The notes beneath the pieces were generated by a model. That model had not been told where the DNA came from, ran no database searches, and saw nothing but the letters and a program-made list of their open reading frames with translations. A stretch of 64,000 bases of DNA from the NCBI GenBank assembly GCA_965153355.1, contig OZ231126.1:49538001-49602000 (forward strand), given 5' to 3'. Made by a program: the position numbers and the translations under genes. Numbering within the stretch: position 1 is the stretch's first letter; each line of letters starts with the position of its first letter. This document shows positions 1 through 64,000 of this stretch, piece by piece. This DNA is from Flaccisagitta enflata. Lineage: Eukaryota.

Positions 1-419
1 GTATTACAACCGCCAACATTCATCACCTATATAGCTATGCAAGGGTTTTTAGTAGCGTGCACGTGACTATTATTCCGCTTTGTCTGTCGGTCGGTCAGTC
101 CGTTGGTTACACTTTCAAATGAACCAAATGAGCAAAATGAGCTATAATGCTTAAAAACACCCTCATCGATGAGCAGCTCTGCTCAATGACATGCTTTTTT
201 GGTGCGCCATAGCACCTCAATAACTAGCTCGGTCGGTTGGTCGGTTGGTCACGCTCGAGTTGAAAATCTCGAAAAGAAGCAAAAATCACTTGAAATGATT
301 CAGAAATATGCTAGGATGATTCCCAGATGCGCCATAGCACCTCTATAATAGGTTCTGTCCGTCTGTCCATCTGTCGGTCACGCTCGAATGAAAACTCGCT
401 GAAAATGTTTGAAATCAAT

Positions 420-1920
420 TGAAAACTCATTTCATTCATTTCAATCACTAAAATTCATTTCATTCACTAAAATTCATTTCATTCATTCATTCATTCATTC
501 ATTCATTCATTCATTCATTCATTCATTCATTTTGTTCATTCATTCATTCATTCATTCATTCATTCAATGTATTCATTCCATTTATTCATTCCATTCATTC
601 ATTCATTCATTCATTTTATTCATTCATTTCATTTCATTCATTCATTTCATTCACTGAAAATGTTTGAAATCAATTGAAAACTCATTTCGTTCATTTCATC
701 CACTGAAATACATTTCATTCACTAAAATAATCAGCTACGTTGAGGTCATTCAATAAAATTCATTTATTTCATTCATTCATTCATTTCATTCATTCATTCA
801 TTCATTTCATTCATTCATTTCATTCATTCATTCATTCATTTCATTCATTCATTCATTCATTCATTCATTCATTTCATTCATTTCATTCATTTCATTCATT
901 TCATTCATTTCATTCATTTCATTCATTCCATTCATTCATTCATTCATTCATTTCAATCATTTCATTCATTTCAATTATTTCATTCATTTCATTCATTTCA
1001 TTCATTTCATTCATTTCATTCTTTTCATTCATTTCATTCATTTCATTCATTTCATTCATTTCATTCTTTTCATTCATTTCATTTATTTCATTCGTTTCTT
1101 TCATTCATTCATTCATTCATTTTGTTCATTCATTCATTCATTCATTCATTCATTCATTCAATGTATTCATTCCATTTATTCATTCCATTCATTCATTCAT
1201 TCATTCATTTTATTCATTCATTTCATTTCATTCATTCATTTCATTCACTGAAAATGTTTGAAATCAATTGAAAACTCATTTCGTTCATTTCATCCACTGA
1301 AATACATTTCATTCACTAAAATAATCAGCTACGTTGAGGTCATTCAATAAAATTCATTTATTTCATTCATTCATTCATTTCATTCATTCATTTCATTCAT
1401 TATTTCATTCATTCAATTCATTCATTCATTCATTCATTCATTTCATTCATTCATTTCATTCATTTCATTCATTTCATTCATTTCATTCATTTCATTCATT
1501 TCATTCATTTCATTCATTCCATTCATTCCATTCATTCCATTCATTCATTCATTCATTCATTTCAATCATTTCATTCATTTCAATTATTTCATTCATTTCA
1601 TTCATTTCATTCATTTCATTCTTTTCATTCATTTCATTCATTTCATTCATTTCATTCATTTCATTCATTTCATTCATTTCATTTATTTCATTCGTTTCTT
1701 TCATTCATTCATTTCATTCATTCATTTCATTCATTTATTCATTCATTCATTCATTCATTCATTCCATTAATTTCATTCATTTCAATCATTTCAATCATTT
1801 CAATCATTTCAATCATTTCATCATTTCATCATTTCATCATTCATTCATTCATTTCATTTCATCGGCAGAAAATGTTTCGTTCATTTCATTCACTAAAATT
1901 CATTTCATTCACAAAAATAA
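420..1920. repeat. (ATTC)n/(ATTTCATTC)n satellite with ~595-bp higher-order units
   Basis: Direct reading. Marker CTGAAAATGTTTGAAATCAATTGAAAACTC recurs at ~399, 654 and 1248. AATAATCAGCTACGTTGAGG recurs at ~726, 1320 and 1916. Confidence 0.95.
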
Positions 1921-1964
1921 TCAGCTACGTTGAGGTCTGATCAAGCTGGGGATATGTCGGAAAG

Positions 1965-2205
1965 GTCTGGTGATAGGTCGGATAGGTATGGGGATCGGTC
2001 TTATTGAGCTCGGGAAAGGTCTGATAGAGCTCGGGATAGGTCTGATAAAGCTCGGGATAGGTCTGATAGAGCTCGGGATAGGTCTGATAGAGCTCGGGAT
2101 AGGTCTGATAGAGCTTGGAATAGGTCTGATAGAGCTCGGGATAGGCTTAAGAGAGCTAGGGATAGGTCTGATAGAGCTAGGGATAGGTCTGATGGAGCTA
2201 AGGAT
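1965..2205. repeat. 21-bp minisatellite (GGGATAGGTCTGATAGAGCTC)n
   Basis: About 11 tandem copies; they explain the IGLIELG / SSIRPIP ORFs. Confidence 0.95.
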
Positions 2206-2314
2206 AGCTCTAAGAATTAATAACGCCTGGCGCACCGTCTTGGCCCGTGTATCCGGCCTTGTTTATAGCTGCTTGCTTAAACATGTGTCAAAATATTTAT
2301 TGATTTGTGGCAAC

Positions 2315-2702
2315 CAACCACACTTGACCGACCACGCTTGACCGATCGCAATTGACCGACCAAACTTGACTGACCACACTTGACCGACTTCACTTGACCG
2401 ACCACACTCGACCAACTACACTCGACGGACCACACTCGACGGACCACACTCAACCAACCAAACTCAACAAACCTCACTCAACCAAGCACACTCGACCAAC
2501 CTCACTCAACCAAGCACACTCGACCAACCTCACCTGACTGACCACACTCAAAAAACTTCACTCAACCGACTACAAACTGACTACGCTCGACCAACTACAC
2601 TCAGACTACACTTGACAATCTACACTTGAATGACCACACTCAATAGACTACACTGGACTGACTACACTAAACCAACTTCACTCAACCAACTACACTCAAC
2701 CA
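2315..2702. repeat. Degenerate ~14-bp minisatellite (ACCACACTYGACCG)n
   Basis: Tandem degenerate copies read directly. Confidence 0.85.
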
Positions 2703-2989
2703 CTGATTGGGCAAAGCATTAAAAAGTTATGCATTTTTAAAAATTTTGGACGACGACACGCACCCGCAAAGAATTAAAGTCCGCGTCGGAATGATGTCCC
2801 GTCGTGGACAAAAATCTTCACTCTACCGCACAACCAAGAAATGAATGAATGAATGAACGAATGAATGAATGAAGGAATGAACAAGTTGTCTCATATTTTG
2901 CTGGGGGGAGTGGGGGGGCTGGCGGCTCCAATTTCCCGACATGTGACAACATCCAAATTCTTTTTGGTGCATGTTTCCATAAAATGGTA

Positions 2990-3703
2990 CACTTTTTTTT
3001 TTTATATAAGCACCTCATTTATAAGCACGCCCAGCCTCAGATATTGGGAAAATTTAAGCACATTGCTAAGCACGCTCCAGGCTGAGATTTTCAATTTAAA
3101 AAATTTTTTGATGATTTTCTAAAAATATGCTAATTTTTATGGAATTTAAAAAAAAATTAAATACAAATTTTGATAGAATTTGAAATCATCTATAACATCA
3201 GTTTGTCAGTACATTCAGGATTTTTATACTGATAGAAATAACTGAATTTCTGATATTATGTAATTATATTGCTTAGATACTATTGTTTATAAGGTTTATT
3301 AAATAACAAGGACCACCAAAAAAAAAATTGCATGATATTAAATAACACTAAAAATTTAAAGAAATTTATATCAAATTATGATACCAATCTCATCTCATGA
3401 TTTATATGAAAGTGGGATAACGTCTGTGAAAGATACTGTATATTTTCTTTTACAAAATACATTCACTATGGTGTTTTAAACTATACTTTATTCTATACTA
3501 TACAATACTCCATGCTTTACTGTTTTCTATACCCCACTGTGTACTTTGTTCTATACTGTTTTTGTTTGATACTGTGTGCTTAGTTCTACACTCATTACTC
3601 AATAGGCACGCATTTAAGCACATTTCAGCCTCAAAAATAAGATTTTGCTAAGCACGCTCAGCCTCAGCCAAAAAAGGAGCGTGCTTATAAAAAAAAAAAA
3701 GTG
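2990..3703. mobile_element. MITE with TA target duplication (Tc1/mariner-like)
   Basis: TA|CACTTTTTTTTTTT..ATAAGCAC ... GTGCTTATAAAAAAAAAAAAGTG|TA, AT-rich interior. A related element lies at 59600-60040. Confidence 0.75.
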
Positions 3704-3948
3704 TACATAAATCTTTCAAACAAAAGGGCTCCGACGATGTTTAGTCTTTTAGTTTAAATTCCAAGCACACATGCTTTGGTATCATGCCGTGTGCGTGTTA
3801 ACATTACACTTCATTTTTCAATGTTTTCGCGTCACTTCTCCACCCAAAGGTCTGATTGAACTATCTAATGTCTGCCCCCCCCCCCCCGCACATAACTGGG
3901 GTCGCTGTGTATCTCGCCTTAGGAAGGAATGAGCAAGAAACACAAAAA

Positions 3949-4098
3949 TAAGGCCGCATGCACGGCAATCCAGTCGCGGATGGTTGGGCAGGAGCACTAT
4001 TGCGAAAACCGCTCATAATTCAAAAATTTGACGGACGGACTTGCGGACGGAACGACATGGCAAGGGGTAGACTGTAGAGTCGCGTGTCCGTTACTAAA
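3949..4098 (-). mobile_element. Short HINE-like element
   Basis: AAGGCCGCATGCACGGC..AGTCGCGG end, (GACG)n tract, AGTCGCGTGTCCGTTACTAAAAA end. Confidence 0.6.
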
Positions 4099-4172
4099 AA
4101 CTATGTTTACGTGCGGGTGAGCAAGAGGCAGCCGTCCCGGTCCTTAGGCAGGGGCAGAAAAGCCAAAAAAAA

Positions 4173-4291
<119 letters not shown>

Positions 4292-4929
4292 CATCACTGT
4301 CGATTTGGTTATAAAACGTGTTCGCATGTTCGCTCAATTAGAATGAGCCTAAGAAAGTGATTGATAGAAAACTAGCGTTTTCAACTAGGCCGAATCCTTC
4401 AACTTAAAGATTTTTTTCTGGAAACTCGCGCTGACCAAAAATCGTAGTATGTGGAATTACGAAAATAGCATCGGAAAAATTTTTTTGACACTACCAGTCG
4501 TCTGGGCATCCTACCGAAGGTAAAACCTATACTCAATCTGGGTCCGACCCCAATCTTGTAGCTTCGTGCCTCGGGAGTAGAATGGAAAGTGTGGAAGCAT
4601 GACAACGGGGCCTGGAAATGGCACTGGTTGAGATAAAGTGATGGTTGGGGTAGGACACGTGTTGATATGGGCCTCGTAGTGAGGCAGGTGAGCTAGTGAT
4701 ACAAGCGGTAAGTGCAAACTTGGGTAAAATCGAGCACAAGAAGAATTTTGGGACGATGATTATTAATTATCGGCATGGATGTACTTTGTCAAAAGATTTC
4801 GTGTTGTTGGAAATAAAAATGGAATCCCTAAAACTGCAATGGATATCAGATATTGGTTAATGAACAGGCTCAGTTTTAGAGGTGGCCTTAATGTAATTGC
4901 CAAAAGTATACAGAAAATACAGAAAACGA

Positions 4930-5528
<599 letters not shown>

Positions 5529-6370
5529 AAGGAAGAGAGAGGGCGTAAAGCCATAACACGAAATTAAGGAAGAGAGGAATTGAGGGCAAAGATGAAGGAA
5601 AGTGATGCGAAACCGGCAGAAAAAGGCAACGCGTAGGCCAAAGCACGGTGTTAAAGGGACCAGCAAAGCAGTTTGAAGACAGCTTTTTTACAGCCAATTT
5701 ATGAAATAAAATGTATCCTTTAAGGGATTAAAACATTTGTGTTTCAACAGGAGCCAAAGTAAAAAATCAAAATGATTGAAACTGAATGATTAAACTAAAA
5801 AAATCATTGAGATATATCATGATTGATATTCTTTTGCATAACTTGCATTCAAACATGAAAAAGAACCAAATGAAGCTACAAATAATGAAGAAAATATAAT
5901 GCAAATTATTGAAAATTTCATTTTTGGTAACTGACAGGGGGCTCATTGAAATTCTAAGATTGCATAGAAAATAAAAAAATGAAAAAACAAAAAAACATAG
6001 TTATCTTCCAAAATCGATTACAAAGAGAACTACGTTTTTGGAAATGCAAAATTTTTCTGCATTTGAGAGTCTTAGAATTTCAACGGCAAGAACAAAAAAA
6101 AATGAAAGCAAAATTTCATAAAAAACCTTGATTTTCTCGCTTTTCTTATATGAATTGCATTGTAAAAATTATTTTTGAGGTCAGAATATGATAGAAATGT
6201 ATACACCAAGTGTCTTTAGAGACAATTCATCTTTTAAAATCATTCTTGCACCATTATAATCCTTAAAATGATGCAAAAAGTACAATGAAACACTTACTTT
6301 TCCTTCAAAAATTTGCCGTCGTATCACAACTCGTGTTCCAACATACAACTCGCCAAAAACTTACAGTTAA

Positions 6371-6546
6371 ACAGTTATAACCCGCTATCATGGATCCGAG
6401 AGTAATGGAAATCGCTATCAATGGATCTAAAAAGTTCGTCCCTTCATGTCAATATCATAAAATTTCTGTACTGCCAATAATGGAAATCTGCCTAAACGAA
6501 TAAAATTGGTTGGTCTTTTGACATCCGTTATTGCGGGGTTTATCTT
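6371..6546. mobile_element. Degenerate pogo/Tigger-like MITE related to 31761-31937
   Basis: CAGTTATAACCCGCTATCATGGA ... ATCCGTTATTGCGGGGTTTA resembles the ends and interior of the intact copy at 31761. Confidence 0.5.
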
Positions 6547-8300
6547 AAGTTTAAGACTAGAAGATCCAGAGGCTTTAATATCTGCGCTGTTCTAGTCTGT
6601 CCAATCCTCGAGTGTTTGGAGTCGATTTGAGCGCCTACGACCTTCGACTATTTTTGTAAGGGCGACTGGAGGGGCAATTTATACAACGGCATAATCGAAA
6701 TTGGTTGCGTTGGGTAGAATGGAAGAATGCGAGCTTGAAGGAATCAATATATCGGCCAGAAAGATGAATTAACTGTCATCGTCTGCTCTTCCCCATGCTA
6801 ATTCTAAGCCCCTGCTACTGCTTAGTATTCATACCAGCCGTGTGGTTCCCATCGGACGGAGGTTTAGTTTGGGCTGCGTTTAGATTTCGCGATCGGATGG
6901 CTATTTGTCAGGGCTTAACATTTTGTTGCCAGATCAGCAACTACAATTCCTATTAATGAATCAGGCGGCAAAATTAACTGAAAAATCACTACCTCTGGCC
7001 GCTCTTAAAAGCATTATCTACTTTAACCCCACAGAAACGGATGACAAGGAACCAATATGTTTATTCCGTTTCATCTCTGCTAATGGTATGGGCAGATTTC
7101 ATTCAATTCACCTTCATTTGGCGGGTTATGAAGGTAGTTTATTCAAGAAGCAGTATTTCGTCAACTTGGAGTAAAAAGAAAGGGAGCAGAATAAAAGAAT
7201 TTTTTTTATGATGATTTTATTCAAATTATCGGATGTATTGCAATCAAATGGAATGGTAAAAGGTTGTTCATATATCATTATCTTATAAAGAATCATGAAA
7301 TATCAATTATCGCGTGATCGAGTATAGTCTACATCTAAAGGCTACTAGTTTGGTCTAAAGTCTGTACCACCCAGTGGGCGGTTACCCGAGGGGGTTGAAA
7401 AGGGATTTTTTTAGAACTAGATAGCCATGTAACCTTGCATCTAATTTACTATTTATGAATGTTCTCAGACAAGCAGAGGTTGATGTTTGATCAACAAACC
7501 TATTGACAAAAAATGCTCTCATATACTTTACTATTGTGTTGCCGTGCGGGTTTTCAATCAAACACCAACCCCTGTTTGATTTCCATTCCAAATGCCACTT
7601 AGTGTGTATGGTTAATTGGTGTACGAATCTAAAATTTTGACCCAAACATACCCACTCAATCTCTCCACATCATTCTTTTATGCCCCCGCCCAACCGCGTG
7701 GCACGCGACTGTCAGGGTTGTCTAATGTCTATTTGATGAACAAAAAACGAAAAAGAAAAAGAAACGGACATTTTTGAAATTCAAATGGCTTCTTCAAATG
7801 TATTAGAGAGGGGGAGGGCATATGGAATCGAGATGTTTCTGCAAGTTGTAAAGGTCTTGAAATGCCCAAAATCAATGCGAAAATAAGCTACAGAGAACGG
7901 AACTTGGAGAGAAATCCTTATGAGCTTCATTGGCATTGAATGGTAATTTTGTGAAACATTTGAATTGATTTTTTTTTTTAAACTTTGGCACTTCGACCAT
8001 CGCATTTTGTGCCCAACACGAATAAGTTAAATAACATAAAAAAGATAAGTTTGCGCGTATCAGCTTGTCAGTCATCTATTTTAGTTTGGGTATATTGAGC
8101 ATGCTGAATGTATTGAGGCAAATAAGGACCGTTCGGTGGGCACTAGACAGTAAAACACGAAGATGACTCGATATACCGGGCCACAATATTCGGTGGTTAC
8201 GGAGTAACTGAGGCTGATGAGAAATGAGAATATTTTCTGCTGGGGCTGCATGCGGAACAGCGTTTGGGGATGAGCTTTTTCGTTAGATCAAGAGTAGAAA

Positions 8301-10228
8301 TCAATTTCTAGGTGAGAGGTTAGTGGATGTAGGTTGGTGGGTGACAGAAGCGCGCTGTTTGGGTGCTTTGGATGGTTTGAGTTTTTTGGCTGACTTGGAG
8401 GGGGAAATGAGGAAATGTTCCTTAGTAGCTTCTCCAATGCCCTCATCGACTTCCTCATATGATTCACCTGACAAGACAATATGATGATTTTTCTGATAGA
8501 CTTGTGAGTAGGTAGAATAATTGGGAGTTTGGCCGCTTGAACTCTGTCTATTTCGATTGTGGGCATTCAAGGTCTTCTTTTTGTCTGCAGATGATTTTGC
8601 GTGGGCAGAAGAGACGAGAAAATGTTCTTTTGTAGCCTCTCCTATGCCCTCATCAACCTTGTCAAATTCGTCTCCAGACAAAATCACTTCATTATTTTGC
8701 CAGTCAAGTTGAGTAAATGTTGGGTTGTTACGCGCGTGAGAGTCTGCAGTAGAATTCGACTTAATAGACGGTTTGACCTTAGTTATTGTCTTTTGTGAAG
8801 ATGGCTTGGAAGGAGGATGGGTAATTGATGCTGACTTTATGGGAGGCTGGGCAGTGAGTGTCGGTTTCTTTGTGTGTTTGTTAGTTGATTTTGTCTTTTT
8901 GGAAGGATGATCTGTTGGTGTTGACTTCTTAGGAGGGTGGGGTGTGGTAACTGACTTCTTTGGTGGGTGAGTTATGGATGGGGACTTCTTCAGAGGGTTA
9001 TCAGCGGATGATGACTGTTTGATAGTCGTAGATTTTGACTGTTTTGAAGGGTGGACAGTAATATTTGACTTCTTGAGAGAATGGGCGGTGGTTGTTGCCT
9101 TCAAGGGCGAGTGAGTGATGGGGGTTGACTTCTTGAAAGAATGGGCGGTGGTTGTTGCCTTCTTGGAAAAGTGAGTGATGGGGGTTGACTTCTTGGAAAA
9201 ATGAGTGGTGGGGGACGACTTTTTGGGAGACTGGGCGATAGTTGTAGACTTTTTGGGAGAATGGGCCGTGGTTGACTTCTTTGGAGAGTGGGTGGTGGTG
9301 GTTAGGTCCTTGGAAGAATGGGTGGTGCGGGTTGACTTCTTGTGGGAATTATGTGAGGGTAATGGCTTCCTAGAAGAGTGGGCAGTGGTTGATGACTTTT
9401 TGGGAGAATGGGTGGTGGAGGATGCGTTGTTACGAGTGTTGGGGATGGTTGATGACTTCTTGGGAGAATGAGTAATGGATGTTGACTTTTTTGGAGCCTG
9501 GGCATTGGGAGTTAACTTTTTAGAAGTACGAGTTATGGGAGTAGATAGCTTGGAAGGCTTAGGCCTCGGCGCTGATTTCTTGGATGAGTTGAAAGTGAAC
9601 TTTTTGGGAGTATGGGCAGAGGGTATGGACTTCTTGAGGGTACGTGCTGACTGCCTGGGGGCCTGGGAAGCGCGAGACGACTCTTTTGGAACATGGTTAG
9701 TTGATGATTGGGATGATTTCTTGGGAGCACTAGAAATGGGTGCTGAATGCCTGGAGGAATTGGATGTGGGTGACGATTTCTTGAGGGTTTGGCAGGGGAG
9801 AGGTGATTTCTTGGGAGGATGGGCGGTGGATGCTGACTTTTTTGAAGGAATTGAAATAGATGTGGACCTCTTTGAACGATGGATAGTGGATATTGACTTT
9901 TTTGGAGGATGACTGATGGATATGGGAGGCTTATTAGTGGTGTGGGTGTTAGGAACTGATTTCTTGGATGGTTGGGCTGTGGACATTGACTTGTTAGGGG
10001 CCTTGGTGGTGGATGACGAACTTGTGGGAGACTGGACATGAGATGAGTCCTTGCCTGTTGGGTGGGAAGTCGATTTTGGCTTTTTGGGAGTTCGAGATGT
10101 AGAAATGAGAAAGTGTTCTTTAGTGGCCTCAACGATGCCTTCATCGATGACCTCGAAGGATTCGCCAGACAAGATCACACTGCCATCTCCACAGTCGACG
10201 TTCCTCGCCCAGTCGCAAACTCCAGTAA
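8301..10228 (-). CDS. Peritrophin/mucin-like protein, exon 4 (end of CBM14-3, long basic S/T/K/P/H tail, stop)
   Basis: Acceptor TAATAAAG|. VTGVCDWARNVDCGDG completes domain 3 and runs in frame into the 625-codon ORF to TGA at 8303-8301. Spliced total is 595+192+228+1928=2943 nt = 980 aa + stop. Confidence 0.88.
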
Positions 10229-11515
10229 CTTTATTAGGAAAAAGTGGTAAAGGTCATTCGATTTTGAATGGAATTTGTCTGGTTTGTCAGTTCAATACAG
10301 TACTACATCACGTGTTAAGCTTTGCAGTCAATGGGCAGAAAAAATATATCAGAAAATACGGCACAAATTTGAATGTCATGCTTAGAATTTTACGCTTACA
10401 ATATTATGTGTATGAACAATTGCGATAAAAACTTTGAAAATGGTTTTACAAGTAAATAGATATTCTTTTCAGCCACTGACTAATTCAGCTTTGTTAATAC
10501 ATCGAGAAACAGATACTTAATAGGCTACATCAGGATGGAGAGGAGTGAAACAAGATTATATGAATTTCACCTCATTCGATTCATCAGTTGCAAGTTTGTG
10601 CAAGATACCTGTTTCATTGACTGAAAGATAGAAATAAATTACTTTAAGAATAAAAAGATGGTCGTTGTTCCGTACCCTACCGACGCAATTTCCACTGACT
10701 CAATTGGGCGGTAAAAAATCATCGAAATGTGGGGAATGTATTTCTAACCTGATTTGTCATTGTCAATTTCTTGTAGAACTACATCACATTTGAAGCCTCC
10801 CAGTCAATGGACAGAATATCTCCCTTCATGATATAAAATTCATCATAGGTCATTGATAAAAACATAATTTTAAAAATGATTCTAAATAATTCTAAAAATA
10901 ATTCTAAAAAAATCTAAATGATTTCTTTTTATAATAACACATTGTTTAATAGAAACTTTATTTTATAAATTATCAAAAAACAAAAAGTTAGGCTCTTTTG
11001 ATGCTGTTAAAATATTTTTACAATATAATAAAAAAAGAATTAGGTCTTAAATCAAATTGGTTTCTATTTTGATCACTGACTGATTCAACTTTGTCAATGC
11101 ACGGAGATAAATCGGTAGTTATGTTCTACATGCTATATCAGGATAATGAAGGCGAGAAAATAAATAATGATGAAATGAATATCACCTTATTATGATGATC
11201 GTCAATTGTAAGTTTTTTATCGCTAAATACCTGGTACCTAAACTGAATGATAGAAATAAATTAAGTTAATAAGATGCGCAATGGTGCATCCCGTCTCCCA
11301 CCCACCAATAAGAATGATAAATAACAAGAAAACATGGTTGAATTTTCACGAGCTGTGTTTACAAACTCGCACAAAAAACTTTACACCACCAACCAACCGA
11401 ATCACTCTTTTACTGGAGTTATGATGACGTGTTTTGACTGGGTTAGTTTGCTTCCTATTTTCAATCAAACATTTACGTTGTTCTGCGCTACCTCTATCAG
11501 ACACGTTATATTTAC

Positions 11516-11743
11516 CAGCGTTGAAGAGCGTGCCCCAAGCGCATCGTTCAAGTTTCGCGACTCCATTGTTGCAAGTGAAAAACGAGCTGCAGTCGAGTGG
11601 ATTCGGTACTGAAGCGTTGCTTGTATTACAAAGCTTGCTGAAACTGGCCCGAGTTTCCACGTTAGTCTCTTCATCCTCTCCTGCGTTTCTTCGCGTTCTG
11701 TCGGCGCAGTCCACGTTTCTTGGCCAATCGCAATTTCCAATGT
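11516..11743 (-). CDS. Peritrophin/mucin-like protein, exon 3 (end of CBM14-2, first part of CBM14-3)
   Basis: Acceptor CCATTAG|. HIGNCDWPRNVDC completes domain 2, then LCNTSNASVPNPLDCSSFFTCNNGVAKLERCAWGTLFNA. Donor G|GTAAAT, phase 1. Confidence 0.9.
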
Positions 11744-11861
11744 CTAATGGATTCAGTCAGAGAAAAAATGAGCTCCCATATAAATGGTGTATTCGATTAG
11801 TTACTTAAAAGATTCAAAATCTAAATTTGTTATTCAAAGCTGTATCTATTGTAATTTGTAA

Positions 11862-12229
11862 TTTTTTTATTATACTTTGAGGTATTTTTAGTCATTCTAA
11901 GTCATTCTAAGTCATTCTAAGTCATTCTAAGTCATTCTAAGTCATTCTAAGTCATTCTAAGTCATTCTGAGTCATTCTAAGTCATTCTAAGTCATTCTAA
12001 GTCATTCTAAGTCATTCTAAGTCATTCTTAGTCATTTTAGGTCATTCTAAGTCATTCTAAGGTATTTTAAGTCACTTAAGTCAAATAGGTCAATGTAGTC
12101 ATTTCAGTCATTTTATGTCTTTTTAAGTGATTTAAAGTCGTCTTGAGTCATTTTAAGTCATCTTGAGTCAATAATAGTCATCTTATGTTATCTATGTCCC
12201 GCACGCGACTTATAGGTGTTGGCCTTGTT
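11862..12229 (+). mobile_element. 5'-truncated HINE-like element with (AAGTCATTCT)n satellite, in intron 2
   Basis: 10-bp tandem array followed by CGCACGCGACTTATAGGTGTTGGCCTTGTT, the same 3' end as at 20377, 37328 and 52348. Confidence 0.75.
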
Positions 12230-12566
12230 TTTTTTTTTCAATTCGTCTATTAGTATTACAACTTCTTTAATCGCGTTGAGTGTTTATCAAAACGCCAATG
12301 AGTATTCTATATTGCTGTGTAAATTGTCGCATTTTATGTTGACGAAAAAAAGGAAACAGTAATAATGATGATAATTTGAGTAGGGGCAGTAAGGCTCTAA
12401 GCGCTTGTTATTGTCGATGAATTGACTGATGGGATTTCTCTACTTGCTTATTTGTTATTTGTTACTACAATCCAGACACGCAACTTTTTCCTATCATTCC
12501 AACATTTTCGTGTCACTCTAGGACAAAGCATCTGAAATGGTTTTGATGGATTACTCTCTGACTTAC

Positions 12567-12758
12567 GTGGATTGAAGACAGTTCCGGTGCTGCATCTCCT
12601 CGTTTTCGCTTCGCCGTGATCGCAGATGTAATAAGCCGCGCATTTTTCGGGATGTGGCAACAAAGCGCCGTTGCCATGGCCGAAGCAAGGGTTTGTGAAC
12701 GTCACTTCTCCACTTCCTTCCTCATCATCCTCTTCTTCTCCCTCTGTGACGTCAGTGG
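12567..12758 (-). CDS. Peritrophin/mucin-like protein, exon 2 (acidic linker, first part of CBM14 domain 2)
   Basis: Acceptor TATCATAG|, in frame as TDVTEGEEEDDEEGSGEVTFTNPCFGHGNGALLPHPEKCAAYYICDHGEAKTRRCSTGTVFNP. Donor C|GTAAGT, phase 1. Confidence 0.9.
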
Positions 12759-13147
12759 CTATGATAATAAGGGAGGCGGTAGCTATCTTAGATCAGTGTC
12801 AGTTTAAGGTAAGGTTCAATTCAGGTAAGGCCGTAAGGTTCAATTCTTACAAAGACGGTGATGTAATGCGCCGGAAAATGGACTGTGTGTCTACAGGCGC
12901 TTCATGGAAAATGTCACAAAGAGATAAGAGACTACGGAGATGTGGCGTTCGCTCTTAATTAGCATTCAAAAACCCCATGATCATGTGAAGGCAATGTGAT
13001 TTCGTTGTGACCTTGTTAAGAGGCATACAGCCATCACTAAGGGGGAGGGGGTCATTGGGCGATGGGCAAAACTTTAACCTTGTCTCGTCACCAGGAAATT
13101 TAAAACGGAAATACTCGGCGCTGCATAAAAAGCTCAGCCTCAATTAC

Positions 13148-13742
13148 CTTCGCTGGACGTGGATTGCTCCGATGTTGAAGTTGTTGATGTTGATGTTGTT
13201 GTTGGTGGTGTTGTCATTGTTGTTGTTGTGGGTAATGAGGACGTTGATGTTGTTGTTGTTGGTGGTGTTGTCGTTGTTGTTGTTGGTGGTGGTGGTGTTG
13301 TCGTTCTTGTTTCCGTCGTCGTCGTCGTTGTCGTAATCGTCGTCGTCGTCGCTGTTACTTCCGTTTTCGGCGCCGGCGTCGTTTTCACTGCGCAAACAGC
13401 TTCGTGTTCCATCGCGCATAAATTTCTTCTTGCGTCGAACTTGGTTCCGCGGCCACAACTCATCGGCACTCGAACCCCGAACACGCACACGTAAAACATA
13501 CGACAATCGCCGAAATGAGGCAGAGTCGCGCCGTGGATTTTACAGGGAAGATGGTCGTCGTCGAGGTGGTTGTGGTTGTAGTTGGTGTAGTGGTTGTGGT
13601 TGGTGTTCGTGGTGGGGGTGACGGTGGTGACGGTGCCGCCAGAGCGGCGTCGTCTTGATATTTCGGCGCCGTTCGATTCGCCGATCGAAATCACAAATAA
13701 GATAACAGTAAAGAGGAGACAGGTCAGAGTGTACGGTGCCAT
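13148..13742 (-). CDS. Peritrophin/mucin-like chitin-binding protein, exon 1 (signal peptide, CBM14 domain 1, Thr-rich mucin tract)
   Basis: MAPYTLTCLLFTVILFVISIGESNG is a hydrophobic signal peptide. The six-Cys domain is CKIHGATLPHFGDCRMFYVCVFGVRVPMSCGRGTKFDARRNLCAMEHEAVC, followed by a poly-T/P tract. Phase-1 donor AAG|GTAATT at 13148/13147. Confidence 0.9.
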
Positions 13743-14214
13743 GTTGTGAAATTTATTCTGACAGCCTATGTCGAGTTTCTTGAATATTTCAGAGAAAAAA
13801 AGTTCTTTTGTAGAAGGGCCAATAAAAATCAACCAAGCAGCATGAAATCCGATACGCGTGCATTTATTGAGAGAGCAAAATTGCCGTTTTGAGATGAGTT
13901 GAGGGGGTGGAAGGAGCACGTACAAATGCCGCTACTATGGCGATCAAACTCCTTTTATGTCACCCGAATGAATGAATGAATGAACCTTTCGTTTTCGTTA
14001 TCGATGACGAATGCCGATGGTCAATACCGATGACGATGACGATGATGATGACGATGGTGACGATGGTGATAAATGTCATATGCTTCGATAAAAGACACAC
14101 ATCGAGTCACCAACGTTAATCCGTCGACTTTTATGGTGTGTGAATGGAGTGCGAAGGTTGTTGACAGTTTTCTCTTTTGATCGGGAAACAACGACGTTGA
14201 GAAACAGGTGCCCT

Positions 14215-14251
<37 letters not shown>

Positions 14252-14629
14252 CCCAAATATGTAAATATTTCGCCTTTTTACAAGTACAAATGAAAGAATG
14301 CTGACAATTTCTTTAAGGAATTCGCATTTCTTAAACACGCGCAAATTGCAGTTGCAAGTCTCACATACCTACATTCCACTCTCTCTCTCTCTCGCTCTCG
14401 CTCTCGCTCTCTCTCTCTCTCTCTCTTTTGAAGGAAGGAGTTGCCATTGTTTATTAAGGACTCTCTGAAACTTCGGTGTCACTTTCAGTGACCATTTTTT
14501 CATTGTTTCAACAAAAATCTCTGTCCCATTTATTGTCGCCTCTCCTTTTGTATTGTGCCCGTCGCTTCTTCTTGCTTGAATTATGTTGATCTTTGTTGTC
14601 CACACGTGCCACAACTACACCGTCTTTAA

Positions 14630-15505
14630 ATCGGAATGAAAAATGTTAAACCTACTCTACAACCCGCTTTGTCCGTCGGTCGGTCGGTCGGTTGGTCGGT
14701 CGGTTGGTCGGTCGGTCACACTTTACTTTTTTTTTTTATGATTTTATTTCTTTGACCTCACTGCTCCTGCCCATATGGTCTGGTGAACTCAAATATGGCC
14801 CCTGCCCACCCGCACGCGACTTCGGTAGCCGTGTATCCGGCCTTGTTCCTAACTACATGGTAAAAGATCTCCAAATTTTCAGGGAATTCTGGTAATATAC
14901 TGCGGTTTTGTTATACAAAACCTCAAATAGAATTTACTTTTGAAGCAGAGACAATTCTTACATATTTTCTTCTATGAAGAAACTTTCTTCATTTGCATGC
15001 CGTGTCTAAATGAAATAAGTTATAGCCCCGGGGATGGTCTCAAACGGCAGGAAATATATCATAGATTTAAAAAAATTGAAAAAATTTGGATTTTTAAAGA
15101 GGTTATGTTTGATTTGAAAAAAAAAATTCTGCTTACATGCAGACTTCAAATTCTGTAAAATTGATTAAAATCTTCATTAATATAAAAGAAATATTTTTGC
15201 CAAAACTAAAAGAGCTGATTATTTTTTCATTCGAGACCTTTTTCAGGGTTACAGCACAAAAAATTTTAAAATGGTAAGCGTATAATGACAATTTCTTTAA
15301 AAAAAAAAGTTCAATAAAATATGTGATGTTGCTCCAAAAAAATCCACTTTTTTTTAAATGATTTGCTGATCCTCGCGTATCCATGACTGAAAATTGAAGT
15401 TTTGCATAACAAAACCGCAGTATATTAAAAACATTCCCTGAAAATTTGAAGACTGTTTGCCCAGTAGTTAGGGAGTTGTAAAGGTTTAACATTTTTCAAT
15501 TCGAT
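14630..15505. mobile_element. TTAA-flanked TIR element (MITE); left TIR interrupted by a HINE
   Basis: TTAA|ATCGGAATGAAAAATGTTAAACCT ... AGGTTTAACATTTTTCAATTCGAT|TTAA. Inverted similarity resumes at 14848-14926 vs ~15395-15475. Confidence 0.65.
14655..14847 (+). mobile_element. Short HINE-like element (family A)
   Basis: ACTCTACAACCCGCTTTGTCC(GTCG)n..CCCTGCCCACCCGCACGCGACTTCGGTAGCCGTGTATCCGGCCTTGTT, near-identical to copies at 17577, 25951 and 58280. Confidence 0.8.
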
Positions 15506-15624
15506 TTAAGGCAAACTCATATTAAGTGTTGGTTTTAAAAAGCATTTAACATTGGCTGAGAGACACTTGATATAACTTAAATAACAGTGACGGTTCAAAT
15601 CAACACATGCAACAGATATAGACA

Positions 15625-16066
<442 letters not shown>

Positions 16067-16503
16067 GAGCCTCCCGAAAAAATCTTTCCTTAATTTGTTG
16101 CCCCCCATGAGTCTTAACCTTACAGATTGCTCCCTCCTCGAAAATTCATGGCGATGTCATTGTGTCGATCGGCGTCAAGGGTTTTGGCTACGTCTATTTC
16201 TTTATCTCTTTTTTCTTTCTCTTTCGCATTCTTATTGTCTTTCTTTCATGTATCCTGTACCGTGTTTCTGAAACTCCCTATTCTTCTACGAAAGTTTGTT
16301 TGTCTCACCGGTTTTCATTATTCCAATATTCTTGCTGGTCTGTCTGTATGTCTGTCTTTGGCTTTATCTGTGACACTTTTTCAGTTTATCTGTTTGTCTC
16401 TTTGTTTTGTCTTTTCCTGCCTGTCAGTTTGTTTGTTTGTTTGTTTGTTTCTGCCATGTTTGTTTCTGTCATGTTTGTTTCTGTCATGTTTGTTTGTCTG
16501 TCG

Positions 16504-16612
<109 letters not shown>

Positions 16613-17218
16613 CCCTCTCTCTTCCATTCATTCGGGCCTCCGGTTAATCAGGCGCACACGTGCGGCCGCGGGGGTCCCTTGTTTCCGAATTCCGACCGTC
16701 GGACGCGGAAGCGAATTTTTCGACCATTTCTCTTTCCTGATGTCTTTCTCTTTCTCTTTCTCTGTCTCTGTCTCTGTCTCTGTCCGTCTCCCTATTTCTT
16801 GCTCCTAGACTAGGTCGGCTAGGTCGCTGTCTCTGTCTATGTCTCTCAGTCCGTCTCCCTCGTTCCCGCTTTGTCTCTGTCTCAGTCCGTCTACCCGGCC
16901 CTTTTCTCGCCCTTAAACTAGCTCTCATCACGGCGGAAGCGGGAAACGATAATGATTTTGTGTTTCTGGCGTTTCTGCCGCTGCCGAGTTTCCATTAGTA
17001 AGAATCCCAAGAAAAGCATTTGTTCCCCCTTCTCTTCAATTATGTCGATCCAGGGGGATTTTGTCAGTCATTAACTTTCATCATTCTCAAATTCCTGGCA
17101 TTTTTCTTTACTTTTTTTTTCGTTTGCTTTCCTTCACTCTATCTTTATACGATTTTTTGTTTTGCTTCCCGATTTAGTTTTTTGTCTAGAGCGAGAAAAA
17201 AAACCCTTTAAATTGCAC

Positions 17219-17916
17219 CACAGCGCAATCTGTAGTGATATTAGTCCCCCGGGCTTTTCCCCCTTACAATCCCTGTTCACTTTATTTTCAAGAGTGAACT
17301 GGGGTTTGCTAAAAGATACAAAAGTCTGATCTTGGGGATCCCCCCGGGACCCGGGAAATCCCCATGGAATCCCCGGATGAAACTAATTTTCTCGTGAGTA
17401 TCATAATAACTTTAAAATTTGGTTATTTCTACTAAGGACATCAGGGCTTTTCTGCTTTTAAGAACTTTTAATTAAAAAAAACTGAACTCAATGTGGGACA
17501 TGCCCCACTTTATCCCCAGATCATTTCTTCATAAACTTTTAAAGGGGGATGTAGCCGGGGATTTCCAAACTCGGATTTTTAGTTGCATGCACGCGACTCT
17601 ACAACCCGCTTTGTCCGTTGGTTGGTCCGTCGGTTGGTCGGTCGGTTGGTCGGTCGGTCCGCCACACTTTATTTTTTTTATGATTTTATTTTTTTGACCT
17701 CAACGCTCCTGCCCAAATGGTCTGATGACCTCAAATATGGCCCCTGCCCACCTGCACGCGACTTCGGTAGCCGTGTATCCCGCCTTGTCTTTAACTGAAG
17801 ACATCAGGGCTTTTCCCCGTGGATTTCCAGACTAATTTCATTAACTGGGGACATCAGGGTTTTTCCCCGGGGGGGGGGGACTAATGTCACATTTTTCTAC
17901 TATAGATTGCGCTGTG
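17219..17916. mobile_element. Non-autonomous Transib-like element (CAC ends, 5-bp TSD)
   Basis: TGCAC|CACAGCGCAATCTGTAGT ... ACTATAGATTGCGCTGTG|TGCAC. The 5-bp direct repeat is at 17214-17218 and 17917-17921. Confidence 0.75.
17577..17790 (+). mobile_element. Short HINE-like element (family A) nested in the Transib-like element
   Basis: TTTTAGTTGCATGCACGCGACTCTACAACCCG..GCACGCGACTTCGGTAGCCGTGTATCCCGCCTTG. Confidence 0.8.
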
Positions 17917-18810
17917 TGCACCCTCCCGTTTCCCCTCACACGCACTAAAAAGAGCAAAGAAAACGAAAAAAATCCTTTAAAACAGTTAATTGCAATCACA
18001 ACTGCTTCATTGCTCGCACCGAAGAGGAAGAGGTAGTAAAATCTGAAACTAAAGGTTTTTTAGTGCTGGCTAGGCGACTGTGTAGGAAGGTACGTGGGAA
18101 CGTCGGTAACGCGAAATTTTGGATGACACAAAATCGGCTGAAGTACTGATTTCTAAGCATTGCGGCCCTTGCCAAGCCCCGCCCACCCACATACTGCCTT
18201 TGCTCACCCACATTACTGCCCCTGCCCATCCGCCAGCGACTGCTTATTGGTCGTATATCCGGACTTGTTTTTAAGTTCCCAACTCAATGCTTTAGTGGGA
18301 TAGCTCTGCAAGATATATACAGTGATCACTGCAAATCCGGACCAAAGTGTGAATTTTTTTTTACATAATCCTCATGATGTATATGAAAGATTCAGAAGGG
18401 GTGCCCTCATATACGGGCCCTTCAGGGGTCCCTAGGGGCCCCCAAAAAAGCCCGTTGAGAAAAATTTTTCAAAAAAGTATCTTCAAAAGGGGGGTCAAAA
18501 CAATAGGAAATTACCTAATTCGCCTAGATCCAAGGTCCTGTAGACAAAAATTTTTTTCCAAAAACTTGACAATTTTTGGGTCGGGTTCCCCCAAATTTAT
18601 CCAAAAATTATTTCGAAAAAAAAAGTTCTCTGAAAGGGGGGTCAAATCAACTGGAAATGATCTAATTTGCCAAGATACAAAGCCCTGGAAACAACTTTTT
18701 TTTTTTTTAAACTTTTTTTTTTTTGTGCCGGATGGATGGACCAATGGACGGACCAACGGACAGGCCAACAGACTGACAAAACGGGATGTAGAGTCGCTTG
18801 CACGTGACTG

Positions 18811-18850
<40 letters not shown>

Positions 18851-18853
<3 letters not shown>

Positions 18854-21089
18854 CAAGCGTAACCTGGAGACTTAGTTGACTTTTTAGTCGCGTGCACGCG
18901 ACTCTACAACCCGCTTTGTCCCCCGGTCGGTCGGTCGGTTGGTCGGTTGGTCGGTTGGTCACACTTTACTTTTTTTTATTAATTTTATTTCCTTTAGTCA
19001 TTTTTAGTCATTTTTAGTCATTCTAAGTCATTCTAAGTCATTCTAAGTCATTCTAAGTCATTCTAAGTCATTCTAAGTCATTCTAAGTCATTTTAAGTCA
19101 TTATTGTCATTTTAGTCAATATAGTCCTTTTCATCATTTTAAGTCATTCTATGTCATTTAAAGTTATTTTAAGTCATTTCAAGTGATTTTAAGTCATTTC
19201 AAGTGATTTTAAGGCATTTTAAGTCATTCCAAGTCATTTTAAGTCATTATTTTCATTTTAGTCAATATAATCCTTTTCATCATTTTAAGTCATTTTAAGT
19301 CATTCGAAGTCATTTTATGTCATTATAAGTCATTATACATCATTTTAAGTCATTTTTAGTCATTCTAAGTCATTCTCAGTCATTTTAGTCATTTTAGTCA
19401 ATATAGTCATTTCACTTTTTATTTACATAATTATAGGTAATTATAGGTCATTATGCAATTTTGGGTAATCATAGGTAATTATAGGTCATTATAGGTCATC
19501 ATTGGTAATCATAGGTCATTATGTAAGAATAGATAATCATATGTAATCAAAGGTAATTATAGATCATTATAGGTAATTATAGGTCATTATGTAATAATTG
19601 GTAATTATAGGTCATTTTAGATAATTATAGGTAATCATAGGTCATTATGAAATATGGGTAATCAAAGATCATATAAGGTAATTATAGGTCATTATGTAAT
19701 AATAGGTTATTATAGGTAATCATAGGTCATTATAGGTAATTATATGTAAATAGAAAATTATAGGTAATTATAGGTCAATATTTAATTTTAGGTAATTATA
19801 GCTAATCATAGGTAATAATAGGTAATTATGGGTCAATATGCAATTACAGTTAATTATAGGTAATCATAGGTCATTAAAGGTCATTATGTTATTAAAGGTA
19901 GTTATGGGTAGTTATGGGTAATCATAGGTCATAATAGGTAATTATTGGTCCATATGTAATTGTAGGTAATCATAGGACTTTATAGGTACTTATAGGTCAT
20001 TATTTAATTATGGGTAATTATAGGTAATTATAGGTAACTATAGGTAATCATAGGTCATTATAGGTCATTATAGATCATTATGTTATTATAGGTAATTGTG
20101 GGTAATTTTGGGTAATCATACCTCATTATAGGTAATTATTGGTCCGTATGTAATCATAGGTAATCACAGGTCTTTATAGGTACTTATAGGTCATTATTTG
20201 ATTATGGGTAATTATAGGTAATCATAGGTTATTATAGGTAATCATAGGTCATTATAGGCAATTTTAGGTCAATAGGTAATTATAGTCATTATCATCATTA
20301 CAGGAAATAACGTACTTAAATAAATAGGCGATTATGTAAGTAAGTCTCGCACGCGACTTATAGGTGTTGGCCTTGTTTGCTAGTGAAATACAATCATACG
20401 CAACATCACTATCGGACTTTGGGAAGCTACACCTTCCAGCAAAGAAATCTGAGACATAGGAAATATCTCATGCCACTCGTTGCTAGCAAAAGCGGCTAGT
20501 CTCTAAGTCATAGGATAGAATTGCTTTTTCTTCTTTTTGAATTTTTTTTCTAAACGATAAACAGAAAAACATGTCACGGTAGTGTTCGTGGAAGGAAATG
20601 CTACACTGGTTTTGAACTATTTTCATTGGCCATGTCAGGCAAGTACTTTGACTAGCCAGAGGCGGGTTTTTTTAAATCAACTTTAATATCAAAGTGATTT
20701 TATCTATCTCAGATGTTATCAAACTCATAAGCCATGATGAGCTTGAGAGCATTTTCAACGCCTTTCAAGGTAAAATTTTTGATGGGGCAGCAATTGTGCA
20801 TATGTTGAAGGCAGGAACAGTTACAACATTTGCTGAGTAGTCAGAAACAGTCTTCATTCCATAAGTGACCAGATGTTTAGGTCCTGTGCAGAGATTGGAT
20901 ATTGTTTGGGACCTTTACAAGAAAGACAGTCTGAAGACTGACACCAGAGTAAAATGAGGAAAATTAAAAGAAATCCATTGAAAAGTGGCTGCCTCAACAA
21001 AACTGCCAAGTAATTGGCAAGATTTCCTGAAAGATGACACCAATAAAGAGGAACTATTTTCTTTCCTCACAAGTGCAGTCAGCTGTCAC
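18851..21089 (+). pseudogene. AcademX XPG/PIN-like nuclease region, 5' part (interrupted)
   Basis: After removing insertions at 18884-20377 and ~20450-20710 it reads LQA*PGDLVDFFASEIQSYATSLSDFGKLHLPAKKSDVIKL..KIFDGAAIVHMLKAGTVTTFAE*SETVFIP*..RLDIVWDLYKKDSLKTDTR..LPSNWQDFLKDDTNKEELFSFL. Several premature stops. Confidence 0.8.
18884..20377 (+). mobile_element. HINE-like element containing (AAGTCATTCT)n and (ATAGGTMATY)n satellites
   Basis: 5' TTAGTCGCGTGCACGCGACT palindrome plus (GGTC)n; 3' CGCACGCGACTTATAGGTGTTGGCCTTGTT. Inserted into the T-run encoding FF of the Academ ORF. Confidence 0.8.
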
Positions 21090-21959
21090 CAGGTAGTCCG
21101 CCAGCGAATTTGGGTGCGTTCAGCAACGGGGAATGAACGCATGTTGATGAACAATGCCATACAGTCGTTCATGAACGACTAAAAAGAGGCTCTTGGCCAA
21201 CGATTTTGTTCATAGAGGGCCATAAAAAGCCCGTTCATGAACGGCAAAAAAAATCCACTCCACCAACGAAATCGTTGGTGGAGTGGATTTTTTTGCTGTT
21301 CATGAACGACTCAATATGAATGTTCATGAACAATGGCATAGTAATGTTGATGAACGATCATTAAAATGCATTTCATGAACAATCGAGTAAAAAAAAAAGG
21401 AAAAAAAAAATTTAGAGAAAAAAAAATTGTTGTTGGAGTGGGTTTGTTTAGCGGTTCATGAACGACCCAATATTATAAGTTGATGAACAATAATGAAAAA
21501 TTTTTCATAAACAATCGTTAAAACCATTTGATGAACGATTGCTTATTGAGAAAAAAAAATGAAAGAAATTGAAGTTAAAAAAAAACCTCGTTGTTGGAGT
21601 GGGTTTTTTTAGCTGCTCATGAATGACCCAATAATGTGTCTCCATGAACAATAAAAAGAAATTGTTCATAAACAATATCTAAACTTCATTTGAAAAACGA
21701 TTGCTTTTGGAGAGAAAAAAAAGGAAAGCTTAGAATGAAAAAAAAGAAGAAAATAATGATCTACCACGCGGATCAAAAAAAAAAAAAAAAGATGGAATTT
21801 TAAATGGCTAATATTGCTAATGAATCTTAAGAAAAGTTGTTAAAATCTTGTTTGAAAAAAAAACTTTGAATAAAAACATTGCACATTTCAGTTTCGCAAC
21901 AGCTATGTAAATAAGGCCAAATTACAGCCAATAAGTGCGCCTCGCTTGATTAAGAATTA

Positions 21960-22100
21960 TTGAATGAACATTTTTGATGAATGAATGAATGAATGAATGA
22001 ATGAATGAATGAATGAATGAATGAATGAATGAATGAATGAATGAATGAATGAATGAATGAATGAATGAATGAATGATTGAATGAATGAATGAATGAAAAT
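21960..22100. repeat. (GAAT)n microsatellite
   Basis: Direct reading. Confidence 0.98.
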
Positions 22101-22524
22101 GAATGTGGTGAAGCATCAGAGGTGATAGGAATGAAGAAATACGTAAGACTCAGCCGTTTTGCACATTTGAAACATTTGCGTTACCAATCAACCAACCGAC
22201 CAATCAACTGACGGACATGACCTCTTATATATAGCATCTGATTCATGCAGGAAGCATAGCACAATGAGAACAAAAACAATAGTCGCAAAAGCGTTACATG
22301 GTCAGCGGTACCCGATGCCCCTAAGTTAGTGTATGTGGGAATGAGATTATGAGAGGGGCAGCGGCCCCGGAGGGGCCGATGACATATGATTCCACAATTT
22401 TCTCCGGTTTGAAAAGCTAGGTTGGGGGGCTGAGAGGCCTGATTTTGGGTCTGAAAGGTCTGATTTAGGGTCTGAGAGGCATGATTTGGGGTATGAAAGG
22501 GACTGATTTGGGGGCTCAGGGGTC

Positions 22525-23410
22525 TTCGATGAGGATCCTTCAACAAGCTTCTCAAGTGCCTCGTCGACGCCAGCAGCATCCCAGCCTCTCAAAAATCAGC
22601 ATGTCACTGCAGCAACAACTGATGCACACGATGCCACGGTAAAAAGGCCCATTTCAAAGAGTTTAGGCCAGCCAAATTCGAGTTGTCCCTCAAAACACTC
22701 AAAAACGCCTTCAACTGAAGCACTTGACGAGGCGCTGCAGCCAAACCACTTGGAGAAGGGCCCCAAGACTAAGCAGGCATCTACATCAACTAAAGGGCTA
22801 ACAAACGCGACCATCCGTTCTCAAGCAGTGCTTCGACAAAACCAAAAATGTCACCAAAACGCCCAAATCTGAACCGCACAGTGGATCACAACAGGGAAAA
22901 ATGGCGAATAAACTTATCTCGGGCTCTCAGAAGAGTTCGGAGGATTCCAAAGAAGATCAATTTGATAGATCTCGACCTGCTGAATCTGCCTACGCTATTT
23001 TCGAGAACGTCGCTTCAACCGTTTTGAAGATACAGAGCGTCGAAGCCAAAAATCTTCAGCATAGCGCGCCAAAAACCGGATTTTTAAGCAAGAATTCAGA
23101 AAAACCTCAATTTTTATGTGACAAAGGATGCTTGAGTACTGAAAATTCTCGATTTGACAGTTTGTGCCGGGCTGAAGCCAATGGCGAGGTCCCCAAGCAT
23201 TAAAAATTTACCGATTCGGAGATAAAGACTGATGAAGTTGCAAATAAAAAATTTTCCGAATTTCAAACAGAAAAACTTAGATTTCTCGGTGACAAAGAAT
23301 TCTTGATCTTAAAAAAACCCTGATCTTTAAAGATTCCATAGTTTACAGTTTTTGATATGTCTGATCTAATGGCAATATCGGGAACTTAGAACTTACCATT
23401 TCTGCAATAG
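22525..23410 (+). repeat. Inverted partial duplicate of the Gypsy pol linker (24200-25093)
   Basis: Reverse complement of 24200-25093. The ORFs share KMANKLISGSQKS.EDSKEDQFDR and PKLFEMGLFTV. Confidence 0.9.
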
Positions 23411-23419
23411 AGAAAAACT

Positions 23420-23940
23420 TAAATTTTTTTTTGCTTAAATTCTTTATCGCTAAAATTTTTTTCGCTAAATTTTTCTCTTGCTAAATTTTTTTTTGCTAAA
23501 ATTTTTTTTGTTAAAATTTTTTTTGCTAAAATTTTTTTTGCTAAAATTTTTGCTGGCTACAATTTTTTTGCTAAAATTTTTTTCGCCAAAATGAATCTCG
23601 CTATAAATTTCTTGCTAAAATTTTTTTGCGCTAAAATTTTTCTCGCCAAAATGTTTTTACTAAAATTTTTATTGTTAAAATTTTTTCTCAATAAAATTTT
23701 CTCAATAAAATTTTTTCACTAAAATTTTTTTTATAAGAATTTTTCTCGCTAAAATCCTTATCGTTAGAATTATTTCGTTTAAATTTTTCTTGCTAAAATT
23801 TTTCTTATTAAAATTTTTTCTCGCTAAAATTTTTTCGCTAAAATTTTTTTTGCTAAATTTTTCTTGTTAAAATTGTTTCTTGCTAAAATTCTTTTTATTC
23901 AAATTTTTCCTTGCTAAAATTTTTTGTCGCTAAAGTTTTC
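23420..23940. repeat. AT-rich ~16-bp satellite (TTGCTAAAATTTTTT)n
   Basis: Direct reading. Confidence 0.9.
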
Positions 23941-23964
23941 AATGAGGTCAAATATCTTCCTTCA

Positions 23965-25872
23965 AAAATTGAGCGGAACAAATGGTCTAGCGGGATCGTT
24001 TGAGACATCGACGTAGATGTATGAATCACGGAGTAGGATTTTCCTGAACTGTAAACTAGTCCTGGCGTCGTTTAGAAGTTGCCTAAAATCTGGATCAAGT
24101 GCCTGTTGGTGTGCCAATTCTTCCATATCAATATCATAATGGTCAACTGCGTTGATTACGGCTTGAAGTTTGGAAATTTTTGGGTTTGGAACTTTGCCGG
24201 TCTCTGGCGCTGAAACGGTAGATTTCTCGTGAACACGGACATCACCGTTGGCTTCGGCACGGCATAAACTGTCCACATACAATTTTTCAGAGCTCCGACA
24301 TTTTTTGTCACCGAGAAATCTAAGGTTTTCTGTCTGAAGTTCGGAATTTTTTTTTTGCAACTTCATCAGTCTTTATCTCCAAAACGGTAAATTTCTAATG
24401 CTTGGGGACCTCGCCATTGGCTTCAGCCTGGCACAAACTGTCAAATCAAGAATTTTCAGTGCTCAGGCATCCTTTGTCACGTAGAAATTGAGGTTTTTCT
24501 GAATTTGTGCTTAAAAATCCGGTTTTCGGCGTGCTACGCTGAAGATTTTTAGCTTCAACGCTCTGTATCTTCAAAACGGTTGAAGCGGCGTTCTTGAAAA
24601 TAGCGTAGGCAGATTCAGCAGGTCAAAATCTATCAAATTGGTCTTCTTTTGAATCCTCCAAACTCTTCTGAGAGCCCGAGATAAGTTTATTCGCCATTTT
24701 TCCCTGTTGTAATCCACTGTGCGGTTCAGATTTGAACGTTTTGGTGACATTTTCGGTTTTGTCGAAGCACTGCTCGAGAACGGGAGGGGCTAGAGGGTCG
24801 CGGATGGCCGCGTTTGTTAACCCTTTAGTTGATGTAAACGCCTGCTTAGTCTTAGGGCCCTTCTCCAAGTGGTTTGGCTGCAGCGCCTTGTCAAGTGTTT
24901 CAGTTGAAGGCGTTTTTGAGTGTTTTGAGGGACAACTCGAATTTGGCTGGCCTAAACTCTTTGAAATGGGCCTTTTTACCGTGACATCATGTGCATCAGT
25001 TGTTGCTGCAGTGACATGCTGATTTTTGAGAGGCTGGGATGCTGCTGGCGTCGACGAGGCACTTGAGAAGCTTGTTGAAGGATCCTCATCGAAATAGACA
25101 TCGAAATCAGCCAATTCTTTTTTTATATCAGCAAACATTTTCTCTGCTTCTCTCGAATGTTGTCGGAGGCGACTGGGGACGCGAAGGTGACTTTGCGTTG
25201 ACGAGAGGCTGGAGGATCTGCGGCGGATGCAGTTCTTGAAGGCTGCGAGATTGATGAGATGGTTGGTTGACTTTGGATTGGTTTCAAATGATGGCAGAAA
25301 CAAACTGATGAGATTGTAGCTGAACTTTGCAACATGTCCAAATGTTGCAAGAAGACATGACGGTCATTGGCAACTGACGAGATGTTGGAGACAGATGCTG
25401 CTGCTTTGTTGGAGAGGATCCCATTTGGCCTTGAGAGTGCATCCGCCACAAAGTTACTTTTACCCTCTAGATAGCGTATATCAGTAGTAAATTTGGCTAT
25501 CTCTGACAACTGATGTGTTTGCCTTGCTGTTGGTGCGTCAGTTTTCTTGTGGATTGAAGGCACCAAGCTTTGGTGGTCGGTATAAAGAGTAAAAGGGCGG
25601 CCTTCCACCATGTGTTTAAAATGTCGTATTGCCATGTGAGCCGCATTAAGCTCTCTGTCATAAGGACACCAGTCTTGTTGAGTGTCTGATAGCTTTTTGG
25701 ACCAAAAGGCCAACGGTTCCCATCCATGAGGGCCTCTCTGCTCAATGATAGCTCCCATCGCGACATCTGAAGCATCTGTTGTGATGGCAAGTAGGAGATT
25801 GGGGACATCAAGTGGGACATCCCAAAGAAAGCGGTTCACATCCAACATCCATCCATTAAGGATTACCATCAA
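23965..25872 (-). pseudogene. Ty3/Gypsy LTR-retrotransposon pol remnant (RNase H, long linker, pre-integrase region)
   Basis: RNase H motifs TTDASDVAMGA, WEPLAFWSKKL, YDREL.A, FTLYTDHQSL and IRYLEGKSNFVADALSRP. Downstream IDMEELAHQQALDPD..YVDVSNDPARPFVP. Frameshifted; no LTRs recognised. Confidence 0.9.
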
Positions 25873-25950
25873 AGCATTTGTACCCTGTGATGATCAAGTC
25901 AAGTTTTGTGAATGTTGCCAAACAAAGGGCGCTTTGTCGACTTCCATTTG

Positions 25951-26170
25951 AACAAGGCCGGATACACGGCTACTGAAGTCGCGTTTGGGTGGGCAGGGGC
26001 CGTATTTTAGGTCACTAGACAATGTGGGCAGGAGCAGTGAGGTCCAAGAAATAAAATCATAAAGAAAAGTAAAGTGTGACCGACCAACCAACCAACCTAC
26101 CAACCGACTGACCGACCAACCAACCAACCGACAGACAAAGCGGGTTGTAGAGTTCCGTGCACGCAACTAG
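25951..26170 (-). mobile_element. Short HINE-like element (family A)
   Basis: AACAAGGCCGGATACACGGCTACTGAAGTCGCG..(ACCR)n..GCGGGTTGTAGAGTTCCGTGCACGCAACT. Confidence 0.8.
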
Positions 26171-26304
26171 AATTTCTTCAAGGGCCCGCATCCTTTGCAG
26201 ATGCATTTGACGACTCACTGGAGGCTTTATACAACACAGTCATTTACAAAGAACCATCCATACCCAAACTGCACCACGTAATCTGAGGTGAGATTAAAAC
26301 CCGG

Positions 26305-26620
26305 GGTATATTCGGGTATGCTTGGGTACGCTCGGGTATTGCTCTGGTATTGCTTTTGTATTGCTTTGGTATTGCTTTGGTATTGCTCAGGTATTGCTAG
26401 GGTATTGCTTTGGTATTGCTTTGGTATTGCTAGGGTATTGCTTTGGTATTGCTCGGGTATTGCTAGGGTATTGCTTTGGTATTGCTTGAGTATGCTTGGG
26501 TATCGCTTGGGTATGCTCGGGTATTGCTCAGGTATTGCTTGGGTTTTGCTTGGTTATTGCAAGGGTATTGCAAGGGTATTCCTTGGGTATGGTCGGATAT
26601 ACTCGGATATTGCTTGGGTA
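26305..26620. repeat. 10-bp minisatellite (GGTATTGCTY)n
   Basis: Direct reading. Confidence 0.9.
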
Positions 26621-26869
26621 TTAATCTCACATTTTTCTATTACAGATTACCAGGTGAACTGGGACCTACCCATGCACTGTTCCGTATGGCCACCGCTTGC
26701 TTTAAACTAGGAGAGCTGCCACTTTTATGACGGTTTCTGGTGGTCCAGCCCATGTATAATCCATGGCAAATGAGTGCAAAAAAATTCCCGGAGCGCATTT
26801 TTTTAAATTCCCATTTTTTTATGGGTTGTAAGTACAGGCCATAGAAAGCCATTTCCACCGGATAAGGTA

Positions 26870-27420
26870 ACTTCTTAAGCTTACAGCTCCTAAGCGAATT
26901 GAGCAATTGAGCTCAATTTGGGCTCATTTTAAAGAGCTATGTCTGCTCTTTAAAATGAGCCTAAATTGAGGTCATTTGCTCAATTCTTTTAGAAGTAGCA
27001 GTCTTCCAAAGTTGATGTTATTTTCAGGAAAATGGCTAAGACCCTTACAACTTTGAGAGTATTAATCTCCTAAATTAATTGAGCAATTGAGCTCAATTTG
27101 GGCTCATTTTAAAAAACAGACACAGCGCCTTAAAATGAGCCCAAATTGAGGTCATTTGCTCAATTCATTAAGAAGCAGCAGTCTTCCAAAGTCGATGTTT
27201 CTTTCAGAAAAATGGCTAAAATCCTTACAACTTTGAGAGTTTGTATCTCCTGAACGAAATGAGCAATGGAGCTCAATTTAGGCTCATTTTAAAGAGCAGA
27301 CACAGCTCTTTAAAATGAGCCCAAATTGGGGTCATTTGCTCAATTCGTTTAGAAGCAGAAGTGTTCCAAAGTTGGTGAAATTTTCAAATGAATAGCAAAA
27401 ATGCTTTTATCTTTGAGATT
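26870..27420. repeat. Left subterminal array: three 180-bp palindromic units
   Basis: GCTCAATTT recurs at 26911, 27091 and 27271. Each unit has the arm TTTGGGCTCATTTTAAA..TTTAAAATGAGCCCAAA. Confidence 0.9.
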
Positions 27421-28492
27421 TTCATCCATCTGCCCGTCCGTCCCTCTGTCTAAAATGTACGAGTTGAGAAGAGGGAAAACATGCAATTAAGATGCAGGGC
27501 GTGTGTATGGGGGGGTCAAGGGGCCTAGGGGGGGGGGGAGCTTCCGATCCTATTTTGCTGGTAGTTGTAGCATAATTCGTTTTGGAGCAGCACTCTTCAA
27601 AGTCGCCACATTCTTCATATTGGATGGCCAATACACAGACCAAACAACCAGCCGAAAATTTCGACTGATATAGAATTGACAATGCTGTTCAAGGGACAAG
27701 GAAAAGGGAACAACTGATGTCTACCGGCAGAGGAAAGACGGTGACAAAAACAATTACAATAACTAAAGAAAAAGATGTCATCTATCCGAAAGACACGTCG
27801 GCTCTTTTGCAGTACTTGATGGATTTCCGCGGATTAGATCCAGCTTTCACCGAGATCGGCATTGTTGCAGACAATGGTCAGGGTGTATTCAAATTTACAG
27901 TAGACAGAAGAGAGCTCGTCAATGGCGACGATAATGCTGACGACGAAGTTCCCGACCTTGTCGATGGCATTGATGACAAAGATGATGACGACGACGACGA
28001 TGAAGACGACGACGACGACAATGAAGACGACGACGATGAAGACGACGACGACGACAACGATGAAGACGACGACGATGATGTCGACGATTACGGCAATGAC
28101 GACGTGGAGGAAGATGATGAAACTCCTTATATCGATGAAGAAGACGGCGGCGACAATGACATCAACGATACGGAAGATTCCGTTCCGGATCTCGTCGACT
28201 ACGTGGAGATGGTTGCCGATGACGGTGTTAATGGCATCGACAGTAACGACGCCAACTACGCCGCTGTTGATGACAAAGTTGAGGACAATGTCAACAAGTC
28301 TGAAAATGCAATTCCCAAGGCCAAGCCTAATAAGCTCAAGTCAGGTTACGAGTAGGTTAATCTATTGCCTAGAAATGAAATATGTCAAGGTGCTAACATA
28401 GGAAGAATATCGATGGTTTAAGCAACTTTAAAAAAACAAGGCCGCATACACAGCAGCATTAATTGCGGACAGGTGGGCAGGGGCAGAATATG

Positions 28493-29023
28493 AAGAACAG
28501 GTCGCTCAAGGGCATTATGTGGTCAGCGATATCCGTTGCCCTGCTTTGCATGGTTGTAAATTGGAATGACAGGGCAGCGGCTTCGAAGGGGGCGAAGTCC
28601 TGTAGAACACAGGGGACTTTCGTTCGTTTGTCCGTCCGTTCGTCCATCCGTCCATCCGCCCCCCCTGGCCCTGGCAGGCCTGAGATTTACCATCTCAGGC
28701 CTAAAATCTGTCCTCTCAGGCCTGAAATCTGCCCTCTCAGGCCTTGAATCTGAGAGGGCAGATTTCAGGCCTGAGAGGGCAGATTTAAAGCCTGACAGGC
28801 AGGTTTAAGGCCGGAAAGGGCAAATTTCAGACCTGAGAGGGCAGATTCAAGGCCTGAGAGGGCAGATTTCAGGCTTTGAGGGCAGATTTTAGTCCTGAGA
28901 GGGCAGATTTCAGGCCTGAGAGGGCCTGGGGGGGACGAACGAACAAAGGAACTAACATACAAACGAATGAAAGTCCCCTGTGTTCTACAGGACTTCGTCT
29001 CCTTCGGGGCCGCTGCCCAAAAA
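28493..29023 (-). mobile_element. Long-subTIR non-autonomous element with 21-bp minisatellite (family D)
   Basis: ~60-bp inverted repeats GGGCAGCGGC..GAAGTCCTGTAGAACACAGGGGACTTT flank (TCAGGCCTGAGAGGGCAGATT)n. The tail is shared with 38785-38828 and 39400-39485. Confidence 0.7.
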
Positions 29024-29160
29024 GTACTTTGTGACGGATGGATGGACCTACCTACCAACCAATGGGCCACAAAGTGGCTTATAGAGTCGCATGACCACGA
29101 CTAAAAAGAATTATAATTTGTAAACATTAGGAGTAAAGAAATGTTTGATGCTGTGCGCTG

Positions 29161-29192
<32 letters not shown>

Positions 29193-29208
29193 CTTATGAG
29201 AAAGAGAA

Positions 29209-29707
29209 TAAGGCCAGATACACGGCTACCGAAGTCGTGTGTGGGGGGTGGGCAGGGGCCATATTTGAGGGCACTAGACCATTTGGGCAGGAGCTGTGAG
29301 GTCAAAGAAATAAAATCATAAAAAAAGAAAAACATGACAACCGACTGATTGACCAACCGACCGACCGGCGGATGGATAAAGGGGGTTGTAGACTGTAGAG
29401 TCGCGTGCACGCGACTAAAAAAAATCATTATTGAAACAAAGTAAAAACAAGTGACGCGGGGGTCACAATATCGTTGCGGACGGGTGGGCAGGGGCAGCCA
29501 ACCCCCAGCCTCGCCCAAACCCCCTTCCCACACACTAACATACACCCACACACAGTCAATGACAGCTGCAGCATCGTAAAATGCACGTTTCTCGCGTTTT
29601 CAACTCGAGCGTGACGGACCAACCGACCAACCAACCAACCAACGGACGGACGGACGGACGGACGGACGGACAAAGCCTCTTATAGAGTTGCGTGTCCGCA
29701 ACTAAAA
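29209..29707 (-). mobile_element. Two adjacent short HINE-like elements
   Basis: AAGGCCAGATACACGGC..AGTCGCGTGCACGCGACTAAAA (29209-29420) and AACAAGTGAC..GTTGCGTGTCCGCAACTAAAA (~29445-29707). Confidence 0.7.
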
Positions 29708-30552
29708 AAGAAAAGAAAAAAAGAGAGAGAAATGCAGATGACTAAACACAGCCATTTATGTAACATGCAGGGTCACGGCGGGAAGTTCAGCTGCATATTT
29801 TGCGAGGGTGAGCGCAACATGAAACTCGGTGAACACGGCAAAATGAGGACCTTTGGCATCATACGCAAGCGATACCGCCAATTCATTCAAAGTGGAGGAA
29901 AGCTAAAAGATGGGCAAAAATTTGCGAATTGTAACAACGAGCCGCTGCTAGATGAGGATGACAAAACTCTGGTCATCTCCATCATCCCACCGGGTGAACT
30001 GCATCTGCTGATAGGTGTGGTGGACGTTCATATGAACATTTTGATAATGATGTATGGTCTTGAGTTCGTGGAGGCGCTTGGGAGAACCAAATGTGGGGCT
30101 ACGAGGCACGGCTATCAAGGCATGAAATGTGTGAATAGATAAAAAAATCTTTTCCCGACCATTCAAGCCCAGCAGGTCAAGTTATGTGCTGTGTTACACT
30201 CTACACATAACATGGTAGAATACACACTTATATGCAATTATTGTGATGTTGCCGGCCGGCATTGCGGTGTAGTCGCGGATACGCAAAAAAAAAAAAAAAA
30301 AAAAATTCAATCATAGACAATTTATAACTAGATGGGGGCTGGGATGGCGTCAACTCCAAAAGACTACTTGATGGTATCGACTCTCTGGCCGAGGCTTTGG
30401 ATACCCGCTGCAACCCCATCATCGAATCTCTGCGCGGCGTGCGTGCGTTAATTGCAGGTTTTGAAAACAAGTGAAGTTTAAGTTGTTTTTTCCCCAAGAC
30501 TTGATATCCGTATATCTGGCTCTTACTTGTTGCCCATCTATTTGTGTGTGTC

Positions 30553-30589
<37 letters not shown>

Positions 30590-30600
30590 AATACTTACAT

Positions 30601-30861
30601 AGGCCTGTTTCTACTCGTGAAAATCGCATTTTGAATGGGCCACTCGGTTGCTTGCCTCAGCCGTTCGCTCGCACCGCTCACTCCGTCACTCACTCTACAG
30701 CGCTCTGCCTTGCTACACTTGCTTTGCTCGCTCGCTCCATTCACTGGCTCGCCCACTCATTTCGCTCACTTCATTGTGGGACAGTTGAAATTCATGAATC
30801 TGTGTTGACCTGACATCGCGTTATAAGGATGATGATGATGTTGTCACTAGAAACACACCCT
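30601..30861. mobile_element. Possible PIF/Harbinger-like MITE in the transposase intron
   Basis: CAT|AGGCCTGTTTCTA ... TAGAAACACACCCT|CAT: 3-bp direct repeat with a short imperfect TIR. Confidence 0.45.
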
Positions 30862-31449
30862 CATTCCTACATACATCCTCTTTCAAGGCTGTTTTGGCAA
30901 AGATCTTAGCCCCATGTATGCTGCTCTCATCCCTTTGTTCCGCGAAAAATTCACCGCTCTCCAAGAATACGCGCGCGATTTTCTCAACATAGCGGTTTCA
31001 ACCGCGTGGAAGATCCATATCATTGGCAGCCATATTGAGCAGTGACTTGATCGCCATCCAGTCGGTCTCGGCGTTTTTGCTGAGCAAACGAGTGAGGCTG
31101 CTCACAAAGACTTCGAGAAAACTCACAAGCGTTTCGCAGTCTCGGAAAGCAACTCTGCCCATAGAGCTAAGCTGTTGAGGGCTACTGTCGACCATAGCTC
31201 AAACCGAGTGTAGTGAGCAACTGTATTGTCTCTTGGCCCTTAAAAAAACTTAACCAGTTGTGTTATACAATTTCAGCCTTATTAGAGATTTTTTGGGCCA
31301 AGCGTAATTTTATGTTCGTTGACATATTCATACAATGCATTTCGTGATTTGAATTATTTTCCATGTATTTGTACCCATCACACATACTCGTATTAACAAA
31401 ACTGAAGGCAGTAAAAAATCTTGATGGAATCCAGAATTCTTAATGTGTG

Positions 31450-32130
31450 GAGTAACATCGAATTTGGAAGACTGCTGCTTCTAAACAAATTGAGCAAATG
31501 ACCTCAATTTGGGCTCATTTTAAAGAGCTGTGTCTGTTCTTAAAAATGAGCCCAAATTGAGCTCAATAGCTCAATTCGTTCGGGAGATACAAGCTTTCAA
31601 AGTTTTAAGGGTCTAAGCTTTTTTCTGAGAATAACATCAAATTTGGAACACTGCTGCTTCTGAACAAATTGAGCAAATGACCTCGATTTGGGCTCATTTT
31701 AAAGACCTGTGTCTGTTCTTAAACATGAGCCCAAATTGAGCTCAATTAGTTTAGGATATACAGTTAAACCCCGCTCTAACGGACCCGCCACCAACGGAAT
31801 TCCGCCTATAACAGACACAAATTCATGGTCCCTTCAAGTTAATTTCTTTTATTTCTTTTGTCAACAATAACAGAAGTCCGCTTATAACAAAAGGAATCTG
31901 TTGGTCCCCTGAAATCCGTTAGAGCGGGGTTTAACTGTATAAGCTCTCAAAGTTGTAAGGGTCTTAGCCATTTTTCTGAAAAAAACATCAACTTTGGAAG
32001 ACTGCTGCTTCTAAACGAATTGAGCAAATGACCTCAATTTAGGCTCATTTTAAAGAGCTGTGTCTGCTCTTTAAAATGAGCCCAAATTGAGCTCAATTGC
32101 TCAATTCGTTTAGGATATAAACGCTTTAGA
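31450..32130. repeat. Right subterminal array: three ~180-bp palindromic units (inverted relative to left)
   Basis: ACCTCAATTT recurs at 31501, 31680 and 32031. The last interval is lengthened by the MITE at 31761. Confidence 0.9.
31761..31937. mobile_element. pogo/Tigger-like MITE, TA TSD
   Basis: TA|CAGTTAAACCCCGCTCTAACGGA ... TCCGTTAGAGCGGGGTTTAACTG|TA, perfect 23-bp TIR. Confidence 0.9.
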
Positions 32131-33109
32131 AGTTACCTTGTCTGGTGGAAATTGCTTCATGTGGCCTGTACTTACAACCCACAACAAAAATGGGAATTTA
32201 AAAAAAATGCGCTCCGGGAATTTTTTTGCACTCATTTGCCATGGATTATACATGGGTTGGACCACCAGAAACTGTCAAAAAAGTGGCAGTTCTCCTAGTT
32301 TAAAGTAAGCGGTGGCCATACGGAACAGTGCATGGCGAGTAGAAGTGAGAAACTGCGTTTAAAAATTCTATATCAGTCATCTCCGTTGAAAATATGCAAA
32401 CAACCGACTGACCGACTTACCAACCAACCAACTGACAAAGTGGGGTTGCTTGGGGTTGCTTGGGGTTACTCGGGGTTGGCTCAAAGGCTCGTTTTCTCAG
32501 GTCAGAGATATTATGATTGTTGGAAATGATATACTTTTAAGCTAGAAAAACTAAGAAAAGACCCTGATTCGATTCTTTTTATATCCGGTATTACAATGAT
32601 CTACGATCGTTTCTCGCCTTGTTAGTATTTTCGTTTATAGCCTGATGAACGGTTATATCGCTCGATTCTTCATCGATTTTTTTGAAGCAGGATTGTTTCT
32701 TAAGCTACTACGTCATTGCTTTCTATGGTACAGCTAGTCCTTTCTTAGATGGTGGTCGAATATGTTTCGACGACCCCCAACATGTCGGTTGGTTGGTTGG
32801 TCGGTTGGTCAAGTAAACAACTCATTCCCAGATCTGAGGCTCTTTCATTCATTCATTCATTCATTCATTCATTCATTCATTCATTCATTCCAAGCAAAAT
32901 CGATTGTCATTTGCGCTCGATCTAGGCTGAAAAGATAGGCAATTTCCATAAGAACAAGGCCAAGTTGGCCAATAAGGTGCGACGTGTGGATCGTCGAACG
33001 AATGCATTACCCGACCAACAGACCAACAGACCAACGGAGACAGCCAGTTATAGAGGTGCTTTGTCGCACCTAAAAAGAAAAAGAACGAAGAAGGAAAGAT
33101 GGAAATTGA

Positions 33110-33539
<430 letters not shown>

Positions 33540-33689
33540 CTGGATGAATGCCCCGGCGCGGGCGCTATCTTCACCAACGTTGCACTACGACGGTTGCGAG
33601 CAAAGACGGGCTGAATTCCAAAATGAAGACCAACGAATGCGATACGAGGAAGACATTCCACTCAGCACTAAAAGCCTCTCCGAGATTCT

Positions 33690-35078
33690 TATGGCAGTTT
33701 CCACAATAAACCAGACTGGCGGAAATCAAGCGACTGAATTCGTTAACATTGATAAAAATGTCATAATTTCATAATGGTTGCACCTAATAGCTTGAAATTT
33801 GAGCCCCATGCTCAGAATTTGATACTGTTTTAGATCATGTAAAAAGAAATATTCTGATTCTTAAAATGTGTTCAACTATGTTAATTTTTATTGTAATCAG
33901 AGTAACATAAGAGTAACAGGGTGTTAACATTTTAAGTCACTCTCTTCAAAAATCCATATCTCCGGCTAGAATTGGCATTAAGGTCTGAAATTTTGCATGT
34001 AACTTAGGTTGTATCTGTACTAAAGGGGGAAAAAAGAAATTTTTCATAATACTTAAGATATTGGCATTTAAAGAATAGTATACTTCTATGTATCAAAATC
34101 AAATAAATTATCATTTTTGACATATCAACTAAAAATGAAATTTTGCTATAGTAAATAATAATTGGTCACCATAAAATCTTTAGTTCTTCTTCAGGGATTG
34201 CCATTAAACAAAAATCACCCATAGTTGGGTAAGCTTAATGATTTTTTGATGTTTTTTTTCATTGTGCTTTTGAGTGTGACATCAGTATGACATAAAAAAG
34301 GGGGTTATTTTGGCCTATTTTTTGCTAGATAACCTATCAAAATTTTAAGTATGAAGGATATCAGCTAAGCACTGAATCCCAAATAATGTGTCACAACAGC
34401 TTTTACCGGGTGATCAGTCGGAATTGAGTAAAAGTATGATGCCATTACACTTTAACTACATAAGCAAACTAGTTGAGGATGGTCTTGAATTGAAGAGAAT
34501 TGGTGAACGTTTGCTTATCTAAAAAGAAATAGCCCCATAATGTTTAAGAAACTGCCCTCTAAGTTATATTTCAATTTATGTCGATTTAGAAAAGTTGTGC
34601 ATTTTGCGCAGAATCCTTGTCTAATGACAAGTTAATTCATTTTGACTAGAGACATTTTAGGTAAGAAATTGCGATTCTTATGATTCTCTTTTCAAAACAG
34701 GATTAAAAACATATCAATTTGGCACCAAAAAATGGAATTTAGCTTTACCCAATCATCCGATATACTAAAAACACCGTCAACATTGAGAAAATGGTAAAAA
34801 GTAAATCGTCCAAATTACTCCAATTTTGGCATCAATTCCCTTTTGGGCTACAATACCTATCTTAGGCTTAAAGTAAACGTTCATCAATTTTCTTTATTAT
34901 GAATCATTGCCCTTCTTTCAACTATCAGTTGTTCAGTCTCAGCGCCCAAAAAGATTTACTCAATTCCGGCTGATCACCCGGTATCATGAAAAAAAAGGTT
35001 TAGCATGATAAAAACAATATTTTTACCTGTTACATCATGAATTTCAGCTGAGCCAGTTTATTGTGGAAATGACCTTAT
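33690..35078. mobile_element. Degenerate TIR element hosting a mariner-like MITE
   Basis: TTTCCACAATAAAC at ~33698 and inverted GTTTATTGTGGAAA at ~35056. Ends are imprecise. Confidence 0.45.
34406..34981. mobile_element. Tc1/mariner-like MITE, TA TSD
   Basis: TA|CCGGGTGATCAGTCGGAATTGAGTAAA ... TTTACTCAATTCCGGCTGATCACCCGG|TA. Confidence 0.88.
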
Positions 35079-35247
35079 ATTGAAAAAGATCTGTCAGTAT
35101 GTCTGTCACCTTCTGTCCGTATGCATGTATCTATCTAACTACTAGTACAAGCCAAGGAATCGAGGAAGAATCAAATCTCTGAAATGTACCGACTCCCTTA
35201 GACATGAAAACTGTCTCGCGGATGTATTAAACCATTCATTCATTCAT

Positions 35248-35314
<67 letters not shown>

Positions 35315-35430
35315 CAATTTAGTCCTTGTTAGCATCATCGTTTTCATTAACATCGTCGATAATGCCATCTTCATCGTCTCTTTCTTTTTTTCTTTCTTTC
35401 TTTCCTTCTTTCTTTTTTTTTCTTTCTTTT

Positions 35431-37328
35431 TTTAGTCGCGTGCACGCGACTCTACAACCCGCTCCGTCGGTCGGTCGGTTGGTCGGTTGGTCGGTCCGTC
35501 GGTCCGTAACACTTTGCTTTTTTGCATCTTTTTGGTCATTTTGGGTCGTCTGGAGTTATTTTGAGTCATTTTTTTGATGTTTTTGTTCATTTTTGTTTGG
35601 TTTTAGTCATTTTTGGTCATTTTTGATCATTTACGTCACTTTGTTCTTTTAAGTCATTTGAGTCATTTTTGGGCATTAAAAGTAGTTTTTAGTCATTTTA
35701 AGTCATTTTGGGACATTTCAGGTCATTTTTGGTCATTTAACATAGTTTTTTGGTATGTTTTGGTCATTTATATTTTTTGGTTTTTTGGTTTTTTGGTTTT
35801 TTGGTTTTTTGTTTTTTGTTTTTGGTTTTTATTTCTTTGGTTTTTGGTTTTTGGTTTTTTGGTTTTTTGGTTTTTTGGTTTTTTGGTTTTTTGGTTTTTG
35901 CTTTTTGGTTTTTTGGTTTTTTGGTTTTTGGTTTCTTGGTTTTTAGTTTTTGGTTTTTTGTTTTTGGTCATTTAACATGGTTTTTTGGTATGTTTTGGTC
36001 ATTTATGTTTTTGGTCTTTTGTTTTTTAGTTTTTTTGTTTTTTTTGTTTTTGTTTTTTGTTTTTTGTTTTTTTGTTTTTTGGCTTTTTGGTATGTTTTGG
36101 TCATTTATATCTTTGGTTTTTTGGTTATGGTTTTTGGTTTTTGGTCCATTAACATGGTTTTTTGATATGTTTTGGTTTTATGGTTTTTGTTTTTTTTAGG
36201 TTTTTTGGTTCTTTGGTTTTTGGTTTTTGGTTTTTGTTTTTGTTTCCTAGTTTTTTGGTTTTTTGGTTTTTGGTTTTTTGGTTTTTGGTTTTTGGTTTTT
36301 GGTTTTTGGTTTTTTGGTTTTTGGTTTTTGGTTTTTTGGTCATTTATGTTTTTTGGTTTTTGTTTTTTTGTTTTTTTGTTTTTTGTTTTTTTGGTCATTT
36401 ATGTTCCTTGGTTTTTTGGTTTTTGGTTTTTTGGTGTTTTTGGTTATTGGGTTTTGGTCATTTAACATAGTTTTTTTGTTTGTTTTTTGTTTTTGGTTTT
36501 TGGTATTTGAATTTTTGATTTTTTGGTTTTTTGTTTTTTGGCTTTTGGTTTTTTTGGTTTTTTTTTTGTTTTTATGTTTTTTGTTTTTTTTGTTTTTTGT
36601 TTTTTGTTTTTTTGGTCATTTATGTTTTGGTATGTTTTGATTATTTATGTTTTTTGGTATGTTTTCATCATTAATGTCATTTCAAGTCTGCTTGTTTAAG
36701 TCTGCTGCTTTAAGTCTACTAGTTTAAGTCTGTCGATTAAAGTCTGCTGGTTCAAGTCGGCTGGTCTTAGTCTGCTGGTTTAAGTCTGCTGGTTTACGTC
36801 TGTTGGTTTAAGTCCGCTGGTTTAAGTCTGCTGGTTTAAGTCTGCTGGTTTAAGTCTGCTGGTTTAGGTCTGCTGGTTTAAGTCTGCTGGTTTAAGTCTG
36901 CTGGTTTAAGTCTGCTGGTTTATGTCTGCTGGTTTAAGTCTGCTGGTTTAAGTCTGCTGATCTAACTCTGCTGGTTTAAGTCTGCCGGTTTAAGTCTGCT
37001 GGTTTAAGTCTGCTGGTTTAAGTCTGCTGGTTTAAGTCTGCTGGTTAAAGTCTGGTTTAAGTCTGATTTAGTCATTTTTCATTGATTGGGTTGATAGAGT
37101 TGATTAATTTGACTCAATTACAAAAGTGGGTAGGTTTCCATGGCCTCCAATACCTCATTAAGCTGATTTATTCATCAACTTATTTAAGTCAATCTAGTCA
37201 ACTAAATCATTTTATTCATTTCTTATATTTCTCCCTATTCAGTCATGCTGATTAAAAAGATACGATAAGGAGTCAGGTCAATTCAGTTTTTTATGCCTCG
37301 CACGCGACCTATAGGTGTTGACCTTGTT
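35431..37328 (+). mobile_element. HINE-like element containing (TTTTTGGT)n and 14-bp (GTCTGCTGGTTTAA)n satellites
   Basis: 5' TTTAGTCGCGTGCACGCGACTCTACAACCC; 3' CGCACGCGACCTATAGGTGTTGACCTTGTT. Confidence 0.8.
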
Positions 37329-37394
37329 CTTTTTTTACTCTGTCTTTCTCTCTTTTTAACATTTACTATCTCCTTCTTAATTTCATTCAGTCAT

Positions 37395-37851
37395 TTTTAG
37401 TTGCGTGCTACGCGACTCTACATCCCGCTATCTCGGTCCGTTGGTCGGTCGGTCGTCGGTCGGTTGGTCCCCTTTTTACCTTTTCAGCGTTTTTTAGCTT
37501 TTTGAGCATACGACTCCTGCCCAGATGCCCTGGTGACCTTCTCCAGCACTGCTCCTGCCCACCCGCACGCAACTAGGGTAGCCGTGTATCCGGCCTTGTT
37601 TTTGGTTCATTCTTCAATTCATTCTTTTTTTCTTTCTTTTCTTTTTCGTTTTGGACACGCAACTCTATAAGAAGCTTTGTCCATTCGTCCATCCGTCCAT
37701 CTATTGGTCCGTCTGACCGTTGGTCCGTCCGTCTGTCGGACTGTCAGCACGAGTTGAAAATTGAGAAAATAAGTGTTTTAGAACATTTTTAGTTATGCAT
37801 TTCCGCCCCAGCCCACCTGTCTGCAACTGGTGGCCGTGTATCCGGCCTTGT
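37395..37851 (+). mobile_element. Two short HINE-like elements in tandem
   Basis: Both end in GCCGTGTATCCGGCCTTGTT (~37600 and ~37851) and carry (GTCG/GTCC)n tracts. Confidence 0.7.
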
Positions 37852-37897
37852 TCTCTCTTTTCTTGTTTCCTTGCTTCATTCTAGCTTAGTATTGTTC

Positions 37898-40115
37898 TTT
37901 TTGGGCAGCGGCCCCGAAGGAGACGAAGTCCTGTAGAACACAGGGGACTTTTGTTCGTTCGTTCGTTTGTCCGTTTTTCCGTTCATCCCCCCTAGGCTCT
38001 CTCAGGCCTGAAATCTGCCCTCTTAGGCCTAAAATCTGCCTTCTCAGGCCTGAAATCTGCCCTCTCAGGCCTTGAATCTGCCTTCTCAGGCCTGAAATTT
38101 ATCCTTTCAGGCCTGAAACCTGTCCTCTCAGGCCTTGAATCTGCCTTCTCAGCCCTGAAATCTGCCCTTTCAGATTCAAGGCCTAATAGTCGCAAAAGCG
38201 TTAGATGGTCAGCGGTACCCGTGCCCTGCTTAAGTAGGTTGTGGTTGAAGTTGAGGGGGGAGCAGGGCAGCGGCCCCGAAGGGGTCGATGACCTATGCTT
38301 TCACACATATGGGGGATTTTCTCCTTCTTCTTCTCCTCCTCCTTCTCCTCCGCACCCCCCCCTCCCCTAGCCTCGAGGCCCATATCTCAGCCTCAAGGCC
38401 CATATCCCAGCCTCTAGGCCCAAATCCCAGTCTTGAGGCCCAAATCCCTTGAGGCTGGAATTTGGGCCTTGGGGTGGGGATTTAGGCCTGGAGGTTGGGA
38501 TTTGAGCCTCTAGACTAGGATTTGGGCCTCGATGCTGGGATATGGGCCTTGAGGCTGAGATATGGGCCACGTGGCTAGGGGGAGGGGGGGGTACGTAGAA
38601 GAAGGAGGAGGAGAAGAAGAAGGAGAAAATCGACCCCTTTGGGGCCGCTGCCCAAAAGGGCAGATTTCAGGCCTGAGAAGGCAGATTTTAGGCCAAAGAG
38701 GGCAGATTTCAGGCCTGAGAGGGTCGGGGGGGGGGGCAGACAGAGGGACGGACAAACAAACAAAAGTCCCCTTTGTTCTACAGGCAACAGGTATTGCTGA
38801 CCACGTATTGCCCTTGGGCGACCTGTTTTTTGGGCAGCGGCCCTGAAGGGGACGAAGTCCTGTAGAACACAGGGGGACTTTCGTTCGTCCGTTTGTCCGT
38901 TCGTTAGTCCCCCCCCTTCATCAGACCCCTTAGGCCTCAAATCTGGCCTCTCAGGCCTCAAATCCAGCCTCTCAGGTCTCAAATCCAGCCTCCCAGGCCT
39001 CAAATCTGGCCTCTCAGGCCTCAAATCTGGCCTCTCAGGCCTCAAATCCAAATTCTCAGGCCTCAAATCCAAATGCTCAGGCCTCAAACCTGGCCTCTCA
39101 TGCCTCACATTAGGCCCCTCAGGCCTCAAATCAGCCATCTAAACCTCAACTTATTGCTCCCAGGCTTCAAATCAGTCCTCTGGCCTTTCAAGCCTTAATC
39201 CAGCTCTCTCAAGCCTCAAATCAGCCCTCTCATGATTCCAATCGGCATTCTCAGGCCTTACATCAGCCTTCTTAGACCTCAGTTTAGGCTCTTGAATGCC
39301 TTCAGTCAGCCCTCTATAGCATCTCATCCACTTCTTCAGGTAGGACGAACAAAAGTCCCCCTGTGTTCTACAGGACTTTGTCCCCTTCGGGGCCGCTGCC
39401 CTGCTTCCCCTCACTCCAATTCACAATCACTCAAAGCAGGGCAACGGGCATCGCTGACCACATATTGCCCTTGGGCGACCTGTTGTTCATTTGTTTATTC
39501 GTTTGTTTGTTCTTTCATTCTTTCCTTATCCTTCCTTTATTTTCCGTCCTTTTATTGGGCAGCGGCCCCAAAGGGCCAATGTCCTGTAGGACACAGGGGT
39601 GCATTTCCAGACGTCCGTCTGTCTGTCTCCCCCCCCGGCCCCTCTCAGACCCCAAATCAGTCATCTCAGGCCCATCAGGTTCTAAATCAGGTTGTAAATT
39701 AGCTCTCTCAAGCCCAAAATCAGCCCACTAAGGCTCTTGATCAGCCTTGTCAGGCCCAAAATCAACCATTTCAGGCCTAAAATCAGTCCTCTCAAAACTA
39801 AAATCCGACCACTTGGGTCTCAATTCAGTCTTAAAAATAACCCTTTATATCTGCCCTCATTCCTTATCTCATTACTGTGCTCCAATCAATCAAATCAGTC
39901 CTTAAGACGGCAAATTTTTATTCGCGTGCTACCGCCACTTTTCGGTCGGTCCGTCGGGTCGGTCCGTCGGACGGTCCGTCTGTTACAAAGTCGTTTTTAA
40001 GGCTTTTTATTTCGTTTTTTGTGTCTCTGAATAGCAGAGAAGCCTTAAGCCTCAAATATGCCCTGTCAGGACGTATGAAAATTCACCCCTGTGTCCTACA
40101 GGACATTGGCCCTTT
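37898..40115. mobile_element. Cluster of nested family-D elements with 21-bp TCAGGCCTSAAATCTGCCCTC minisatellites
   Basis: TTTGGGCAGCGGCCCC head or its inverse occurs at ~37900, 38265, 38640, 38830, 39390 and 39556, each adjacent to 21-bp arrays. Confidence 0.7.
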
Positions 40116-41114
40116 TTCCTGTGACTTAGTTTATGTCGCTTCACATACATGTACTCAGATGATCTTCATTATCACATTCAATATGTAAAAAATTACGAAA
40201 AATACCTTTTTTTTCTGGAATAGACAAAATTTGCATATTTGAAAAAATGGTTCCAATGCTAATTCAATACAAACTTTAACCTCACCCTAATGGTGGTTCC
40301 TGATCAAATTGATAGTCGCGCAAGGGCTCGTTCAACGGAATTTCTGCTAGAGCCAATTTTGGCCCTTTTTGGTACTCTGCCACACATAATACGCACCGCT
40401 CCTAGTTTTCCATAAAACAGAATCTGAAAATTTTTCCCTTTCAATCTAACCCTAAAGCAAACTACTAACCACCCACAAGTAGTAAAGTACTGCTGAACAT
40501 GACTAATCAATGTTCATTCATGATCATAAAAGGTTTGTTCCCAATTGTGATTCAAATCCACTCAATGAACAAAACCGTTCATCAAAAGCTCAAATTTCAA
40601 ATTGTTCAAAAACAGCCAGGGCCAGATAAGCATTGTTTTGTTTAGGCGCGGACACACATCTCTGGAACATGGTGTGTCGGTCGGTCATGTCACATTTTTA
40701 GTTGGTCGGTCCATCTGTTGGTTGGTTGGTCGGTCTGTCATATTTTTGAATTCCGAGCGGTTTTTGCATTACTGCTCCAGCCCAACCATCCGCGATTTTA
40801 ATATCCTGTATCCAGCCTTGTTGAATTACAAACCCATTTGGCAATAATGCCCCCGCCCATTTGTCCAGGATAGAGGGGGAGTGTTAATGGCCTTGCTGAA
40901 TATGGTGCCTAGTCCACTGCATTTATAACAAATAAGCTCTTATCTCAACTGTTCATCTATGGAAAAATAGTTCAACTGTCGTTCAACTGTTATCTTTATC
41001 CACTCAACAAACGAAATCGTTCTTCAAATTGAAGGCCGTCCAAATGGGTCTCAGGGGTCTAAGTGCTGCTTTCTACGATGTGATCGCTTCTGAGCTTCTG
41101 ATCAAAAAATGCCC

Positions 41115-41202
<88 letters not shown>

Positions 41203-41244
41203 CCTATAATCTAATCCCTTGATCCTTATTCATATGTTGGGAAG

Positions 41245-41827
41245 CACAGTCACCCAGAGCTTGACGCCAGTTGACCTGAAATGATCGTCACCAACTTCAG
41301 TGGTTTCATGACCCTGATGGTGCATAGATTACATTTCTAGAAAAAATAAAATCTGTTTTGGGGCGCTTTTTCAGATATCTAAAAAGATAGTATTATTTTA
41401 CTATATTTTTTACATAACTCTTTGTGATTATTTATTTTGATAATTTCGACTGCAGATTTGATCTCAGATGAGAGATTCCGGATCGTTTGATAGGTCACAC
41501 TATATACTTTTGCAAAAGAAAAAAAAACTTATTTTTTGGTCATATTACTATATAAAACAATGTTAAATAGCAAAATTTAACTTTTTATTTCTTTTGCAAG
41601 AGTATATAGTGTGACATATCAAACGAACTAAAAATTATCATCTGAAATGAGATCTGCAGTCAGAATCATCAAAAAAATTCATCACAAAGAGTTATTGTAA
41701 AAAATAAAGTAAAATAGTATTATTTTTTTAGATATCTTAAAAAGCGCCCCAAAACAGATTTCATTTTTTCTAGAAATGTAACCTATGCACCATCAGGTCA
41801 ACTGGCGTTAAGCTCTTGGCGACTGTG
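41245..41827. mobile_element. Foldback MITE with CAC..GTG ends and 4-bp TSD (Chapaev/CMC-like)
   Basis: GAAG|CACAGTCACCCAGAGCTTGACGCCAGTTGACCTGA ... TCAGGTCAACTGGCGTTAAGCTCTTGGCGACTGTG|GAAG. The interior is almost wholly palindromic. Confidence 0.82.
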
Positions 41828-41865
41828 GAAGTATAGTGGCTGCTGGCCCATGATTTTTCAACCAT

Positions 41866-42042
41866 TTTTGGTCGCGGACATGCGACTCTACACCTTGCCG
41901 TGTCGGTCGGTAGGTCGGTCGGTAGGTCGGTCGGTAGGTCGGTATGTCGGTCCATCCATCACATTTTTGAATTCAGGGCAGTTTTTCAATACTGCTCCTG
42001 CCCAGCCATCCGCGACTGGATTGCCGTATATCCGGCCTTGTT
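41866..42042 (+). mobile_element. Short HINE-like element
   Basis: TTTTTGGTCGCGGACATGCGACT..(GTCG)n..CCGCGACT..GCCGTATATCCGGCCTTGTT. Confidence 0.7.
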
Positions 42043-42099
42043 AAATTTCCATTTCAATTTCCATCAGATTTGACAATGTTGACATTATCATCATTTTCT

Positions 42100-43350
42100 T
42101 TTTTTGTCTTCTTCTTCATCTTCTTCTTCTCCTTCGCCTTCTTCCTCTTCTTCTTCTCCTTCTTCTTCTTCTTCTTCTCCGTCTTCTTCTTCTTCTTCTT
42201 CTTCTTCTTCTTCTTCTTCTTCTTCTTCTTCTTCTTCTTCTTCTTTTTCATCTTCTTCTTCTTCTTCTTCTTCTTCTTCTTCTTCTTCTTCTTCTTCTTC
42301 TTCTTCTTCTTCTTCTTCTTCTTCTTCTTCTTCTTCTTCTTCTTCTTCTTCTTCTTCTTCATCTTCTTTTTCATCTTCTTCTTTTTGTTCTTCTTCTTTT
42401 TCTCCTTCTTTTTCTCCTTTCGCTTCTAGCTCAGTATCCATAAACACAGTGCAATCCCGAAATCAAACAATACCGAGCGCGCAAACTGAATAGAGGGGAA
42501 TTTCAATGGATCCATCTAGAAAAAAATGTAAACCTAATTTTAATATGGTTTTTTAAAGTTATTTGATGAAAAAGATTGTTAAAAAAAAGTTTGTTAATTT
42601 TTTTTTTTTGGTAATTAAGTGGATTGTTGTACTGTTTGTAAATGAATAAAATATCTTATTCAAAAATTCAAAGATGAAAAATGAAAAATGATTAGAATAA
42701 AGTAATGTGTGAAAACAAAGGAGATTAAAAAGAAGAAAAAAAAATGAAAATGAAAGAGAATGAAAAATGAAAGTAAATCATATAAAATGAAAAATGAAAA
42801 ATGAAAAAATGTAAAAAAGGAAAAATAAAAGATGAAAAATGAAAAAAGAAAAATAAAAAAATGAAAAATGAAAAATGAAAAATGAAAAATGAAAAATGAA
42901 AAATGAAAAATGAAAAATGAAAAATGAAAAATGAAAAGAAAATGAAAATACAAAATACAAAACAGTAAAAAATATAAAAAATATGAAAAGAAAATTTGAA
43001 AATGAAAAATAAAGGTAAAAGGTAAAAAGTGAAAAGCGAAAAATGAAAATAAAAAACTGAAATATAAAAGTGAAAATTAAAATGTGAAATGTGAAATTTG
43101 AAATTTGAAATTTGAAATTTGAAATTTGAAATTTGAAATTTGAAATTTGAAATTTGAAATTTGAAATTTGAAATTTGAAATTTGAAATTTGAAATTTGAA
43201 ATTTGAAATTTGAAATTTGAAATTTGAAATTTGAAATTTGAAATGTGAAATGTAAAAAGTGAAAAATGAAAAATGAAAAATAAAAAATCTTTAGAAATCT
43301 TAAAATTAAAAAGAAACTGTAAAAAGAAAAATGAAAAGTGGAAAAACAAA
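42100..43350. repeat. (TTC)n, (GAAAAAT)n and (AAATTTG)n simple repeats
   Basis: Direct reading. Confidence 0.95.
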
Positions 43351-44421
43351 AATGAAAAATATCATTATGGTGGTAACTTTTTTTTTCTTTTTTTTTTATG
43401 AAAAGAAACAACACAAACAGTCATCAAAACCTGGGGATACATTTTTTTCACGTCTAGTTGGGTTATCTGCTTAATTCCCCTCACTAAAAACACTGAACGA
43501 TATGCTTTTGAAAAATTCACTCAATTTTGCTTGCCATTCACTTTCCATTCATTGATTTAAGCGTCTATTAATTCATTCATTCATTCATTCTTTCATTCAT
43601 TCATTCATTTATTCATTCACTCATTCAATCATTCATTCATTCATTTGTTTATTCATACATTCATTCATACATTCATTCAAAACTCACAAGTTCTTGATTA
43701 TGAATTGGCTGTAATTTGGCCTTGTTAATCTTAAGAAACTATTTTTTCTTTTTTCCCTCTTATACATTTCAATGATCATTTTTGAGCGACTTTTTTCTAA
43801 GTTATTGAATGTACACTATTGGGTCATTATTGAAAAGCTAAAAAATTCAATACACATCGTTGGTGGAGTGGATTTTTTTGGCCAGTCATGAACGTGATTT
43901 GTATGGTCCTCTATGAGCCCTTTAAAAATGTGTTCTATTAGCTCAAGCGTTCATGCCTAGACTTTTTTTTGCTGTTCATGAACAGCAACATAGCTTCGTT
44001 CATCAACAGCAACATAGCATCGTTCAGCAACAGGTAAAAAAACCCACTCCCCCAACGAAATTGTTTGAAAACATGTTCTTTTAGCTCAACCGTTCATGCC
44101 TAGACTTTTTTTTGCTGTTCATGAACAGTAACATAGCATCGTTCAGCAACAGCAACATAGCATCGTTCAGCAACAGGTGAAAAAACCCACTCCACCAACG
44201 AAATTGTTGGTGGAGTGGGTTTTTTTAGCTGTTCAGCAACGACTTTTTTCACCCTTCAATGAACGGTCGTTCATGAACGTGTTTTTTTGGGCCCTCCATG
44301 AACAAAATCGTTTGCCAAGAGCCTCTTTTTACTCGTTCATGAACAGCTGTATGGCATTGTTCGTCAACGTGCGTTCATTCCCCGTTGATGAACACCCCCA
44401 AATTCGCTGGCGGACTATCTC

Positions 44422-44980
44422 GCTGTCACACCTTTCCTGAGGAAAAATCAGTGATCATAACCAATGGTATTGAAATCCGATCTAATCAGGATGTCTCCAT
44501 GCCACAATGCTACCATGAAGAAGCTGATACAAGAATAATGTTCCACCTCAGGCACATGATTGAAAATAACATGCAAAAATTTGCATAAAACAGTTGACTC
44601 AGACGTCATTGTCATTCTTGTTGGACTTTTCTTTAAAATAGCAGCTCAAGTTGATGATGTGTGGGTTGAATATGGAGCAGGAAAATACATGCAGTACATT
44701 AGTATCAGAACTATGTATAACCAGCTAGGTGAGTCTAGAGCTAAAGCTTTTCTTTTTTTTCACGCATTCACTGGTTCAGATACCACATCTGCATTCAGCA
44801 ACAAGGGCAAAAAAAAAGCAGCCTGGAATACTTGGAAGGCATTTGATGAAGCAACAGAAACATTTGCGAATCTGGCAGTTGAACCATTTCTGTCTATTGA
44901 GGATGATTCAAAAGAGGTAGAATCACTTGAAAGGTTTGTTATATATATGTACACAAAGTCATCACCTTTGCTTAAAGTTT
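44422..44980 (+). pseudogene. AcademX XPG/PIN-like nuclease region, 3' part
   Basis: HEEADTRIMFH, TVDSDVIVIL and the H3TH-like FHAFTGSDTTSAFSNKGKK(K)AAW motifs, then LERFVIYMY. One frameshift/stop near 44586. Confidence 0.85.
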
Positions 44981-45933
44981 GCTTAGTCTACTTAGGGCTA
45001 ATTGCCCAATCCCCCCCCCCCCCCCGCTTTTCTAGTGAATGAGGTATTGCTACCTGGAGAAACTTTGTTTGACAACATTCATTGAAGGGTTTGCTGTGTT
45101 TGCTGTGGATTTTCTGTACACTGTGTCTTTATTTTGACCATTTTATTACAGATATGATTCACTTAAGTCTCAATAAAAACCTGATTATAATGTGTGGAGT
45201 CACGTGCAAGCGACTCTACAACCCGTTTTGTCAGTCTGTTGGCCTGTCCGTCGGTCCGTCCATTGGTCCATCCATCCGGCACAAAAAAAAAACAGCCAAG
45301 TTTAAAAAAAAAAAAGTTGTTTCCAGGGCTTTGGATCAAGGCAAATTAGATCATTTCCAGTTGATTTGACCCCCCTTTCAGAGAACTTTTTTTTCGAAAT
45401 AATTTTTGGATAAATTTGGGGGAACCCGACCCAAAAATTGTCAAGTTTTTGAAAAAAAAATTTTGTCTACAGGACCTTGGATCTAGGCAAACTAGGTAAT
45501 TTCCTATTGTTTTGACCCCCCTTTTGAAGATACTTTTTTGAAAAATTTTTCTCAACGGGCTTTTTTGGGGGCCCCTAGGGACCCCCGAATGGCCCGTATA
45601 TAAGGGCACCCCTTCTGAATCTTTCTTATACATCATGAGGATTATGTAAAAAAAAATTCACGCTTTGGTCCGGATTTGCAGTGACCATCTGCTGTCCTAC
45701 TCCACTACTTGTCTATTTAAACGTCGTGTAGCGGAAAATCCGGGACATATCTCGACGATGTTGTACAAACAGAAACATATATACTTTAAGAAGCATGGTG
45801 GTTTTCTGATGTAAAGACAGAAATTGAAACTAGTGAGATTTGTATTCTCGGTGCCTACCTTTTGTCCTTCAACCATCATCTAAACCGAGATTGGTATGAG
45901 AAGAAGGGTTGTTAAGAGCGCACGCGCGCGCGC

Positions 45934-46244
<311 letters not shown>

Positions 46245-46609
46245 TTTGTTGTTTGTTGCATATCTATCCTGGATGCACTAACAGGAAGAGGCGCGGCCGG
46301 AACAACAAGGACGACCTCTTGCAGCGCGTCTGAAAAACTGATAACAAAAGATGAAATAAAATGAAATTGAAATTTACTGACCATGCGACATGATAATGGG
46401 ACTTTTTCTTTATTAAAGAGAGACTTCTCGACAAAGGCAAAAAAATGAAACTGGGTAAAAAAACGCGCATGAATATTAAAATGGGGATACACCCTTAAAT
46501 TTTCTAAAAAGCTGTCCCATCATTCGTTCTCTGTCTCCCTCTCTGTGTCTCTATGTCTCTGTGTCTCTTTGTCTCTGTGTCTGTCTATGTGTTTCTGTCT
46601 GTCTGTCTG

Positions 46610-46650
<41 letters not shown>

Positions 46651-48328
46651 CATTATCACATTACCTCTCTATCCAATACAATTCTCATTAGATCCTGCGG
46701 CTGCAATATAGGCAAGAAACGAAGAGATACAAAGATACAAAGATACAAAGAAGAATGACTTAGCCTTAATAAAACTGGCAGAAGAGGTTGCACTTGCTTC
46801 TCGTCATCTTTATTGCTCATTTTTTTTCTCACCTTCGTTATCTCTAATCTCATTTCGTTGTTTGTGTGCCGGCGTCGAAAGATAGCGCGTCTCTTCGTCC
46901 TCGTCATCGTTTCTTCGTCTTCATCATCGTCACTTTTTCATCGTCTCTGCCGCGACTTTTATAACGGCTCATTGTCCTCCAGGTGAAAGAGAGAGAAAAA
47001 GAACAGAGAAACGTGATGACCGGGCGACAGATTGTCAACGTTCTGCGCCGCCGTCGTCGTCATTGTCGCCGCTCTCGTCGGCGCCGTCGTCGTTGCGTCG
47101 TCGTCGTCGTCGTTGCGTCGTCGTTGTCGTCGTCGTGGATGTTGTTGGCTTTGTCATTATAGAACGCCATCAGTAGGTGAGAACAATATGACTGAACATA
47201 CCGTATTTTATGGTCTAGTTTTTATTTCATCATTTTTTTTTTAGCATAATTCAATAATTGTTGATCATATCAATCGTGAAATGTAAGATTTGAAGATATA
47301 ATAAATCACTTAGTATGAAAAGTGGAACAATATCCATCACTAAACCCAACTGAAACAAATGGAAGAGGGCCTTGTGAACCCTCACTGACTAGTTAATACG
47401 CGCACCACTCCTAGTTTTCCATAAAACAGAATCTGAAAAATATTCCTTCTCAATCTAACCCATTAGTCAACAAATATGTATCAAAGTATTAAAAGATATT
47501 TGAGGTTTGAGATTTTTAGATATTTGTTAAGTCATGAGCCTAGCAATTTACTTTAAATTTCAAGTCAAATTTTATGATTAGAAGCTAGAGCTAGAAATTA
47601 TCTTTGATTGTTTTTTTGTGCGCAAGTTAATGCGGTTTGTTTCACAAAATACTAAATTATCTAATCTTCTCCAAGAGTTTTGAACAGAAAACCTTTTCAG
47701 TAGTGCTGGCTAGAAAATGGCCAATTGACCGCCATTATTAGAACAACGATGTCATCTATTTATCGAGCACAACAATATCTTTCCATAAACATGACTAAAT
47801 GTGCTCTGCTATCGGTCGGTCTGTCTTTGCCGCTTGACAATACTATTGTCAATAGTCGTTAGTGTGTCGCATGGTTGAGTATTTGTGTGTTTCGGGTCAT
47901 CGAATGAAAAGTGTTGCGCATATTGGTTCGATACTTCGGGTATAGAGCACAAAAAGATAAACCGAGCGCCCTGAGATAGAGCTTGATATGCCCCATGTGC
48001 TTGATGTGCCTGAATTGAACAAATTACGTGACCGATTACCACCATAAGATTAGAATTGGGGTTTTGAAATAGGGATTTATATTTAAAGTCCATGACTGGG
48101 GCCTTGAGAATTGTGAACGCGGGCCTCAAAGGAGAAGCAGGAATTCTCCCATATGAAATAGTATGGGTCATCGGCCCCTTTCCAAAAGTCAGAGTTAGCT
48201 TCGACCAAATGAATCTGACGATCAAAATCCTTAAAAAAGGTGTTTCACATTTTTTGTTTTTTTGTTTGCGGTCTGAGCTGCATAATAACTGAATTCATTT
48301 GACAGGGAATGCGACGGCTTTTTAATTA

Positions 48329-50347
48329 CCGTATTTCCTCTAATTAGCGCTCCCCCTCTAATTAGCGCCCCTCCCTTTTTTTGAGAAAAAAATCTTATTT
48401 CTGCATAAATTTTTTTAGCATTGTATAGGTTGAAAATACAATTTTTGTTCTATTTCTATGTCTCTTGGCCTGTTTTTCCAACTGCATATATGAATTTCAG
48501 TAGCATTCTGTGTTATTATCATCTAATATTTTTGTTTTACTTTGTTTTTCAGTATTTCATTTTTTCTTTAACATGTCAGAATAGGCGCTAATTAGGGGGT
48601 AAAACTGGCAATATGATTTTCTAATTTTGTAAGCGCCCCCACAGAGAGCCGTGATGGGAAATAAGTAATGGACACGACTATTTGAAACCTACTACAATAG
48701 TGCTGTTTTCCACATCTACTAACCCTGTTTGGTTCATATCTGCAAAAAAAATCATTTCGAAATTGTGTTTAGTATATAAATAATGATAAAAACATTATGT
48801 AAAATACATAGAAAATATAGAGATTCACAAAAGTTCACCGGTTTTCTAGAGTTGCACGTTTTGCGCATTGACGGTAGCACCTAATCCTCCATAGTCGGAA
48901 TGCGGAGCTAGATCTAATGCGCGCAATTGCGCTTTTGAGTTTAAGCTGAGAACGAGCTTGATTTCTTTTCACCCAATCATACAAATTAGCCTAAGAGATA
49001 TTTGTTATTTCCTCTCTTTTATCAAGCATTTTTTTGCCAAGCATAAACTGATGTCATTGGGTGAGCATAAATGCAATTAGAGCGCGCTTTTTCAAAACTA
49101 ATAGTGATTAGGGAGAAATTTCGCATCCTTTTCAGCCTTAAATATGGAAGGATCACTCATATGGAAATTAGCTTTGGGTTTTCATGGAATTTCCTTGGGT
49201 CAATCGAGTTATCCTACAGTACTTGTTTTAGACTTGTCTTAAAGTTGCCAATGAGGAGTCCTTATATTGTCCTTGTGATGTCCTTGTGATGTCCTTGTGA
49301 TGTCCTTGAAATGTCCGAGAAATGTCCTAGAGTTGTCCTCAAGTTGTCTTAAAAGTGTCCTAAAGTTGTCCAAAAGTTGTCCAAAAGTTGTTCTAGAGTT
49401 GTTTTTGTTATCCTAGAGTTGTCCTAGTTGTCTTAGGAATGTCCAAGGAGTTGTCCTAAAGTTGTCAGAATTGTCCTTAAGTTTTTTTTAGTTGTCCTAG
49501 AGGTAGCCTTATTTGTTCTGGGGTTGTCCTAGATTTGTCCAAGAATTGTCTTAAAGTTATCCTCAAGTTGTTTAAGAGTTGTTCTGCTGCCGTGCAACTT
49601 GCCCTATAGTATTCCTATAGTTTTTTCTAAAAGTGTTCCAATGGTTTTTACATTGGCTGAGTTGTCCTGAAGTAGGTAGGTACTAAGGTAGTTTTAATGT
49701 TTTGCTTAGGTTATCAAGCATTTCTAAGGTTGTCCTTGAGTTTGGATGGTGGCTGGCTGCCCCTACCCACCTATCCCCCACAATATAGTGGCCCCGCATC
49801 ACTTGTTTAGTGTTTCTAGTCCTATGCAAAGAAATTTGCATAAGGGGTAACTGTTTTCGTGAAAAAGGGTACCAGATCTGCCTGCATTACTAGGGAAAAC
49901 GAAAGTAAGCAATTCCACTATTGTAACTTAAGCAAATATTTTTTTTGACAACCCATGTAATTCATTTGATTATGATTTTGTCATTCTTTTAGCCATGAAG
50001 AGAGGAAATAGAATTCTTTTATGGAAATGAAAAAAAAAAAACATGAAATTGGAGGTGGGAGGGGTAGGAGGCACATAAACACTTAGGAGGATTTGGTGGT
50101 CTGTGTAGGTGGCTTGAGCGGGATAAAGTGTCGTTAGGGGCTTATTTCCCATCAGGGTGGGATTTGGTGGTCTGTGTAGGTGGCTTGAGCGGGATAAAGT
50201 GTCGTTAGGGGCTTATTTCCCATCAGGGTGGGATTTGGTGGTCTGTGTAGGTGGCTTGAGCGGGATAAAGTGTCGTTAGGGGCTTATTTCCCATCAGGGT
50301 GGGATTTGGTGGTCTGTGGCCCCGGGCGCTAATTAGAGGAAATACGG
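48329..50347. mobile_element. Non-autonomous pogo/Tigger-like element, TA TSD
   Basis: TA|CCGTATTTCCTCTAATTAGCGC ... GCGCTAATTAGAGGAAATACGG|TA. Contains a GTTGTCCTAR minisatellite and a 71-bp tandem repeat (50089-50318). Confidence 0.88.
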
Positions 50348-50611
50348 TAGGCCGAGAAAAAAAACCGACAGAAGGCCGAGTTTTTCTATCACCAATCTAA
50401 TTTAGCGTAACAAATTAACTTTCCCAGTTGATTGCCTCCAAATGACCGAGCGCAGGCGTCACTTGTCTGACAAATCATCGGCACTAACTTTTGTCTGTAC
50501 AGCATTTGCTTCCACTCATGTAATCGCCTGATACTCACCTGATACTGGTACCTGATACTCGATATTGAAAGTCATTTTTGTCTTGTTGCTGATTAAATTT
50601 AATTACAGTAG

Positions 50612-51229
50612 ATCTCGTCTAACTATGGCAAAATAAAAAAGCGAACAACTTGTTTGGCAATGTTTCACATCCAAGCAATGAGAAAAACATAGCAAAATCC
50701 ATGACCATTTTGAAGATCTGCAAAAGATCTTTCAAGTGAGACCTTGCTGGATGTTCTTGCTCTATCCGTTTAGAAGTGGCATAAGAATGAAAACAGGTGG
50801 TCAAGAATTTGGAAATTCACTACACCATTTTCATGGGTTATTTTTATTCTAACATAAAAATTAAACTTATTGAGTTATTAATTCGTTCTTGGCGCCATTT
50901 TAAAGAAAATTTGAAGCTCTTTAATTTGCTCATGGATAACAAGTAGCTACAATAATCCTGAGCTGCGTTGTTGACAAAAACAGAAAGACTAAAATTCGTC
51001 ATTGAAAAAAAATTGAAATAAGCTCTTTTTTCAATCAGCGATTTTTTTCTTTAAACCATTGCCATTTCTAAACGAATAAAGCTACAATGACCAGCGACGT
51101 CGCATTTGGAAGACTTTTTGCAGAGCTTTAAAACGGTCATGGATTTTCTATGGTTCAGGCCCATAGTTAGGCAGAAACTAGCAAAACAAAGTGTTCGCTT
51201 TTTTTCTTTGCCATAGTTAGATTTGAGAT
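50612..51229. mobile_element. Probable MITE
   Basis: ATCTCGTCTAACTATGGCAAAATAAAAAAGCGAACA is inverted to TGTTCGCTTTTTTTCTTTGCCATAGTTAGATTTGAGAT. TSD not resolved. Confidence 0.55.
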
Positions 51230-51310
51230 AACGGGGTCAAGCATTGTAGAAAAACAATTTAAGCCAGGGGAGTGATATTTGAAACATAGAATAATAAAGA
51301 GATATTATTG

Positions 51311-51656
51311 CCCATGATAGCTGGTTGCCATGGAAACACATTTCTATGTATTTTCGCTAAAATATCAATATTTTATGAAATTTTTTGAGGGAACATTTTT
51401 TAGAATTAAATTTGCTACAACTTTCCCACAGTATGTTCTGTAAAAATGTCGCTCATTTAGTGGTTGCTAGTGGTTGTCACACATGGATACGCTCCCTAGC
51501 AATGGCCAAATGAGCAACATTCTTTCAGAACATACTGTGGGAAAGTTGTAGCAAATTTGATTTAAAGCAATATTCCCTAAGAAAATCTCTCAAAATATTG
51601 ATATTTTAGCGAGAATACATGGACATGTGCTTCTGTGGCAACCAGCTATCGTAGGG
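51311..51656. repeat. Long foldback palindrome (MITE-like)
   Basis: GATAGCTGGTTGCCA..AAATTTGCTACAACTTTCCCACAGTATGTTCTG mirrored by CAGAACATACTGTGGGAAAGTTGTAGCAAATTT..TGGCAACCAGCTATC. Confidence 0.85.
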
Positions 51657-52148
51657 AATTAAGTATCCTTTGATTAGTCTATGATCCAAAGCATTAGAGC
51701 AATCAGAAGCCACTCTTTCAGTGTTTACAATTCCCGCGATAATAGTCAGAAAATACACATCCAACCTGGATCAATGAAAAACCGCCAACCGTTCTAATCC
51801 TCCTCCATTATTATTTTGGCGGTCGATGTTTTTTTCAGCTCCGTTTCGAAAACAGAAATTAATTAACGATTTAATCTGTGAAGTTAAACCGCCTATGAGA
51901 GTAAAGTTGATAACTTGCTTATTTAGACCAACCTTTTTTAAAAGAGGCTTCTGATTTCTTTAATATATCGCTTCCCTGCCTTCATTCGTCTTTCAACAAT
52001 GCTTGCCCCCGTTCTCTCAAGTCTAGACGAGATCTACTGTACCATATGCGAGTCTATATGTCAATGTTTGCGTTATGATCTGAGCAAGTGGTTCTTTATT
52101 ATCGTGCTCCACTTGTTCTCATCACGTCCGCTAATATCTTTTTTCTTC

Positions 52149-52348
52149 TTAGTCGTGTGCACGCGACTCTATACCCCACTGTGTCTGTCCGTCCGTCGGT
52201 CTGTTTGCCGGTCACACTTTTACTTTTTTTTATCAATTTTTTTCTCATTTTAAGTCATTTAAGAGTATACTAAGTCATTCTAAGGCTCTCTAAATCATTC
52301 TAAATCAATCTGAAGTCTCGCACGTGACTCATAGGTTTGGCCTTGTTT
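52149..52348 (+). mobile_element. Compact ~200-bp HINE-like element with unexpanded AAGTCATTCT seeds
   Basis: AGTCGTGTGCACGCGACT..AAGTCATTTA/AAGTCATTCT..CGCACGTGACTCATAGGTTTGGCCTTGTT. Confidence 0.75.
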
Positions 52349-52499
52349 TCATGCGAACAGGGGAAAAATATTACGCTGATTCCTGTGACTTTTATCTGCG
52401 TGATAAGGCATTGGACAACATCCTATTGAAGCTCACCGAGATGCTGGAATGACGTAAAATTTTCTGTTTGAAGGAAAAGACAGGCAGATCAATCAATGC

Positions 52500-52676
52500 A
52501 AGGCCGGATACACGGCTACTCCAGTCGCGGGCGGGTGGGAAGGGGCCATATTTGAGGTCACTAGACCATTTGGGCAGTGAGGTCAAAGTCTAGAAAATAA
52601 AGTAAAAGTGTGACGGACCAACAGACCGACCGACCGACCAACCGACCGACAAAGTGGGAAGTCGCACGCGACTAAC
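52500..52676 (-). mobile_element. Short HINE-like element (family A)
   Basis: AAGGCCGGATACACGGCTAC..GGGGCCATATTTGAGGTCACTAGACC..(ACCG)n..GCACGCGACT. Confidence 0.75.
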
Positions 52677-54551
52677 AAGAAAATTCCTCTTCAAAAGCGC
52701 CAGACTAGCAGAATATCATCGAAATGGAGCGAATCAAGAATGTTAAAAATCGGCGTTGGGTGAAGTGGTGTGGGGAAGAACAGCAGTCTCTGGCTTCATT
52801 GATGGTAAAGATGGCATTGATGAAAAAAGCGACTTTTGCGTCGGTGAAAGTAGCCAAGGCAGTCTCAAGGATGAGGCGTCGACGATAGGAGTGGCCCAGC
52901 AGTGTGAACAGTGTGAACACTGTGGGATTGGGAAGACAGGAGTGGTAATGGCGGTAATGGTGGTGATGGTGGTAACATAGATGAAAGTAGCAAGTGAAAG
53001 TAGCCAAGGCAGTGTAAAGGATGAGGCCTCGACGGTGGGTATGGCATAGCAGTGTGGGCACAGTGGAATTGGGAAGGCGGGAGTGATAATGGTGATAGTG
53101 GGAGCATAGATGAAAGTAGCAAGTGAAAGGCAGTGTAAAGGATGAAACAGCGACGGTCGGAGTGGCGAGGCAGTGTGAGAAGGAAGAAGTGGTAAAACAG
53201 CGATGCCAGGAAGTGCCAAGGATAAGCCAAGGAAACGGAGGTATTGGCAAGGGTAGTTGAAATAAAACAGCGACAATGGTGGGAGAATGGGAGTGCTGCG
53301 GGTGATGGCAAACGATGCGGTGGAAGTGGCATGGGGGTGGTGGGTCGGTGACCAAGTAGAGGTGGCATGGTAGCGGACGCGGCGGCGGCGGCGATGCCGG
53401 CCAGTGAAAAGCAGATCGTTCAAGCGTCCTCTAAATGGGGTTCCGCACTCATTTGGGCCAAACAAACAAATCGTTACTCTGTACAAGTTAGTCGGTCCAC
53501 CACCTTTGAATAGCCACAAACGAAACTGGGAAATGATCAAACCACTCGCTTACGCCAACAATGTAAACGACGTTCATGTTTGGGGAGTCATGAAAGTAAA
53601 CTGAAGTCCTAATAGAAAATTTTGAAATGATGAAATAATCATCAATGTAAATCTGCTATTCAAATTTGTTTTCTACCATTTTTCTAAATGTATTTACCAT
53701 GTCACAATAAATCATATCGTAGATGTTTAAACTACTCTGACTGGGTATTCGCAAGCTACTATCCAGCTCGCAGATATATCTACATTGGAATGAATCATCG
53801 ATTTTGCAAGAATACCACTCCAAATCGAAAAAAAGCTACCACTTCCAGGTTAGTTCCACTTTAAAGAGCCGTTCAAACTCTTTCAAGTGCAACAAACCTC
53901 GGGTATGTGGCTCAATTTGTAAAGAAGCAGTTGTAAAAGTCAAAGTCAATGCTTTTTTCCAGATATTGATATGTCATTGCGCTAGATAGTACTGCAGAAT
54001 AGATTTTTGGAGATATGAAATTAAAGGCAAGAACTCCAAATAGAATAGTATAAAGTTATTTTGATAGTCAAGCAACTGAACATGGGCTAAAAAGTTCCAG
54101 CCGGTCAAAAGTGAATTGTGGCAACATTTGGAACGGCGCAAAAAGTTGGACGCTTTTAACATCTGGTTCCGCGTTGAACCTCGGCTTGATTTTACCTCCG
54201 GTGTGATTTCAAGTATCATTTACCACAAAACGACTTGTTTCTGTTTTGTGCGGAGGCACAAAATCAACTCAAGTTTGTCAGTTGTGGTGATTTTATAGTG
54301 TATCACGTTTTGATAGTCAGAGCTAATGCCTTAGAGCACCATTGTTTGGAAATGGCCAAGAAGGAATATCATCACTAAATTAGTAACCAATCTGTCAATG
54401 TTTTCAACTTGATGCCAAAGCGAATGATTGGCTAGCAATAAGCAAATCATCATATCAATTCAAAACAGAGTGATATGTATACATAGCTAAGAGTATTTTC
54501 AATTAAGAAGCAAGAATCTACAATTCTTAGTCGTGTGCACATGATTCTATA

Positions 54552-55039
54552 CAGTCAGCGGACAAAATACAATAGGTATATATATCACTCGGCTGGTTTT
54601 GATCCAACCCACTGATGTTGAACAGAATGCTGTAAACAACAACTGGTTGTTGAAATTACAGCCGGCTGTTAAGTTACAAAGTTGGCAAAAATCCAACTTC
54701 CACCAAATAGAATGAGACCTGCAGATTCATAATCCTGATAAAATTCTAAGAAATTTGATATGTCACAACATATACTTTTACATGAAAATAAAAAAAATTT
54801 ATCATTGTTTAATCTAATTATAACGCAATGTTAAAAAAAATATTTTTTATAAAAAATATTAAAAGTGACATATCAAACTTCTTAGAATTTCATTAGGAGT
54901 ATGAATCTGCAGGTCGCATTCTATTTTGGAAAAATTGGATTTTTGCCAACATTGTAATTGAACAGCCGGCTGTAATTTCAACAACCAGTTGTTGTTTAAA
55001 GCATTCTGTTCAACATCAGTGTGTTTTGTCCGCTGACTG
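54552..55039. mobile_element. Foldback Tc1/mariner-like MITE inserted into a HINE
   Basis: TA|CAGTCAGCGGACAAAA ... TTTTGTCCGCTGACTG|TA with arms 54610-54770 vs 54860-55022. Removal restores GATTCTATAACCCGCT of a HINE head starting at 54528. Confidence 0.88.
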
Positions 55040-57373
55040 TATAACCCGCTATCCATCGGTCCGTCGGTCGGTCGGTCGGTCGGTCGGTCTGTGACACTTT
55101 CCTTCGATGTTCACGGGTGTATAATACATATACATATGTCACTATACCCAAACTAATCTCTGCTCCCGCCAAAATGTCTGCTGAACCTTATCACTGCCCC
55201 TGCCCGCTTGCAAGCGTGCAGGGGCAACATGATACAATATACAATTCTCTCTTATTTTCTTTCTTTTTGTTTCATTGAGCACAAAATTGTTCTCTTTTGT
55301 TCGCCTTGAAAATTGTTTTCTTTTGCTCTGCAGGCTACATTTGCCCCGTCATTGGCCTGCTTTATCACCGAAGTAACTCTTCGAACAAATTCCCGGCACT
55401 AATGAGCCGGGCAAAAGGCAGTTAGGCACATGTCTATCTTTTCCTCTCATTTGAACTTTCCTTACCCCCCCCCCCCTCTTTCCTTTTCCTGAATTTGCTC
55501 TCTTTTTTCCTTTTATCTGTTTTCTTTCATTTTATCTTTCTTCATTCTTCAGTCTCGTATCTTCACTGCAAATCACTCTGTGCTCTTCTATTTTCTGTGC
55601 TCTTCTATTTTCCTATCTGTAAGTTTATTTTCATGACTTTGCATCAAGCAGTCAGTCTCTTTGTAAGGGACAAAATCTTGCATACCCTCACAATTCCAAG
55701 CGCAAGCCCATCCTCACCATGGCGAAGTGGTCCTTGGTCTAGGAAGGGTTACTTGGGGCACTTGGGCACACCTGCCTTGTCTTGAAGGAAGAATGAGTCT
55801 TGGATATTGATGAAGTTGTATTGCATCTAGGAGAGGGAACAGGCTCGAAGTAGTTACGGTGTTGATGGTTGATAAACGGTGTTGATTATTGAAGACTACG
55901 CGGACAGCTATACTACCCTATACAGGGGCCCCAGTGATACCTCATACAATGTAAGGAAAAGGAGAGAATATGATTAATGATGCATCGGCGTATAAGAATG
56001 ACAATAAGGTCAATGATCACTGGGACTGATATTATGACAGTTAATGAGCTTACAATAATTGAAGCTATGACTACTTCACGGTAATATTCATCAGATTCTT
56101 CCATGGCATTGGTAGAGTCCAGCCATGCTACTTTTACAGTTTTTCATCCCTTACATACTTCCCCTCGTCGGCTACATACGTCCTCGGATGTAAAATTACG
56201 ACGAAACAAATACAACATGAAAAATCGGATGAAAAACATACAAGCCGAGAGGAGAAGTGACAAATTGTCTGTTTTTACTTGTCTATCAACATTTCAATTG
56301 CGTAATTCAATGTGAAAGTTCGATGAGGAGACAAAACAGCGATCCACCAGTATCCAGAGTGAAAGAGAGTAACTTATCCATCTTGACATTGTAAACGTAA
56401 GTGGCGATGTCGGATATCTCCTTGAGATGACGGAAATATCTATGAGTTTCTTTGTCTTCTTAGAATCGGTAGAAGGCTGTGAAGATGAAGATGAAGACTG
56501 CATAACCGTTGGCGACGGTAACACAGACAAAGATAGCGGCGTGCAGATATTGCCTATCTGTTGGCGACAGATAGAGCAAAAGGTGAGACGACCCGGAATA
56601 TATTGACGGCTATTGGCGACTATGACCGCCCATTGGCGAAGGACAGCCAAAGATGGGGAGAGAGAACTGGATCCAATGGCGTCCGTGATGCGTCCACGGC
56701 GCATACGAGATTTGAGACGGAGGTGGAATAGTTGCGATGTCGACCGGAAAACGTCGTCTCATTGTCGTCGTTTTCATATGTCGTCTTCGTCGTCGTCGTC
56801 TTCATCGTTGTCGTTTTCATCGTCGTCGTCGTCGTGGTTAGGGAAAGGATCAATACGAAAGAAGGTAGATTCAATGGGAAAGGAGGTAGGAGAAGATATT
56901 CTAAAATGTCTTTGAATGTTGCTGTGTATCAGTAATGGTCAGAGGGGGGGGCGTATGAGAGGGTATAAGGGAATCGCGCGGAACCAGCGTTGCGTTAAAT
57001 AAATGTGCAGGAACAACGCTTTTTGGCGTTTTAGGCGATGAATCACGGGATGGAATCGGCGTAGGATTGATGAATAAACGGGGAGGATCGGGAAACGCAT
57101 TTTGCCGAAGGGAATCGCGGAACGGAAATTGCGCGGTTAGGACAGACGGGCCAGGCCGAGATGAAAAGGGATTGCGCAGGACGGGCATCGCGCTTATATC
57201 TAAGGGGACGTAGACGTATACAGTACGTTTAGTTCAATGACGGCTTTTTTGGAGGCTCCCCTCATAGTCACACCTTTGCACAAACTCGCATAATCTATAT
57301 ATTTTCTTAAAGCTTACACTTGACTTTGTTGCCTGAAAAAATTTCAGCCATATCGGAGCAACTTTACTTTGAG

Positions 57374-57487
57374 AAAAAGAAATTCGAGGGTTTCCCCCCG
57401 GGTTTGAACTCGCGGCCTAACAAATAGAACATTTGTCATCTTGAAAAATAAAGTTCAGCGCGTTAACCGCTGGACTAAACCGCGAGC
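57374..57487 (-). promoter_or_regulatory. tRNA-like Pol III type-2 cassette in left TIR
   Basis: Minus strand: A box TAGTCCAGCGG (57477-57467), B box GAGTTCAAACC (57411-57401), T5 run (57378-57374). Confidence 0.55.
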
Positions 57488-57807
57488 ACATATACGAAGA
57501 GAATTTTCTTTATTTTAAATCCAAACTGATTGATTCGAATGAGCGCTGCCGAGTTTTGCGAGACAAACATTTCGAAAGCGATGATTCGAGACCGAGCGGT
57601 GCGGAAACCTTTCGTCTTTGAAAGCTTACCAAATCTGCTAGAATTACGATAGAAACATGCGGATTTCACCATTGGAAAGCTCTTGAGCAGCTCTATATGA
57701 TGATCATGAATATCTATCATATCCGTTATCTAAAAAAAATACGCGATTAACTTTACATCGAGCAAATTTGGTCATGAAAAAGGAAAGACTTTGCAACGGA
57801 TGCTTCT

Positions 57808-57813
<6 letters not shown>

Positions 57814-57896
<83 letters not shown>

Positions 57897-58205
57897 CGTG
57901 CGCATGTGTGTGTGTGCGTGTGTGTGTTCGTGCGCGTGTGTGTGTTTGTGCGCGCTCGTGTGTTTGTGCGCGTGTGTGTGTTCGTGCGCGTGTGTGTGTT
58001 CGTGCGTGTGTGTGTATTCGTGCGTGTGTGTGTGTGTGTTTGTGCGTGTGTGTGTGTGTGTGTTCGTGCGTGTGTGTGTGTTTGTGCGTGTGTGTGTGTG
58101 TTTGTGCGTGTGTGTGTTCATGCGTGAGCGTGCATGTTCGTGCCTATGCGTGTGTGTGCGTGTGTGTTTGTGCGTATGCGTGTGTGTGTGTATGCATGTG
58201 TGTAG
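57814..58205. repeat. (TG)n/(TGCG) compound microsatellite
   Basis: Direct reading. Confidence 0.98.
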
Positions 58206-58279
58206 GCGTTTTAATATGTAAAGAAAGAAACAGACGGACGAACGGACAAAGCCTCTTATAAAGTCAATAGTCTCCGATT

Positions 58280-58474
58280 AAACAAGGCCGGATACACGGC
58301 TACCGAAGTCGCGTGCGGGTGGGCAGGGGCCATATTTGAGGTCACTAAACCATTTGGGCAGGAGCGGTGACGTCAAAAAAATAAAATCATAAAAAAAAGT
58401 AAAGTGTGACCGACCGACCGACCTACCGACCGACGGACAAAGCGGGTTGTAGAGTCGCGTGCACGCGACTAAAA
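58280..58474 (-). mobile_element. Short HINE-like element (family A), near-consensus full-length copy
   Basis: AACAAGGCCGGATACACGGCTACCGAAGTCGCGTGCGGG ... GCGGGTTGTAGAGTCGCGTGCACGCGACTAAAA. Confidence 0.85.
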
Positions 58475-59599
58475 AGAGAAAGGGAGAAAAGCAGAACAAA
58501 AGAGAGAAAACGATAGGATGAGAGAATGAGGAAACCGGGAACACCTTTAGAGAGGAAGGAAGGAAAGAACAAAGGAAGGAAATTGAGGAAGGAAAAGAAG
58601 GAAGACGTAACCCGGGGCTACACTATTATCAGGTGGAAGGGGGTTGGGGAAGGCAGTGACTAAAATGTTAGTTTCTCACTATAGCTCGTGATATGGACCC
58701 ATGCACCCATGGAGAGGTAAACGAAGCCGCGTTAAGAGATTAATCAAAACGCGCGGTAGACAAGTGAACACTAAACGCTTCGTAGGCACACAGGCAAGTA
58801 TCCACGAAACGGATACACGGCAAGACAGTTGCACGGCTGGGCAGGGACCGTAATGCAAAAATCAAACGCACTTCAAAAATATTTGTAACCAAGCGACCAA
58901 CACAGCAAGGTGAAAGCAAGTGTTACCGACCAACAGACCAACAGACTGTTTGCTGAACGGGCGCACGAATGTCATCAATCAAAAGATTTTTTCCCCTTAT
59001 TTATGGTTGTGGACACGCAACTCTATGCGAGGCTTGGTCCGTCTGTCGGTCGGTCTGTCGGTCTGTCTGTTGGTCTGTCGGTCCATTGGTCCTTCATGGT
59101 GATTGAGTTGAAAAGTAAGAAAACGAACCTTTTCAATACATTTTGTGTATGTTTGAGTGTTAGGGGTGGGTTGGGGTGTGGATGGGGGTTGGATGCCCCT
59201 GCCCACCTGTCCGCAATGTCATTGTGACCCCGTGTCACTTGTTCATGAACGCCTTCCCCACGCTTTCTCACCCCTGTATACATCTTGTTTATAAGTCTCT
59301 GTAACTCTACCAATAAAGGCGGCTTTCGCCGACTGGAAAAAAATTGTAAACCTATTTTTTTTTCATTCAATTTTTCCCTTTAACCTTTCCTTTTTCTTTT
59401 GATTCAAACTAGCAAAAGCTCCCTCAATTACAAGCTACAACACTGCTTTTCATGCAGGCAAGCTTAGTTAAAAATCAAAACATATTTTCTTGATTAGTTT
59501 TTTTTTTTTAATTTTAAAAGAGTTTTTTATCATTTAAGCAGGATTGCTGTTTTCTCTAATCTTATATCAAAATAACATAAACAACAGGTTGCTGGCATA

Positions 59600-60040
59600 C
59601 ACTTTTTTTTTATAAGAGACAACATTTTTTGACTCAGCCTGGGTTCTTTTAAATTTTTTGCCATTTTGATGCTCAAATTTTCTTAAATTGTTCTTAATTC
59701 ATCAATGTGTAAAAAGTATGTAAATACATTATCTAGTAATGTTTTACAAATCTTCAGTAATAATGTGCTCAGTACTTACTTAAATTCAGATATCTTGCTT
59801 AATGTGACAAATGAAATAAAAAAATAATTGTTTTTCAGAAAAATTACTAATTAGAATTTGAATGATTGTAATAAAGATATTTTGACCAAATTTCCTAAAA
59901 AATTCTAAATCTGAATCTCGGCCCGGGCTTTCTCTTATTTTGTTCTTAAAATTTGGGCAAATCTTTGGCTTATGTCCCTTATAAACTGGTTTTGCATAAA
60001 AAGGAAAAAATGACTGATCTCTTATAAAAATAAAAAAGTG
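59600..60040. mobile_element. MITE with TA TSD, related to 2990-3703
   Basis: TA|CACTTTTTTTTTATAAGAGA ... TCTCTTATAAAAATAAAAAAGTG|TA. Confidence 0.75.
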
Positions 60041-61719
60041 TAGACCAAAAGGTCTCATAATGATTGCAGATCTTGTATCTCCACCTTAATCTGTACTTCA
60101 GTGATACAGATTTGCTAATTAAAAAAAATAAAAAAAAAAACAATTTATTTCGTATACTTCAAAAAGTCGAAATATATGATTTGACTTTTTTCAAAAAAAA
60201 CCGCTTATGTCTCTTGGTTGGTGGGACAGTTTCTCCGTCAGTCGGCAGTCGATGGCCCGTTTTACACATTACTGCTCTTGCCCAAGTGCTTTATTCGTTG
60301 ATATCACTGCCCCTGCCCACCGGCACGCGATTTGGGTAGCCTTGTATCCCGCCTTTGAATGGACCCACAGACTCATGGACACATGCACCCAAGCTACTAA
60401 TTTTTTTTTTTTAAATGAAAAAATGCGAGAGAGAAAAAAAAATATAGGAAATAAAAGAAAAACATTTTTTTCTTTAACATAACCCCTACCGTCACCATCA
60501 CCTCCTCCTCCTCCTCCACACAGCGGGACTTTCCCGGCCAGTCTCCGTCAGCCCAATCAGCCGACATACAAATGGACACAGCATCCTATATACATGTGTA
60601 TACGTGCGTAGGCGCACTTTTGTTTTTGGTTTTGCGCAAATATTTACCGGGTCCTCCGATTTACGTAACTGATTTTCCTCTTTTTTCTTGTTACATCTGT
60701 TGGGCTCGCAGAATTTGGCAAAACCACGCGAATGAAAAAAAAGACCTGTTCATTTATATATTCATATATATTCATATATGTTTACTGATAGAATAGACAG
60801 AAAGAACTGCTCAAACCATGCTTCTTAAGACGGCGTCCCTCCAACGGCAACATTTGTGTTTCAAAGATGGTCAAGATGGAAAAAATATATTCATTTATAA
60901 AGGAAAATAGAAAAACAAATGAATGAAAGTGATAGAGAGGGCTCAAACATAATATCAATAAGAAAATTTTGCATTTATTAAGCAAGAGGACCAAGTTTAA
61001 GCAATATTACTAAAAGAAAATTATTGAAAATTTCTATTTTTTTTGTTTGTTTTTTTTTGTCACTGACAGAGGAATGGTTGAAAATCTAAATTTGAATAGA
61101 GAATGGAAAATGAAAAAATAGTTCCTTTTCAAAATCGATCACAGAGAGAGTTGTCTTTCAAAATACAAAATTTCCCCGAGTTTCTTTTTTTTTTTAATTC
61201 CAACCTCAAAAAAAAAAAAAAAAATGTAAATAAAAATTGATTAAGAATCGTCTATTTCCTGCTTGTTTTCATGTGAATTGCTTAGTTCCAATTTCATTTT
61301 AGAATATGATAAAATTGTTTGCACAAAGAATCTTTGGGGACAATTTGTTCATTTAAAGCATTCCAGCTTCATTACTGTCCTTATAATGATGCAAAAAATA
61401 TGGTGAAACACTTAATCTTCCCTCAAAAACTTGCCGTCTTAAGTTGCGTGGACGGCGCGGCAGGAAGGGAGGAATGAAGGTGGGAAGAAAAGAATGGAGG
61501 AAGGAAAATTTTGATAGAGGGTTTTAAAAAGTGCAAAAGTTTGAGCTACCACATTAATATGAATGTCGACTGAATGAATGAATGAATATTGAATGAATGA
61601 ATATTGAATGAATGAATGAATAAATGAATGAATTTGATTTATGATTGCAAACAAGAATAAAAATGTGTGAAATTGTTAAAAACCTGCTTTGACGGATGGC
61701 AGTCAAGGTCAAATGTATG

Positions 61720-62775
61720 TTTTAATATCGAATGTTCGTTTTACTTTAGAATGATTATGTTTGAATATCAAATGTTTATGTTTTGACATTTAATATTTAT
61801 GTTTTGATATCCAATATTTATGATTCAATATCGAATGTTAATGTTTTAATATTGAATCTTTGTCTTTATATCTGATATTTGTGTTTTAATACTAAATGTC
61901 TATGTTCAATATCGAATGTTTATGTTCAATATCGAATGTTTATGTTTTGATGTCGAATGTTTATGTTTATATAATAATGTTTATGTTTATGTTTATATTG
62001 AATGTTTGTGTTTTGATATAGAATGTTTGATATCTAATATATATGTTTAGATATTGAATGTTTGTTTCAATATCAAATGGTTTTTTTTTTCAATATTGAA
62101 TGTTTACCTTTTAACATTGAATATCTATGTTCCAATATCGAATCTTTGTATCAATATTGAATGTTTATGGCTGGTATCAAACATCTGTTTTAATATCGGA
62201 TGTTTATGTTTTCATATCGAAAGTTTGTGTTTTAGTATCGAATGTTCGTGTTTTAGTATCAAATGTTATATATTTCGATATTCGATATTTCAAAATGTTA
62301 TCTATTTCGAATTCGGCATGAGTTGGCACCAACGTATCTTTTGCCAAATTTCAGAGCAGTGTCGGACGCTCTCGCTTTACTGACGGCTTTGCCTCTACCG
62401 CTATAAGACAATGGAATGACAGGCCTGATAGCATCAAGTCAACCAGTGGATTTCAAGTTTTTAAGCTAAAACTTAAAGATAATCTGCTTTCGCAGTATGG
62501 TTGATTTTTTACGGATATTTTTTACGGATTTTTACGGACTTGAAACAGTTTTGATTTACGGAGTTTTGAATTCTTATCTTTTTATGAATTTACTTTTAAA
62601 GGGACCCTGTTGGAAAAAAGTTGATTACGACTTTTACAGGCTATCCCTCGAGGCAAGCAGCTTTACAATCCCTTTTGTAATTATCTTGTTTCGTAAATAA
62701 AATTCATTCATTCATTGTTTATGTTTCAATATTGAATGTTAACATTCTAATAACAAATGTTTTTGTTTCATTTTG
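61720..62775. repeat. Degenerate ~21-bp AT-rich minisatellite (ATCGAATGTTTATGTTTTAAT)n interrupted by a LINE fragment
   Basis: Direct reading; the array resumes after 62716. Confidence 0.85.
62315..62716 (+). mobile_element. 5'-truncated LINE (CR1/L2-like) 3' end
   Basis: HELAPTYLLPNF.. then FASTAIRQWNDRPDSIKSTSGFQVFKLKLKDNLLSQYG* (stop 62502-62504), a typical ORF2 C-terminal WN..P / FK.KLK pattern. Followed by a 3' UTR, AATAAA and an (ATTC)3 tail. Confidence 0.75.
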
Positions 62776-62966
62776 AATGGTAGCGTTCTGTTTTTATTAT
62801 TTATTGTTGTGGTTGTCAATGTTGTTATTTTTGTTGTGGTAATTGAGGATGTTGTTTCTAGTATATTTCTAATTCATAAATTTCTTAATCGAATATTTTC
62901 GCGGCAAAATGATGTTCAGATTTCTGTTTTCAAAGGAAACGTTATAGAGATATTGACGGAATATTG

Positions 62967-63047
<81 letters not shown>

Positions 63048-63393
63048 CACCGTCACCGTCACCGTCACCGTCACCGTCACCGTCACCGTCACAGTCAGTG
63101 TCAGTGTCAGTATCCGCATGAACCAAATGATTCATTTTAATTAAATTGACACATGTACGTGTACTTTTACAAGATCAAAATAGGAAATCAATCATTTCAT
63201 TATGTAGAGCTTCTCATGGTCTATCTGATGGTGAAATCCGCATGCTTCTATCTTTCTTAGTTCGCGTTTGGCAACCTGTCAAAGACGAAAGGTGTTCGTC
63301 ACGAATCTCCGATTTCAAAATGTTCGTTTCGCCGTTTCGTTTGCGAAGGAAGCAAAAAGGAATTTAATCAATGACTTTACTTGGGCTGTCATT

Positions 63394-63515
63394 GCTCGCG
63401 GTTTGGTCTAGTGGTTAACGCGCTTGACATTAGTTGGAAATGTTTCTTATTGCTGGTGACATTTCTTTGTTGAGCTGCGAGTTCGAACCCGGGGGAAACT
63501 ATCGAATTTCTTTTT
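63394..63515 (+). promoter_or_regulatory. tRNA-like Pol III type-2 cassette in right TIR
   Basis: A box TGGTCTAGTGG (63404-63414) followed by TTAACGCGCTTGAC, B box GAGTTCGAACC (63479-63489), T5 run (63511-63515). Confidence 0.6.
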
Positions 63516-63824
63516 CTCAAGGTTAACATGCTCCAATTGAGCTAAAATTTTTTCAGGCAACAAAGTCAAGCATGGGCTTTAAGAAAATGTATAGATTATG
63601 ACAGTTTGTGCAAAGATGTGACTATGAGGGGAGCCTCCAAAAAAGCCGTCTTTGAACTAAACGTACTGTACGAGGGATCGTGAGAATGAACCGTAATGAG
63701 CGCCATTCAAAGATGAAGCGGCGAAGTCCAACGAGATCGTTAACGAAGAGCCGCGGATTTCAATCGGTTTTAGCGCGAGCAGGCGAAGAGTCGCAAATTT
63801 CAATTGGCTTAAGCGCAAGCAGGC

Positions 63825-63864
<40 letters not shown>

Positions 63865-64000
63865 TTCGTGTGTCTGGAAAGCAAGATACTCTCAAAACTT
63901 TTCAACATTAGCGATACTTTCAAAGAACCTTTAGACGTGAGGTTTACGACCATTCCGTCTTCAATGTGGCTATAGGAAGGGCTTCGATCGAAGTTGCCAA

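Follow-up and report, generated by a model that had tools for sequence, protein, structure and literature searches.

An outward-facing A/B-box module, tentatively of tRNA-gene type, in both inverted arms of a non-autonomous TA-targeting transposon

Positions 57221-63668 of the window, by which we mean the whole 64,000-nucleotide stretch of DNA analysed, constitute a single transposable element whose two long inverted arms each carry A-box-like and B-box-like motifs and a T5 run, facing outward. At the level of motifs, both arms have the box order and the A-B distance of a type 2 Pol III unit. Our tentative reading, which we hold to be just short of likely, is that these motifs represent a degenerate module resembling a tRNA gene or SINE head, carried in both arms of an otherwise ordinary non-autonomous Tc1/mariner-type element. 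We infer a Pol III-type origin of the module, and we do not think that it is a uniformly selected RNA gene.

The element and its inverted arms

The element has TA on both sides, CAGT ends (termini CAGTACG...) and inverted arms (Table 1). CAGT-type tips are typical of Tc1/pogo elements. In three contigs from the DNA run X2 the left flank runs straight into the right flank, with one TA at the junction, as expected of an empty site; their loose end lies before 63669 (agreement 0.97), and 27 of 30 letters, compared by eye, match window positions 57189-57218. Because these contigs come from the same organism and hold an uninterrupted target with a single TA, 57221-63668 must be one insertion. Furthermore, the family as a whole ends sharply at 63670, with diverse loose ends behind 63670/63671, and past 63675 its summed depth (the summed word depths of contigs, which are not copy numbers) falls from 37,888 to 1,703 in run X1. 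Neither flank has another copy in the window. The cut-and-paste nature that a preliminary description had ascribed to the element is thus well supported, and we regard it as an old, gene-less, non-autonomous insertion of the TA-targeting (Tc1/mariner) type.

The left arm (57221-57703) and the right arm (63668-63197) are 73.1% alike over 494 alignment columns (E 2e-79), with an arm length of ~483 nt (~500 bp in the preliminary description). Complementarity reaches 89% over the outer 183 nt, the first 153 nt are 88% alike, and the first 60 nt are identical at 58 of 60 positions (19, 20 and 19 in successive 20-nt windows). The arm is part of a very abundant family in this marine animal, with 293, 218 and 106 contig pieces in the DNA runs X1, X2 and X3, respectively. 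Pattern scans found no relatives of the arm or cassette in viral_contigs and none of the terminal block in metagenome_contigs; a single match of the A-block pattern in metagenome_contigs lies in a bacterial coding contig of no further likeness, and we discarded it as a chance hit.

No transposase family was found by Pfam in the 16 ORFs of the element that were scanned, none of which gave a match above the cut-off; two weak sub-threshold matches were to PT repeat and DUF4231. Other copies of the family also enter (CA)n on the inner side of the right arm, with a loose end before 63108. A transposase supplied in trans, recognizing the nearly identical terminal ~60 nt, would have moved the element, whereas its ~480-nt arms are mosaics in which conserved islands alternate with rapidly changing linkers, and the GT/CA microsatellite closes them on the inner side.

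Table 1. Coordinates of the element's features in the window
Feature	Position	Strand	Remarks
Left TA target-site duplication	57219..57220	.	Empty-site paralog has one TA where the window reads TA...TA
Left inverted arm	57221..57703	+	Terminus CAGTACG...; 73% alike to right arm
Left outward unit (putative)	57374..57491	-	A box 57477-57467; internal T5 57448-57444; B box 57409-57401; T5 57378-57374
Interior	57704..63196	.	Microsatellites, 21-nt minisatellite, nested repeats; without transposase
(GT)n-rich tract, inner edge of left arm	57814..58203	+	(CA)n as mirror on the right
(CA)39, inner edge of right arm	62968..63045	+	Mirrors the left (GT)n
Right inverted arm	63197..63668	-	Arm alignment; multi-copy family
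Right outward unit (putative)	63394..63515	+	A box 63404-63414; B box 63481-63489; T5 63511-63515
Right TA target-site duplication	63669..63670	.	Flanking TA; family depth falls past 63675

Outward A/B-box units and their retention

We take the box consensuses to be TRGYNNARN(0-2)GG for the A box and GTTCRANNC for the B box, and the workable range of A-B distances is likewise our assumption. The candidate boxes read TGGTCTAGTGG (A) and GTTCGAACC (B) on the + strand in the right unit, and TAGTCCAGCGG (A) and GTTCAAACC (B) on the - strand in the left unit. In both units the terminal T5 lies 21 nt beyond the B box and ends 153 nt short of the element tip, in line with the ~150 bp given in the preliminary description, which had also put the A-B spacer at 55 and 64 nt; by our box limits the gap is 57 nt in the left and 66 nt in the right unit, with the same 9-nt difference. 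Its further claim, that A box, B box and T5 follow in order in both TIRs, describes an outward layout that we find in both arms, but it missed an extra T5 in the left unit (57448-57444), which lies between the boxes. In the right unit the first T run is the one after the B box (63511-63515). As the TTCGAA of the B box is a palindrome, the right arm also admits a weaker, inward-facing A/B reading (A 63544, B 63489, without a T run).

The two blocks are retained between the arms while the spacer is not, as had been proposed: arm-to-arm likeness is 86% in the A block (30/35) and 80% in the B block (20/25) versus 44% in the spacer (18/41), and it is 55% upstream of the A block. The arms differ at three positions in the A box and one in the B box, all of them degenerate in the assumed consensus (p about 0.04, a post-hoc hand estimate). 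Across the family, too, the blocks are kept while the spacer, after 63428 or before 63477, occurs in at least three variants, one of which contains a T4. This mosaic of conserved and divergent segments is not what neutral decay after insertion would leave, and it therefore suggests constraint on the master copies, for which transposition is the default explanation.

Accordingly, the resemblance to a Pol III unit might be accidental, and the islands might be cis-acting transposition sites that bind transposase or host factors, or might form DNA hairpins in an arm of foldback-like type. This explanation is plausible, although we hold it to be rather less than likely. Several other islands, at arm positions 341-360, 381-400 and 441-460 (16/20, 17/20 and 16/20), are as conserved as the A block and have no Pol III meaning. 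The blocks contain three palindromic hexamers (GTTAAC, TTCGAA and CCCGGG), an 8-12 bp inverted repeat (GCTCGCGG/CCGCGAG) brackets the spacer, and retention of the B box needs no Pol III explanation, since its core is palindromic and it lies inside the high-copy outer block. In addition, the density of TTCGAA in the arms is 26-fold that in the rest of the window, on small counts (3 in 955 nt versus 7 in 57.5 kb). A subterminal motif of the TTCGA type was considered and dropped, as these counts are too small to build on.

Chance also bears on this explanation, as does the lack of tRNA homology described below. A scan of both strands of the window (128 kb) with the assumed consensuses and a gap of 25-75 gave 34 A sites and 15 B sites but only two A-to-B pairs, those of the two arms; when at most one mismatch was allowed per box, the right arm was the sole pair. 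Two hundred Markov-simulated windows contained on average 0.17 pairs, or 0.10 with a T4 run, and about 8% of them had at least one cassette by chance, a rate to be read against the many windows screened. Because the arms are homologous, the two units count as one event plus retention rather than as two events.

What speaks against an accident is the close geometry of a tRNA gene, namely the box order, the gap, the T5 placed 21 nt beyond the B box and a block boundary where the unit is predicted to begin, together with the restriction of every box difference to tolerated positions. Moreover, an inner copy of the terminal site was not found when the terminal 45 nt were locally aligned to the rest of each arm (shuffle p 0.98, 0.55, 0.40 and 0.12).

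The block edge deserves separate consideration. Of 12 contig joints, seven resume at 63393-63395, where the unit is predicted to start, and such a sharp 5' edge of the A block is also what a retroposed copy would have. It could hence be argued that two free SINEs inserted, one per arm, or that two separate repeat copies happen to face each other. We consider this very improbable. The units are homologously placed, with homologous arm blocks on both sides, and in contigs of other family members the A block is continuous with inner or outer arm sequence. A free copy is absent from the window. At its end the arm has a TIR tip and a fixed TA instead of a SINE tail and variable target duplications, and the supposed SINE would contain T5 and T6 runs. 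The empty-site paralogs, finally, show one insertion bounded by both arms. We thus agree with the preliminary description that the cassette belongs to both TIRs, rather than being a free SINE that landed at this one locus.

The homologous positions of the two units rather argue for a single acquisition. Two islands and the T5 run have the layout of a tRNA-gene-type (type 2) Pol III unit facing outward; on the reading of a degenerate module, it would have entered the arm once, reached both arms when the long inverted repeat formed or was homogenised, and since then been carried along as part of the arm.

tRNA likeness, RNA folding and possible transcription

Likeness to tRNA could be detected in neither unit. 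ARAGORN with default settings called no tRNA gene in the window or in pieces of ~150 nt on their own, and Rfam, including its tRNA model, gave nothing at E<=10 on 7.5 kb and no match on 63380-63530; on 57360-57500 it gave one unrelated match of 14.7 bits, which is not to tRNA. Read from the sequence, neither the T stem nor the acceptor stem pairs in the units. That these are not tRNA genes, as had been noted from the unpaired T stem, is therefore borne out, and the tRNA covariance model gives the same answer on pieces of ~150 nt, even at E<=10. ARAGORN calls obtained at lowered thresholds were rejected, as the two arms received different strands, anticodons and introns.

The left unit has a predicted fold of -42 kcal/mol (z -4.2), and in both units the fold of the outward strand is more stable than that of the opposite strand (-42 versus -36.2 kcal/mol on the left, -33.7 versus -16.8 kcal/mol on the right). 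A consensus stem system of 18 pairs is paired in 36 of 36 cells, versus 25-44% in slid controls, and all five arm-to-arm changes within it are kept as wobble pairs; none of its 18 pairs shows a two-sided compensatory change, and the system was predicted from the same two sequences.

The preliminary description had gone on to see a working Pol III/TFIIIC cassette in both TIRs, selected for open ends, insulation or small RNAs and capable of producing ~120-nt RNAs. Motif, geometry and retention speak for such a cassette as they do for a degenerate module, and it is also in keeping with a spacer that varies from copy to copy of the family between retained blocks, and with a strand-specific fold that is stronger in the outward direction. 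We nevertheless consider it unlikely. The internal T5 of the left unit and the T4 of the family's spacer variant would shorten the RNA, and at that T5 Pol III would be predicted to stop after about 45 nt. Furthermore, in summed depth the A block attains only about one fifth of the outer block in X1 and about one third in X2 and X3. Over most of the depth carrying the outer block, the A block is either absent or less than 80% alike. In about 6% of the polyA RNA run X8 no read matched the arm, a zero that does not bear on expression. Together with the undetectable tRNA homology, these points do not sustain the claim of a cassette making ~120-nt RNAs. If the module is degenerate, as we tentatively propose, copies whose boxes are intact may still be bound by TFIIIC or yield short RNAs, of about 120 nt from arms of the right type and about 45 nt from arms of the left type.

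Relation to known elements and possible significance

In its TA duplication, TIRs, CAGT-type tips, high copy number and lack of a transposase, the element resembles non-autonomous Tc1/mariner (IS630-Tc1-mariner) elements and MITEs. It differs from these in its ~480-nt mosaic arms, which end in microsatellites and carry the A/B-box/T5 module, and no partner transposase came to light. Long inverted arms with internal conserved blocks are known from Tc1-like IR/DR and foldback elements. Tc1-like IR/DR elements repeat their terminal transposase site further in, and no such second copy was found in the arms described here.

The units share with tRNA-derived SINE heads and type 2 Pol III genes an A box, a B box, a workable distance, a T run soon after and a discrete 5' edge. 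They depart from these in having no covariance-model or cloverleaf similarity and in containing T runs, which in the left unit include a T5 between the boxes; the element, moreover, ends with a TIR and TA rather than an A-rich or LINE-type tail. A Tc1/mariner MITE carrying a nearly full-length tRNA-derived V-SINE has been described, namely MER6/MER6A (PMC6887750, excerpt). Like the element studied here on our reading, MER6 is a TA-flanked MITE of Tc1/mariner type that spreads a tRNA-derived SINE piece as a passenger; as far as the excerpt of that paper goes, however, it holds one SINE, in its interior, whose homology to a fish SINE is demonstrable, whereas the module here lies in both arms and has no demonstrable tRNA or SINE homology (PMC6887750). 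The literature searched yielded no description of a Pol III/TFIIIC unit within TIRs, and a literal sequence search of the literature yielded no match.

tRNA genes and TFIIIC sites reportedly act as chromatin barriers, for example at fission yeast centromere 1, and A/B-box sites can work through TFIIIC binding without a useful RNA. A function of this kind had been proposed for the putative arm units. It is doubtful that this abundant family keeps a working TFIIIC/Pol III unit at each inverted end and thereby holds its ends open or shields the element from silencing. If it did, very many additional TFIIIC sites and short Pol III RNAs would be scattered through the genome of this marine animal. 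A family of DNA transposons would then be a mass carrier of TFIIIC sites, and cut-and-paste elements would be tied to a Pol III-based organisation of chromatin that has so far been linked mainly to tRNA genes and SINEs. If the boxes are not used, the element would stand as a clear case of a chimeric, non-autonomous element of the ordinary kind, and also as a warning, since about one 64-kb window in twelve contains A/B-box-like motifs and a T run by chance.

A single TA-duplicating insertion of an abundant family

Two sequencing runs on DNA of the same organism (X1, X2) and one marine metagenome run (X3) supplied contigs for alignment to 63100-63810; at 80% likeness or more, 293, 218 and 106 pieces matched, respectively. 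Past 63675 the summed word depth of these contigs, which is not a copy number, drops abruptly (37,888 to 1,703 in X1; 464 to 5.5 in X3), and beyond 63670/63671 the loose ends vary widely (agreement 0.58-0.61), indicating that ...ACTG followed by TA is where family members terminate. In X2, the match of three contigs starts at 63669 and extends to the right; ahead of it stands a consensus of 30 letters (agreement 0.97), which by eye matches 57189-57218 in 27 of 30 letters. The flanks are therefore part of a different repeat; elsewhere, copies of that repeat run through without interruption and have a single TA, which shows that 57221-63668 arrived as one insertion with TA duplication, as expected of the TA-flanked cut-and-paste element of the preliminary description. 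This target DNA (56900-57220, 63669-63790) is itself repetitive, with a summed depth of 1,690-1,905 over 63676-63771 in X1; its other copies provide the empty site, and no second copy lies inside the window.

The element, flanked by TA at left and right, starts at 57221 with CAGTACGTTTAGTTCAA... and closes at 63668 with the reverse complement of the same terminus. Its arms form a single inverted match (57221-57703 versus 63668-63197; 73.1% over 494 columns, BLAST E 2e-79), and BLAST found no further copy of them in the window. The combination of TA and inverted ends typifies the IS630-Tc1-mariner group. No transposase was found in the interior, where none of the 16 scanned element ORFs exceeded the Pfam cut-off. 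This is an ordinary transposon: non-autonomous, TA-targeting and one of a very abundant family. With its inverted arms and mirrored GT/CA tracts it has the look of a large foldback-like element. A search of the arms for an inner copy of the terminal site found none, so that a Sleeping-Beauty-like IR/DR layout, which has one, is not supported.

Nested repeats and minisatellites occupy the interior. One is a ~200-nt interspersed repeat with at least ten additional copies or fragments in the window (75-86% identity), which makes it a further abundant family of short repeats in this genome. A 21-nt minisatellite of about 27 units is apparently split by a ~430-nt insert, in which an open frame (62322-62504; no match in Pfam) appears to resemble the C-terminal end of LINE ORF2.

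Features of the element and its surroundings (window numbering)
Feature	Position	Strand	Remarks
Arm pair	57219-57401 / 63488-63670		183 nt, 89% complementary (repeat finder)
Arm pair	57602-57703 / 63197-63298		102 nt, 75% (repeat finder)
Left-arm A box	57477-57467	-	TAGTCCAGCGG
Left-arm B box	57409-57401	-	GTTCAAACC
Left-arm T5	57378-57374	-	unit with an A-B gap of 57 nt
Right-arm A box	63404-63414	+	TGGTCTAGTGG
Right-arm B box	63481-63489	+	GTTCGAACC
Right-arm T5	63511-63515	+	unit with an A-B gap of 66 nt
(GT)n-rich tract	57814-58203		inward of left arm; mirrored by (CA)39
(CA)39	62968-63045		inward of right arm; mirror of (GT)n-rich tract
~200-nt repeat, nested	58281-58475		GC-rich palindromic core, then (CCGA)n-like tail
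~200-nt repeat, other copies	14654-14847, 17576-17788, 25948-26172, 29207-29421, 37394-37601, 52499-52683		plus shorter pieces
21-nt minisatellite	61709-62275, 62720-62790
~430-nt insert	62290-62715
CBM_14 frames	8301-13931	-	E 7e-09 and 4e-08
RT-RNase H fragment	25123-25893	-	RT_RNaseH, E 3.5e-23

Outward-facing A and B boxes in both arms

The A box, B box and T5 that the preliminary description had placed in each arm were recovered at its coordinates; each T5 follows its B box by 21 nt and lies 153 nt short of the tip. Under the strict textbook consensus, with at most one mismatch per box, the right arm is the sole A-to-B pair on both window strands; under a consensus that allows known degenerate positions, 34 A sites and 15 B sites yield exactly two A-to-B pairs in the window, namely the two arms. 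All four arm-to-arm box differences (three in the A box, one in the B box) fall at degenerate positions (p about 0.04, a post-hoc hand estimate). Against a Pol III reading, however, at least one A-B-T4 cassette arises by chance in about 8% of simulated windows and the scan spans many windows. Likewise, TTCGAA inside the B box is palindromic, and the right arm permits a weaker inward-facing reading without a T run, from an A box at 63544 to a B box at 63489; the family majority departs from the window sequence at 63544 and at 63535, which weakens this inward A box further. The preliminary description also overlooked an additional T5 between the left boxes (57448-57444), and one family spacer variant contains a T4. 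Pol III stops at T runs, so left-type units are predicted to yield ~45 nt rather than ~115 nt, which also weakens a Pol III reading.

That these are not tRNA genes was confirmed: ARAGORN found none in the window, even with introns allowed at default thresholds, and at lowered thresholds its calls were inconsistent between arms; the acceptor and T stems are unpaired. Rfam gave ten matches on 7.5 kb at E<=10, none relevant and none in the cassette, none on 63380-63530 alone, and a single unrelated match (14.7 bits) on 57360-57500. tRNA ancestry is thus not visible to these tools, which also counts against a Pol III reading. As RNA, the outward strand folds at -42 kcal/mol (z -4.2) on the left and -33.7 (z -1.6) on the right, and the complement at -36.2 (z -3.7) and -16.8 (z -0.2). 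Common to both units is a stem, at most 12 pairs long, in which GCUCGCGG... pairs with ...CCGCGAG and which closes a small hairpin spanning the A box; each spacer folds its own hairpin, unrelated in sequence between arms. For 18 named pairs, 36 of 36 cells pair, versus 25-44% when slid; all five arm-to-arm stem changes are retained as wobble pairs, with no two-sided changes. The fold leans weakly toward a strand-specific outward RNA or a single-strand structure, since it is derived from the same two arm sequences on which it is tested.

Arm conservation and origin of the units

Identity between the arms is a mosaic: 135/153 (88%) from tip to T run, 24/27 (89%) in the T run and hairpin, 20/25 (80%) in the B block, 18/41 (44%) in the spacer, 30/35 (86%) in the A block (the island around the A box), 60/110 (55%) in the stretch upstream of the unit and 77/110 (70%) in the inner block. 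The boxes are therefore retained while the spacer differs, as originally noted. Such a mosaic is incompatible with even post-insertion decay, so the master copies must already have had arms that differed likewise. Three further islands, at arm positions 341-360, 381-400 and 441-460 (16/20, 17/20 and 16/20 identical), mean that the A block is not the sole conserved one, which weakens a Pol III reading; nearly as probable as the favored reading is that the blocks are cis sites for transposition, their likeness to Pol III boxes being coincidental.

Past 63428, A-block contigs part into two or more different spacers, of which one is plainly of left-arm type; further contigs join ahead of 63477 out of a third spacer, and 7 of 12 contig joints resume at 63393-63395, the predicted unit start. 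In contig records 14, 15 and 20, other copies carry the cassette or A block attached to arm sequence. With these copies and the homologous positions, the cassette is a family feature of both arms, rather than a free SINE pasted at one locus, and two independent SINE insertions, one per arm, are highly improbable. In summed word depth, which is not a copy number, the A block lies below the outer block, which includes the B-box core, in X1 (5,076-8,227 versus 24,055-58,201), X2 (3,378-4,449 versus 7,276-13,794) and X3 (222-236 versus 376-809), which again weakens a Pol III reading. This is partly expected because both arm types map onto the outer block; even allowing for that, many copies lack an A block 80% alike.

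We tentatively favor the units being a captured, degenerate tRNA- or SINE-head-like module present in each arm; some copies of it may still be bound or transcribed. The selected Pol III/TFIIIC cassette of the preliminary description seems unlikely. Barriers dependent on TFIIIC are known from tRNA genes. No description of a DNA transposon with a Pol III unit in each of its TIRs appeared in the literature searched, including by literal sequence. The nearest precedent, MER6/MER6A, is a Tc1/mariner MITE flanked by TA, which has spread a tRNA-derived V-SINE of nearly full length (PMC6887750); there the SINE is located in the interior, whereas the module here is in both arms. Pattern scans of viral and metagenome contigs for arm and cassette gave no relatives, a lone bacterial metagenome match being rejected as chance.

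Surroundings and related sequences

The window is eukaryotic and microsatellite-rich, with fragments of chitin-binding genes and an RNase H of retroelement type. Several open frames with peritrophin-A (CBM_14) domains adjoin long Ser/Thr/Pro/Lys-rich repeats, like a mucin-like peritrophin gene, and the RT-RNase H fragment is a piece of a decayed LTR-type element. X1 record 7 (490 nt) and X3 record 21 (717 nt) match solely an internal 148-nt stretch of the outer arm (63502-63649), with 14 differing letters, and to either side they continue differently from the window; possibly a related family has just this segment in common. Marine or seawater metagenome runs X3-X7 contain parts of this sequence, and X3 includes both of the arm pieces together with a piece of flank (63674-63782, four other letters), so that DNA of Flaccisagitta enflata or a close relative is present in plankton samples.
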